Positions 1 through 64,000 of a stretch of 64,000 nt of DNA are shown in pieces. Where the stretch lies: positions 171,662 through 235,661 of the forward strand of contig JALMLS010000336.1 of assembly GCA_038496445.1 (NCBI GenBank). The letters are read 5' to 3'. How positions within the stretch are numbered: the stretch's first letter is position 1; every line of letters begins with the position of its first letter. The position numbers and the translations under genes were made by a program. The DNA is from Trichosphaerium sp. ATCC 40318. Taxonomy: Eukaryota > Protista > Tubulinea. The notes beneath the pieces are model-generated. The model did no database searches, was not told where the DNA came from, and was given only the letters and a program-made list of their open reading frames with translations.

Positions 1-1209
1 TCCAACTCGTAAGTACTTACCAAGGTAAAACGGGAACTTTTGTACAATACAATATAATATTCTTACAATCCTGTTATGCATGTTTGGCAGCATCGTCTAT
101 GAAGTGTCAAAATGTGTAAACTTTTTATTTTTGCTTGACGCACTAATGATTTTTAAGACTGCCCTCTCTTTACCACGCTTGTAATTATGTTGTGTTAAAT
201 CTAAAACTAAAAACAAACATTTAGAAATCACGTGGTCACCGCACACGACAATTGTTGAAAAAAAAAAGTTTGTAATAGGTACCTGACATTGCAACTGGGC
301 CATTTATATCATTCATTAGCTCTCGAGGCATTATTCTATTACATAATAAACGATAAAAGCCAAAAAAAATCAAGCAAAAAAAAATGACATTGTGACACCT
401 GTCGTTTGTGACATATGACGTACTTGGTGTAAATGCCTCTCAAGAATTCTTGGCTACCAATAAAATGATACTCACGAAGTAGTTGATTATCAACCTTGTT
501 GCACATAAGCACGTTGATAACAGAAACACATTATGCACGTTTACCTTTGTAACTGTGAAGCCATCATGCCAACAAAGCATATGAACACGCTACCATGAAC
601 AGTGAGTTGCGTGTACGACGGTTTTAACGTACTGTTGTTTCTGGGACATGTACTTTTTTACCTGATACGTCATTTAGCGATTATTGCTATTTGTTGTAGC
701 CACAAGTATGTATCACGGAGCAAGCGTACCACTAAGCGATTCTCCTTTGCCAGTGAACGGTGTAAATGTCGGAATATCAGCTACGATACCATCAGGAGAA
801 TCTGCGAACTGCGTGCCCTCTCTACAGGAGTTATACAAGTTTTAACAGTTATTCGTACTCCAGACATTGAATAAGTATTTTAGACACCCAGTTATCACCT
901 GGTGTCTCGCTTTCAGTAGTGCTAATGCCTCTACAACAAATTACAGTAAGCAAACAATAGAAAACGCTCTAAATAGTAACCTCAAGTGCTCTAATAAGCG
1001 TTGTTTCCTCACATCATCAATATTATTACAGCAAGCCATGACGTTTTGCCAAAAAACTTTCGTGCGCAACCGTCAACCTTCCTTACAACGGTCGTGTCTG
1101 TCAACAGCACCTACTTGAATTTGTGAGGAAATACATCACAGTACAAATTCTTCAACTCAAAGTCATGTTGACGTGGCTAAATTAAATTTTAGATTTATAG
1201 TGCTTAACA

Positions 1210-2819
1210 ATGATGAAAGCGTTTCTCTTTGCTGTATTGTTCTCCCTCGCTGTTGTAGCCGTAGTTGGTGAAGGTGAAAGCTCTGATGTAGTCGACTTGA
1301 CCCCAGACAACTTTGATGAGATTGTTGATGGTTCAAAAGCCGTATTTGTTGAATTCTTCGCCCCATGGTACGACACGCTCCATTATGACTTTTCTGATTG
1401 CTATTAAAGGTGTGGACACTGTAAACGCCTTGCACCTGTACATAGAATACGTCCAAACCAATTAATCTAATCATTTACAGGACTACGAAATCTTTGGAAC
1501 CGCTTTCGCGAAAATAGACTCAGTTGTCATCGCAAAAGTAGATGCTGACAAGCACAAAGAACTCGGCAAACGTTTTGGTGTCTCTGGATTCCCAACCCTA
1601 AAATTTTTCCCAAAAGGCGCCACTGAGCCAGAAGAGTGCGTTATAATTGTCTCTACTGCCAAGAATGTCTTTCAGCCTCTAAATTATTTTTTGTAGCTAC
1701 AAAGGTGGTAGATCCGTTGACGAGCTCGTTACATTCGTTAACAACAAGGCCGGTGTCCGTGGTGGTGTATCCAAACCTGCCAGTGCTGTCGTAGAATTAG
1801 GTCCAGACAACTTTGATGAAATCGTCAACGACGAATCCGTAGATGCTTTCGTTGAGTTCTTCGCCCCATGGTACGTTTTCTACACTTTGCGGACAATTAT
1901 CACGTCAAAGTGTTTATTGTTTTTGTTGATGAGTCACCAACTCACTGAAACGTCAGGTGTGGACACTGCAAACGTTTGGCTCCTATCTGGGAACAACTCG
2001 CCGGTATTTACAAAAATGACAAGGTACAAACTAGTCAGCCTTCTTTGAGTGCCTTTGATGCTTTATTTTTGTTGTAACGTCATGCTTATGATCTTTGTTA
2101 ATAGTTGGTCATTGCTTCCGTTGATGCTGATAAGCACAAGACTCTCGGACAACGTTTTGATGTAAGCGGATACCCTACCTTGAAAGTCTTCCCAAAAGAT
2201 AACAAAGCAGGTGAAGCTTACAACGTACGTTCAAAGCAATTTTTTTTTGATAGATTGAAAGACACAGTTTATAAACTTTTCGAATTTTCTCTTGAGAAGT
2301 GTACTTATACTGGATTTTTAGGGTGGTAGAGAACTCTCTGACTTTATTAAATACTGTAACGAGAACTTTGGTCTTTTCCGTACCGAATCTGGTCTCTTGA
2401 ACGACCAAGTACGCAAACACAACACAATTTTTTTTGGGTTTTTTTCATCACTCTTATTTTTTTTTTTCAAAGGCTGGTCTTGTTGAGAGCATGGAAGAAT
2501 TCGCCAAGGGTTTCCTTGCTGATGATGCTTCAAAAGAAGATCTCATTGTTAGCGCTGAAGCTGCTCTCAAAACTGTAGAAGAAGCTGATAAATGGTACTA
2601 AAGCTGCTCAGAGTTTTGCTTCCGTTACTCATTTTTTTTTAAAGGTCTGCTGGATTCTACGTCAAATTCATGAAAGTCATCGTCAAGCGTGGTGTTGAGT
2701 TTGTTGACAAAGAAATCGAACGTACTAACGGTTTGTTGGCTGGTGATAGCCTCTCCTTGCAAAAGAAGGACGAGTTTGCCATCCGTAGAAACATCTTGAG
2801 TGTTTTCAAATCCGAGTAA
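1210..2819 (+). CDS. Protein disulfide isomerase, P5/ERp38 type (a-a'-ERp29c), multi-exon
   Basis: Signal peptide; two thioredoxin domains, each with FFAPW|CGHC split by an intron (1369, 1871); helical ERp29-like C-terminus ending [11 protein letters not shown]. Confidence 0.93.
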
Positions 2820-3074
2820 ACAAACAAAAAAAGAGCTTTTTTAGTAATTTTAAAGCGGTCATTCGTTGTTGTAAAGACCCAGACAATAAACTTATACGCT
2901 ATACAGAGCTTTTCGTCATGTTTTTGTTTGTACTTTCTAAAACGACTAAAATGGTATCATTCTACGCTGTCCCTGTCGCAACGATGCGTGGGTCAGTCAT
3001 TAAAACGAAAACGTCATGATGCAGTACAAAACAGGTATATTTGAAATGAGCTGAGCTCAAGGTGCGTTTTAATA

Positions 3075-3666
3075 TTACTTTTTCTCTTCTGCAGCCTTTT
3101 TATCTTCTTCGGCCTTTTTGTCCTCAGCAGCCTTCTTCTCTTCTTCAGCTTTCTTGTCTTTATCAGCGTCTTTGGCTGGTACTTTTCTTGCTCTTGGCTT
3201 CCTTGGTTTTCTCTCACGCTTTGTTGGAGGTGGGTCGGCGTCAACTTGACGATTTTGCATCTCCCACCTTTTTGGAGTGATTGTTTTGACGCTGGTTGGA
3301 TTAACTCCTGCGTCTAGTTCCTCTTTAATGCAATCAGTTACCATTTGGTACTGGCGCAAAAGAGTCAAGCCAGCAAAATCTTCAGCAACGATTTCGATCT
3401 ATACAGCGCACGCGTGAGGTCACTAATGAAGTATTGTAGAGTACCTTAAAATGCGTTTCTGAGCCTTTTGGCACGTTATGCCTTGAACTGTCGTTAATAA
3501 CATTCAAGAACGCTGGTTTGAATTTTGAGTGAAGCTTCTCGTATATTGCGCCCTCAATTCGGCCTCTGTTTTTCACTTCTGGTGTTTCTTCAGGTTTATC
3601 TGCATACCACCTGCGTACTTGCACAGCGTTACGTCGCGTAACTACAGAGCGTCTTGCTATACTCAA
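3075..3666 (-). CDS. BolA-like protein with mitochondrial presequence and K/E/A-rich tail (2 exons)
   Basis: Arg-rich N-terminus; LNVINDSSRHNVPKGSETHFK|IEIVAEDFAG after removing a gtactc...tatag intron. Confidence 0.85.
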
Positions 3667-3860
3667 TGGTTAATTTGCTAATTCTACTTGATGCACTACC
3701 CACCTACTGGTCTAACACGAATGAATCGTCCAAGCATAGTGACACTACTTTGAGGATGAGCAATAGTCCAGTACGACAAAGTCTTTTGTGGGCTTTTTTT
3801 CGCTTCATTAAAAATTGGACCTTTCAAGCAGTTCACGCCTCAAATGACGCTGTGAGGTTA

Positions 3861-5693
3861 ATGCGCCACTCAAAGACTCTAATACAATCAATTATTGGCG
3901 TTCAGCACTTTAACGTTGATGTTACGCGTCATATGCCAGTGTCGTCCATCAGGGCGAGTGCGCGAACGTGCTTGTGGGGCTAAGAACGCAACGTCTCGAC
4001 AATCTAAAGCTTATCACATTACAGCGCATTGCACTGATCTAACAATGGACTCAAGAGACATTTTACAGGCACATTTTCCCAAGAGAGCTCATTTACACAC
4101 AGCGAAAGTGCTATTCAAAAAGGGGCAAATGAGCGAAGCTCTAGAGCAATTTGATCGCTTAGAAGAACTTGGAGCTGTTCTATCTCCAGAAGACAACTTG
4201 TTTAAACATCACCTGATGCTTAGATGCCATCGCTACAGCGATATAATAAAAGAGTTTGAGACGCGCTTATCAAATCACAGCGTTGGTACACTTCCTGGTG
4301 TTGGGACTGCGTACGAGAAGGCTGGTGATGAGCACCAGACGTTTGATATTGCAGATCAAGTCATTGGAAGCAGTATGGGAGACGAGGTAAGTAGAATTGG
4401 ATGTTTTCTCATTTTTTTTTTCTTTTTTTGTGCTTCTCCTTGTTGATGCGTTTGACGCTTTAGGTGAATTCAAATCCGGCTGCTTGTAGTGGTATTCTAA
4501 AGAACGCACTTCATGCAAGTGCATCAGCGATTACGAAACATTTGGATGTGAATAAGAAATATCTAGGTGAGTATTGTTATTAGGTGTCTTCTCAATTTTT
4601 TCTTTTTTTGAAAGGTTGTCAAACAAAAATTGAGTAACCTTTTTATTTTCGTCATTTACAACCGTAATATATGTAAACAGTTATAAATTACTTGAGAAGA
4701 GAAGTTCAAGAATATTTTAATGGGCGCTTAGCGCTTCAAATCTCTTTTTGTTTTTTTTTTGATTCATTCAAACACCTGACTAAGTTTTGTTGTAGATGAA
4801 GTAACACCTCTGACTTTTTTGGAATTACTTACACAATATAATTTATCTGTTGATAACAGTGATTACTTTGTTGTTTTACAAGCGCTAAGTTATACACGCA
4901 AGCACCAACTATTTCTTCGTGTATTTGAACAATATGTTGAAAGTGGTACGTACTCGCTTTTTATTCTCTCCTCCTTTCAAAGAGTTTGTCTTTGGCTTCA
5001 TTACTTTATAAGAATTTAAACAACATGTCAATGTAACTTTACGGATGAGAAGTACATCCACACGTGTCAATGTCGTGTTCTTTTGTTGAGTGCTAATTTT
5101 TCCTTTTTTTTCTTCTAGGCTTGCCACAAGAGCCAAAGTTTATCAAGTTAATGTTACAGACAATGCTTATTACTGGTGATTTTGATACAGCAGTTAAAAC
5201 CACACATTTGGATTCAGATGCAATGGTGCCCGAACTACATCCTCTTCTTGTAAGGGTTGCAAGGTAACAAAGAGCTTCTTCTTTTTCTTTTTTTTTCTTT
5301 TTTGTTTTCCAGCTTTTCGCTTATCGGCTTCCTTCTAGTGCACAAATCAATCGTATTAAGATACCTACTCATTTACCTGCTTTATTTATTGCTATGGATA
5401 CAAGTGATACACTAGATGCTGTATCTGGTGTTCTGCTGTCTCTGAGGAAGATATATAATTCAAAAACATCAATGGTCATTATAGACTTTACAAGAAATGA
5501 TATGTTAATACTTTTGGGTTCTGTAAAGAAGCTTATTGGTAGTATAGAAAATGGTATAAATGATATACCTAATAATGAACATAATCAAACACGTGCTTTG
5601 ACTCTTTTTTTTAAGAGTTGCTTAACACAAATGTGGGAAAGTTGGAGAGAACTTAATACAACGTACTCATTGTCAAATAAATCAAAACAATAA
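3861..5693 (+). CDS. PPR/TPR-like helical repeat protein, probably organellar (multi-exon; start uncertain)
   Basis: Helical repeats such as LFKKGQMSEALEQFDRL, DYFVVLQALSYTRKHQLFLRVFEQYVESG and VYQVMLQTMLITGDFDTAV. Confidence 0.55.
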
Positions 5694-6335
5694 TGTAAGA
5701 AAAAAAACCAATATGATTGTTTTTAACTGCAATAATTTCACGCAGTTCCCATTCCTTTCCCGTTTTCCAAAAACATCCTTAAATCAACTTACTTTACTTT
5801 GCCTAAAAAACCAGTTTTATGGAACTGTGAATGCCTTACTAATCATGGTTGCTCACTTGAGGCTCGGGATGGCGCGCAACATACTGTCGTACTAACACTT
5901 CAATAAGTACCAGCGATTATGCAGTTTGTTAAGTTGCCCTGACATTGTTTGACGCAGTTCGTTAACGTGACAAAGGCTTCATAAGCTTGTTTTCCCCTCT
6001 TCTTTAATACCTGGCGGTAGTACAGCTGAAAATGTCATGTTTGTCTCGTCTATTAGTTTCTTGTGCTTATTTAATCACGTGTATTGATTTATAAGCAAAA
6101 CAACCAAAAGATGGCGATTTAAGCTAGTTTTGAAATGTTCCGATTTAGAGCACGTGTGATAAATTGGTATCGTCAAACTGGTATCGTGTGATGTCGTGAC
6201 TACGATGTAAACCAGGTACTACATAGTTACTGCACCAGAGTTGACTTCAAACCAAAAAAAACTCAAGAAACAAACAACTTATCGGAGAAAGGCTTTCTAC
6301 GTTAAAATTTTAACTTAAAACAAGGCCTGACTGTG

Positions 6336-9300
6336 ATGAATTGTATCTACGCCTTGGTTCTATTATTCTTAGCAAAACTGACTTACCAAGCTCCGCCTAT
6401 TGCCGGAGGACCAGGGTATGCACTTAGCGCATATGATAAAGGAGATTACTTAGCCGGAGAAAATGTACAGCTTTTTGGGACACCTGATTTTACAGTTGAA
6501 TATTGGATGGCTGCTAGAACACCCTCTAATTTCTATCCTGTTATTTCTTACGCTGTGGCACGTGGAGAAGGTAGCGGTCGTATTGGGCAGTTTGATGATC
6601 AAAGGTGAGCGCAGTTTTGTTTTTTTGTGAAGAAGTTGTTTGAGGCTTTCGTTTAAGGTCTTAATAGGATTGCAATGATGCACGGATCGTCTATATTTAT
6701 ATTTTGTATGGATGCCACAGTATCTTTAGATGTTCCTCTTGAAAGCGGATGGCATCATTGGGCTATGACGTATAAAGGAGACTCAAATATTTTCAGAGTC
6801 TATTATGTAAACAACTATCCATTGAAACTGTTTTGTTTTTTTGACGTCTACTAGGATGGCCAAGTTATGTACAATGGTACACTGACAGGAAGGGATACGG
6901 TCGTTGGCATAGAAAATGGAGGAACAATCGTCATTGGCCAAGAACAGGTACGTCAATCAAAATCTAAAAAACTCCGAAATTGGGAACTTAAAAACTGCAG
7001 GATAGTAGTTTGGGCAATTTCGATCAACTTGCTTCTTTTCAAGGTTCTATAGATGAAATACGTATATGGCAGATACAAAGAACAGGTACCGACGACAAGC
7101 GTTTCAAAAATAATTCACGTGATTAAACGTATTTTTTGTTTGAAAACAGAAGCCGAAATACAAGAGCACATGAACATTGGATTGACTGGAACAGAACCAG
7201 GTCTCTCTGCTTTGTTTAACTTCGAATCATTCGATAGTATTGAAAATAAGGTATGATATGCGCCATTATTCCTACGCTTTCGAGACGCGCCATTGTCTGT
7301 ACACGATAATTAAGTTAAAGCTAATTTTTGTGTTTTTTTTTATAGTACACCAATCAAGCGAGCCTAACGCAAGACTTGTTTGTAAGTCATTGGGATATAG
7401 AGAAGGATACTTACACTATAGGAAATACAACAAAAGGACCTATTCAAGGTTTATCAACTGCACCGTTGTCGAGTTTAGGAAGACCTACTATTATTTTCAC
7501 AAACGACATCGATGAACGGGTAAGAAATAGCAAAATATTGTCTCGTATTTTCTCATAACAATGCCAGGTTATCACCTTAAACGCCGTTGATTTTGATGGA
7601 GACGCTTTGGTGTTCGCTTTGGATACCCTTCCATCTCAAGGAAACTTATTTATGTATGATGGTCAGAGCAAGCTCGCGCAAATCACAACAACTGGTTCAC
7701 GTTAGTTCAAATAATATATAATCCATAAAATATCCTTAAAATTCTCTAGCAATATTGGGAAATCAAGTAATATTCGTTCCAAATAGTAACACTGTAATGA
7801 ACGATAGCTTCACATACACGGTATCCGACGGTGTTGACACATCAAGTGGTACGTACATTAACCATAAACTCACTCTCTAAAAGCATACAAAAGGTCAAAT
7901 TATTATTCTACAAAACAATGCACCTACAGCGTATTCTGCCACCTACGATTCAGGTATGTTAATTTAGTTTTCTTTCATCTTTCTGATTTTTCTCGCTATT
8001 GTTGCTCTAATAATTTCTTTTCAGAGGAGGATTTAGAGTTGATATTGACGCTCACTTGCAGCGATCCAGATGGTGGTTTTATTGGTGCAACAATTACTTC
8101 TTTACCTACACAAGGATCGTTGTATCAAATTAAAACGGATAGAACAACCAGAGGTACGTTTAAACGAGAAAATATACAAATAGTATAATGACTCTAAATC
8201 CAAAAAGGGGAACGCATCGTTTTACCAAATACAGCACTTACACGTGACTCGAACATTGTTTTATTTGTTCCTCCATTAAATGGAGCAAATATACGCTCTA
8301 CGTTCACTTTTGATTGCAGAGATGATAATAGTATACACTCAGCAGCAGCTATGGTTGATGTCGATTTGGAAGCTTTTGATGACAAGGTATGTCACAAGCT
8401 TTCTTGTTTTTTTTTCCCACTTTTTTGGTTATTCACTCAATGCTTAGGCATTTGTCGGTGGCGCCTTATATGCTTTATCATTCGGTGGTATTGGTCAGAG
8501 AGTATCATTTATAATTCCTGGAAATGTACCGGATATACGAGGAATCGATTTATGGATAAAACCTGGGGTACATTTTTGTTAAGATGATTTCATTTTTAAC
8601 ATTTGTATTTAGGCTAAGGATGAAATGTCTTTAATGTCTTTTGGTCATTTCGAACTTGCATTAAGGTTAGGAAGTGTTCCTAATATGTATAATCTATACT
8701 CAAGTTACACGGACGCCGGTGGCGATAAAATTATAACAGCACGTTTCGGGGAAGTACATACAAACGTGTGGTCTCACATCGCTTGTGATTTTACTATTGA
8801 AGATGGGATATCTTTTTACGTCAATGGTGACTATGTTGGTTCCACTGGGAGTATAGGTTTCGGAAGCATCACTGTAAATACAAACTTTGACATTGGTGGA
8901 TCATCAGAACACGGATACTACACAGGCGATATCGACGAAGTGAGTTTCTTTCTTTTTTTTTTTGTGATATTAATGTACCACGTTTTAGATGCGTTTGTGG
9001 AGCATCCCTTTTAGAAATCAAACGGATCTATACTTATTAAAAGATTCACTTGTAACTGGTCTTGAGACAACCCTCATATCTTCATGGAGTTTTGATGAAG
9101 GTGTTGGTAACATAGTAAAGTCAATTGGACTATTTACAATACGGTACTAAGTGCAAAAAGTTACTTTCGGGTTTCTGACTTTTTTCTTAGTGGTACTCTT
9201 ACTGGTTCTTCGTTGATACCTTCTTGGACTACATCGACTATGCCTGGTCATAATACTGTAGTTCTTGATGAAGATAGTGAAGGGGTATATTTTAAAGTAC

Positions 9301-12300
9301 CATGGGCTGACGTAGAAGGAGATAGAGTTGCTGCAGTTGTTTTGAGCCTTCCAACCAAAGGAACATTGTATCAAGTACTGATTTGTCATTATCGATTATT
9401 CTTAATTCCATCTTGCTTACTTGGAAACATAGGTAAACGAAGATGGAAGTATAGGCGCTAGGTTTGAGCCAACAGATTTTTACCAGGTAATTCTCGGCAG
9501 TTTTTAAGGAAAGGCTGATAATGTTGTTAGTCTTGGCTATCCGATCAGCCGCCAATCGCTCAATGGGTTTCTAACGCCACTAATTGGTCGTCTCAATGGG
9601 GAAATGGACCTTCTTATTTCGCTTCCCAGCTTATAGGAGAACCAGAAACGTTTGATGAGACGAAATCGAAGCAACAAAGCGGGTATGAGGCTAAACTCTT
9701 TAAATGAATCAAGTTTCAAGTTTAAACTTTGTTATAGTGATAGCGTATTTGCTTGGTCTCCATTAACTCAATGTGCTCGAGAATGGTCACGTGCGTAAAT
9801 ATGTTAATGCGAAAATACTAAAGGTATTCAAGAAAATGCTACGAGTGTCGAGTTTGTTGAAATTGAATTTGAGCAGGAAGTTTTTGTGACTGGTTTCGAG
9901 TTTTATGAGAGTTACAACCCAGGTGCTGTTGCAGAGATTTATCTACTCAACGAACACGGTGATTGGGTAGTATTATATGATGAAGGATTCAGGGTTATGC
10001 CTAATATATATAACGTGTTTCAACCAACAATACAATGTCAACGTATGTTGATAGGAGATCTTGTTTCTTATTTTTTTTCTTAAACGCAGCTTGTAACTTT
10101 TATATAGGTCTCTTTAAGACAAGACATGTTAGAATTATTCACGATACATGCAATGCCCAAGGTTGGAATGAGATTGATGCCATCAGAATGACGGGTGTAC
10201 AATACAAAAAAGCTGTACGGAGGGTTTTAATTTTATTTGTTCCTTACTTGTTTTTTCTTTAAACAGGGTGTCATTGAGAATACAAACTCTCTTCTCTATT
10301 ACGTTCCACATCCAAATAAAAATGGTATTGATACTATAGAATATACAGCAATAGATTGCCCTTATCGAGTAGACAGAGAAAGCAAACCTGGTTTCATTAC
10401 ATGTACGTCTTGAGTTGACTCATGGTTTCTTCGTTTTTAATTAATTGACATTTTTCTGGATAGTTAATATATCGAGAGTGAATGATTATCCAGTAAATGA
10501 ACCAGCTGTAACTGTTAAGGGTATGTCTAACGAAGATACCTTTATTTTCATAAACATGACCGACATTGATAACCGGAACATTTCATTGGCGATAACAAGG
10601 TGGCCAGTTTATGGTGAACTATGGGCTGTACGATAAAAACTATACTCAATCTTACAAAAAATCACGTGTCTTACATCTACAAGGTTTCCAATGCAAATGA
10701 AACTACAGAACAACTCAGAGCCCTACCGTAAGTCGTTTAGCAATAATTGCCAGCGTAATCTTTTGTTGTTTTTAACTCTAGTATACAGTCGTAATGCATC
10801 GTTGGAGAACGGATTTGTTGTTTACAGACATATCAAAGGAACTTGTGGTATTGAGTTTGATTTCTTTGAGTACAAGCTTTGTGATACTTCTCTTTGTTCA
10901 AACAATTCTAAGGTAAGCCTCTAACTACTTTCCGTCTAAGGCAGTTAATGTTTATAGGTCACTCTCGATATTTTCTGTAAGCCAGGAAGTCATGTTATCC
11001 ATGATTACGTCAAAATAGCAATTGGTATCATTACAGGATTTCTTATCCTTGCTGCTTTTTGTCTTCTCTTGTTCACATTCTATGGCGGATATATTTATAC
11101 ATATCCTCAGATTAAGGTATTATTAATTATGCTTCAAAGGGTGTTAAGGCTGATATTGTTTTGTGTAGATTGCTTCACCTCCGTTTTTGTTGATTATAAT
11201 TTTCGGCGGTATTCTTGCTTATAGTACAGTCTTTGTATGGATGCTAGAAGTCACTAAAGCCACTTGTATCATACGAGTATGGACTCTTGCCTTTGGCACA
11301 ATTCTTATGTTCACGTGCGTTCATCTGAATCCAAACCTCAAACCGTTTTGTTCAACATTGTACTAAGATGTTTGGTTAGTGGTATGTTTGTTAAGACGTG
11401 GCGTATCTACAAGATATTCAGGAACAAGTCTATCAAAATATTCAGTGTGCCTGACTACAAGCTATGGCTTATTGCTGGAATTGTTTCCGTAAGATCAAAA
11501 CACGTTCTTGGTATTTTCCTGTTATATTTACTCCAGTTCTTGTAGAGCATTGGTATTGTTTTATTGCTTATTTTCAGTTTCGTCGACCCACCTGCAGTAA
11601 AATCACGTGTAAACCCATCAGACCCTTCTAAGACATTTTTAACATGCACCACTAATTATTGGACAATGGGTTCTATCGTTGCTGCTTTGGTACGATCTTA
11701 CAAACTAGAAAAGAAAAAAAAAGGCTAACAAGTATTTTCTTTTAGAGCGTTCTTGTCATTTGGGGTGTCTTCCTTGCTATTGGCGTAAGAAAAGTAAGCT
11801 CAGTGTATAACGAAAGCAAGTACATTGGAATCAGTATATACGGGTTCGCTGGTATTGCAACAATCGCTGTACGTGACGAAGTCTTTCTTCAATCAACAAT
11901 CAACTAAAAACCAAGATTTAAACATAACTTTTATACTAGGTACCGACTTTAATTTTGGTTAACACCAACCCCCTCCATACATTTGTGATTATCAGTATTT
12001 GCACTATACTTGCTGTAACGACGAGTATTTGGGTACTGTTTGTACCTAAACTAATTTCTTTGGCAAAGGGAGAAGACTTAAAAGCGAAGCACTTAAAACA
12101 TAAGAATGCAAATAGCATAAAAGATCTCAATGCATCCCTTCAGGCTTCTAAAATGGATGCTTCAGCGCTTAAACGTCATCTAGACGAAAAGAATAATGAG
12201 CTTGATCAGAAGAATGCCTTGATTGAGAAACAACAAAGAAGAATAGAAGAGTTAAAGAAAAAACTACACAAAGATAAAGGATCACTTAGAAATCATAGTA

Positions 12301-12425
12301 TTGGTATAAAGAAGAGATCTGGTCCTATGGTTGTTAATGTATCAATGTCAGAGTCAGTATCATCGGAAATTACAGAACAGGATACAACAGATGCAACACA
12401 AACATCAAATATCATTGATGCCTAA
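6336..12425 (+). CDS. Large class C (7tm_3)-like GPCR with pentraxin/LamG, cadherin-like and discoidin-like ectodomain, many exons
   Basis: Signal peptide; pentraxin motif IVIGQEQD...GSIDEIRIW; second LamG (WSHIAC...YVNG...GDIDE); DxDGD repeats; 7TM hallmark FVKTWRIYKIFRNK and NESKYIG...LFVPK; coiled-coil cytoplasmic tail. Confidence 0.8.
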
Positions 12426-12634
12426 GAGCGACTAACAAAAAAAAAATAAAAAATCAAGCGTTTGGGTATCACGTGTACCGGAAAGTACGCTTGTAAAAAT
12501 CATCCTGTGTAAATAATACTAGCTAATAAATAGTCGCTATAACCTGAACCAAGTATATTTTGGACTCTTAGACTCATTACAATCGAAACAGTGTCGAGGA
12601 TACAAAATATCTGCACTTTTTCCAAAAATGACTT

Positions 12635-12882
12635 GCCATGACTCAGACCATCTAAATTACAGCCCCGTGAATACACAATACCGTTTGAATCAACTGCAAG
12701 GCTATGACAGCATCCAGCAGCAATACAAACAATATTTATGAGTGACTTTATTGGTCTAGCGATAGAATTCTTGATTTCGTCTGTATTACCTAATTGGTGG
12801 TGATAGTTTCTTCCCCAATCGTCGAGCAGCGATTAGCATTGAATGTTCAAAACCAGCGGCCAAACGTTAGCATATCGTAAAT
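12635..12882 (-). pseudogene. Degenerate fragment of an RCC1-repeat gene, paralog of 21372-23162
   Basis: Translates as KNSIARPIKSLINIVCIAAGCCHSLAVDSNGIVYS versus KNSIARPIQSLRNIVCIAAGWHHSLAVDSNGIVYA; contains a frameshift and deletions. Confidence 0.8.
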
Positions 12883-13813
12883 TAACACCCAAAGTTTGAC
12901 GTACTGCTATAAATCACGTGGTCTTGACCTTTTTGTATTTTGACAGAGACAAAAGGTCCTGTACCCAGGTTATTTCGATTTGTATTATGTAAAAAACCTG
13001 TACATACCTCAAGCAGTGAAAATAAACAAACAAAATCTTCCACCACGCTGTTACATTTAACTCCTGAAGCCACGTATCAATAAATCGAAAACTTGTTCTT
13101 TTTTAGCTAAGTCTCAAACCGTGCACCTTAACAATGGAGCTATTCGTTTAGGTATACACTCACATACGTAAAACCACTTATATGAGAGACGAAGACGTAT
13201 AAAAATGGACCCCAAGGGACATAGAGGAAGCAGTGTACAAACTCATTGCTTTACGCAAACGGCGTTCTCGTGGACGAGCCACACGAAAACAGCAAAAATG
13301 CAACGGAGAAAGATCAAGATTAAAACTTAAAAGCGGCACTTGTTATAAAGAACAAGAAGATAGAGCAACGCTTCTCATGAAACAAGCAATAGCAAAAAGA
13401 AGAGCTACATTTGAAAGGCTTTAAGTTTGGAATGTTATCTGAAATGGAGTTTAGATAGCAATGTAGAGCAGTAATAAGGTTTGTAACGGAAATACAATGT
13501 GTTTTTTTGCTATGTCTCATAACAAATTATGATGTAAACGTTGGAGAAGTGTAGAGAGTCGAGGACGAACGTCATACTTTAACATCTAGACCATGCAGTA
13601 GGTACCTTAAAAGATGTGGTGTTGGCTACCTCACAACACAATCAACGAGATGTAAAAATTGTGCTAATGGTAAACATTTTGAGCTGTTTGGCTATGAACT
13701 TTCGTTGTGGTGATAAATGTCCACAGAACGTTGTAATAACAGCTCAGGTCTGACTCAATCAATGTCAAAGGAATGAAAAGTAAAGTAATTAATGATTTTT
13801 TAATTGTGCTTGA

Positions 13814-15867
13814 TCAAGTTGTATTGAATTGTACAAGTTCTAAAATACCACCTACAAGAAAAAAGGTACCAGTGACAAAAGCATGGATTTTTCTTTTCTT
13901 TGACCGTTGTTCTAGTACACCCAACGCTTCATTAATAGTAGGAATAACCTCTAGTTTTGTATCAACATTCGGCCAAAATGACTTCATTTGTTCTTGCCAA
14001 TCCAAGTTTTTATCTGGCTTACTTACACTTATATTAGAGTCATCAAGACGTGTTGTAGGATCAATCTTAGGTGATGTAAAGTATATAGTATCAAAGGATA
14101 ATCCTTGTTTTGTCGTAGTTTCATGTATTGCTTCAAGGAGCACCTTGGGATGCCTAGAATGGCTGCAGTTGAAAAGTAAAACTCTTTCAACTTGTTCATC
14201 GTCTTGACTTGTATCCTCTTTATATGTAGAGCAAAACCAATTTGTACATGCCTTAATACTTTCTGGCGTATGTGCACCATCAAGGTAGAAAGTCACAGAT
14301 CCACCAAAACACTCTAAAACTTGCGATCTGCCTTAAGTTGATGTTAAGCAAACTTATTGAAAAAAAACCAAAAACAATTTTTAAGCGCTTACCAGGTAAT
14401 ACAGTATCCTTTAATCCTTTCTTGAATATATCATCTATATTAAATAAAGGCGCATACGGTACTTTTGATTCATTTGCGCTATCTACGATCATATTTTTTT
14501 CCGATTTTTTTCCAGTTTTTTTTTCTAACCAAGCCTGAGCCAATGCCACCGCCAATGATGCGTTTGTAACTTGATGATCTCCCTTTAATCCCAATTCTAT
14601 TTTAGATGTTTCTTGAGCAAAATAATGATCAAGAGGACGTGTCATGAGTAGTTTAGTGTCTTGATGTGCTTGAGCCCTTCTAATGAGTTCATTTAAAGCA
14701 CTAGACTCTTGCGGAACAGTGATAGCTTGAACACCTTTTAATAAATGTTAACTCAAACAAAACTGTAATCAACTATGAGTGCATACCATCTTTAAAGATT
14801 CCTGATTTCTCATAAGCTATTTCTTTTAGTGTATTCCCTAGTAAGTTCATATGATCGTAATCAAGTTTTGTAACCCTAAATAAGCATGTTTGTGAGGAGG
14901 GAGATTGGTTAATATTATTATTGTACATACGCTGTAACAGCTGGAGATTTGAAGCAATTTGTTGCATCTGTTCTTCCTCCAATACCAACTTCCATAATAA
15001 CACAATCAACGTTTTCCTCTTGGAATACACGCATTGATAGAAGTGTCATATAACGGAACCATATAGGCATATCAGCAGGTGATTTCTAGAAAACTTATGC
15101 GAATGACAAACACAGATGGCTTTCGGATTTTTTTCTTAAATGGGTGCTCAATAAACCGTTCATGCAACGGAACTTTGCAACAATTAGATTGTAACTAACA
15201 GTATGCCAAATGGAAAAAGATGATAGTATGTTGTTAATACACAACTTGGTTTTCTTCACGCCACAAAAATAAAACGCCATGTGAACACTTCAGTTTGTAC
15301 GTACTTTACTGCTCTCTAGTGATTCCCACACATTCCAAAAGTGCTTTGCAAACATGTCTTCTCCAATTGCCTTGCCATTGATCCGTATACGTTCTCGAAC
15401 AGTAATCAAGTGTGGAGAAGAAAACAAGCCTGTTTTTGTTAACGTTAAAACGAGATGAAAGCTTTTGGAAGTTTTCTCGTTTGAAATAACGTTTGTACCT
15501 GTTTTAAAGCCTTGATTACGTAAAATAGACTCTACAAAAGCGCATGTGGAGCCTTTTCCTTTTGTTCCGGCAACATGAACTACTTTTGGTCCTAGTTTCG
15601 TTAACTACCTTGTAATTAGCGTCATTAAGTTTTATTGCGTACGTTTACGCCTATTCTGTTGGCAAAACTGGTCATTTCTTCGCTTAGGTCTATTTCCAAG
15701 TTACTTCGCCTTGCTTTCTCCCAACTAGCCTTTGCAGCGTTGTTTGACATGAGGGAGGTGTTCATTACATCCAAAGCCTCCTTTTTCTTTCATTGGCGTT
15801 ATATTCTCTCGTAATAGCGTACCTTGTACGTGTGATGCTTCATAGCGCTAGTTTTAGAGCTTTTCAT
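13814..15867 (-). CDS. FPGS: Folylpolyglutamate synthase, multi-exon
   Basis: [15 protein letters not shown]-loop, [48 protein letters not shown]. Confidence 0.95.
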
Positions 15868-16278
15868 CCTATTCCTTGCTACAGTATTTCTCAGCCTGCT
15901 CGCAAGCATCACACAAGTATTACTACTTCACAGTCAGGTACAGCCGCGTATGGAGTGCACTTAATTAAATGCTCTAAGTCTTTTTTTTTTGTTACTTCAC
16001 GTGACAGTCGAATCTCGTTTGTTTTGAGTAGTAAAGTCTCCGTTACCCACTCTGAAGATTTATAGTAATGTTGCCAACAGCGCTGAAACGTATACGTTTT
16101 GTACAAAACGACTGCTTTGGTGTAAAGTTATAGTTGACTTAACACAAACTTACTGTAACACAACGTGCGCAAGATTATGAATTTTTCTGGTGTTTCTCTT
16201 GAGCAGGTGCTTACCTATTATCGTAACAATCATGTGGAGTTGTTCAGTACCATTGCTCCAAAAAATCAACAAACAATC

Positions 16279-17116
16279 ATGGCTCAACTCAAGAATATCC
16301 TCAACGTATTTAATACAAGTCTACAACAAACACTGGACAATTTTCTTTACGAACAGTCAGAATCAGTTTCTACTCTTACCAAAAAGAACAAGAGCACCCT
16401 AAACTCTTCTGACATTGAATTAAAAACTAAGACAAAACCTTCAAAGTGAGTCACCTCATGTGTTCAAACCATGTATTAATATTTTACCAAGCATTGCAAT
16501 AGTAGAACAAAACATTCTTGATTTCCCTCCAGAGATTATTACAACTATTGTACACTATACTAAAGCGAAGGATAGATTCTGTGTTGCTCAATCATGTCAT
16601 CTACTTGCTGATATCATCCATGATATTGTTGGATATGAGGAAGTGTTTATCTCTCGTTTTGAAGATATTTTAAAGGTTCGACAGTACCAGGGTATTATGG
16701 ACAAGAGTGTTATTCAGTTGAGTCAAATACACGACCAAATCACTGTGTATTCTTTATTGGAAGGTTGTTCTATCATCAAAACGCCACATCCATGTGATAT
16801 TAGTGATGGTGATCTGAAAGTGCTGGCAGGTGTCAAAACAATTGATTTATGTGGTTGCAAAAGAATAACAGATGAAGGAGTCAAGGCATTATCAGGAGTT
16901 AATACCATTGACCTTAGTTTCACAAAAGTGACAGATGAAGGAGTCAAAGCACTGAAAGGAGTTCTTGATATATCCATTGGATACACAAGTGTTACCTGTG
17001 TAGGTATCACATCAATATTAGACGGACTTCATAAAGTTTGGCTTAACAGCTTTCAAGTATCCCCTGAGTTCATACAAACTCTTGAAGCTGCGTCAGTAAA
17101 CGTTGTTTGTTATTAA
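16279..17116 (+). CDS. F-box + leucine-rich repeat protein (paralog A)
   Basis: One intron (16446-16491), then ILDFPPEII F-box and ITDEGVKALSGVNTIDL repeats. Confidence 0.8.
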
Positions 17117-17312
17117 CAGTATTGCTTGCCAATCAGGTGATAGAAACAGGCTATACGTTGGTTTGTTAATAAAATGTTAAGCACCACTTTTTTTGGGGAC
17201 GATTTCTGCACAAAGTGAAAAGTGTCACTTAAAAAATTCTATCTGGGTCCTTTGATTTCTACGTAGCGCTAAACAACACTTGAGCGAATGGAACTAAGCA
17301 ACAACACCATAA

Positions 17313-18462
17313 ATGTCAAAATATAAGTTAACTAGCCCAAATCATACGTATGTTCTAGACATTTCTTTAAAAACAAGTTAACAGCGTTGGTAGTGCGCCA
17401 AATAGCATTTTGGACCTTCCTATAGAGCTTTTAGCATTTATTTTACGACAAACAACAAAAGCGCGATTTGCAGCTTGTCAAACATGCCATCACCTTGCTT
17501 CTATCATTCACGACATTATTGGATACGACACAGTGATAATTTCAACTGTTGACCAAGTAAAAGCAGTTTTAAAGCATGCTAGCACTCTACGACATACGAA
17601 AATAACACTTGACAACAAACTCTTTTCAGATGAAATTGTCAAGCAGTTTTCAGGTGCTCACACAATAGATGTATCTCTGGCTAGACAGATAACAGATGAA
17701 GGGATTAGATCACTTTCAGGAGTTCATACAATAGATATAAGCTGTTGTAGGAGTATAACTGATGAAGGAATTAAGTCACTTTCAGGAGTTCATACAATTG
17801 ACCTTGGTTACACTTTAGTAACAGATGAAGGGCTTAAGGCACTGTCTGGTGTTCACACCATTGTTCTTTTGCGTTGTGACCATATAACAGATGAAGGAAT
17901 TAAATCTCTTGCTGGTGTACATACAATCAATCTTGAGCGAACACCAGTTACAGATAAAGGGTTAGCAGCACTTTCTGGTGTTCATACCATTGATCTGTAT
18001 TTATGCGGAGGCATAACAGATGAAGGTATAAAATCACTAGCAGGTGCACATGACATTAGCCTTTGTGCCACTTCAGTAACAGACGAAGGCATCAAAGCAC
18101 TTTCCGGTGTTCATACCATTAATCTAAGTTACTGTCAAAATATAACAGATGAAGGTATCAAAGCACTGGCAGGAGTACATGAGATTTACCTCACAAGCAC
18201 TTCTGTAACAGATGAAGGTATAAAAGGTCTTGCAGGAGTTCACACCATTAGCGTCAGTGACACATCAGTAACAGACAAAGGTATCAAAGCACTGGCAGGA
18301 GTACATAAAATTCACCTTACAAGCACTGCAGTAACAGATGAAGGTTTACAAGCTCTTTCTGGAGTTCACACCATTTACCTTGACTATTGCCCAGGTGTAA
18401 CAGCTAAAGGTATAGAGGCTTTAGAACCGCCTGTTGATATAATATCAAAACAATTCAGTTAA
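17313..18462 (+). CDS. F-box + leucine-rich repeat protein (paralog B)
   Basis: Short exon MSKYKLTSPNH, intron, ILDLPIELL F-box, about 11 repeats of TDEGIKALxGVHTIxL. Confidence 0.85.
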
Positions 18463-18867
18463 GTGCCAGAGGTTTGTCTGAGTTGTAGTTTGCTGTATGT
18501 ATTGTACCCAATAAAAAATTCGTAGCAAGCAATATCAAGGTGTTTATTTGTAGAACAAGTTTTGCTTTTAAATTCTGACCAAACTCACCCAGTGGATGTA
18601 CATGCCACCTGGTTAGCGTTTTAGCAAAACAGGGGATAAAAACGTCTACTGACCGGCTTATACACTTAGTCATACAAACTTGCTTATATAAAGGTGTTTA
18701 AAAGTGCACAGTTTGGTAACCGAAAAACCAACAACTTTGATCAAACATTGTATTTCATTTATGTAAATGTCACTATCGCTAACACAACATACAGTAGCGA
18801 TAAAGAAATCATATAGTTTCATGTGATGGGCAACACATCATTGTATGTTGCTCTAGTACAAACTATT

Positions 18868-20853
18868 TTAATCACTCCACTCACTATCACTAGATTCGCT
18901 TTCACTTTCTTCAATATCTTGACGCCTATTTATAGTTTTAGTCTAACAACATTCTCTATTTTTCTTCTTCATTTTTTCTTACCTTGCATTCATTGCAGCA
19001 GCTAGAGTAGAAGCTAAACCTGTTGCTTTTGAAGGATCGAGGCTTTTAACATCTACACAAAGTAAAGGTAAACATTTTATTGTAATTACAGGAAAAAAAA
19101 AGAAAAAAAACGGTACCTGGAAGACCTTCCTTTGGATTATTTGGATCCACCTACAGAAAAAAAAATCCATTAAATCCACGCACATACGCACGAGAAAAGG
19201 AAAATAAATAATACTGTTACATTACCTTGTGCAATTGAAAGTTTCCTTTTTGAATATCTGCTAGCATACCACCACCTCTTGCTTCAGTTTTTTGAGCCGA
19301 TTCAGGAGGATTTGGCATTGGTGGAGGAGGAACAAGAGATGGTGGCGCACCAGGTGGAGGTGGTACTGGCCTAAGTAAACGTTAACTTTTTCTTTTAATC
19401 CTACAAATAAAACTAACCCTGCTCCTCCTCCTTGTCTATAGGTTGACAGAGGTCTTCTTGGCGGTTCTTCGCCTTCTCTTTCTATATTGAAAGTTGTTAA
19501 ATAGACTTAGTGGGTTAGTAGATAGTACGTATTCGTTGGCTACCAGCGATCGGAGTGATGTAATCTGAAACGACATTCATGATAAATTTTGCAGTTTCGG
19601 GATCTATTCAAGAGTAAGAGGCATTGTTGGTTTTTGGTATGCTTACCTTGAGCCTCCTTTTTAGTGATACCGGCATCTTTGAACATAGCTTTCCAGTCAT
19701 CTGGGATATTCTAAAAGGCGGTATAAGAGCAAAAGTGGTTTTGGTTGAAAGTGGAATAATTGTTGTACGTTGACTTCAAATCCGTTTTCTGCATCCCATC
19801 CTTTGATTTTTGAGTTAGAGGACTGATTGTTGGTAGAAAGTAATACAGTAGTACCTATGTGAGCCACTTTCCGGAAGTTTTGAGGTTTAGAAAGCGTGAA
19901 TTCTTCTCTCGCCGGTTTCTTCTCTGGTGGCTTTTCCCATTTTTTAAAGAAATTAATCTTCTCCATGAATCCCTTTACAATATCAACAAAATAAATAATG
20001 TTTATTTTTAGCGTACTCTCATTCTATGTTTGGTCTTCGCTGTTTCTTTATTGTGCTGTTTCTTTGACTTTCTTCTGAGCTTGTTTCTGAATCTTTCTTT
20101 TTTCGATAGAATAGGCAGAGTTTTGCTAACAACGATGAGATACATAATCGAATCCTACACTCACGCTGCTAAAACGCGACCATAGAAGGAGCTTGCTTCT
20201 TCTTGATCAGCAAAAGATATACCAACGACTAAAGGAATGAGTCAAAATAGCAAACACGGGAGCAAAGAAGTATTTTAGGTTTTTTGAGTACAACTTTTAT
20301 CAAAGCGTACTTCCTTCATCTGTCTCCAACACGTGAAAAAAAATTTCTTCGTCAGAGTAAATAAAATCATTGTACATCTCCTGTTCCCATACACACTTGA
20401 AGCTCTAACAAAAATCGATAAGACACGAAAGAAAACCATTCAAGTAGAACAAACTTTTCGCAGTTTTTTGAAAATATTTTCTCGTACATCCATTTCAAAC
20501 ACCCTCAAAAAATACGTTCTACGTCTTTGATCTGCTAGAAGTGATAGAGCACCTGTAACGCCACTAAAATAACACTGTTAACTACACAGATTTTGTGTGT
20601 TCTCATAAACACAAGCGTACCTGTAGGTCCACGTGCCGCCTGTAGCAACGTACATTTTGACCTTGAAATAAGCGTTACTCTTTAGAAACTTGTTATCATC
20701 ACAAAAAATAACGTACAACAGCGTGTGCCTTGAGTTCGTTCGGTCTAAGAGCGTCGATGTTAGTTGTTTAGTTTTTTTTCTGCTCAAACCGTAATATTAC
20801 CTTGCTGACTGTTGTAGAAGTTCAAGCTCGTGTTTACATAAAGATGGAGGCAT
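18868..20853 (-). CDS. WASP: WASP-family actin nucleation-promoting factor, multi-exon
   Basis: WH1 domain (WTYSG...WEQEMY...GISFAD); CRIB (LSKPQNFRKVAHIG|WDAENGFE); polyproline; WH2 (MLADIQKGNFQLHK); C and acidic end ESSDSEWSD*. Confidence 0.9.
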
Positions 20854-21371
20854 TGCGGCGCTATTATCGTTATCACGTGGTTATGAACGTGCGTCCAAAA
20901 AAAAAGGTCACGCACATTCTCGCTTGCCTCACTATCCCAGCGTTATGGTAGATCCCGCTGAGCAAGCTTAAAGGAGGTATCGCCATGTTTTGAAGTGGGG
21001 TTGACGTAGAAAGGACAAGCAAGTTACGTAAAGAAAGCACCAGTAGTGAGTACGTTGTTAAGTGTGGTCATTGTAACTGCAACTACCATAACCAAGATAC
21101 GTGTCAGTGAAGTTGCAAGTATGGCATCGATGAAATAGACAAAAAGAATGAATATCGCCGGAATGTGGTAACTCTAATCTGAGATTGGACATACACGCGA
21201 GGCAATTCCTACTTTTCTGTGAGTGCTCTGGCTTCATCGTCCTAAGAGGAAACAGTTAACTTGTCAGGGTTGCATAGGAAACTTGCTGTAAAGCAGAAAC
21301 GTTTATCGCGTGTTCATGCGAAATCAATAATAGTATTATGAAGTTTATATTTATTTCCATTGGATGATGTA

Positions 21372-23162
21372 TTAAAGAACATTGTTCTGTTTGGCTTTGA
21401 TGACTTTGATACGTTCCATCAAACTAAAACCAAGCTCTATTAACACACTTTTATCAATTTCATTAACTTTTGCGCCAACATCATTCATCAACTCTCCAAG
21501 TTCTTGTGCTCTTTCACTTTTAAAGCCCAACTTCATTAATATTAACTTCCAATCAGTCTCAACACTACCACTGGATTGGTTATCATGTAGCTGAGCGAAA
21601 CGTGTCTAAATAACTCTATTAATAAACGCACTACTGCAAAAGAATTAAACTTGTTAGAGATATGCCTTATTGATGTTGTCTGCAGAAATATGTGGTTTGT
21701 CCATCCATGATTGTTGCGGTACAACTCTGGCCAGGTTATCAGATGGCGAGCTTGTGTTTTTGTGCTTTTCATCAAGTATCTCACTGTGGTCTTGTAGTTC
21801 TTCAGACTATAATATCCATGAGTTGTATAGATTATTCAAGAGACGTACATCAGAGGAATATTCGTCGTGGTTTTGTTGTATTTCAAAAGTTTCAAGGGCG
21901 CTCTGAATCATGGCTAGATGTTCAGGAGCGTCTCCAAATTTAGTGTAATCATGATTGGGTTTAATAACAGACTTAGACCAGTACTTGTCTTTTGGGTCTT
22001 CCTTTAACTCTGTCCGCATCTCTTTCATATCATCTTTGGTTGACTAAATTATGAGTAAGAAAAAAAGAAAACAAAGAGTGTGTACCTGTTTGTAATTACT
22101 AAACTTCAACTTTTGTGGCTCTGATTGACCGCTCATATTGTTACCTGCTGTAAGCAGTCTGAAATCATGATAAATTGCCAAGGAATGAGTCTGTTTAATG
22201 GCAAAGTCGAGGTATTTTCCAGGTAGTTTTAATGGTTTGTTTGATTTGAATTCCTTGATCCATTTACCCCAACCCCAACCAAACAAACAACCATCACGAT
22301 CAATAGCGAAAGATGACCATGAACCAGCATGAATAGATACAATGTTATTGAGTCCTTTAATTATGCCCTTTCCATACTTGTCATCAAAGCCCAGCCCAAG
22401 ACACCCATGCCAGCTGTATCCAAAAGAAAATACTTGCTTTGACTTGGTAAGAACAAGCACGTGAAAAACGCCAATAGCAATATCTGTAGCATTAGAGATA
22501 CTTGGAACACATGTAATCATCTTTGGTTTCAAGAATAGTGATTTATTACTACTTTCACTATTCGTCTCATTGTTTTGTGTTGCTCCCCATAGAAGGACAT
22601 TTCCTGCTGAAGTTACTGCTCCACTCACAAAGAAATTTGTTTGAATCTTCACAACTTTTTCAAGATCTGGAACGAGCGTGGGGGAGAACACCTTACTCTT
22701 ATCATACGAATGACCTAGCCCATCGTATTCATTGCTTCCCCAAGAGTAGACATGACCTGATTTCGATAAAGCCATACTTATACCATAGGCAGTTACTTGA
22801 GTTATATCGGTCAAGTTTGGAACACGTGTTGGTTTCAAAACTGTCTTAACCAAGAGAGACTTAAAGTTACCTAAACCCAATTCACCCTTGTAATTACTTC
22901 CCCACGCGTAAACGATACCATTCGAATCAACTGCGAGACTGTGGTGCCATCCAGCAGCGATACAGACAATATTTCGTAGAGATTGTATCGGTCTAGCTAT
23001 AGAGTTCTTTTCCTTATCGTTAGGATTACCCAATTGGTAGTAATGATTATCACCCCACGTGTACACAAAGCCATCGTCTGCTATCACCATTGAATGGTAA
23101 AAACATACAGCCAAACGGTTAACATACTGTAAATTATCCTCTGAAGACTGGGGTTCAGCCAT
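21372..23162 (-). CDS. RCC1-repeat protein with C-terminal SAM-like domain
   Basis: RCC1 repeats (HSLAVDSNGIVYAWGSNYKGELGLG); spliced last exon ends LIELGFSLMERIKVIKA. Confidence 0.8.
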
Positions 23163-23575
23163 AAACTTGCGCAAATGGTTGGGTTTTGGGTACTAAAGCA
23201 ATTTGGAGGCAAATCCTAAATAGACCAAAAAAAAAACTGTGTTTGGGGTTTAGTTCGAAACAAATGCAGCTGAGTAGAGACATTAGGGCAATCAAATAGA
23301 ATAACAAAAGTTATTGTCTTTACGATCGACAGAAACTCGTGGAAAGCGAAAAATTGTGAGTAAGAATCATTAAATCCTCATAATGCTAAAGCAAGATTGA
23401 CATGCAGTTTTGATAGCTTACTGGTTAAATTATTGGAATAAATACTCCTTGCTCTAATTGAGTGATTGTTATTGCAACAAAGTATTGTAACAGAATCAAC
23501 AACGGGATTGTTTAGTATAATAATAACGCAAAGTACATCATGGAAAAAATGGCTAACTTCCAGGAGTTTATTGTT

Positions 23576-26500
23576 CTAAAGCAAGAATATGCATACAATG
23601 CACGCCACAACAAGGTATAGAGCTTTAATTGATGAACTAGAAGATTGCTGTATTGTATGATGAGCTTTTATAGGGAGCCAGTGCGTTTCTTAGAAAGAAG
23701 TTAGGAAACAATCTTAGTAATAAATTTCTTACCACCTCCAGCCACAAGGCCAGTCTTTTTCATAAACGCAACGATTGCCTTAGTTGCTTGGGCATCAAGT
23801 CTATCTATACCTTGGATGGTAACGGAAAAGTCTTGACCTTTTCCAACACGTGATACTGAAACATCATTGTTGCTCAAACCATATGCCTTTGACACTGCCG
23901 TACGAAGATCATTCGCTGCAGTGACAGGTACACGTGTTTGGAGAATACCACTTGGCTTCAAGTTGACTGTCATAGTTACGGGATCACTCTGCTGCTCTAG
24001 AGAAGAGTAGGTTAGATAACGCAACAGATTAAGTTACAGAGTCGAAAGATACTTACGCCTGAGAGAAAGCTGGTAGTTGATGACTTCAACACCTTTGTCT
24101 ATGTTGTTGCTATCACGAGGAGAAACGTAGCTAACGTGTAAGTAACTATCGGAATTACAACGATCAAGTTGCTCATATGTGAAGAAAGAAGAGTAAACTA
24201 GCGTCTCACAATCTCTTGCTACGACATTCCAAACCCTTTGAATATCTGAGTTAGACACGAATTTGAAAGTTACGCAAGACTACGATTACGAACCCTGGTT
24301 TAGGATATCCAGAGTAATCACCAGAGACAGCGCCTGGGAAAGTAGCATCAGGGGCATATAGCCATTTACGCTACAAACAAGTAAGTCCGCTTTTTATCAA
24401 AAAATGTTTGTACTGTATTGTGCTTTCCAATCTTAACATCGCTTTGTTCGAGAGATGATATACGGTTAGAACAAGGTGAAAGTCTATCAATGCCCTCAAA
24501 AGATTTTAAATCAATGATAGTAGTTCCCTTAGTGAAATATGGAACAGTGACAAACACCTTAATGCCTAAAAAAGAAAATAAACTTGGCGTCTTGTGGTAG
24601 CTAATAAACTGTACCTAGTCTTGATATATATGTTCTAGGAATAGGTTGAGGAAGATCAGGGAATGGCTTCAAGTCGCATATTCTTATTGGTTTATCACAG
24701 AATGGAGGTAAGTATCCCGGAGTACAAATACAACGACCACCAATGCATTGACCGTTCTTTGTATTGCAACCTTCAGTGCACTTTGCTGTTCAATCGTTAG
24801 CCAAGAAAGACAACATATTCACTTACCAATACTACAGTCGGGCCCAGCAAACCCAAGTAGGCATACACATCTTCCATTTATACATATACCACGCCCAGTA
24901 CATTTGTTCTTACACCCTTATTACAAATGAGCTTTAGGGTTAGATGAAATTTGTTTGTACGTACTAAAGTCAAAGAAACCATCTTGTTGAGCGAAGGCAA
25001 CATTTTGAGTATGAGCGACATCGAATATACATGCTTCTCGATCTTCATCATCTCTCACAAGACGACAAGCTTGGTTGGCAATTTCTGTCCCTAAAAGTAT
25101 GTGTCAAATACGAGAAGTTATGAAACCAAATGATGATGAGTCAAACAGTAATCGTACATTCTGGAAATGCTCCTTCGAGTGTCAATCCAATCAATCCTTT
25201 GAACTTTGGATCAATAACTGTTTCTTCAGCTGGTCTACAAGCCAATACTTCAGGTTCTCCTACTTCCAATCGGTCTTAAGGAAACGTAAGTCAACTGCTT
25301 TGCAAATGGGGAGTGTACATGATTCTGCAAATTCTTCGTGATGTACAATTGTTGTTGTTCCTTTCAATGTAAAGTCGTTTTCTGTATTATCATCCCATGT
25401 TCCGAGAAGACCTTCAGTCTTTCCATAAAAAGACCCTGGGAGAGTAGGTTCTGCATCCATCCAACAATCATTACCTCTGTTGTTAATAGTAATCTTCAAA
25501 GTAGCTCCTAAAACTCTCCAGTTAGAATCATATATGATTCAGTTGTAGGTGAAGCGCACCTGTTGTAAACGAAAAGAAGACGTAGTGTTTTCCATTTATT
25601 TGGTTTACCGAAACGGTAAATTCATCAAAGGTTGCAGTACGCTCGGAGATTGTATCTCTAAAGTTTATCTGATCGAAAAAACTAAAAAAATAAGTGAGAT
25701 AAGTTGTCCTTTAACGGCTTTGGACTTTCGTACGATTCTTGACAGTGTGAAACAACATCAAAACCGTAGCATACTTCACCATTTGTTAGTGCTTTGACAG
25801 CAACGAAAACATCATTTCCATCAATCTCATACCCCAATCCAATCTAAGAAACAAAATTAAAAGTCACGTGATAAAAACCAAAAAAACATTAATCACGTGA
25901 TCAAAAAAAACTGGTTTTCGAAGTGAATGAGAGTTCAGAGGATGTTGACGTACTTCATGGTTGACAGTAGCACTTGACCAAATGGCATTGTTTGCAGTTT
26001 TAGATTGAAGATAATATTTGTTGTGTTCTGAGATGACGAGATGGAAAGTACCCAATCCTTGGAAATGATGCCTTCTTCCATCAAAAGTTGTGTAGTGAGG
26101 ATCGCCCCATGAGAACGCACTACCAGGTAAGTTTGAAACATATGAGACATCGGATACACCTCCAAGAAGTAGGTTCTCCCAGATAAGTCTAAATGGAACA
26201 CCTGAAAGCTACCATTACAACTTAGATACAAAAACTACTTTTACCTCTATTCCAACATGGTGAAAGTAGATCGGAAGCAGCATGATGAAGAGCAACAGCG
26301 CGCTAAGTCAAAATTTAACCTTGCTTTTAACAATTAATTATTTCCTACCCAGTCAGATAGCCTGACAACAGGAGCCCCTGAGCTACCTTCTTCAGCGTCA
26401 CAATCGTATCCTCTAGTGGGCGCATAAGTTACAATATTTTGAGGTCATTGTAACAAAAAAACGTACACGTCATTGCCAATACCTCCTGTTGGGTTTGTTT

Positions 26501-27321
26501 CCGTAACAGACGTTATTTGACAACTGGTTCCTGAGTCGTTTTCGGCTGCGATTTCTCTTGCTCTTCCGTTTGGATATTGAGAAATGAAAAGAGGCTAGAG
26601 ACTTGACTTTAGCTTTAACTTGTTGTTTGTCTTCGCGTACGTCGCCAACAGAAGGATCTGTGATAGCTATAAGTTGGCCATTATATGTTTCCGCTGCGTT
26701 TCCAGGTAACTCAATGATAACGTAGTCAAGGCCAGCGTCTTGAGCAAGTATCTGGGTTTTTTTAACAATGGCGGTAAAAGAGCTTGATGTCTACTTACTT
26801 TTGCTCCTGTCGTCATCCAATTTGTGCAACCCATTGGTGTAGCATTTGGAAAGTTAATACTGGAACACATGGGTTGAGCGCATTCAAACTCATACGTTGC
26901 AGCAGCGACATCTGCATCTGTCGGTGCAGATCTTGTGAACAAATTAAGAATTTTTTTTGTGGTTTGGGTGAAACAACCCCTTTCTCACCCTTTACAAAAA
27001 GGATCTGACCAACAATTGTGGTTTGTTATTAGATGACCTTTACCACCTATCAACCAACCAGTACACGTGCAAAAGTCATCTGTAAATATTCGAGCAGCAA
27101 TACGGCTTCTGTTGAACAAACCCGTAGGACTAAAAAAGTTGGTTAAAAAAAAAGTTGAGAAGACCCAATTCAAATCGCAGTTTTTAATATCTTATCGGGT
27201 ACCTCGCAGTATCGAAGCATGCAGCGTTCTCTAGTTGATTAGTACCACATATCTGTTCATTATGAGCGCTTACGCTTATCGACAACGCTGAGAATACAAC
27301 AAGTAGTAAGATAAAGCGCAT
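23576..27321 (-). CDS. Secreted trypsin-like peptidase-vWD-EGF GPI-anchored protein, copy 1 (divergent, inverted)
   Basis: Signal peptide; triad ITNHNC / LDY / [11 protein letters not shown]; [11 protein letters not shown]; GLLGTWDDN; EGF repeats; hydrophobic C-terminus. Confidence 0.85.
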
Positions 27322-27999
27322 TCTTAGGTGTGGCGCTAGTTGTTTTTATTGTCAATTTTTGACCCAACTAACTGATAAAACAACTTGTGTACTTTTTTTT
27401 CTTAAGTTTGTACACATGCCTTATTTTATCAATAGCCGTACTTATTAATACCATTCGGCTAACGAAAAGCGGAAGTAATTTTTCTTCGATGTCAAACGTG
27501 GAAATCGTTATTTTGTTAAAGGCATGCCAAAATAAGTGTTCGCAAAAAAGTTCCTGAAAGGAATTTTTTTTGGTGTTTCACAGTTCGTGATGCACATGAA
27601 TTTAGGTGAATTATAAAAAGATTGTCGGGTATCAACTAGGTTGATTATCACCGAGGTATGAGCTTATCTTGCGGCCGGCATCCAAGGACAAATCCTTTGA
27701 GAAATAAGTAAAAATTTCAGATAATCGTGACAACAAACTGCTTACCATTAATGAGTTCCTTGCGTATGAATTATCAGCCAAACTGCTCAAACAAAATCTC
27801 CCTTGGTGGCAACGTCGAGGACAATCACCATGGTGATCTGTGAAAATGGGTCTGCAAGACCTTCAAAAAGGTACATCTTTCGTAATCTGTTTATTACATA
27901 TTTTATGAAAACTGCCGTCCAACAACTTTTCCTACAACTTGCATTGAAGAACTTGAATCATGCGTTACCTTTGCATACGTATAATTACACCTGCAGCAT

Positions 28000-29212
28000 T
28001 CAAAAGAAAGCAATCTTGCTTATGGATTGCGAGTTATGAGCGAAGTACACGGTATCACCATGTAGTATCGGAGCCTTGATCCACTGAACTCCATCTATTG
28101 GTATTTTAATCATATCCTTTGACTCAATGAAAAAGCAATACAAACATTCACGGCCACTAAAAAATAAACACCCTCAAACAATCGTATTAGTACCAAGACC
28201 ATAAGATCTAATTTGGGTACCTTTAGCATATTTGCAGGTATTAAATTCAATGTGACAATGTGAAATATCGTATGAGAACTCTCTTGTAAAGTGTTTCTTT
28301 GTTTTTTTTATCTTGTAAATAGTTTCATTTGTAGTATAATAAATGTTGTCAAAATCATCAACTGCAATCCCAGTAGAAATACCGTCCTCTTCACGATAAC
28401 CTTGAGGGTCTAAAGACGAAGGGTTTGGTACTTGAGGGTGTTTTACATACTTTAGAAACCTGGGTAAGGTGTAGAAAACATGCCCTTGAGCTATTGCAAC
28501 TCGTTGAGGCCAGTTGTAGTATCTTATTGTCAAAAGCTGTTTGAGCTCTCCTGAATGGCCATCCAAGTAAACAACTCTCTAAAATAGAATTAAAATAAAC
28601 AATGTAGAATTTGTTATGTGTAATCACATGATAGTTAAGGACATACACTGTTTCCAGTATCAGCTATAAATATATTATTCCACTTGTCAACTGCTGTATC
28701 ACAAGGATAATCTAGCTCACCAATAGTGGCTTTAAAGGTGCTGACTTCATTTGTTTTCATACACAACTTGCGTATCACATGGTTTACATGGTCAGTGATA
28801 ATGAGCTAAAGCAAGAGAGTCATTATCTTCCGTAGTGACATAACACGAAACATACATCACCATTAACATCAAATGTTAGACTTCTAATATCGTGAAACAT
28901 TGCAGTGAATGCATCTCCTAATTTCATAAATTACCCAACAATACAACGCAACACTGCGTGTTGTACCATCTTGGCGTCCACATTGGTTTCCTCCAGCAAC
29001 TCTTGTTGCCTTGTGGTCGCTATTTAGGAACTATTTGTAATAAACAGTCAAAACAAACAAAAAAATGGAGAATAAATGTTTACTTTGTACAGAGGGCATG
29101 ATTTAGCAACAGACGCTAATAAAGAGCATGTGAGCATAGTATTTCGAAGATATGATGGGCTGTTAACATATTCAACAATGTAAAGTAGTATTTCAGCCGG
29201 TAACTGTTCCAT
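28000..29212 (-). CDS. F-box + NHL-repeat beta-propeller protein, multi-exon
   Basis: MEQLPAEILLYIVEY F-box; NHL-like segments IITDHVNHVIRKL, LDYPCDTAVDK and GIAVDDFDNIY. Confidence 0.7.
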
Positions 29213-29292
29213 TCGATCAATGTAAGTTACTAGTCACGTGTTAAGCGTGTGCTTAATTCAGCCCGTTTTAAGCGCTTTTAGTTCATCCTCGT

Positions 29293-31202
29293 ATGCAAGC
29301 GCAATGGTATATCGTCCCACTACTTCTTACCTGTTGCATTAGTGCGTCAATTGATATTGGTACTGTGTTTGGAACCAATTTTGGTACGTATGGTTATTTT
29401 CTTGCCTAAACGGTGTCAGTACTCGATGAAACGCGCGATCTGGTCGCTTGGGTAAGCAATAACGAAAATTCAGTTTGGACTGTAAACACTGCGCACCCTA
29501 ATGGTTCAGAGAGGTCTAGCCTGTATAATACAAGCATAGGGGCTCTAGTACGTTAGTTTTGATCTGAATAAAGCCTGATTTGTTTAGAACATAGTAGCCT
29601 TCGATAAACTATCCGGAACGCTATTTCTAGATTCTTACAACGGATCTGAACACTCAATAATATCTTTGGCACTAATTGAGAAAAACTCGTCTGTAATAAC
29701 CCCAAATATGATAAGAACATTCTCAACACTTCCTGGAGTAATAATAGGTATGTTTAAGCAATATAACAAGTTCTAACTGAATTAGCACATAAGAAAAACA
29801 AAACTGCCCGAATAGTGTTTGCAATTACCTCAGACGCGTCAAACTTCACTATAGCATCAACTGCGCTCGATGGGACAAACGAGATTATTTTATCAGAGAC
29901 ACTCACTCAAACGCCTTCAATTTGTGGTGTAGATACTACAAATGGTACCAAACAACGTGCTTTGAACAATTACAATGCTGTATATACGGAAACTAACAAG
30001 TAATTTGTTTACAGGTCGCTTAATTTGGATTGACGCGTCATCCAGTACTCTAATGAGTAGTTCGACGCACCAGTTTAATATTACGAACATTATTGCACGT
30101 GATAATTGCATTTTTAGAGTTATACACGTGCTATACATGGCTTACCTCCTGCTAGAGTTTGAATCCATTCCTGACAAGGTCAGGAGAAGAAATTGCGAAT
30201 CCATGTGTTGTTGATAGTAACAACAGCCTTGTTTTTTGGCTAGAACGATCTTCTAACAATATATTGACTGTCAATGTCGCTTCCACGGATACAAGTGGAA
30301 AAAAAGTACTATCAACAATACCTGAAGTAATTTCAGCAGAAGCCATTGAGCTCGGTGAGTCAATATCAAGGTGAGTGTTGCAGATAAGCCAGTAAATACT
30401 TACGAATTGACAACCTAGGGTTGCTGTTGGATATATTTCTTCTCCTGATGGGAGAACTGGAGTGCTTCATGTAAAAGAATACACAGCCAATAGTTTTTCT
30501 GAAGACATTGCGCAGAAGCCAATACTTGACTTGAGCAGTACGCAGCTTACCCATACAGTCAGTGGAAAACTAATTGTATAAATAGTTCGACTCGATAAAC
30601 GTATAGCAGTGAGCTTCGATGAAACTATGAAAATTTGGTTGTGGGCTTTTAATATTGATGGAGATTATACATTAAGTTCTAGTCTAGGACAAATAGAGAG
30701 TGTAAGAACATTTCAAGTAGACTTTGTTGTCGTTGAGAACATACTACAATCAACTGAAAATGGGTATTAATATTTTTACAAAATTATCACGTGTTGAACC
30801 CAACACTTATATGTTTAGTTGTATGGCTTATCTAGTAGACTTTTCAAACGCACAAATTAGCAGTGGTTGGGATTTACGTGTTGCACATGTGTCAGGAAGT
30901 GCAGCATCAAGTCGAATAGAGCGAAATAGTACGTTGCAACTCTTTAGTTTGTTTTTCAACAATTTCTTAACATTGTATTGTTTGTAGGCGTAATTGACAC
31001 TCTTCCTTTAATACAAGTGGATAGAGTGAATGGTTATGTTATTTGGACGAGTAAGACAGCCACTGATTTGATTTTAAAGAGTAGCGTAGTTGATTGCCCA
31101 TTACCACCACCTGCAGCGCCTACTGCGCCATCATACGCACATAAAGTGCTTAGTAATAGTATTGTGGTGCTGCTAGCACTTTTCTTGTGCGCCTACTGTT
31201 AG
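29293..31202 (+). CDS. Secreted or GPI-anchored beta-propeller-like surface protein, multi-exon
   Basis: Signal peptide MQAQWYIVPLLLTCCISA; YWTD-like repeats (RLIWID, LVFWLE, YVIWTS); Pro-rich linker and hydrophobic C-terminus. Confidence 0.6.
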
Positions 31203-31505
31203 TTTGAGCGCACTCATGTATTTTATATTAAAAACGGTGTATTAACGCTCTCTCCAGAGCGTATATTACGTTTTGGGCACCACGTGGAAACTCCCAATGT
31301 AAAAAAAGCTCTAAATCGGGAGTGTCTCATTAACGCTTCTGGACTGTTTTATACATATTTTTAGTGATTTGTATCGGAGTAGTCTGCCAAGCGTTTAAAT
31401 GATTAATAAAATGCCTATTAAGGTCGTTAAAGTTCAAAGAGTCACTGGGAGCCCACTAGAGCTTATTATAATGCGTGTGAATTAAAATAAACTTAATTGT
31501 GTGCT

Positions 31506-34255
31506 ATGGAAGTGAAAAACGCTTTGTTGGAGGAATCTTCGGATACAGTAGCAGCAACAGAGAACTCAGAGAGTTTATCAGCTCATTCGGACTCTATTTC
31601 GCGAAAATACAATCTACGCATGTCAAAACAAGGACCAATACGCATGTCAGACTTTAAGGGCAAAGTCATTCGAAATGGTACCGTTTTAAGCGCTTTTTGA
31701 CAAAGAATTAAACAAAAAAATGCTAACGTTAGTTTTATGTAAATAGACAAGCGCTACTTTGAAGGTTTTGCGTTATTCTTGAATGAGGGCTTGTTTTCGG
31801 ATTTTACACTGAAGCTAAAACATCGTATATTCCCCGTTCATAAAGTCTTTCTTGCAAGGGAAAGCCAGTATTTCCGCAGTATGCTTACGAGTTCTGCGTA
31901 CAGTGTACACTTTTTTTAATGATTTATATTTAATTCAATCAAACTGTCATATTAACACTCCAAGATAGGAATCGAAAGAGAAGGAGTGCGATTTAAAGCT
32001 ACCAGCTGTTTTAGAACAAGTTTTTCCTCGTGTTCTTCTGTATATGTACACAGGCCAAATGGCGTTAACTACAGGTATGTCTCGTAACGTTATCTATCAT
32101 TTTAGAGCATTTATAGCATGTTCCTTTTTTGCCTGCTGTCTGTTTAAACTCATTCTTTTATTACAGGCAACGCATGCGCTGTTGCTGCTTTAGCAGATAG
32201 ATTACTAATGGAGCGTCTCCGTGGTGTTGTAGTCGATTTTTTACTTACTCGATTGTCTATTTACAGAAACAAGCCTAAGGTATTGTTAGTAGTATTAAAG
32301 GTTTCTCTATTGACATTGTATTGTTCGTAGGTTATTACAAAGATTTTGTTGCAGTCCATTAGGAATAAATTCGATAACGGGCATGATTCATTAAAAGCTG
32401 TTTATAAGACTTGTTTTGATACTGTTAGTGATAAACTAAATACATTTCAAGCATCGGAATTTGTGTCAATACCAGCCTATCTGTACGTAGCGTATTTTAT
32501 CATGTTTTACGCACGTTTTACGCACGTTTTACGCACGTGCCAATATCACAATGATGTCAAAATATATTGTTGCAAAGGCGCAAAAAAGACTAAATTGTGC
32601 TTTTAGGTTTGCCGATTTGTTGAACTCTAATGATTCTATTACAAATGATGAACGTATAAATATGATACAAGATTATATAAGAGAGCGTAATACAAGTAAA
32701 GAGCTTAATATTGATGACCTTAAGAGTTTAACAGGGTGTATGCCTTCAATACCATACGCTCATATTGATTTTTTTGTAAACTTGGCAAATGAGTTTAAGT
32801 TTTTTCTAATATTAGAGAAAGTACGTTCTTTCAACGTCTCTTCTCCTTATTAATTGTTTATCAGAGTATACCTACGTTTGTTTCACAGTTTATTGGATTA
32901 CGTAAGGAGTTAAAAGAGTTACCTATTGATATACAAGTGAAGATATTGAGGGATGATAATATTCAAGTTAATTCTGAAGATGAAATATGGGATGTAGTTA
33001 AGGAGCTCATAAGCTTTAAGCCTGATGCTGTACGTTGAGTTTTACTTGGTTAATACTTATTGTTAAAGTCTAAAAAACAAATCAAAAAATTATGGTCTAC
33101 AGTGCGGTATAAATACTTAACAGAAGAACGACTTCGTGAGGTAAATGTCACATTGTTTTATTTTCAGTGAACAGGAAATTTTGACACCTGTCAGGCTGAA
33201 AAATCTGGCGCACCTTCAGAACTTATCATGCTTGCTAAAAGTGGTAATAATCACGCTAAGTTGAAACAGCTTAAATCTCCTTCGGCGAGAAGAAGGTACA
33301 TTAATTCTGTATTTTTTCTTAAAAATCCAAATATTGTCTTAACAGTTTCTAGTGTACGACCACGGCTCTATGGTACAACAAATTGTAAATATTCACCTGG
33401 TAGAGAGCAAGGATTGATATACTTACTTGGTACGGTAGAGGTTATTTTAAGGACTGGGTCTTTTATCCGTTTGTTGATTTTGGCGTTATGTTAATGAACT
33501 TGTTAGGAACAAGTAACAACAAGAAACCGTTTGTTAATCCAGCTGCACAAGGGCTTGTGCGTGTATCTTGTAATTTAGGATTCTATGATGGCTCTAGTGG
33601 GTCAAAGATATTATCTAGAAAGGCGCCATTTGATTTTTGGACAAATGAAGTAAGTACATTCAACTACAATTTTGTTTTAAGTATGGTAAGGGTGATGGCG
33701 TGTATATTCAAATAGAATTTATTTCAGATTTGGTGGCACCGACGCACTATACGCTAATGCATGGTGATAGCTCTAAACTACATGCACTAGATTGTTGGAA
33801 ATTTTTGGTTCGTAATTTGTTTATTTTTTGTTATATTTCTGCTTCTTACAAGGTTTTGTGAATATATAGGGGAGTGAAGATGGTAAAATATGGTCTACAC
33901 TTCGAGAGCATAAAAATTGTAAAGATTTACATGATCCTTATAAGTCACATACTTGGGAGCTGGAACAGACTGACTTTTATTCTTTTTTCAGAATAGAACT
34001 TACAGAAGTTAACACTTCTTATAAGGTTTGTCTTTTTCATACCTGCAGCGGCTTTGAGCTTGGTCATTTATGATTATCTTAACTCTTTATTAGGATGAAA
34101 TAGCTATATGTCATTTTGAGTTACATGGTAAGATGTCTAAGAAAGAATCTCGTGAAGTTTCTAAAACAAAAAAAAATGATAAAAGCTCATCACCGAAACT
34201 AAAAAGAAGAGAATCTCCTTTGAGTCCTAAATTATTTATCCAACAATACGATTAG
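31506..34255 (+). CDS. BTB/POZ-BACK protein with C-terminal discoidin/SUN-like domain, multi-exon
   Basis: FSDFTLKLKHRIFPVHKVFLARESQYFRSML BTB; DDNIQVNSEDEIWDVV BACK; GLIYLLGT...FVNPA and THYTLMHG...W...GSEDG..W. Confidence 0.82.
32505..32539. repeat. Intronic tandem repeat (TTTTACGCACG)x3
   Basis: Direct 11-bp repeats, ending in CACGTG. Confidence 0.8.
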
Positions 34256-35373
34256 TTAATTAATTGTATATAATTGTAAACAAACGACATTTGTATTTAT
34301 AACAAGATAAAAAGAAGGTCTCCTCTGATAAGTAAAGCATATTGTATGCAGGGTTTTTTTTGCAAAGTTTTTTGTTGATATTTAGCCATTGATTACTTTT
34401 CTTACTGATGTAGAAGGCAACCATAATGTATAACCTCGTAGTGCTTTTAGCTATTCTTGTGCTTTTAACAGCACCTCTTATAGCGTTAAAAGCGTTCATT
34501 ACTTTGTTTGAGCGAAGAATCTATCTCAAAAAAAGAAGTTTCTCGCTCTTGAGGTCCAATAATATTGACCTCTGCAACAAGAATACAACAAACTGTAAGC
34601 GCTATTCTCGGGCGAAGATAGTGACGCTGTTGTACTCACAGTTGCTTACAAAAAAATAACATAGTGTGAATTATAACGGTTTCACGTGCCACTGTGGTAG
34701 GGTTTAACTTGAAGCGTAGCAAAGGGCTTAGTGATGTTAAAAACTTGTTGTTGTTGCATTGTATAGCTCACGTAGTAGTCAAAATCTTAATGACTGTTAT
34801 TGCAGCCTTTGTTAATATGTACAAAAGAGCTTCGAACTCTGGATAGGTAGAAATTCTAATCACATGATAAAACATCGCAGCGTTTTACTTTTCATGGATA
34901 CTAGTAGCTTTTCACACGGTAAGAGCAGAAGAGTTAGCCATGGTCTATTTTTTTCATGTGAGCATGGTGACAAGGATTTGTTTTGATTCACAGATTTCTT
35001 TCCCTTTCATTAGCCACAATGGCGAGAGGCCTAAGCATAGTGTATAGAGTGCTCACAGTCATTGTCCAAGAAAACTCCTTTCTAGTTCCTTTTACGAGTT
35101 TAAATCCCTGTTACACAAGTATATTTTTAAGAAGTTCAGTGAAGTTATTTTTAATAAAGTTTTTTTTTGAATCTTCTTTAACGCTTTTGTTCAGTTTCGT
35201 AAAATGTGTACCGCAAGTTCGGGTGGCCATAAAGTTCAGCAGACTTTTTTTAAGCTATTTGAGAACCACGTGAAAACCGCCTAATTGGCGTCTGTTTTTG
35301 ATACCCGACAAGTACGCCTTAACTCAAAGATTACGGGTAGCCGTTTTTACCTCTGATAAGGGCGAAGCAAATG

Positions 35374-35425
35374 GTACTTCCTTACCCGATTAACTTTCGC
35401 CTAAAGCTTGTGAATCTTAATCTTT
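35374..35425 (+). promoter_or_regulatory. Conserved upstream element of the protease-vWD genes (also at 39901 and 44492)
   Basis: GTACTTCC-n-TACCC[G/A]A...TTC[G/A]C...TTGTGA.TC recurs about 260-370 bp upstream of copies 2-4. Confidence 0.55.
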
Positions 35426-35741
35426 GGACGTCTCTCTGCCCATTAATTAAAATTGTTTAAGTATTTATAATGTTGACATTTGTTATCTCCTCACACCCAT
35501 TTTATTGTTTTCTTGACACCAGTAAGAAAAAAAATACGACGCACTGTAGCATCATCTCGCGTTAAATACGGACTACTTATATCACGTGTTATATCACGTG
35601 AACGCCCTGAGTCAACTAAAATTCTTTAAAAAAAACCAGCACGTCATTTACTGAATCGTGCACAAAGAACAAAAAGGATAGTGACCCTTTTTAAAAAAGT
35701 CAGAACCGAACCACTAGCGCAACACTTAACGACACATTAGG

Positions 35742-38700
35742 ATGCGTTTTCTTGTTCTTCTCGCTGTATTATCAGCGCTATCGATAACTGTTAGCGGTAA
35801 TAATGAAGAAATATGTGGTAATAGTCAACTATCAAACGCCATTTGCTTCAATACTGCGAGGTAAGCTAAAACAACTATTTTCCGTAATACTTAGCTTCGT
35901 GTTCTTAACGAAATCTTGTTAGTACAACGGACCTTTTTGATAGAAGTCTGATTACTGCACGTATTATTACAAGTCAAGGTTGTGCTTGTACTGGATGGCT
36001 TATTGGAGACCGTGGCGATTTCATAACGAATCACCATTGTTGGTCTAATTTTCTTTGCAAGGGGTTTGTACTTTGTTACTTTCTCTCATTTTTACTGACC
36101 CGTCTTTCTTAGGTCTGCTGCGAATAATGCAGATGTTGCTGCTGCAAGTTATGAGTTCAGTTGCCATCAACCTACTTGCGGTAGTGCTAATCCAGCAGGA
36201 TCTGTTCCAGCTGCTTGTACTACATGGGCTTCCGCAGGAGCAACTGTACGCTTTAGAAACATGTTTAACATTCAAGTCAAAATTTGATAGTTTTTTGACT
36301 TTTGTCGTGTAGATTATTGACCAAGACGCCGGATTGGATTACGTACTTATTAACTTACCTGGTAACGCCGCTTTAACTTACAACGGACAATTGATATCAA
36401 CAAACGTAAACGTTGGAGAAGTGCGTAGAAAGTCGAGGACGTTATGTTCGACTAACCAATGTTAGCAAATCTTTATTTCTCAGCATCCAGCTCGTCGCGC
36501 TAGAGAGATTTCGAATGTTAACGATGCTGGAACTAGAGTTAGTGTTCAATCTGTAAACGAAATTAATGTGATGGGTGGCGCTGCTGCAATGTACGCCAAC
36601 GTGACGATTAAACCTCCTTTAACACTGCTAGTGGCTATGATGCTGATACTGAAGGCGGAAGCTCGGGCTCTCCAGTTGTGAGAAGAGCAGATTGGGTACT
36701 GACTATACTATGATAAGTTCGATTATTAACTTTTTAAATAGCGTGCTGTTGCTATCCACCATGCCAGGTCAAACCAAAACAACCCGTGCTGGAACAGAGG
36801 TACACCTGCAAATGATACAATACAGCTAAATATGCTTCTAGGTATTCCAATGTGGCGTATTAGAAACCTTCTTGATTCTAGAGGAGTGAACACTGCCAAT
36901 TATTTAAGTGACTTAGCTGGTGGCGCTTTTGCGTGGGGCGACCCTCATTACACAACTTTCGATGGAAGAAAGCATCATTTCCAAGGATTGGGTACTTTCC
37001 ATCTCGTCATCTCAGAACACAACAAATATTATCTTCAATCTAAAACTGCAAACAATGCCATTTGGCCAAGTGCTACTGTCAACCATGAAGTACGTTATCA
37101 TCACTGATCCTTCTTACTCAGCCACAAGAACCTTTTTTTTTTTATTGATTTATCACGTGATTTTTTTTTTGAATTTTATCACGTGATTTTTAATTTTGTT
37201 TGTTAGATTGGATTGGGATATGAGATTGATGGAAATGATGTTTTTGTTGCTGTCAAGGCAATCAAAGATGGTGAAGTATGCTATGGTTTTGATGTTATTC
37301 ATCAATGTGAAAAGTCGTAAGTTACCTCTTGTATGATGTCGCAAAAACTCACTTTCTTTTTAGTTTATTCGACCAAATATACTTCAGTCAAACCATTTCG
37401 GCAAGGACTGTGACAAGAGATGGATTCACTGCCACTGTAAATCAAGCCAATGGCAAACATTATGTATTTTTCAGATTCACAACAGGTAGCCTCCATTCTT
37501 TGAGTAGATGACGAACTAATGTACTTTGTAGGAGCAACAATGAAGATAACAATAAATCATAGAGATAATGATTGTTGGATGAATGTTGAACCAAAGGTTC
37601 CTGGTTCGTTTTATGGACGCACTGAAGGTCTTCTCGGAACATGGGATGATAATACAAACAATGATTACACAAAGAAAGGAACAACAACAATCGTACCTCA
37701 TGCTGAATTTGCTGAATCATGTACACTATTTTTCACTTGTTTAACTTTCAGTTACTTAATGCTTATTTAGACCGATTGGAGAAAGGAGAACCAAATGTAT
37801 TGGCTTGCAAAACAGCTGAAGAGACATTTATTGATCCAAAGTTCAAAGGATTGATTGGATTGACACTCGAAGGCGCCAACCAAGAGTGTACATAACTTTT
37901 TCTTACTCAACACTTTTCCTAATACTGTTACAGGGATTGATGTTGCCAATCAAGCATGTCGTCGTGTGAGAGATGAAGAAGATAGAAAAGCATGTATATT
38001 TGATGTCGCTCATACTCAAAATGTTGAATTTGCTCAACAAGACATTCTAATAAACACAAGTACGTCGTTTGGATAATAGAAAGGAAGGACTCGCTTTTGA
38101 CATTGTGGCTTAGGATGTCCTAATAATTGTAACGGTCGCGGTTTCTGTATTCAAGGAAGATGTAATTGTTTACTTGGATTTTCTGGACCAGATTGTAGTG
38201 AAAGTACGTGAACAGTTTTTCTTTGGAACCTTATAATTGTTAGTTGCCGAATGTCCAAATTGTAACAAAGAGACTGGTTTTTGTGTTGCTGGACGTTGTG
38301 TATGTCGTCCAGGATACTTGCCACCTAATTGTGATAAACGTATAACAATATGTGACTTGAAACCATTCCCTGATCTTCCAGAACCTATTGTCACTTCAAT
38401 ACCCGTCAGAGGAGGTACTACCCTTTACTTCACAATGTGACTTGTGTTTACAGAATCCTAGGAATCAAGGTGTTTGTCACTGTTCCATACTTCACCAAGG
38501 GAACCACAATTCTTGATTTTAAACCTTTTGAAAAACTTGAGAGCCTTTCTGATTGTGCCAATCGTTTCGCTTCAAACCCTCTTGAAGTCGATTCTAAAAA
38601 TGAAGTACGTATAATAGTTTATCACTTCTGGCATCTAATAAATGTCATAGCCAAAATGGGAGTATGCACCTGACGCAACATACCCAGGAGCTGTATCAGG

Positions 38701-39438
38701 AGACTTTGCTGGATACCAACACTCACAGTACGTAACACCTGTACTTTTTGAACACTTAAGCTAATAAATAACTTTAGGCGTTGGAATGTTGTTCCAAGAA
38801 ATTGTCGTACTTTGTACTACTCTGCATTCTTTGATGAACAAACATTGGAACGTTGTAGATTCGAAGGAAGTATATACGTTAACTATGCATCTCCTGTTGA
38901 TAGTGGCAACATTAACAAAGGTTTTGATATCAAAGACTTCAAGATGAGTGTTGAACGTAAGTATCAACAATTAAGTAAGCAAAAAGATTGCATTCTAACA
39001 CCTTTGTTTAGCTAAGCAACAAGATCCAACACAACTAACAATCAACTTGTCACCAAAGGGTATTCTTCAATCACGTGTACCTGCTACTGCAGCGGATAAT
39101 CTTCGTACTGCTGTATCAAAGGCATATGCTGTAAGTCCAAATGATGTATCTGTCACTGTTGGTAAAGGAAACGACTTCCATGTATCAGTTGATGGCGCCA
39201 CACATGTTGAAGCAGGAGCTACAGAGTATATTATCTTATTGATGAGTAATCATGGATTGAAAGTAGACAGTGGTGCGCAACCAAAACATATTGGTATACA
39301 GTGATGCTTACTAACAATTGCTTTTTAGGATCACACTTCCTCACAGTCTCAGATACCCATACTGTTCAATCAAGCGCTACTACAACGTCATATGCTATAC
39401 TCATATTGATGATGGTATTGATAGCTTCATTGTTGTAG
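35742..39438 (+). CDS. Trypsin-like peptidase-vWD-EGF GPI-anchored protein, copy 2
   Basis: MRFLVLLAVL signal; ITNHHC / LDY / DTEGGSSGSPV; GDPH at 36937-36948; EGF repeats (CPNNCNGRG); GPI-like end SSATTTSYAILILMMVLIASLL*. Confidence 0.9.
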
Positions 39439-40223
39439 TTCAAATAAAGTCAACACGTTTTACTTTGTTAACATGTAACTTCTTGAAGTAAAAGCCACTG
39501 TACTCAAGTAATGCAAGTTTGATTGCTGCATAGTGTCCTCGATATTTAAAATGCAGCAATAAGTTTTACGGATTCTGCAAAGGGCTGATTACAAGTTGTT
39601 TGGGTAGTTTAGATTCAAACAAAAATTGCATAATAGGCGCTCAAAAACAAGCCATAACAAAAAACCAGGAAACTTCTAAAGCAAATTGATAACGGGTTGG
39701 TTGTACTGTTACATGACAGCATGGCGTTATAAAAATATGCAGCCAGGTGCAAGTCCGAGTGGCTTGCCAAACACAAAGGATCTGTGAATGTTCATGAATG
39801 CATATTCGCGGTTTTGGGTACCCGAATAAAGATGTCTTGTACGTACTTACAAAATCCTCAAGGGTGTCTTTTTCGGTGGTTGAGAACAAGGAAAGAATAG
39901 GTACTTCCATACCCAACTTGCCATTCGCTTAAAGCTTGTGAATCGTTATCTTTGGATAGAGTTGACCCAATGATTTCCAAGCGTTCAACTTGGGTGTAGT
40001 GGTCTTATTAGTATCGTCTCACATCCATTTCACTGCTTTCTTGTCAAAATGTAAAAAACCCCGCCACACATAAGAGAGCGCTACAAGTGCAATATATACA
40101 TCGCGCAGATCACGTGTTTAATCACATGAGTCAAATAATATTTACTGAACCACGCACAAAAAGGAGCGAGCCATTTTATAATCACAGCCTTTTAACTAGC
40201 GCAACACTTAACGACACATTAGG

Positions 40224-43200
40224 ATGCGTTTTCTTGTTCTTCTCGCTGCGTTATCAGCGCTATCGATAACTGTTAGCGGTAATAATGAAGAAATATGTGG
40301 TAATAGTCAATTTACGAACGCCATTTGCTTCAATACTGCGAGGTAAGCTAAAACAACTATTTTCCGTAATACTTAGCTTCGTGTTCTTAACGAATTATCT
40401 TGTTAGTACAACGGACGTTTTCGATAGAAGTCTGATTACTGCACGTATTATTACAAGTCAAGGTTGTGCTTGTACTGGATGGCTTATTGGAGACCGTGGT
40501 GATTTCATAACGAATCACCATTGTTGGTCTGATGGTCTCTGCAAAGGGTTCGTATTCCTTCTACTTTTATATTTCATATCTAACGAAGCCTTTAGGTCTG
40601 CTGCGAGTAATGCAGACGTTGCTGCTGCAAGCTACGAGTTCAATTGTCACCAACCTACTTGTCTTAGTGCCAACCCATCAGGATCTACTCCAGCTGCTTG
40701 TACTGTATGGGGATCCGCAGGAGCAACTGTACGTTTGGGAAAACTGGTTCGAATTCAGAACTTGCTGACTTTCTTTGTTGGCATAGATCATTGACCAAGA
40801 TGCAGGCTTAGATTACGTACTTATTAACTTACCTGGTAACGCTGCTTTAACTTACAACGGACAATTGATATCAACAAACGTAAACGTTGGAGAAGTGCGT
40901 GGGAAGAAATACGTTGAGTATCTACTTACAAATATATAGCAAATCTTTATTTCTCAGCACCCAAGACGTCGTGCTAGAGAGATTTCGAATGTTAACGATG
41001 CTGGAACTAGAGTCAGTGTTCAATCTGTAAACGAAGTTAATTTCATGGGTGGCGCTGCAGCAATGTACGACAACTGTGACAAGTAAACCTCCTGTAACAT
41101 TTCTAGTGGTTATGATGCTGATACTGAAGGCGGAAGCTCGGGCTCTCCAGTTGTGAGAAGAGCAGATTGGGTACTGACTATACTATGATAAGTTCGATTA
41201 TTAACTTTTTAAATAGCGTGCTGTTGCTATCCACCATGCCAGGTCAAACGCAGCTAATCCACAATGTTGGAATAGAGGTATAAAAATACAGTTTTACTTA
41301 CTTCAGCTAAGTATGCTTGCTTAGGTGTTCCAATGTGGCGTATTAGAAACCTTCTTGATTCTAGAGGAGTAAACACTGCCAATTATTTAAGTGACTTAGC
41401 TGGCGGTGCTTTGGCGTGGGGCGACCCTCATTACACAACTTTTGATGGAAGAAAGCATCATTTCCAAGGATTGGGTACTTTCCATCTCGTCATCTCAGAA
41501 CACAACAAATATTATCTTCAATCTAAAACTGCAAACAATGCCATTTGGCCAAGTGCTACTGTCAACCATGAAGTACGTTAACATCGCTGAACTCATTCAC
41601 TTTGAAAAACAAAACCATTTTTTTTGATCACGTGATTTTTTTTTTTTGGTTTTTATCACGTGACTTTTAATTTTGTTTGTTAGATTGGATTGGGATATGA
41701 GATTGATGGAAATGATGTTTTTGTTGCTGTCAAGGCAATCAAAGATGGTGAAGTATGCTACGGTTTTGATGTTATTCATCAGTGTGAAAAGTCGTATGTT
41801 GTTATGTGAAAGATGTCTCACTCATTTTTTCATTTAGTTTGTTCGACCAAATATACTTCAGTCAAACCATTTCGGCAAGAACTGTGACAAGAGATGGATT
41901 CACTGCCACTGTCAATCAAGCAAATGGCAAACATTATGTATTTTTCAGATTCACAACAGGTATTTATTCTGATTCAATTGTGCTGAGCTAATGTACTTTG
42001 TAGGAGCAACAATGAAGATAACAATAAATCATAGAGATAATGATTGTTGGATGAATGTTGAACCAAAGGTTCCTGGTTCGTTTTATGGACGTACTGAAGG
42101 TCTTCTCGGAACGTGGGATGATAATACAAACAATGATTACACAAAGAAAGGAACAACAACAATCGTACCCCATGCTGAATTTGCTGAATCATGTACACAC
42201 TATTTTTCCTTGTTTAACTTTCTGTTACTTAATGCTTATTTAGACCGATTGGAGAAAGGAGAACCAAATGTATTGGCTTGCAAAACAGCTGAAGAGACAT
42301 TTATTGATCCAAAGTTCAAAGGATTGATTGGATTGACACTCGAAGGCGCCAACCAAGAGTGTACGTAACTTTTTCTTACTCAACACTTTTCCTAATACTA
42401 CTTACAGGGATTGATGTTGCCAATCAAGCATGTCGCCGTGTGAGAGATGAAGAAGATAGAAAAGCATGTATATTTGATGTCGCTCATACTCAAAATGTTG
42501 AATTTGCTCAACAAGACATTCTAATAAATACAAGTAAGTTTGCAAGAAGGAATGACTTGTAGTTGATATTTACTTAGGATGTCCTGATAATTGTAATGGA
42601 CGTGGTTTCTGTATTCAAGGAAGATGCAATTGTTTACTTGGATTTTCTGGACCTGATTGTAGTGAAAGTACGTGAAGTGTCTTTTGTGTGAAACTAACGA
42701 ATTGTTAGCTGAATGTACTAATTGTAACAAAGAGACTGGTTATTGTGTTGCTGGACGTTGTGTATGTCGTCCGGGATACTTACCACCAAATTGTGATAAA
42801 CGTATAACAATATGTGACTTGAAACCATTCCCTGATCTTCCAGAACCTATTGTCACTTCAACTTATGTCAAAGGAGGTACTTACCTTTGCTTCACAATGT
42901 GACTTGCGTTTACCGAATACCAGGTATCAAGGTGTTTGTCACTGTTCCATACTTCACCAAGGGAACCACAATTCTTGATTTCAAACCTTTTGAAAAGCTT
43001 GAAAGCCTTTCCGATTGTGCCAATCGTTTCGCTTCAAACCCTCTTGAAGTCGATTCTAAAAATGATGTACGTTTTGGTTGTACCCGTACAGAAACTAACA
43101 ATATTTTAGCTCAGATGGGAGTATGCACCTGATGCCACATATCCAGGAGCTGTATCAGGAGACTTTGCTGGATACCAACACTCACAGTACGTAACACCTG

Positions 43201-43916
43201 TACTTTTAGTAGCCACAGCTGTACCATGTATGAACACCAAAGCTAATATGAATAACTTCAGGCGTTGGAATGTTGTTCCAAGAAATTGTCGTACTTTGTA
43301 CTACTCTGCATTCTTTGATGAACAAACATTGGAACGTTGTAGATTCGAAGGAAGTATATACGTTAACTACGCATCTCCTGTTGATAGTGGCAACATTAAC
43401 AAAGGTTTTGATATCAAAGACTTCAAGATGAGCGTTGAACGTAAGTATCAACAACAAGCGGCTTGTATTCTAACAACTTTGTTTAGCTAAACAACAAGAT
43501 CCAACACAACTAACAATCAACTTGTCACCAAAGGGTATTCTTCAATCACGTGTACCTGCCACTGCAGCGGATAATCTTCGTACTGCTGTATCAAAGGCAT
43601 ATGCTGTAAGTCCAAATGATGTATCTGTCACTGTTGGTAAAGGAAACGACTTCCATGTATCAGTTGACGGCACCTCACATGTTGAAGCTACAGCTACAGA
43701 GTATATCATATTATTAATACTGAGTAATCATGGATTGAAAGTAGACAGTGGTACGCAACCTAACATGAATCTGGTATACTGAGTCTTACTGATAATTGCT
43801 TTTTAGGATCACACTTCTTCACAGTCTCAGATACCCATACTGTTCAATCAAGCGCTACTACAAACTCATATGCTATACTCATATTCATGATGGTATTGAT
43901 AGCTTCATTGTTGTAA
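40224..43916 (+). CDS. Trypsin-like peptidase-vWD-EGF GPI-anchored protein, copy 3
   Basis: Same exon structure and motifs as copy 2; tandem direct duplicate. Confidence 0.9.
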
Positions 43917-44749
43917 CTCTCAAATAAATTCTACATCACACAAGTTCCTTTGCTTACACTATAGCAATGTATTGTTTTTGCAAAAAAGCCTAGTCTTTGT
44001 TCGTTCTTTACCAACACTTCTACAACAAAGTTGTTTAATAAACTATGGATAAGGTATTCAGGGTATTTCGCAAGACAGAAGCCAACAAGTTGCATTTATT
44101 TCGTTTGTGGATCATTACCAGGTTAAAAAGGTTCACAGATTTCAGTATGTGTCTTTAGTCAAAAGACAATACGAGAAGGATCATAGTAGAAACACTTACA
44201 CAACAGTCCACGATACTCACGTCCAGTTCCTAATGCGAGTTTTAAATCCGAATATTTTAGGATTCAGTGAAGTAGTTTTAATGGTTTTTTTTTTGAAAAA
44301 TGTTTAACACAAGCTTGGATTTTCGTGGCATGTGAACTCTTGTCGGGTTTGAGCATTCTCGATATTCCTACAGGACAATAATTTATCAGCTAATGTGCTA
44401 AGGGTAACAATCCAATGGACGCAAAAGTTAAGTATGAACCCCTTCTCAACAAAAACACGAGGCTGACTAGCCGTGTACAAGACAAATAAGCGTACTTCCG
44501 TTACCCGACCTGTATTCACCAAACATTTGTGAGTCTTAAACTCTTGACGATATTCACCCAATAGAATACATAAGGTGCGTTGAATAAAAACGAGATTTTG
44601 CGCAAGAAAAAAAAGGCAACACGTGAATGTTGCTTATTTGCAGGCAATAATTCGTAAAAAAAGAAGAACGGGGTGAAATGTGACTCGCATTTAGTACACA
44701 GTTGGCTATCAAAGTTGTTAAATCCAAACAACTAGCGCAACTATTCAGA

Positions 44750-47700
44750 ATGCGCTCTTTCTTACTGCTAGTTGTATTATCAGTGCTTACTATAGGCGTA
44801 ACTGGTAGTAGCGAGGAAATATGTGGTACCAGTCAACTGACTAACGCCATATGCTTCAATACTCTCAGGTAAGCCATACATAGCACTGAGTTAGAATTTT
44901 CCTTCTGACATTCTTCGTCTTAGCAACTCGGACCTTTTTGATAGAAGTTACATCGCTGCGCGTGTAACAACTGCTCAAGGTTGTTCATGTACTGGATGGC
45001 TTATTGGAGATATGGGACATTTTATTACGAACCACCATTGTTGGTCTAGTTTTGGTTGCAAAGGGTTTGTAGTACTTTGTGCTTTATTTATCTAACGAAC
45101 TTCTTAGGTCAGCAGCGACTAATGCAGACGTTGCTGCTGCAACGTACGAATTCTTTTGCCATCAGCTCACTTGTGCTGCTGCAAATCCAGCTGGATCTAC
45201 TCCAGCTTCTTGTACTACATGGGGAGCTGCAGGAGCAACTGTACGTGTAAATAGTTTAAAGAGTATTGTTATTGACTTTCTTCATTGACACAGATCATTG
45301 ACCAAGACGCTGGATTAGATTACGTACTTATTGACCTGCCTGGTAATCCCGCTCTTACATACAACGGACAATTGATTGCGACCAATGCAAACATTGGCGA
45401 AGTGCGTATAGCTACGCTAAGATACCTAACTAAACATCAACAGCAAATTGTTATTTCTCAGCACCCACGTGCTCGTGCCAGAGAGATTTCGCACGTCAAT
45501 GACGCAGGAAACAGATGTAGCGTTCAATCCGTTACAGAAGTCAATGTTATGGGTGGTGGCGCAGCAATGTACGATGGGTGATTAAGAGTTTTTCAAATAC
45601 ACTAATACTATGTTGCAGCGGCTATGATTGCGACACAGAAGGCGGCAGCTCAGGCTCTCCAGTTGTGAGAAGAACTGACTGGGTAATACGCTTTAACAGG
45701 ATTTCTATTTTACTAATTAATTAAATCATAAAGCGTGCCGTTGCTATTCATCATGCTAGATCCGACCCAGCCAATCCATCATGTTGGAACAGAGGCACTC
45801 AAACATCACACTATTTTATAAACTAAACAGCTACTAGGTGTTCCAATGTTTCGTATTAGAAACCTTCTTGATTCGAGAGGCATCAATACGATAGGATACT
45901 TGACTAATGCTCCGGGTGGTGGACTCTCATGGGGCGATCCTCATTATACAACTTTTGATGGAAGAAGGCATCATTTCCAAGGATTGGGTACTTTCCATCT
46001 CGTCATCTCAGAACACAACAAGTTTTATCTTCAATCTAAAACTGCAAATAATGCCATTTGGCCAAGTGCGACTGTTAACCACGAAGTACGTTATCCTCCT
46101 TTGAAATCTCATTCACTTCGAAACAAATCCTGTTTTTTTATCAAACCACGTGTTTTTTTTTCTGTTGTATGCGATTTTTTTGTCACGTGATTGACTTTGT
46201 TTTTCACGTGATTTTTGAAAGTTGTTATTAGATTGGATTGGGATATGAGATTGATGGAAATGATGTTTTTGTTGCTGTCAAGGCAATCAAAGATGGTGAA
46301 GTATGCTACGGTTTTGATGTTATTCATCAATGTGAAAAGTCGTAAGTTACCTCTTGTATGATGTCGCAAAAACTCACTTTCTTTTCTTTTTAGTTTGTTC
46401 GACCAAATATACTTCAGTCAAACCATTTCGGCAAGGACTGTGACAAGAGATGGATTCACTGCCACTGTCAATCAAGCAAATGGCAAACATTATGTATTTT
46501 TCAGATTCACAACAGGTATTTATTCTCAAGATTGTGCTGAGCTAATGTACTTTGTAGGAGCAACAATGAAGATAACAATAAATCATAGAGATAATGATTG
46601 TTGGATGAATGTTGAACCAAAGGTTCCTGGTTCGTTTTATGGACGTACTGAAGGTCTTCTCGGGACATGGGATGATAATAGAAATAATGACTACACAAAG
46701 AAAGGAACAACAACAATCGTACCTCATGCTGAATTTGCTGAATCATGTACACACTATTTTTCCTTGTTTAACTTTGTGTTACTTAATGCTCATTTAGACC
46801 GATTGGAGAAAGGAGAACCAAATGTATTGGCTTGTAGACCAGCGAAAGAAACATTTATTGATCCAAAGTTCAAAGGATTGATTGGGTTGACGCTCGAAGG
46901 AGCTAATCCAGAATGTACGATAAAGAGTAGTCATCACAGTACTCAACTATTTCCCTAATACTGCTTACAGGGATTGATGTTGCCAACCAAGCATGCCGTC
47001 GTGTGAGAGATGAAGAAGATAGAAAAGCATGTATATTCGATGTCGCTCATACTCAAAATGTTGAATTTGCTCAACAAGACATTCTAATAAATACAAGTAA
47101 GTTTGCAAGAAGGAATGACTTGTTGATAATTGTGACTTAGGATGTCCTAATAATTGTAATGGACGTGGTTTCTGTATTCAAGGAAGATGCAATTGTTTAC
47201 TTGGATTTTCTGGACCAGATTGTAGTGAAAGTACGTGAACTCATATCTTTTGTGCAGAAACTAATGAATTTTTAGCTGAATGTACTGATTGTAACAAAGA
47301 TGGTGGGTACTGTGTTGCTGGACGTTGTGTTTGTCGTCCAGGATTCTTGCCACCAAATTGTGATAAACGTATAACAATATGTGACTTGAAACCATTCCCT
47401 GATCTTCCAGAACCTATTGTCACTTCAATACCCGTCAGAGGAGGTACTGCCACTTTCATTCTTGTTTGCTTCACAATGTGACTTGTGTTTACCGAATACT
47501 AGGTATCAAGGTGTTTGTCACTGTTCCATACTTCACCAAGGGAACCACAATTCTTGATTTCAAACCTTTTGAAAAGCTTGAGAGTCTTTCTGATTGTGCC
47601 AATCGCTTTGCTTCAAACCCTCTTGAAGTCGATTCTAAAAATGATGTACGTAAATCGTTAATCACTTACAGTATCTAATCAATTTCACAGCCAAGATGGG

Positions 47701-48490
47701 AGTATGCACCTGATGCCACATATCCAGGAGCTGTATCAGGAGACTTTGCTGGATACCAACACTCACAGTACGTAACACCACAGTACCACACTGTACCATT
47801 ATGAACACCAACGCTAATATGAATAACTTTAGGCGTTGGAATGTTGTTCCAAGAAATTGTCGTACTTTGTACTACTCTGCATTCTTTGATGAACAAACAT
47901 TGGAACGTTGTAGATTCGAAGGAAGTATATACGTTAACTATGCATCTCCTGTTGATAGTGGCAACATTAACAAAGGTTTTGATATCAAAGACTTCAAGAT
48001 GAGCGTTGAACGTAAGTATCAACAACAAGCGGCTTGTATTCTAACAACTTTATTTAGCTAAACAACAAGATCCAACACAACTAACAATCAACTTGTCACC
48101 AAAGGGTATTCTTCAATCACGTGTACCTGCTACTGCAGCGGATACTCTTCGTACTGCTGTATCAAAAGCATATGCTGTAAGTCCAAATGATGTATCTGTC
48201 ACTGTTGGTAAAGGAAACGACTTCCATGTATCAGTTGATGGCACCACACATGTTGAAGCAGGAGCTACAGAGTATATCATATTATTGATGAGTAATCATG
48301 GACTGAAAGTAGATAGTGGTGCGCAACCAAACGCGAACATATTGTATTCAGTGTGCTAATAACAATTGCTTTAGGATCACACTTCCTCACAGTCTCAGAT
48401 ACCCATACTGTTCAATCAAGTGCTACGACAAACTCATTTGCAGTATTCACCTTGATGATAATATTGATAGCTTATAGCTTGTTGTTGTAA
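44750..48490 (+). CDS. Trypsin-like peptidase-vWD-EGF GPI-anchored protein, copy 4
   Basis: Same architecture; the model needs a GC-AG intron at 45795-45837. Confidence 0.85.
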
Positions 48491-48573
48491 TCCTCAATAC
48501 ATTCAATATCACTCACCTCTAACCGAGTTCCTAAGTTCTTACAAACAGTATTATTGAACTTTTTTTATTGTAC

Positions 48574-49248
48574 TTACCACTCATACAAAGTGGCAAGCTT
48601 TGTTACAATAGTATAGTAATCATTACCATGAAGCTTAGGACCAAAGTTTGCTAGTGTATCATAAAACCCAGACGCAGGAATGGCATCATTAACTTTCGTG
48701 ATATGTGCACGTGGCATTCCCTTTGTAATCATTCCTTTACTTGCATCTATCCAATCAGACTTTCTAACAGCATTAACATACTTTTCATTCGGTCCTGAGA
48801 AAGGTGTAATCTTATGATGCCAATGTATGATGTCTTTTAATAGTTGAAGTTCTTCTTTATCGTAAAGTTCAGAAAATCGTTTCTCGGCCTCTTCGAATGA
48901 TGGTTCTAAATAAGCAAGTTCTGAGTGAGTCCATAATGCGATATCATGAAAAACAAGGCCTGTAGATATTATTTTAGAGTACTTTCTATCGTCACCAAGA
49001 AAATGGTTTGTGTATGATAAGACTCTGTAAATATGGTTTCTGTATCCATCGTAGTCCTCCTTTATTACCGTCTTGTATGTAGACAGTATCTCTTCAACTG
49101 TTTCATCAGTTTTAATCACTTGAATGTCTCTTTCTAGCGATTTCAAATCCTCTCTTGACGTTTTTTCGATGTCTATAAAAATAAAGGCAACTACGACTGC
49201 TATGATAGCGATAATGACAATAGCAAGAAAATTACAGCAACTACCCAT
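48574..49248 (-). CDS. Intronless membrane-anchored HD-domain (phosphohydrolase-like) protein
   Basis: N-terminal MGSCC + TM helix; YRNH..RV, FHDIALW, HHK and RKSDWID metal-ligand pattern. Confidence 0.75.
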   Translation of the reverse strand: MGSCCNFLAIVIIAIIAVVVAFIFIDIEKTSREDLKSLERDIQVIKTDETVEEILSTYKTVIKEDYDGYRNHIYRVLSYTNHFLGDDRKYSKIISTGLVFHDIALWTHSELAYLEPSFEEAEKRFSELYDKEELQLLKDIIHWHHKITPFSGPNEKYVNAVRKSDWIDASKGMITKGMPRAHITKVNDAIPASGFYDTLANFGPKLHGNDYYTIVTKLATLYEW

Positions 49249-49529
49249 TGCGTATGCTATTTAGGAAACGAATTCGTAACAACTTAAAACAGAAACACTG
49301 CCTTAAACTGTTTACGGGTAATTGTGCTCCCGATAATTTCGTTTCAAGATTACCTGTTCTAACGCTTTGTTATGTCTCTGGAAAGACGGGACTAGAAGCT
49401 GCACGACATACGTTTGGTGTCAACCTCTCTTGAAGTGCAAAGTAAAAAGTCCACAGTAGTCTGTTGTGACCTATTATCTGCTTAAACTTGAAGGCTACGA
49501 ACTAAAACGAAACAGTACAACCACATACG

Positions 49530-50543
49530 ATGTCTAAAAGTAGTATTGTCGCAAAACAAAGGTAATAACGCTATACTGCCCTGTTCGCTAGTGTAACCGT
49601 CTTACTTAGTCCAATAAACATTGTGGAACTGCCTACAGAGATTTTAGCTGGTATTTTACGACGAACAACAACAACACGAGTTGCAGCTTGTCAAACGTGT
49701 CACAGGCTTGCATCCATCATACACGATATTGTAGGATACTCCAAAATTAGAATTAAAAGTCTGGAGCATGCAAAAGCACTATTAAAACACTCCAGCACTC
49801 TCCGTCATACAAAAATCGTAATTGTGCATAACGAATGTAAACAAATTGATTGCGTTGTAAAAGAATTAGCTGGTGTTCATACTATAGACCTTGTGTGCAC
49901 TGTAGTGACAGATGCAAGTGTCAAACTACTTGCTGGAGTTCATACTATTGCCCTTGGAATGTGCACGCATATAACAGATGAAGCTATCAAACCCTTAGCA
50001 GGTGTTCACTCCATAGACCTTTCCAATACCCTTGTGACAGATGAGGGTATCCAGGCACTTGCTGGAGTCCATACCATTGACCTTCATGGTTGTAAGAATA
50101 TAACAGATCAAGGTGTCAAAAAACTTGCTGGTGTTCATACTATTCATCTTCAATGGACACCAGTAACAGATGAAGGCATTAAACCATTAGCTGGCGTTCA
50201 TACCATTTTGCTTCGCGGATGCGAGGTAACGGATAACAGCATCAAAGAACTCTGTGGTGTTCACGAAATTGATCTTTGTGGAACTGAGGTAACGGATGTA
50301 GGTATCAAAGCACTTGCTGGAGTTCATACAATCCTGCTTCACAACTGCCAACATGTAACAGATGAATGTCTCAAGTCGCTTTCAAGTGCTCATGAGATTG
50401 TCCTCTCCAGAACCAACATAACAGATGAAGGTATCAGACATCTTTCTAATGCTTATAATGTAGATGTTTGTTATACTTTAGTAACAGAAGAAGGTGTTGA
50501 AGAATGGCTAAGACATGTTCATACTGTGTACAGCGACTTTTAG
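49530..50543 (+). CDS. F-box + leucine-rich repeat protein (paralog C)
   Basis: Short exon MSKSSIVAKQ, intron, VELPTEIL F-box, AGVHTIxL repeats homologous to 17313-18462. Confidence 0.85.
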
Positions 50544-50680
50544 GGGTTTTTTGTTCCAATGTATTAAACTCATAAATAAAACTGCTTGGTACAACCACCC
50601 CTCTAAGCGTTTTCGTATAAAGTGCATTGATGGAAAAAACATAAAAACAAGTAAACTTATGCATGGACAAGCGGTTTTAC

Positions 50681-51777
50681 TTATGAGCTATCTTGTTTGA
50701 TGATACCAGCAAGCAACAACCTTTGTACTTTCTTAGCCATAAGAGGATCATTCATAGCACTAAAGAAGCGTCAGAAAACCCATACCTTTTTAACCGGTAC
50801 GCAAAAAAAAACCGTAAAAACACGTGCACTTGTGCTGCTGCTGGGTTTGCCACCAAATCAGCCATGACTTGTTTGACGCTCGGGTCACTTAGTACGGACT
50901 AGATAAACAATAAGAGAATGTGACGTTTGATAAAAAAAATCACGTGATTTGTTTTATTTTTATGGACGTACAGCAAGTTCTGGATCTTCTATCCAACTGG
51001 TCGCATTGGATGAAGGATCAACGTTTTCTCCTGCTTCAGATCGAATAACGAAATTTTGTGCCCGATTTAAACCCTCCTTGTAATACTTCAAAAAAGATCC
51101 CGAAAGTTAGCTTTGAATAGTTCAAGTAACGTAGGAGCGTACAGTATTCGATGGATCAGTCCTCATGGCGGCATTGTACACATCTAACGCACCATAAAAA
51201 TCACGCTTCATTTCCATAGCATGCCTACAAGCCGTACGTTTAGTTTGAAGTTTTTTTTTTGTAAATTTCGATAAATAGAAATTTAACTCCAACCGCACGC
51301 TTTAGTTAGATACCCAGCCTCTATTTTAAGCTATTATTAGCTAAAAGGACTCGAATAGAGAGAAAAAAAAACCCCTTGAAAAAATATCACGTGAACATAC
51401 CTATCGCTCTATCTAACGAGATGGCTTTATTGCAGTCGGAAATAGCTTCATCATAATCTCGCAACTGCGCATGTGCGTTTGCTCTTAGAAAATGATTTGT
51501 CAGGTTATGGACTCATAAGACAATATGCTCGCCGTAAATAGTTAAAATACTTACCTACTAGCGTATAGGAGTGCATTTCCGGGGTCTTCGTTAATGGCTA
51601 GCGTGTAAGATCTAATACGTTTTAATAGACGTTGTAACAAAGATGTATTGACGATAGACGTACTCTATAGCGCCGTTATACTGCCCTTTTAATGCGTACT
51701 CATCTCCTTTATCCTATTTACTTAGATAAGCATCACGTGATAGATATCTTTTTGGAAGGTACCTTTAAGGCTGTCAT
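50681..51777 (-). CDS. Small TPR + STI1(DP) co-chaperone, multi-exon
   Basis: TPRs (KDKGDEYALKGQYNGAIESYTLAI...DYDEAISDCNKAI) followed by DPELASVLSDPSVKQVMADL...NDPLMAKKVQRLLLAGII. Confidence 0.8.
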
Positions 51778-51981
51778 ACGATGCAAAAGTATCTGAAAAA
51801 AAATAACGAACAAAGCAAAAAAAAAAAAACGTTAAGCCCAGTTTACTAATGACTTTCTGTAAAGCCACCTTATCACTAAAATAGTCCTACAAGCTTACAT
51901 GGTAATACGACAGACAAAATGAAGGCGCCATATTGTAATTTTAGTAAATACTTTGCCGATAATCTCTGGCTGGATATTTCG

Positions 51982-52754
51982 CTATGTAGAAATAATTCGT
52001 ACTCCATTCACATACTTATATTGTTCATATAAAGAACCATTAGGTGCCCATGTTTTGCACATACCTTCTCTCTTACCGTTTACGTACTGGCAATGTATTC
52101 CTAGTTGGCCATTCGAATACCTAGCAACAGAACATGAGCAACTCCGACTCTTATAAAAAACCCTCCGTACCATTGCTTGTACTCTCCAACTTTTACGCCA
52201 TTAACAACGAAGTACTGAAGACACATGGTCCCACGAGAATACCAAGTCATATGTACACCTTGTTGCAAGCCTTTCTTGTACAGACTATACGCTATGAGGT
52301 TACCATTTGAATGACGAACAACTTGCTCTCCTTCCTTCAAACCGTTCTTGAACTCACATGTGGCAAGAAGCGCTCCATTGTAACTCCAAGTCTTGCAAAA
52401 GCCGTTCCTCTTCCCTCTCTTGTATACGCATCTCTCTGCAAGTATACCATTCAAATGCCATGTCAAACATTCGCCTTCTTCCATGTCGTCTTTGAAATAC
52501 CATTGCTGGTACTTGTGTCCAAAGTGACTCCATTTGATATGTTCGCCATCCTTTAGTCCGTTCTTAAAAGATGTAATCTGAACTACTTTATCTAGACTGT
52601 ACTTTTTAAATATCCCGTTTTTGTTCAGTTCATTGTTATATCTACACGTGACTGCCGTTTGATAACATAGAAGAGGCCATTTAATAAATACTTCCTTACA
52701 TGAGTTAAAAACCATGTGTTGAAGCTCTAACGGTAGTGATAATAGCGACGTCAT
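51982..52754 (-). CDS. F-box-like + MORN-variant repeat protein (2 exons)
   Basis: SLLSLPLELQHMVF followed by FKNGLKDG..W..NG repeats; a gtacgg...ctag intron joins the two ORFs. Confidence 0.78.
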
Positions 52755-53334
52755 CACCAATACGCTGTGCTCTCGTTTGCTAGTTTTTAACACGTGCTAA
52801 GATTTTATTCCTTGTTTAAGCGTAACAACCACGTACTCTACTTGGTGTAGCAAGGATAAGGTCAACAACAGTATTTAAGTTGATAACGAAGGTTTTGATC
52901 AAGTTGGGTATCCGTGAATTAAAGAACCGGTGCGACTGACTACAGTAGAAAAATAAAACATGCAGGCACAGTTACAGTAGCCTTTGTTTGAAGTTGTTCG
53001 CTTTTTCTTGCCTGTGCTATTCCGCAATTGTGTTCTCACTTTGATTCTTCTGTGCTTTTTTACTCTCTTACGAAGTTCTTTTTCTACCTCTCTTGTTTAA
53101 AGACGCTCTACCAATGTGAGTATGTTTAATACAATGCATCTGATTGAATTTATTTTCGATCTTATCGAAAACAAAACAAAAAGTGAAAGCGAGTCACGTG
53201 ACAGATCAAAAAACCCTTTACAATTACCATCGTTGCGCTAGTAATAGGTCGGATAATACAATCTAGCGGTCTGTATTGACTTAGCTCACACGTCAATTTT
53301 ATTCGCTATTCCAAAACAAAAAGCTCTTCGCGGT

Positions 53335-55056
53335 ATGCGAGGTAGACACTTGTCCATAAACGTAAAGTTTGCAGTGATTACGCTAGTGTTTTACTTCGGA
53401 CTAACAGAATCGGCTTGCCTTCAACCCAATGGTGGTTTAGAACACTGGTATACCTTCGATAATGGTATAGGAGCGAACAATTTTAGAGGCAGTTACGGTA
53501 AACTAAACACTACAACAAAGATTTCCAGTATTGAGGTTAGTACCTTCTTTCTTTATATCAAAAGATTACATATTGACTTGTTTTTCCGCTGTAAAACAGA
53601 GAGGGGTTGTAGGAAATAGTCTTTGGCTATCAAATGGGACGTTCGAGATTAATGTTCAAGATCCTGTACCACACATTCTAGGTAACCTAAGCAAAAGAAA
53701 CGTGACCGTGCTCCAAAAAAAAAAAATGGAGTCACGTTTTTATTTTATTTTTGTTGTTTTCTTCGTCCTTTTTTTTTTTCCGATCCCCGATTCGGTAACA
53801 CTTTCAAAGGTGATTTCGTAGTTGAGATGTGGACAAAAGTAGACGTTTTAAGACAACCGGAGCACGTTTTATTCTCTCAGTATGATGAATCGCCTGTACC
53901 TATTGGCTATATTGTTGGGTTGAACGACGACGGTACAATGAATATTCATTTGTCAAATTGTAAGTACAAATTACTTAAAGGGGTTAACTTTACTCCGCAT
54001 TTTCCCCTAACTTTACATTAGCTGCATCATATACAGCTGTATCAAATGTATCCATTGCCGATAATAAATGGCACCATATAGCGCTAGTAATGTATAGGTA
54101 CGCTTTTCAAGAAAAAAAGATCTGTTCGTTGACATTTTACAAAAAAAGTGATGGAAGAATACCAAATCTCAGTGTTGATGGTATAGAAAACAGTCTCATT
54201 GGCGCACAGCGAATAAATTGTTGTACACCGTTCCCTCAATCACCTTTTCGACTTGAAGATGGAAGATACGATGAGGTTTGTATAATCACGTGCATAACGT
54301 TATGGAGAAGAAAAATTAAGGTTACTTTTAGGTATCTCTTTACAGAAATGCTCTCACAAACGTTGATGTCTTGCAGCTCTACGAAGCAGGTAATATAATT
54401 TATAAAAAATCACGTGATATTTTTTCTTGATTTAACATTGTAAAGGAAGCGATGGAAAGTGTAGCACTTCTGGTATACCAAACATAGGGACAAAAGAATA
54501 CTTAGAAAGTAAAGGCGCTGAATGTGTCCCACCAGCAAATTGCAGCTTTAACTCATCAACTACGCCTGTTGTCATTGATGATGTTGTTTTAGACGCCAGA
54601 AACTATACTATAATTGTTCAAGGTAACTAAGATCCTTATATTGATCGAAGCTCACGATTAACGTTAGGAAACTTGACGTTTTTGCGATCAATTGTCGTTG
54701 TTAACGAGCATACGCACATCGAAGTTGAACAGTGTCCTCTTTTTCTTGATTCAACTGTTCGCGTTTTATCAAACAAAACTGTTGTTTGGTTTGCTGCATT
54801 CCCTTTAAACTGCTTCATGGACACAAACACTGTAACACTAGATGCTGATAGCGAATGTTCCGCATTAAAGAAAGGTAACAAACTTGTTTCAATTGCGTAG
54901 GTAATTTAACACGTTTTTTTAGAACCATCCAAAATAGGCACTTTTGTTCATCTGGGTTTTCACACAACATGTCGTGCCAGTGTGTTATCAAGTTACAAAC
55001 TATTGACGATTATACTCGGGATAATATTGGTACACTTATTTCTGCCAGAGGGATGA
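53335..55056 (+). CDS. Secreted LamG/concanavalin-like protein with C-terminal hydrophobic anchor, multi-exon
   Basis: Signal peptide; HWYTFD, DFVVEMW, IADNKWHHIAL, GRYDEVSLYRNAL. Confidence 0.7.
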
Positions 55057-55513
55057 AAGCAAAGCAATATTGCTAGAGAAAAATAAAACCGAACAATTTT
55101 TTTTACAACACTTAATGGCGGCTTTCTTGTAGAGACTATCTACTACGTTGCTTACGTCAGCGATAGTATACATTCCAATAATCTCAAACGTGTCACTTAC
55201 CGCGTAGTATTTACACATGACGCATTGTTGTACCTCGTACTACTTGCTTACCAAAATTGGTAATTCTGAGTTCCGACATTGACATGTAAATGTTTAAGAC
55301 ATCAACACCTTGAAAGTACGTTACAAATTACTCCAACATGTTTCCTTTATGGATCAGTAGATAATTTAATAAAGAGTATCCTATAAACGGAGTACTGTGA
55401 CGTTCCTAAGTGAGATTCCTTTTGCTGTTTATTACTTATGCTGCAAGTTTAAAGAACAGTTTTATTAAGGTGAGTGAAATGAAGGGCTAAATTAATGTAT
55501 GAAGAAAGTAGCA

Positions 55514-56748
55514 TTATACTTCAGAGTATTCATCTCTCTTTGTGACTAAACAACTAGTGAGAATTCTTGTTCTTGCTAACACAGAAAAAACATACCTAGT
55601 CCGACTAGAAACATTACACCATCTTTGCAAAGCCCAGGAATGCTGAACCAGAAGTCCTATTTTGAAAAAGTAAATATCACGTGGTAACCTTTTTACGACA
55701 TAAAGTTTAATTGGAGTTTGGATAACTGAGCAAGATACGCACTTTGTGAGGAATTTTCTCTCCATTTTTCCTAACAATATTGAACGTAACTGTACCAGCT
55801 ACGTATGCAATGACACCAAGCAAGAGTACAATAAGCATAATGGAACCAATACTTAATCCTTTCTTTTTGTTGTTATCATCTCCTTTGCCGCCACCGCCAC
55901 CACCTCCACTTGTGGGGCTGCCGCCGCTATTGGTCTTACAAGCGTGGATAGATGAGGCTGTCATTCTATAGTGAAGCCCTTCATTATCAAAGACTTGGAA
56001 ATTGGTCCATGCTAAAAGAAAACTATCAGCATGAAGCCAAAAAATGTGTCAAGCCAAACTGAATACCATCTGTTCCGCAAGATATTGTCACTAGTAACAA
56101 ATCATGTTAGATAAAAAAGTGGTTAAGTATGCTCTATGCACTTACGTTCAAAAGTTCGGTGTAGATAACCACCAGAGTAGCTCAGTTTAACACCTCCATT
56201 GTTATCAAGACCAATTGCTTGTTCTGTATCTATTGTACCAATCGAGTACTGAACAAACAATTAGACGAACTAAGCGAAGAAGAAAGAACAATCCAACAGA
56301 GTTCGATTCCATATCGAGAAATTTCGGAACATCTCCTTGGAAATATCACTGTACCATTGCTCCTTGAGCATTATATTGCCCCCACGCTTGACAACCAGCG
56401 AAGTATTGCTATGGCGTGGTCAGCAAACAGATTGAAAGCAAAATGTGACCAAAAGACGCACATTTTGGCAAAGAACGTTCGATTCTTTGCATATAGATAC
56501 GCGGTATTGGTATTTATCTTTCTACAATAGTAGTAAGTGGAATGTTCGCTTTTTTGTTCACTTACCCCTCCACCGCAGCCATCACACTTTACAGTACCGT
56601 ATCCGGTTACTAGCTTACCAATAAGCGCAGATAGATCATATTGTGACCCGTCTTGGGCTACTATCGACCTACAATCTGCGTATACCTTTGAAAGGCATAG
56701 TAGGCTTACAAATGCCACCAAGAAGAGTTGGTGTTGCGAGTACGACAT
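55514..56748 (-). CDS. ATG27 / cation-dependent mannose-6-phosphate receptor-like type I membrane protein
   Basis: Signal peptide; MRH motif QYDLSAL..Y.YRVSIC; TM GLSIGSIMLIV; cytosolic IPHKDFWFSIPGLCKDG; terminal YSEV sorting motif. Confidence 0.85.
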
Positions 56749-57421
56749 TTTCTTAATAGTATTCCAACTGTTTCTCGAAAATTGACGAAATTTTTCTCAA
56801 TTTGGAGCATCTAAATTTTACGGTATATCTTCTTGTAGTTGTAAGTGCTTATTATCTTGTGCTTCATTTGATTTCTTTTCATTTAAGGATCTCTTATATG
56901 AATTTGTTGGGGTCTGGTCAGCATCTTCTACGGGACTTACAGACCTTTGTTTTCTGTACGAAAGAATTGTAGTTGGATACAATCAGTGACGCCTAAAAAT
57001 ACAACTGGGAAAGTTCGAAACGAAAAAGTTCGAAAAAACTACTTAAAAAAATTACAGACTAGCAAGGTTTCTTCTAATTGTTTCTGCTGGGGAGTGCTGA
57101 CAACATGTGCAAGTGTTATGTAAAAGATACTACTAATCGTGACAGTGAAGCTAGTCGGATTCTTGTGCCAATCAAAATGTAGCAAGCACGGCCATTTTCT
57201 TTGCGAAGTACTTTACATCCTTGTTCTATGTTGCTACTGTACCAGTAGACTCATACTCAGTTAGAAGAACATATCTAGTTCAGAGGATGGAAATTGCGTA
57301 GACTAAGCTGAGTCGAAAGATGTTTTTTAAAACGCTCTTAAAAAGGAAACTGTAAAGAAAAAAAAAAGTTTGTTTCATTGAATTATTAACTTTATTTTCC
57401 CTCCAAACAAACAATAATTGT

Positions 57422-59104
57422 ATGGACAATACAGTAAATGATATTGACGATTGGATACCAGAACGCGTACTAAATAAAAGAACGTTGAAATCCGTACGAG
57501 CGAGAATAGTTTTTTGTTGACTATTTATACGCCTTAAAGGGCGCTATAGAGTATTTAGTAAAGTGGGAAGGTTGGAACGTTGAACACGCTACTTGGGAGG
57601 TAAGTATAACATTTTTTGGCTTTATATCGCTATAAACTACTTATTTCGCTCAAGCACGAAGACGACCTTGAATGTGACATACTTTTATGTAAATTCAACT
57701 TAGAACAGCGGAAAAAAGCTCAAACGTCAAAACAACAACGCAAACACAGCAACGACGCTCGTACTATACGTAAAAAGCATGAAAAACAGTTTGTATACTC
57801 ACGTGAGGCTATTTTCGGAAATCTTAATGTCCAGCAATCGAAAAAACAGAATCAAGAACGATCATACCAAGAAATATGGCAAAACATTGATCACTCGAAG
57901 ATGTTTTCAAAGTACCCTCGCAAAGGCGATTACATGCTTTCTTTTGAACCAACAGAACCAGAAAAGTACTTGCCTGTTCTAGCACAGTATGGGTTTGTAG
58001 TTATAAGAGTATTAAACAAAGAAGAGTGTGTTAAATCTCAAAAAGCACTTTTTGAAGAAGCCAATGAAGATGCTTGTTCTCATCAGGAAGTCAAGCTTGA
58101 TCGCTCAAAACCTTGTACATGGGAAACAAAGAACTGGCCTTCGGGTAGTAAGTATTTATTCAGACGACCTGCATTACATAAGGTAGCATTTGAGAATAGA
58201 ATAAAAAAACAATTTATCGGACTTTTTGTGAGATTCATGGAACAAAAAAGTTATGGACTACTATAGACTATTGGGGTGTTATGAGAGGAACAAAGAACCT
58301 TGATTTTGTTGGATCAGAAACTAAAAAAGAGAGACCCGCCTGGAAATTTAATCTTCAACTTCATTGGGACTTGAATCCATGGCAGTAAGAAATAGCCAAG
58401 TAATTCTCTGAACCAATTTGTAACGGTTTTTTTAAGGTACATGGAAGAAGTTACAGATGGCTTGACCGCAAGATACCAAGCTCTTATCGCTTTAGGTAAC
58501 GCACATACATTGAAAACTAATAATTGAATATTCAAGTATTAACTTGCAAATGATAGACGATTGCCCTGAAGAAGTTGGTGGATTTCTAACTGTTCCCGGA
58601 TCAACAAGGTTTTTGAACAAGTGGTAAGTTTTTTTTACCACGTGTTTTTGCTTAACCAAGATTTTTCAGGCGAAATACACATATTAAACCACATAATAAG
58701 AATATATTAACACGTGTACCGCCATCAGACCCAATACAACAGTACACGCAAAGAGTAAGATATTGTCCTTCTGAAAATTTTGTTGTACTTTTACCAGTGC
58801 TTCCTCTTTGTTGGGTTTGTGTTTACCGTTTTGTGTTTACCGTTTTGTATAGGTGCCCTTACGTGCAGGAGAGATGGTTATTTGGAATTCAGGACAAGCA
58901 CACGCTAACTATGGAAACACTTCGAATAAAATGAGATTGATTCAATTTGTAAAGATGATACCTGCAAAAGATGAATGCTATATTCGTGAAAGGCGCACAG
59001 CAAAAAGAACACTTGACGAGATTCCTGAATATAAACCATATGTTGATAGACTTGGTCTTGATGATTTTGGACTTAAACTCTTTGGTTTAAAAGATTGGGA
59101 GTAA
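57422..59104 (+). CDS. Chromodomain + PhyH-like Fe(II)/2OG dioxygenase (frameshift at about 58209)
   Basis: Spliced N-terminus WIPERVLNKR..GAIEYLVKWEGWNVEHATWE; LHWD (HxD), YQALIAL, GGFLTVPGS, AGEMVIWNSGQAH, MRL. Confidence 0.8.
58819..58849. repeat. Intronic tandem duplication (GTGTTTACCGTTTT)x2
   Basis: Direct 14-bp repeat just before the acceptor at 58852. Confidence 0.7.
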
Positions 59105-59401
59105 CAACTACTGTTGTAACAGTTGGTACCCGAATGTAATGTCTCGGTGTAGGCACTACCGTCCTGTCACATTAATACAGCCAAACAGCTTCGATCCTGT
59201 ATTTGGACGCGTGAAACAATTTGGGTTCTTTGTACTAGGTAATTGGAGTTCGTTGGTGTATATGGAAAGACTAAATAAAATCAAAATCTCTTGTACAACA
59301 CAGCTATGTAACTTTTTTCCAAAGATGTTGGTAATCTAAGTAACTTTATGAGACCATTAATGACACTTTACTCGCTTTATTACTACTAAGTTAATTTATT
59401 C

Positions 59402-62352
59402 TCATGTTGTACTAATAGAAATAAGAAATAATAACATACACGTGAAGGAACGAGAATGAGTAAAAAATTGAACGTACACTGTTTCGGTGGCGTGAAGCAA
59501 GTGCCGTTCTTGATCGACTTCTTCACCAGCTACATATTCACTATTGTTATATGGCACCCATGACCAAATGGCGAATGATACGCCTACAGCTACAGTAACA
59601 AAAAGTATCATCAAACTAGTAAAACTCCATGCAGGGAATCCAAGAATTATACTGTCAAGTTCACCAGGTGTTCTGAAAAACGACAATGATAGTATAAACA
59701 GGAGGAACCATAGTAACCAATACATATTATACTGTGCAGGATCCTTATCATCCTCTAAAACCCAAATAATTAGCCAAACAAAACAGTACATTCACCAACA
59801 AAGGTAATACTTTGTTTGGCTTTTTTTCTACATACCAAACATAGTGTCAACATCAATACTTAACGTAAGAGGGCCTTTAGGGCTTTTAAGCAATCTATCG
59901 TTTATAATTTGAACTGCTAGCAGCACAATTATATTCGCAGCAAATCCATATACACCGGGATCAATACCAACTACAATCAAGAAATCAAACTAAGTTATTG
60001 TAAACTTCTATTACTTACGTAAATTATCACCACCAGTAGCGATTATCATAATAACAGTGATTACAATACCTACTATACAACCGCAGAATAAACTTATCCA
60101 ACGTATCCAACCCAAGTACAACCCCTACATAAAAGAATAAATAAGCACTGAAGGAAAAAAAACTGAAGTTGACTATAATTGTTTAACACGAAATCAGGCT
60201 GATCTGATGCTTCTTCAGTTGTTTTTCAGTATAGGTTACTCGTTTTTACGTACAAGTATAAAGCTTGGAGTTGCTTGGATGAGTATGTTACCAACAAAGA
60301 GCAACATGACATATAAGTTAAATTCAATGAAAACTCCAATGATAATTCCGACAACAACCAATAAAACAGTCACAAATTTTGAAGCAATGAGAAGATGAGA
60401 TTCCTTAGACGACGGCCATAATGGTTTAATAATATCTATAATTATTATAGAAGTTGCAGACATTAAAAGAGAATCAGTAGTGCTCATTCTACTCGAGTGT
60501 TAATGTTCCATTCACAAAAACATAAATAAAATTGATAAATCTTTTTACGTACATTGCTGCTACTGAGCTTGCCAATAATAACGCTAAAGATAATAAGAAA
60601 TATACTCCAATAATTAGCAAGTACATGCGACAAAGTTAGAGAAACCTCCTTTAAGCAAAAAGTCCCTAGAGGTGAAGAGATAAGTTACAGAAATAACGAT
60701 TTGTGTTACTGAATTGATATGTAAGCTCACCCAATGACAATTGAAAGAATCTGGTCAGATTCATCATCACTCAAATCAGGATGACTGACACGGCCCAGGA
60801 TACCAATAGTTATACTGAACAAATAGTCAAAAACCTTCGTACAACCGAATAAAGTCGAAGTCAATCCGACAATCATGAAAACCGAAATAAACTGTAAAGT
60901 TTCTTTACCACAATTAATTGTTGAAATATTTTGTTCAAATTAAAAGAAAGCACGTGCCTGGGTAAGTAAGCAAATCCTTGTACAAACACAAGCATCCAAA
61001 TTCCAAGTTTAAGTTTCTTCTCGCTTTGTACTGCAAATATTCTTTGAAGCATATGAGGGTAGATCATTGAACTAAGCAAACATTAAACAATAACTATGTA
61101 GGTATTACTGGTACCTAACGTTTAAGATAATGAAAGAGTACCAAGCAAGTTTAGCTGTAGGTCCAGGGACAGCAAGAATATGCTCTGGTAATAGCTTTGC
61201 TTGCTTAATTAAACCTTGAACATGTAAATGAACCAAATAATGGCTTAATAACTTTTTTCTCACCTCCTTCTTGAACAACCCCAATCACAATAACGGATAT
61301 AAACGCAAACATTATCATGCTACCCTAGGATACTTATGAGCTTCTATCAAAGTTATCATAAAGTGCTATAAAAGTCACTTAAGTGACAGTACTTGAACAA
61401 TATCAGTCCATGCAACAGAACGCATTCCACCCTTAACCAAAACTTAGTATTAAGAATTAAAACAACAAGAGCACCAGCATCTCGTATATCAGCATAACTA
61501 CACCAAAGCCGATAGCTCCCCAAATGCCATCCACAGTGTTATTACTTAGTCCCTTTCAACCGTTGAGATTTGGATACTTCATAGAAGAGTACAGAGTCAT
61601 TACGAACCTCCGTGGATTGACCTATCGCTTTAAACTGTCCAATGATGTAGCATATATTAGGTACAAGTAAACACAGAGCTATAAGCGTTCTCAGCAACCG
61701 TGAACCGAATCTACAGTAATGAGGAGAAGAGTCTTGTTGACTGCAAGTACCTATCACGTATAAACTCAGCCGGTGAAATGTACTTCCTTGCCTACCACCA
61801 CAATCAAATTCACGCCCAAAACAAAGCCACGACATACTTTTGCTATACGATACAGCCTAGGAGCAATAGCTAAAAGCGGACCAGCTGTCCATAGAACTGA
61901 TCTAAAGCAAAAAGAAATATGTTATCAAGTAATAATTATCGACTATCGGAATTTTCTTGTTGTTTTTTTTAAAGTACCCAGCCATCCAAACTAATGCTAG
62001 ATAACCTCTTCTATAAGCGTCTCCAGGTACACCGACAATAGTAAAACCAGAGTAAAATCTTTTTGAAACAAAAAAATCACGTGTTAGATGTAGCGGCTGT
62101 ACCACGTGATAAAAATTGCTTACGAGGCGAATGCCGTGCAAAAAAATACAAAAAAGCTCATTCGTCCTCCAACGATGTAATGTTCACCTCAAGGGTACTC
62201 TTAGTAAGCGTAGAGACAGTTGGAATAAATTTATAGCGACATTTACCTAGAGAGTTGTTTCGCTTCATAAAGAAGCCAACTACGCCTAATCCAAGGAGTA
62301 CTATCAAGTACGCGGCTAATATTACCCATACTGTAGCACCGTAAGAAGCCAT
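59402..62352 (-). CDS. Sodium:solute symporter (SSS, PanF-like) with fused small C-terminal membrane domain, multi-exon
   Basis: EHYIVGGR, YSGFTIVGVPGDAYRRG, GGMRSVAWTDIVQ, PHMLQRIFA, AAIMSTTDSLL. Confidence 0.88.
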
Positions 62353-62652
62353 TTGTGGCTTAGGCTTTACTCCAGAATAGAAATAAAAAAATGGTTTAAG
62401 TACGTTTGTAACAATTGAGTTACCAGAACTGATTTCAAAGCATAACAATTGGCACAATCTGAAAGACTCTCAAGTGGTTCAAAAGGTTTGAAATCATGCA
62501 TTGTAGTTCCACGTGAAAGTACGGAACAGTGACCAAGGTATCAGTACTTACTTCAATTTTCAATGAAACAAATACTCGGTGTCATCGATAGTGTGGTATT
62601 GTTTATTGTTTTTGATTAAACCTCCACAAGACAAGCTAGAACTTAAAAGAAT

Positions 62653-64000
62653 TTAATTTGGAAATCTTGCGTTTTTGATCCAGTTAGAGAACATAACTAA
62701 AAATAACTTAGTACAAATTGGAAATAAATAGGTTGCTTACTGTATGCTCTCTCTGGTTGGAAGTAAGGTACTTGATGTCCAGCATTACGGACAGTAGCGA
62801 AAGTCATTGTATCATATACAGTGACGTATCCGCCAACTTGTTTACCACTGTCATGCCATGGACGCCATTCGTCTTTAATGTGCCTAAAAAACAGATCAGC
62901 AAAAAAAAACAAAAACTGGTTCCACATACAAATTGATGCTGTTGATCCATCTTTGTGTTCCAAGCCATGGTACAATAGCGTCAACATCTCCGGCGTATAC
63001 AAGAATATGTTGATTTGTGGTAAAGAGTTTCTCGTATACAGGAATAACACTCTTCTTAACATCTTCGTAGTTGTAGTGAACCTATCGATAATAAATAAGC
63101 CAACTATGTGTCAGTAGCAACATACCGTTTGTGAGCAAGCTTCCCAGTGTGTAGGATCGGCATGTATGGCTTCTTGAACTGCAGGAGTCTATTAAACAAA
63201 GAATGTTAGGATTAAGCAATCAACAAACAAATTGTTGTGAGTATCCGTACGTTTAAGTATTTTGTGATATCAGCAGTGAGGCAAGCATCAAGACCATGTT
63301 CGGTTTTAGCAACCTTATTCAAAGCGCTGTGGAATGGAGAACCGGCTCTTGCAAATGCACCAACAACATCATTTAAAACACAAACATCAGCGTAAATATC
63401 GTAAATCTAAACCAATGATTAGCACATACAGTTCCAGTTAAGATTTATAGCGTACAGATACATCACCCATTTGTTTGTTAGCTTTAGCTACAGCATTATC
63501 GCAAGCTGAATTATCGACGCTACGCTTGGATACAAGTGGACCTAGTAGATTAGCTTAGAAGCTTACTTGTAGCAACAGCACAATCTGAAATAATTACCGT
63601 AGTTGGAGAGGTTGCAGTGTTTTTTGATTTCATCAATTGTACTCTCAGGTACCAAAGCACGTTGCCACCTTTAGGGTATCGAGATTAGATTTGTGCATTC
63701 TCAATAAATAATAAAAGAGTACCATGAATCAATAGCAGCAGTGTTATCAACTGGCATATGAGTCCACGCGTTTCCAACCAAAAATCCTTGAATATTGATT
63801 TGCGCTTTGTTCTCGAGATTTCCTTCGTGAATACGAAGAGCTAATTCAGGTACGTAGTGTCCTAACTTCTTTAGCAAACAACGAAGTAATGAGTTGAAAA
63901 AAAATTATCATACCTCCATAGGATTCTCCAGTAATCCAGAATTCACGACCAACAAACTCAGGAAATTCTTCATGAATGAATTTCAACAAGAAAGTGTAAG
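62653..64000 (-). CDS. Serine carboxypeptidase S10 (3' part; 5' end lies outside the window)
   Basis: [39 protein letters not shown]. Confidence 0.93.

Follow-up and report, generated by a model that had tools for sequence, protein, structure and literature searches.

It is well known that vWD domains carrying a GDPH motif can cleave themselves, as in mucins, RGM and FCGBP; RGM is, in addition, GPI-anchored. The heavy chains of inter-alpha-inhibitor also end at a cut site of the type ...D/PH, and the C-terminal Asp exposed by that cut then forms an ester with a glycan. Membrane proteases sitting on a self-cutting stalk are likewise known from animals, with matriptase and enteropeptidase as examples, the stalk module being a SEA domain in both. 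The purpose of GDPH-vWD self-cleavage itself is still described as unknown (PMC10880436).

We analysed a gene family of the amoeba Trichosphaerium sp. ATCC 40318 in which a GDPH-vWD follows a protease. The predicted protein consists, in order, of a signal peptide, a serine protease, a GDPH-vWD, a Cys-poor C8-like segment, two EGF domains, about 250 further residues and a GPI-type tail. We think it fairly probable that these are lipid-anchored surface serine proteases, in which a Trypsin_2 head devoid of a pro-region sits on a eukaryotic-type GDPH-vWD stalk that would most likely cut itself during secretion.

The family comprises eight loci in the genome. In the stretch of 64,000 nucleotides analysed here (the window, to which all positions refer), three direct copies stand in tandem on the plus strand with a spacing of about 4.5 kb, namely copy 1 (35742-39438; 20 exons, 896 aa), copy 2 (40224-43916; 890 aa, intact) and copy 3 (44750-48490; 891 aa provided that intron 7 uses a GC donor at 45795), and an inverted copy with an intact frame of 896 aa occupies 23576-27321 on the minus strand. 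The other four are found elsewhere, on C90 (roughly 30 kb upstream from the window), on C35, on C67 and, in a diverged form, on C19. Nucleotide identity among the direct copies ranges from 57 to 99% over the transcribed unit (250-nt windows). The window alignment and the gene models confirm the three direct copies and the divergent inverted one announced by the original prediction, whose start and stop coordinates match the curated models exactly. PF00094 matches in the genome are confined to these eight loci, and the set hit by the exon-2 peptide is identical, the vWD and this protease head always occurring together.

Exon models were curated manually and projected onto the paralogs, splicing being predicted from GT-AG rules, the reading frame, what the paralogs conserve and a collinear alignment with the bacterial homologs, which have no introns. 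The curated GT-AG model of copy 1 is open in frame to the stop, with its exons on the plus strand at 35742-35860, 35923-36042, 36113-36245, 36313-36420, 36466-36590, 36632-36695, 36742-36799, 36842-37089, 37207-37316, 37364-37485, 37532-37720, 37771-37887, 37934-38059, 38114-38203, 38244-38414, 38462-38604, 38651-38727, 38778-38956, 39012-39293 and 39329-39438; copy 2, projected from it, has no internal stops. Seven of the eight paralogs could be modelled end to end, each with an unbroken ORF of 887-902 aa in 19-20 exons; their introns are of GT-AG type and 30-146 nt long, the exception being intron 7 of copy 3, whose donor is GC and not GT. The string TSFNTAS, earlier read as protein, was rejected as out-of-frame sequence within a 41-nt intron; TPANDTIQLNMLLG, part of the earlier reading frame, is assigned here to an in-frame 42-nt intron.

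The protein of copy 1 starts with a 19-aa signal peptide (35742-35798, plus strand), whose hydrophobic core has a mean Kyte-Doolittle hydropathy of 2.8, followed by the protease head (residues ~20-255; 35799-36880, plus strand, introns included). An HMM was built locally from the seven joined heads; three bacterial genes scoring above the Pfam Trypsin_2 cut-off match it over its full length at 114-134 bits, and the 120 best further homologs match it at about 100-155 bits, over HMM positions 2-231 and beyond. The head and its homologs are 32-38% identical over 220-240 residues, and their triad residues align. Taken singly, the amoeba exons reach 15.6-17.5 bits against Trypsin_2 in Pfam, below the cut-off of 27.6. 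Judging from the full-length profile matches, the head is a full-length member of the large, mainly bacterial Trypsin_2 family (PF13365), also present in Phytophthora and counting roughly 1,900 homologs. This agrees with the bacterial/oomycete type first proposed for it; the glutamyl-endopeptidase-type enzymes named at the same time give weak sequence matches to the family profile (V8, Spl and exfoliative-toxin type chains, E 0.03-0.9). NCBIfam returned a single chance-level match on the protease fragments, and the other Trypsin_2-like genes of this genome include no close relative of the head (best 12 bits).

The fold was approached through a bacterial proxy, whose AlphaFold2 model (pLDDT 93.6) has 1arb and 4nsy as its top Foldseek matches (E 3e-11), the glutamyl endopeptidase group ranking below Lys-C. 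All its top Foldseek matches are S1 proteases, and the chymotrypsin-type double β-barrel is seen for this proxy only. PDB sequence searches with the exons, the bacterial proxy and the family profile gave no match to 1arb or 4nsy, and those with exon pieces and the bacterial proxy gave nothing usable. Bacterial members carry an N-terminal pro-region of 125-185 aa before the same Cys-loop start, whereas the mature start of the amoeba heads lies directly after the signal peptide, at the point where the bacterial catalytic domain begins in the alignment; the lack of an evident propeptide, already noticed at first reading, is thus borne out. As for the source of the head, a 133-row mixture-model tree places the amoeba clade beside the metagenomic protein P0268 (SH-aLRT 100), and in a 48-row LG+G4 tree it groups with Phytophthora instead (support 90); the two trees do not agree.

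The stalk would be made up of the GDPH-vWD, the C8-like segment, the two EGF domains, an unassigned region, a membrane-adjacent ferredoxin-like module and a GPI anchor. In copy 1, all on the plus strand, the 3-Cys segment between vWD and EGFs (37771-38059) bears a weak likeness to MUC4 C8-3 (PF23263, C8-3_MUC4, 18.5 bits, below the cut-off of 25), and the EGF domains (38114-38414) are of the teneurin/tenascin type (PF23106, 35.9 bits; PF07974, 29.3 bits). The exons of the C-terminal region of ~250 aa (38462-39293) have no Pfam match. Its last 93 aa, next to the membrane and encoded by exon 19 (39012-39293), are predicted to adopt a β-α-β-β-α-β ferredoxin-like fold (AlphaFold2 pLDDT 83.6), with top TM-scores of 0.6-0.66 to the membrane-proximal ectodomain of IA-2/phogrin, the fold being a generic one. 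With regard to SEA, this generic ferredoxin-like fold reaches Z 6-7 with many unrelated families; a GSVV-type SEA motif was not found between β2 and β3 of exon 19. In the GPI-type signal (39329-39438), small residues (QSSA) are followed, after a short polar spacer, by 14-15 hydrophobic residues up to the stop. This pattern is kept in all seven modelled paralogs despite their sequence divergence (their last 15 residues have a mean hydropathy of 2.2-3.1), and the C-terminus of the diverged C19 copy is hydrophobic in a similar way. Genes for the GPI transamidase subunits Gaa1 and Gpi16 are present in the genome; GPI anchoring of these proteins is predicted from the heuristic tail pattern. The signal peptide, the EGF repeats, a C-terminal domain of no recognisable family and a GPI-type tail had all been read from the sequence beforehand, and all are found in the models.

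The vWD of copy 1 (residues ~270-465; 36922-37720, plus strand) extends over exons 8-11, with the N- and C-terminal parts of PF00094 in separate exons: positions 3-35, opened by GDPH, score 33.6 bits, above the cut-off, and positions 118-153 score 23.4 bits in a later exon. The motif G275-D276-P277-H278 is encoded at 36937-36948 (plus strand), and the predicted scissile bond falls between codons 36940-36942 and 36943-36945. The GDPH stretch, including the Gln at D+14, is invariant in all eight paralogs; in FCGBP, mutagenesis tied the Asp, the His and the Gln at D+14 to Asp-Pro self-cleavage (PMC10880436). That GDPH opens a vWD domain, as originally proposed, therefore stands, with all the FCGBP cleavage residues retained. 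The Asp276-Pro277 bond would most likely be self-cut during secretion, as in other GDPH-vWD proteins. Such cleavage is cited at the slightly acidic pH found in the Golgi and secretory granules, and in the ER even at a pH close to neutral (PMC10880436), so an acidic phagosome is not needed as a trigger, and the suggestion that it plays this part is not supported as it was put. The product would be a two-chain molecule, its protease head ending in strand β1 of the vWD sheet.

What would then hold the head in place is a matter of cysteines. Between residue 239 and GDPH, none of the eight paralogs has a Cys; Ala or Gly stands at the β1 site where mucin-type vWDs and the environmental relative P0071 carry Cys, and the FCGBP-type β1 disulfide is absent. 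With no Cys in β1, the head of a cut molecule would be held by non-covalent contacts only and could come off; it has been pointed out that, in vWDs lacking the β1 Cys, cleavage could in principle fragment the protein (PMC10880436). Both points speak against a permanently tethered protease, an alternative that we regard as possible but rather unlikely: GDPH would remain uncut, or be cut only to stabilise the vWD, and the head, kept by tight non-covalent contacts or by a disulfide of the odd Cys, would do its work on the cell surface, with prey envelopes or matrix as examples of what it might attack. This alternative draws on the nine invariant Cys of the N-terminal fragment, an odd number that makes another tether (disulfide or dimer bond) possible, and on two precedents. 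The self-cut of FCGBP raises stability and protease resistance and frees nothing. In matriptase, the fragments of the self-cut SEA stalk stay tightly bound, and shedding takes a further cut (PMC5567652); given this, the original prediction went further than the evidence in equating autoproteolysis with shedding.

A bolder version of release, which we consider unlikely, would make the self-cutting vWD a one-shot latch: after Asp-Pro scission, the pro-region-less head would hang by a single β-strand and could then be left behind on prey or in the phagosome or, more radically, be covalently transferred to a target. If matters went as in inter-alpha-inhibitor, the transfer would plant an active protease on the target surface via the new C-terminal Asp.

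Whether the heads are enzymes at all bears on the favoured reading, that of surface serine proteases cut during secretion. In seven of the eight paralogs, His, Asp and Ser occupy the invariant catalytic columns of the family, together with the GGSSGSP motif; in copy 1, these are His78 (codon 36035-36037), Asp133 (codon 36337-36339) and Ser213 (codon 36663-36665), on the plus strand. An intact triad had been announced for the inverted copy as well as for the three direct ones, and it is found in the latter only: the inverted copy has Asn (NHNC) in the invariant catalytic-His column (codon 27015-27017) and, with its catalytic His replaced, is probably a pseudo-protease, judging from the alignment. 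Its head is nevertheless under purifying selection (dN/dS 0.12), and this, along with heads that diverge on homogenised stalks, would suit adhesion or recognition receptors in which binding, and not catalysis, is the main task of the protease-like head; set against the catalytic residues and motif retained by the seven others, we find such a role improbable.

Among the seven modelled paralogs, every structured domain has a dN/dS of 0.02-0.4, and values above 0.4 occur only in the linker of the inverted copy and in some GPI tails; by these ratios, the family is maintained by purifying selection. Between copies 1 and 3, dS amounts to 0.89 in the head and to 0.10-0.32 from the vWD to the C-terminal region; the array copies share 90-99% identity in parts of their 3' half, and their intergenic spacers do not align. 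Read from these divergence values, the tandem array is one whose stalks are homogenised by gene conversion and whose heads diverge. That the array is functionless, either as duplicated DNA in decay or as an artefact of assembly, for which the GC donor of copy 3 might be invoked, is extremely improbable in the face of seven intact ORFs of 887-902 aa over 19-20 exons, dN/dS well under 1 and copies that differ by 1-40% and are spread over four contigs.

Outside this genome, the junction between head and vWD is hard to find. In searches from both of its ends, one outside sequence was seen to span it, a 109-aa environmental metagenome fragment, and those searches found no other full-length protein uniting the head with a GDPH-vWD; none of the best 120 head homologs has a vWD. 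Word searches returned nothing, either for the junction exon or for the read-through of exons 2-3 in a 169-aa ORF, nor did a JGI metagenome scan with the junction-exon alignment or a viral-contig scan with the exon-2 alignment, and ESM Atlas, queried with the junction exon, matched the vWD part only. An architecture that was not recognised at first sight appears, on these searches, to be rare indeed.

The fragment freed by cleavage would here be an enzyme, and the β1 disulfide usual in vWD is missing; GDPH cleavage would thereby gain a testable read-out in a simple organism, namely proteolytic activity released or retained. In this family, too, a type of protease that is mainly bacterial has become part of a eukaryotic surface protein, has acquired introns and has multiplied to eight copies. 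Diverging heads on homogenised stalks are a pattern typical of molecules meeting variable targets such as prey.

When compared with described systems, the head is homologous over its full length to the bacterial and oomycete Trypsin_2 proteins (L028 from an Acidobacteria MAG, P0268 and the Phytophthora 'serine protease V8' P0199), whose relatives are named 'trypsin-like peptidase', 'lysyl endopeptidase' or 'V8-like' in their sources. Common to both sides are the N-terminal Cys loop and the motifs CTGWL.G...TN.HC, LDY, Y.ADT.GGSSGSPV and NRGVP. Tails on the bacterial proteins include fn3, CUB and CBM31 plus a T9SS sorting domain; the amoeba genes differ from them in the 6-7 introns of the head and in the lack of a pro-region. 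Lysyl endopeptidases (Achromobacter protease I, 1arb; Lysobacter Lys-C, 4nsy) match the fold of the bacterial proxy over the whole chain (TM 0.61-0.65), a fold-level match only, at about 20% identity. On the stalk side, RGM and MUC4/SUSD2 are likewise membrane-attached and carry GDPH in the β1-β2 turn of their vWD; MUC4 is cut there into two subunits, and the order found here, with a weakly C8-3_MUC4-like segment and EGFs after the vWD, is MUC4-like. MUC4/SUSD2 differ in that NIDO and AMOP were not found by Pfam on any amoeba exon and a protease takes the N-terminal place; RGM differs in that, on the same exons, RGM_C reaches 11.4 bits against a cut-off of 27 and RGM_N was not found. In the amoeba proteins, unlike in all of these, the N-terminal fragment is predicted to be an enzyme. 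The logic is that of the matriptase-type proteases with a SEA stalk, that is, a tethered serine protease, a self-cutting stalk and chains held non-covalently, but matriptase is a type II transmembrane protein with a C-terminal S1A protease, zymogen activation and no GPI anchor. Its self-cutting module is SEA (Gly-Ser), that of the amoeba proteins would be vWD (Asp-Pro), and the two systems are not homologous.

The gene family is real, conserved and multi-copy. Repeat analysis of the window bore out the three direct copies expected by the original prediction (35742-39438, 40224-43916 and 44750-48490, + strand; copies 1 to 3), spaced by about 4.5 kb, and the single inverted copy (23576-27321, − strand), in DNA of eukaryotic character (38% GC, with numerous short GT-AG introns). 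In the 70 Mb assembly, in which the window occupies positions 171662-235661 of contig C90, an exon DNA search and an exon-2 peptide search agree on all eight loci: four in the window, one upstream of it on the same contig (C90), and one on each of the contigs C35, C67, and C19. Pfam VWD matches in a whole-genome search are confined to these eight loci; the N-terminal protease domain (head) and the vWD are, thus, always found together in this genome. The inverted copy adjoins a 376-aa ORF with RCC1-like repeats (22044-23174, −).

In the model of copy 1, hand-curated from sequence, 19 introns (35-117 nt each) separate 20 predicted exons, with GTA.. prevailing among donors and TAG among acceptors and a frame open as far as the stop at 39436-39438. 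With this model projected onto the paralogs, seven copies have an intact ORF, 887-902 aa long; the C19 paralog, outside these seven end-to-end models, is collinear and 40-59% identical. Two stretches first read as protein turned out to be intronic: “TSFNTAS” is an out-of-frame reading within a 41-nt intron (36591-36631) whose borders agree in six paralogs, and the other is the in-frame 42-nt intron 7 (36800-36841), whose residues have no counterpart in the C67 and C19 paralogs, in the environmental protein P0071, or in bacterial homologs. Six paralogs have intron 7 and the C67 and C19 copies do not (L010:2149-2457 and L020:1908-2222), therefore an intron was gained or lost inside one gene family. 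In copy 3, the donor of intron 7 (45795-45841) is GC (GCACTC), not GT; should splicing fail to remove it, translation would stop at a TAA (45824-45826) shortly after the protease domain, and the product would be a stalkless secreted head.

Pfam, large-search, and fold queries were single exons or contiguous references, while joined proteins were analysed by local scripts. The resulting order is a 19-aa N-terminal signal peptide; the head (about residues 20-255); a 20-aa linker between head and VWD; the vWD, opened by the 11-residue GDPH stretch (Pfam VWD, 33.6 bits; its C-terminal part matches from a later exon); a three-Cys segment that resembles C8-3_MUC4 below the Pfam threshold; two teneurin/tenascin-type EGFs; a C-terminal region of about 250 aa that matches nothing in Pfam; and a GPI-type tail made of small residues, a short spacer, and 14-15 hydrophobic residues up to the stop. 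The vWD, the EGFs, and the unrecognised C-terminal domain were, thus, correctly anticipated, and so was the tail on a heuristic reading: its pattern is retained in all seven modelled copies although sequence identity is low, and the C19 tail is similar. Genes for the GPI transamidase subunits Gaa1 and Gpi16 are present in the genome. The last large exon is predicted with good confidence to form a β-α-β-β-α-β module (pLDDT 83.6) with top TM-scores to the IA-2/phogrin membrane-proximal ectodomain, a fold class too common for family naming.

Queried against Pfam as single exons, the head gave collinear Trypsin_2 matches below the cut-off around the His and the Ser, and an S46-like match at TNHHC. 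Scanning bacterial genomes with the exon-2 alignment yielded three intron-free genes (Bacteroidales, Acidobacteria, and Xanthomonadaceae MAGs), all of which pass the Trypsin_2 cut-off and match, over their full length and at 114-134 bits, a local HMM built from seven joined heads; the Bacteroidales gene also carries CBM31 and a T9SS tail. The Acidobacteria protein, used as a proxy query, has 1,894 homologs. The best 120 all score about 100-155 bits against the head HMM; those with a source name are mostly bacterial MAGs, largely Acidobacteriota, and four are Phytophthora proteins. Partner domains listed among these 120 include fn3, CUB, and cohesin, and none carries VWD. The head of copy 1 is 32-38% identical to its relatives across 220-240 residues, with the N-terminal Cys loop, His-Cys, LDY, GGSSGSPV, and NRGVP aligned, so that the bacterial/oomycete Trypsin_2 resemblance noticed at the outset extends to the full length. 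The Phytophthora proteins (P0199, P0223, P0226, and P0263) have two tandem catalytic domains each, and one has a CUB. Bacterial members have 125-185 residues ahead of the Cys loop, which in the protist proteins directly follows the signal peptide; this comparison supports the claim that there is no propeptide. As modelled by AlphaFold2 (pLDDT 93.6), the proxy is structurally nearest to Achromobacter protease I and Lysobacter Lys-C (E 3e-11, TM 0.61-0.65, 20% identity), followed by HtrA-type, Spl, V8, and exfoliative-toxin-type proteases, and the family profile matches V8-group and S46 sequences of the PDB weakly. The neighbours of the protist heads differ between two trees.

The catalytic triad had been described as intact in every copy. 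The His column, invariant across 50 family members, is indeed His in the other seven paralogs (N[HEQ]HC) but Asn in the inverted copy (NHNC, codon 27015-27017, −), which makes the latter a candidate pseudo-protease despite its intact frame and a head dN/dS of 0.12. Each structured domain has a dN/dS of 0.02-0.4, exceeded solely in the 24-residue linker of the inverted copy (0.77-0.87) and some GPI tails. A comparison of copies 1 and 3 gives a dS of 0.89 for the head versus 0.10-0.32 from the vWD through the C-terminal region; stretches of the 3′ half are as much as 93-99% identical at the nucleotide level with introns counted, and the intergenic spacers do not align. Together, these values indicate gene conversion of the stalk (GDPH-vWD to tail), with older, diverging heads.

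When 1.84 billion representative proteins were scanned in full by HMMER, the junction exon had 259 matches; among the best 150, 149 are vWD-only and P0071 alone also covers the protease part. This 109-aa ORF from a 554-nt metagenome contig (L011, ENA ERZ795039; singleton cluster) is the only outside sequence found spanning the protease end and GDPH. Such rarity is not proof of absence, since the query included 14 intron-coded residues, the best 150 of 259 and best 120 of 1,894 matches were considered, and the sampling of protist genomes is sparse. Literature searches found no description of a protease combined with a GDPH-vWD; the individual modules and the general logic are already known.

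In FCGBP, GDPH sits in the β1-β2 turn, and cleavage requires its Asp and His and is helped by a Gln at Asp+14 (PMC10880436). All three residues are invariant in the eight paralogs, and we consider it rather likely that GDPH is cleaved. Where a vWD lacks the β1 disulfide, the cut might in theory split the protein into separate pieces (PMC10880436). No copy has a Cys between residue 239 and GDPH, and the paralogs have Ala or Gly at a site where typical vWDs and P0071 have Cys; the intron-free P0071 junction has a Cys, lacking in all eight paralogs, immediately before WGDPH. Nine Cys, and thus an odd number, are invariant in the N-terminal fragment. A further pair, Cys185 and Cys206, covaries: five paralogs have both, and copies 1 and 2 have Val and Ala instead (exons 36466-36590 and 36632-36695 in copy 1, same positions in copy 2), a coordinated loss of a probable disulfide. 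Regulated release of an active head is a more tentative proposal, somewhat doubtful on balance, and the self-release originally proposed is plausible, unproven, and testable. Points against simple release are the odd Cys number and the behaviour of matriptase, in which the self-cut SEA stalk remains tightly associated and a second cut is needed for shedding.

What the first reader, a model, noticed from the sequence alone, without database searches (positions are those of the whole stretch)
57422..59104. Chromodomain fused to a PhyH-type Fe(II)/2-oxoglutarate dioxygenase: candidate unconventional chromatin-modifying enzyme
Seen: splicing out two short introns (57494-57539, 57600-57654) gives a canonical chromodomain with an intact aromatic cage (W...KWEGW...TWE), which the ORF track misses. 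It is followed by a basic linker and a dioxygenase with HxD (LHWD), distal His (QAH) and a putative 2OG-binding Arg (MRL). Established: chromodomains read methyl-lysine, and the known chromatin 2OG oxygenases are JmjC, TET/JBP and AlkB, while PhyH enzymes are usually metabolic. Inference: this is a reader-catalyst fusion that hydroxylates or demethylates histones, or modifies nucleic acid at methyl-marked chromatin.
Basis: partly seen in the sequence, partly recalled or inferred. Interest (0 to 1): 0.8.

Follow-up and report, generated by a model that had tools for sequence, protein, structure and literature searches.

The report
Chromodomain–PhyH oxygenase gene, frame broken
A protist gene really does join an HP1-like methyl-lysine reader to a complete PhyH-type iron/2-oxoglutarate oxygenase, a combination found in no relative or paper, but this copy is out of frame by one base in a run of seven A's and its function is untested.

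Summary
Removing introns 57494-57539 and 57600-57654 gives a chromodomain (Pfam Chromo E 1e-14; best solved match human HP1alpha). All three aromatic-cage positions are Trp. One uninterrupted exon then runs from the last chromodomain helix through a basic linker into the dioxygenase, so the fusion does not depend on gene prediction.

The oxygenase belongs to a small protist-only PhyH subfamily. Its Fe ligands H281, D283 and H375 and its 2OG Arg R386 are intact.

- Four more introns are needed.
- The frame is broken. As written it stops at TAG 58264-58266, before the catalytic residues.
- Colinearity with all relatives needs one extra base in the A7 run 58203-58209.
- A 50-nt GT..AG "intron" that also restores frame would delete 17 conserved residues and is unlikely.
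- I could not tell an assembly error from a true frameshift, because no reads were available.

None of 80 relatives carries a chromodomain. Separate clades carry other nuclear or RNA modules: MJ1316, and DEK_C plus a TFIIS N-terminal domain. This modestly supports a nuclear, macromolecule-directed role, although every solved structural neighbour with a known substrate acts on small molecules.

The scan noted the same architecture on other DNA of this genome. One of those copies was reported intact with seven exons.

The parts
57422..57493 (+). Exon 1: start codon and first chromodomain strand, including cage residue W11 (57452-57454)
   Evidence: First ATG after the in-frame stop at 57353. Part of the Pfam Chromo match.
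57494..57539 (+). Intron 1, 46 nt, GTACGA..TTAAAG
   Evidence: Read-through stops at 57518-57520. Removing it gives a gap-free Chromo match.
57540..57599 (+). Exon 2: chromodomain core GAIEYLVKWEGWNVEHATWE with cage residues W33 (57564-57566) and W36 (57573-57575)
57600..57654 (+). Intron 2, 55 nt, GTAAGT..CTCAAG
57655..58384 (+). Exon 3: last chromodomain helix, basic linker and the N-terminal half of the dioxygenase up to the HxD motif (H281 at 58362-58364, D283 at 58368-58370). It contains the frame break.
   Evidence: One ORF links the chromodomain helix to the dioxygenase. It is colinear with the family profile when read through the A-run with one extra base.
58203..58209 (+). A7 run, the longest homopolymer in the coding sequence. 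The conserved reading needs eight bases here (ATA AAA AAA CAA as given).
   Evidence: Model B scores 431 bits against 381 for the spliced alternative.
58264..58266 (+). TAG that ends the frame as the sequence is written. The product would be about 248 aa and lack all catalytic residues.
58183..58232 (+). Rejected 50-nt 'intron' (GTAGCA..GTGAG). It restores frame but deletes 17 conserved residues.
   Evidence: In P0001 these residues are 143-159, which lie in two confident helices.
58385..58436 (+). Intron 3, 52 nt, GTAAGA..TTTAAG
   Evidence: The junction is gap-free against the family profile.
58437..58495 (+). Exon 4
58496..58556 (+). Intron 4, 61 nt, GTAACG..GATAG
58557..58623 (+). Exon 5: DDCPEEVGGFLTVPGS motif
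58624..58669 (+). Intron 5, 46 nt, GTAAGT..TTTCAG
58670..58754 (+). Exon 6
58755..58852 (+). Intron 6, 98 nt, GTAAGA..GTATAG
58853..59104 (+). Exon 7: distal His H375 (58901-58903), 2OG-binding Arg R386 (58934-58936), family C-terminal motif LFGLKDWE and the stop codon
59274..59279 (+). AATAAA, a candidate polyadenylation signal 170 nt after the stop
   Evidence: Sequence only; not tested.

Best explanation
The locus is a seven-exon nuclear gene of an intron-rich unicellular eukaryote. Its intended product is about 441 aa: an N-terminal HP1-type chromodomain (residues about 8-58), a basic linker of about 65 residues, and a complete Fe(II)/2-oxoglutarate dioxygenase. The dioxygenase belongs to a small protist-restricted subfamily of the PhyH superfamily, marked by an N-terminal F-P/K-R/K-Y-P motif and a C-terminal L-x-G-L-x-x-W.

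Shown: the domains, the exon structure, the physical fusion within one exon, intact metal and 2OG ligands, and the absence of a chromodomain in every relative found.

Also shown: this copy is one base short in an A7 run, so as written it is truncated before the catalytic core. Apart from this break I found no in-frame stop, lost splice site or changed catalytic residue. It is therefore either a homopolymer assembly error or a very recent frameshift allele or paralogue of an otherwise functional gene family. Earlier notes report other copies in this genome.

Inferred mechanism: the chromodomain docks on a methyl-lysine mark of chromatin (H3K9me-like). It holds the oxygenase there, which uses Fe(II), 2OG and O2 to hydroxylate a nearby macromolecular substrate, either a chromatin protein side chain or a nucleic-acid base or sugar.

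My odds: real fusion gene 0.9; this copy intact in the organism (sequence error) about 0.5; chromatin- or nucleic-acid-directed substrate about 0.4.
For: Chromodomain: Pfam Chromo E 1e-14; CBX5 E 1e-12 with the three cage positions aromatic.

Fusion: exon 3 is one ORF from the chromodomain helix into the dioxygenase. By my estimate from base composition (about 6.8% stops per codon), 66 linker codons stay open by chance about 1% of the time. The upstream neighbour is divergent (ATG 56748 on the minus strand) and the downstream neighbour convergent, so no other plus-strand gene could supply these exons.

Dioxygenase: model B matches a profile built from the 47 fetched relatives of at least 300 aa end to end at 431 bits. 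It is 55.6% identical to P0001 over 322 aa. 22 of 33 and 17 of 22 relatives hit Pfam PhyH. The AF2 model of P0001 has pLDDT 91 and matches PhyH-type structures at Z 15-22. The family profile aligns the VPGS, distal His and Arg motifs with SnoK. H, D, H and R are invariant or nearly so.

Nuclear hint: MJ1316 in P0027 and P0042. DEK_C plus Med26/TFIIS_N are fused in P0078, and the corresponding gene lies 120 bp upstream on the same strand in Pythium oligandrum. The accessory domains fall in separate clades.

Frame break.
Against: No RNA run was listed, so splicing and expression are unverified. As given, the reading frame is broken, and this copy may be dead. The two closest solved structures (Gig2, YbiU) have no known substrate, and nearly all the others above Z 14 are small-molecule enzymes; no PhyH-type enzyme is known to me to act on chromatin. 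The accessory-domain evidence is guilt by association from distant clades (29-34% identity). The DEK_C/Med26 neighbour is absent within 4 kb in Pythium insidiosum. Chromodomains can also mediate other protein contacts: the chloroplast SRP43 chromodomain is among the hits.
Confidence: 0.5

Rival explanations
1. This copy is a genuine frameshift allele or young pseudogene. The A7 run is real, and the product is a roughly 248-aa chromodomain plus linker plus inactive stub. Function resides in the other copies in the genome. This rival does not exclude the family-level reading above.
For: The sequence as given stops at 58264-58266. Three 3.8-kb paralogous protease genes in the same window show non-triplet indels only in intron-like stretches, so the assembly is not obviously riddled with coding frameshifts. 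Earlier notes mention other frame-cut nuclear genes in this genome (unverified).
Against: This is the only defect I found across 441 codons and six splice-site pairs, and it lies in the longest homopolymer of the coding sequence, the classic site of sequencing error. All catalytic and cage residues are intact.
Confidence: 0.4
2. The frame is restored by splicing a 50-nt intron (58183-58232), giving a 424-aa protein (model A).
For: GT..AG boundaries, a length typical of this gene's introns, and an open frame.
Against: It deletes 17 residues that are conserved in relatives (the AFxNRxxxxxYxxF block). In the closest relative these residues form two confident helices. It scores 50 bits less against the family profile, with a clean gap. 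The donor GTAGCA and acceptor GAG differ from the six homology-supported introns, which have GTAAG or GTAC/GTAAC donors and A/C/T-AG acceptors.
Confidence: 0.05
3. The oxygenase is an ordinary small-molecule (metabolic or secondary-metabolite) hydroxylase. The chromodomain is a lineage-specific shuffled module used for protein-protein contact or has no chromatin role.
For: Among solved structures, the nearest neighbours with a known substrate act on small molecules: PtlH, SptF, KanJ, TlxI, AsqJ, SnoK, EctD and PHYH. Earlier notes list many odd chromodomain fusions in this genome, suggesting promiscuous shuffling (unverified).
Against: The cage is fully aromatic and the domain is about 44% identical to HP1alpha by my count. 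The linker is basic. Independent clades of the same subfamily carry RNA or chromatin modules rather than metabolic ones. I saw no PTS1-like C-terminus or presequence by eye.
Confidence: 0.25
4. Two separate genes (a mini chromodomain gene and a dioxygenase starting at an internal Met, for example M126), or a chance chromodomain-like string.
For: A Met lies just before the conserved F-x-K-Y-P motif, and many relatives start 10-50 residues before that motif.
Against: There is no stop between the chromodomain helix and the dioxygenase in exon 3. Chromo at E 1e-14 is far beyond chance. Earlier notes report the same architecture at other loci of this genome (unverified).
Confidence: 0.03

Closest known systems
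Reader-plus-oxygenase chromatin enzymes of the JmjC class (from my own knowledge, e.g. KDM4 with Tudor/PHD, PHF8/KDM7 with PHD)
   Same: One polypeptide joins a methyl-lysine reader to an Fe(II)/2OG oxygenase with an HxD/E...H triad.
   Different: The catalytic domain here is PhyH-type, not JmjC. No JmjC structure is among the 50 best fold matches, and ALKBH3 reaches only Z 9.8. No activity has been shown.
PhyH-superfamily small-molecule dioxygenases (PHYH 2a1x, PHYHD1 3obz, PtlH 2rdn, SnoK 5epa, KanJ, SptF, AsqJ, EctD)
   Same: Same fold and the same H-x-D...H...R(+11) ligand pattern. The sequence profile reaches SnoK at E 3e-5, and structure matches are Z 15-20.
   Different: Only 10-21% identity. 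Those enzymes are single-domain and act on CoA esters, terpenoids, aminoglycosides or amino acids. This one has a chromodomain and family-specific N- and C-terminal motifs.
Gig2 (Candida albicans, 6akz) and YbiU (Yersinia pestis, 4rgk), the DUF1479/Gig2-like family
   Same: These are the best structural matches to the closest relative's model: Z 22.4 and 22.2 with 284-295 residues aligned, including the N-terminal extension.
   Different: Pfam Gig2-like is not met by sequence; the only hit is one relative at 15.9 bits against a cut-off of 27. Identity is 12-13%. I know of no established substrate for either, and the paper search gave none, so they add no functional clue.
HP1/CBX chromodomains (CBX5, CBX1, Drosophila HP1)
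   Same: About 44% identity to CBX5 by my count from the alignment, the same length, three aromatic cage positions, and the conserved TWE and C-terminal helix.
   Different: There is no chromoshadow domain or hinge, and all three cage residues are Trp. Binding specificity is untested.
Same-subfamily relatives with other accessory modules: Reticulomyxa filosa RFI_04399 (P0027, MJ1316 + PhyH) and P0078 (DEK_C + TFIIS N-terminal domain + PhyH)
   Same: The same catalytic subfamily (34% and 29% identity, same C-terminal motif), with an N-terminal targeting module and a linker placed before the oxygenase.
   Different: The modules differ and sit in different clades. None is a chromodomain, and none has been characterised.

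Membership tests
Chromodomain (Pfam Chromo PF00385, HP1/Polycomb type) | Sequence match above Pfam's gathering score | tested here: met
   54.6 bits against a cut-off of 25.1, E 1e-14, profile positions 1-47 of 53
Chromodomain (Pfam Chromo PF00385, HP1/Polycomb type) | Three-residue aromatic cage at the HP1 positions | tested here: met
   In the phmmer alignment, W11, W33 and W36 fall in the columns of the Tyr in EEEYVVEKV and of the Trp and Phe in LKWKGF of human CBX5. The assignment of those residues as the cage (Y20, W41, F44) is from my own knowledge.
Chromodomain (Pfam Chromo PF00385, HP1/Polycomb type) | Binding of methyl-lysine peptides | not testable with these tools
   Needs peptide arrays or ITC
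PhyH superfamily Fe(II)/2OG dioxygenases (Pfam PF05721) | Pfam PhyH match above the gathering score | tested here: inconclusive
   The window protein could only be scanned exon by exon; exon 7 alone gives 13.4 bits against a cut-off of 22. The closest relative P0001 gives 34.1 bits. 22 of 33 and 17 of 22 relatives match at the E-value limits used. The window protein matches a profile of those relatives at 431 bits.
PhyH superfamily Fe(II)/2OG dioxygenases (Pfam PF05721) | H-x-D ... H iron triad | tested here: met
   H281, D283 and H375 lie in invariant or nearly invariant family columns. The distal His aligns with that of SnoK.
PhyH superfamily Fe(II)/2OG dioxygenases (Pfam PF05721) | 2OG C5-carboxylate Arg about 11 residues after the distal His | tested here: met
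   R386 is H375+11 and is nearly invariant (R313 of P0001). The comparison with H264/R275 of human PHYH is from my own knowledge.
PhyH superfamily Fe(II)/2OG dioxygenases (Pfam PF05721) | Double-stranded beta-helix fold of PhyH type | tested here: met
   Tested on the closest relative only (P0001, 55.6% identical). AF2 pLDDT is 91. Foldseek gives probability 1.0 to PtlH, SptF and KanJ. VIA gives Z 15-22 to Gig2, YbiU, TlxIJ, AsqJ, PHYHD1 and PHYH.
PhyH superfamily Fe(II)/2OG dioxygenases (Pfam PF05721) | An uninterrupted reading frame encoding the whole domain | tested here: not met
   As given, the frame stops at 58264-58266. One extra base in the A7 run 58203-58209 is needed.
Gig2-like / DUF1479 (Pfam PF07350) | Pfam Gig2-like match above the gathering score | tested here: not met
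   No relative reaches it. The best is P0076 at 15.9 bits against a cut-off of 27. Only the structural resemblance is strong.
Known chromatin or nucleic-acid 2OG oxygenases (JmjC, TET/JBP, AlkB) | Catalytic domain of one of these families | tested here: not met
   Pfam finds none in any relative. The best AlkB-type structure is Z 9.8, and no JmjC, TET or JBP structure is in the top 50.

The most novel reading that the evidence does not exclude
This protist-only PhyH subfamily may be a so far unrecognised class of nuclear, macromolecule-directed Fe/2OG oxygenases that different lineages aim with different modules: a chromodomain here, MJ1316 in foraminifera-like organisms, and DEK_C/TFIIS-N in oomycetes. 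On that reading the chromodomain version would be a non-JmjC, non-TET, non-AlkB enzyme that oxidises histones, other chromatin proteins or nucleic acid at methyl-lysine-marked chromatin.
Probability: 0.3. Interest if true: 0.8.

Novelty: new variant of a known kind. Interest (0 to 1): 0.58.

Why it matters
All chromatin-acting 2OG oxygenases known to me belong to the JmjC, TET/JBP or AlkB families. A PhyH-type enzyme physically tethered to an HP1-like reader would add a fourth catalytic lineage and possibly a new chromatin or RNA modification chemistry. The same catalytic subfamily has independently picked up RNA-end-binding and transcription or chromatin modules in other protists. That turns a single odd fusion into a family-level hypothesis that can be tested with recombinant proteins. 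The caveat found here also matters for anyone who wants to clone the gene: this copy is one base out of frame, so another copy, or a sequence confirmed by reads, should be used.

Tried and rejected
- RNA evidence: the look-up of sequencing runs listed no run.
- Exon 3 in the search for homologous proteins gave nothing because of the length window.
- Exon 3 in metagenome contigs gave nothing.
- Atlas feature and shape searches added only generic PhyH clusters.
- Paper searches (chromodomain + phytanoyl-CoA dioxygenase; Gig2 + PhyH; DUF1479/YbiU; PhyH + chromo + architectures) found nothing relevant.
- Rfam found nothing in the window.
- My first gene model, with eight exons and a 50-nt intron at 58183-58232, was rejected once relatives showed that the stretch is coding.
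- A programmed -1 slip or transcriptional slippage on A AAA AAA was considered. Any one-base loss from an A8 run automatically produces this heptamer in frame, so the pattern is no independent evidence. I rate it below 5%.
- I did not fold the window's own full-length protein. The spliced, frame-corrected sequence has no reference, and I did not type long sequences. The closest relative was folded instead.
- The search of earlier findings by sequence returned nothing.

Full report
**Gene model**

Reading 57400-59130 in three frames and locating GT..AG boundaries gives a plus-strand gene from ATG 57422 to stop 59102-59104. The start is the first ATG after an in-frame stop at 57353. The neighbour upstream is divergent (ATG 56748, minus strand) and the one downstream is convergent (a membrane-protein-like ORF ending near 59402, minus strand). 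No other plus-strand gene could therefore own the first exons.

**Chromodomain**

Joining 57422-57493, 57540-57599 and the start of 57655 onward gives a 59-residue stretch.
- It hits Pfam Chromo at E 1e-14, 54.6 bits against a cut-off of 25.1.
- It hits 75 solved chromodomains. The best is human CBX5/HP1alpha at E 1e-12, about 44% identical by my count.
- In that alignment W11, W33 and W36 occupy the three cage positions of HP1alpha, which I know as Y20, W41 and F44.
- Retaining either intron gives an early stop.

**The fusion is physical**

Exon 3 is a single ORF. It encodes the last chromodomain helix (HEDDLECDILLCKFNLEQ), a 65-residue linker (15 K/R, pI 10.2) and the start of the dioxygenase. 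From the window's base composition I estimate that 66 linker codons would stay open by chance only about 1% of the time.

**The dioxygenase and the frame break**

I searched exon 3 against 1.84 billion representative proteins. It gave only 52 hits, all through residues of about 50-176 and none through the chromodomain helix or the first part of the linker. Their alignment conserves PAxxxxAFxNRxxxxxYxxF...LxxSIDxWGxxRGT.
- In the window the first half of this block (ALHKVAFENRIKK) is in frame 0. The second half (IYRTFCEIHGTKKLWTTIDYWGVMRGT) is in the -1 frame.
- The switch is at the A7 run 58203-58209.
- Read with one extra base (X at the break), the 441-aa model B matches a profile of the 47 fetched relatives of at least 300 aa from residue 64 to the last residue at 431 bits.
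- My first model removed a 50-nt GT..AG stretch (58183-58232). It scores 381 bits with a clean 17-residue gap.
- Those 17 residues are P0001 143-159, two helices in blocks of pLDDT 89-99.
- The putative intron has atypical GTAGCA and GAG ends compared with the six homology-supported introns.

I conclude that the gene has seven exons and that the sequence as written is out of frame. It stops at TAG 58264-58266, before HxD.
- The break lies in the longest homopolymer of the coding sequence.
- I found no other in-frame stop, lost splice site or changed catalytic residue.
- Three 3.8-kb paralogous genes elsewhere in the window differ by non-triplet indels only in intron-like stretches. This is a weak sign that the assembly is not full of coding frameshifts.
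- With no reads available, I cannot decide between a homopolymer error and a recent frameshift allele.

**Family membership**

Model B is 55.6% identical over 322 aa to P0001, an MMETSP transcript, and 29-45% identical to most other full-length relatives. Named sources include Reticulomyxa filosa, Arcella intermedia, Pythium species and Porphyridium purpureum.
- Most relatives reach Pfam PhyH: 22 of 33 and 17 of 22.
- H281 and D283 (LHWD), H375 (QAH) and R386 (MRL, 11 residues after the His) sit in invariant or nearly invariant columns.
- The family profile aligns the VPGS, His and Arg region to SnoK at E 3e-5.
- The AF2 model of P0001 has pLDDT 91.
- By Foldseek it matches PtlH, SptF, KanJ, TlxI, AndA and SnoN.
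- By exhaustive alignment it matches best Gig2 (6akz, Z 22.4) and YbiU (4rgk, Z 22.2). PhyH-type small-molecule oxygenases follow, with PHYHD1 and PHYH at Z 15-16.
- No JmjC, TET or JBP structure is in the top 50, and ALKBH3 is at Z 9.8.

The protein is thus a PhyH-superfamily enzyme of a small, uncharacterised protist subfamily. It is not a member of the known chromatin oxygenase families.

**Is the architecture known?**

None of the 80 relatives fetched has a chromodomain, either by Pfam or by direct phmmer with the window's chromodomain. Four paper searches found nothing. Earlier notes of this scan report the same architecture at other places in this genome, and one follow-up called its copy an intact seven-exon gene. 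I could not inspect those copies.

**Clues to function**

Other clades of the same subfamily carry N-terminal modules tied to nucleic acid or chromatin.
- MJ1316, an RNA cyclic-end recognition domain, is in Reticulomyxa P0027 (E 1.5e-8). P0042 carries a homologous N-terminus (pairwise E 1e-16 to P0027).
- DEK_C (E 2e-10) plus the TFIIS N-terminal/Med26 domain (E 3e-14) are in P0078.
- In Pythium oligandrum the DEK_C/Med26 gene lies 120 bp upstream of the PhyH relative on the same strand.
- That neighbour was not found within 4 kb in P. insidiosum.
- Weak C2HC/UBZ-like zinc fingers occur in P0012, P0016 and P0040.
- In a quick tree these modules fall in separate clades. The window protein pairs with P0001 at SH-aLRT 94, and the careful tree search did not finish.

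This pattern favours a nuclear, macromolecule-associated role for the subfamily. It is association only, it comes from distant relatives, and the structural neighbours with known substrates argue the other way.

**Verdict**

The architecture appears undescribed: a new variant of the known reader-plus-oxygenase design, built on a different catalytic family.

Noticed in passing
window 35669-48515: Three tandem copies of a gene of about 3.8 kb (82-89% DNA identity), with an exon/intron-like identity pattern. Non-triplet indels fall only in low-identity, intron-like stretches.
   Followed up: partly
window 22044-23174 (-): A large ORF with RCC1 repeats / RCC1-like domain (Pfam E 4e-69).
   Followed up: no
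window 17410-18462 (+) and 49623-50543 (+): LRR_6-rich ORFs. The second has a weak F-box-like N-terminus (E 1.6e-4).
   Followed up: no
window 56371-56748 (-): Divergent upstream neighbour that starts with a signal-peptide-like, Cys-containing N-terminus. It has no Pfam hit. About 670 bp separate the two start codons, which may be a shared promoter region.
   Followed up: no
L002 2797-6137 (Pythium oligandrum SPLM01000144.1): A DEK_C + Med26/TFIIS-N gene ends (TGA 4878-4880) 120 bp before the ATG (5001) of a PhyH relative on the same strand. In the metagenomic protein P0078 the two are one ORF, joined exactly at the downstream Met.
   Followed up: partly
P0027 (Reticulomyxa filosa RFI_04399) and P0042: Relatives of the dioxygenase carry an N-terminal MJ1316 RNA cyclic-end recognition domain, an unreported pairing as far as my searches went.
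   Followed up: partly
P0005, P0007, P0014, P0023, P0030, P0017, P0029 (N-termini): Several relatives share helical N-terminal extensions of about 75-100 residues. The two scanned (P0017 1-100, P0057 1-100) gave no significant Pfam match. This may be another accessory module.
   Followed up: no
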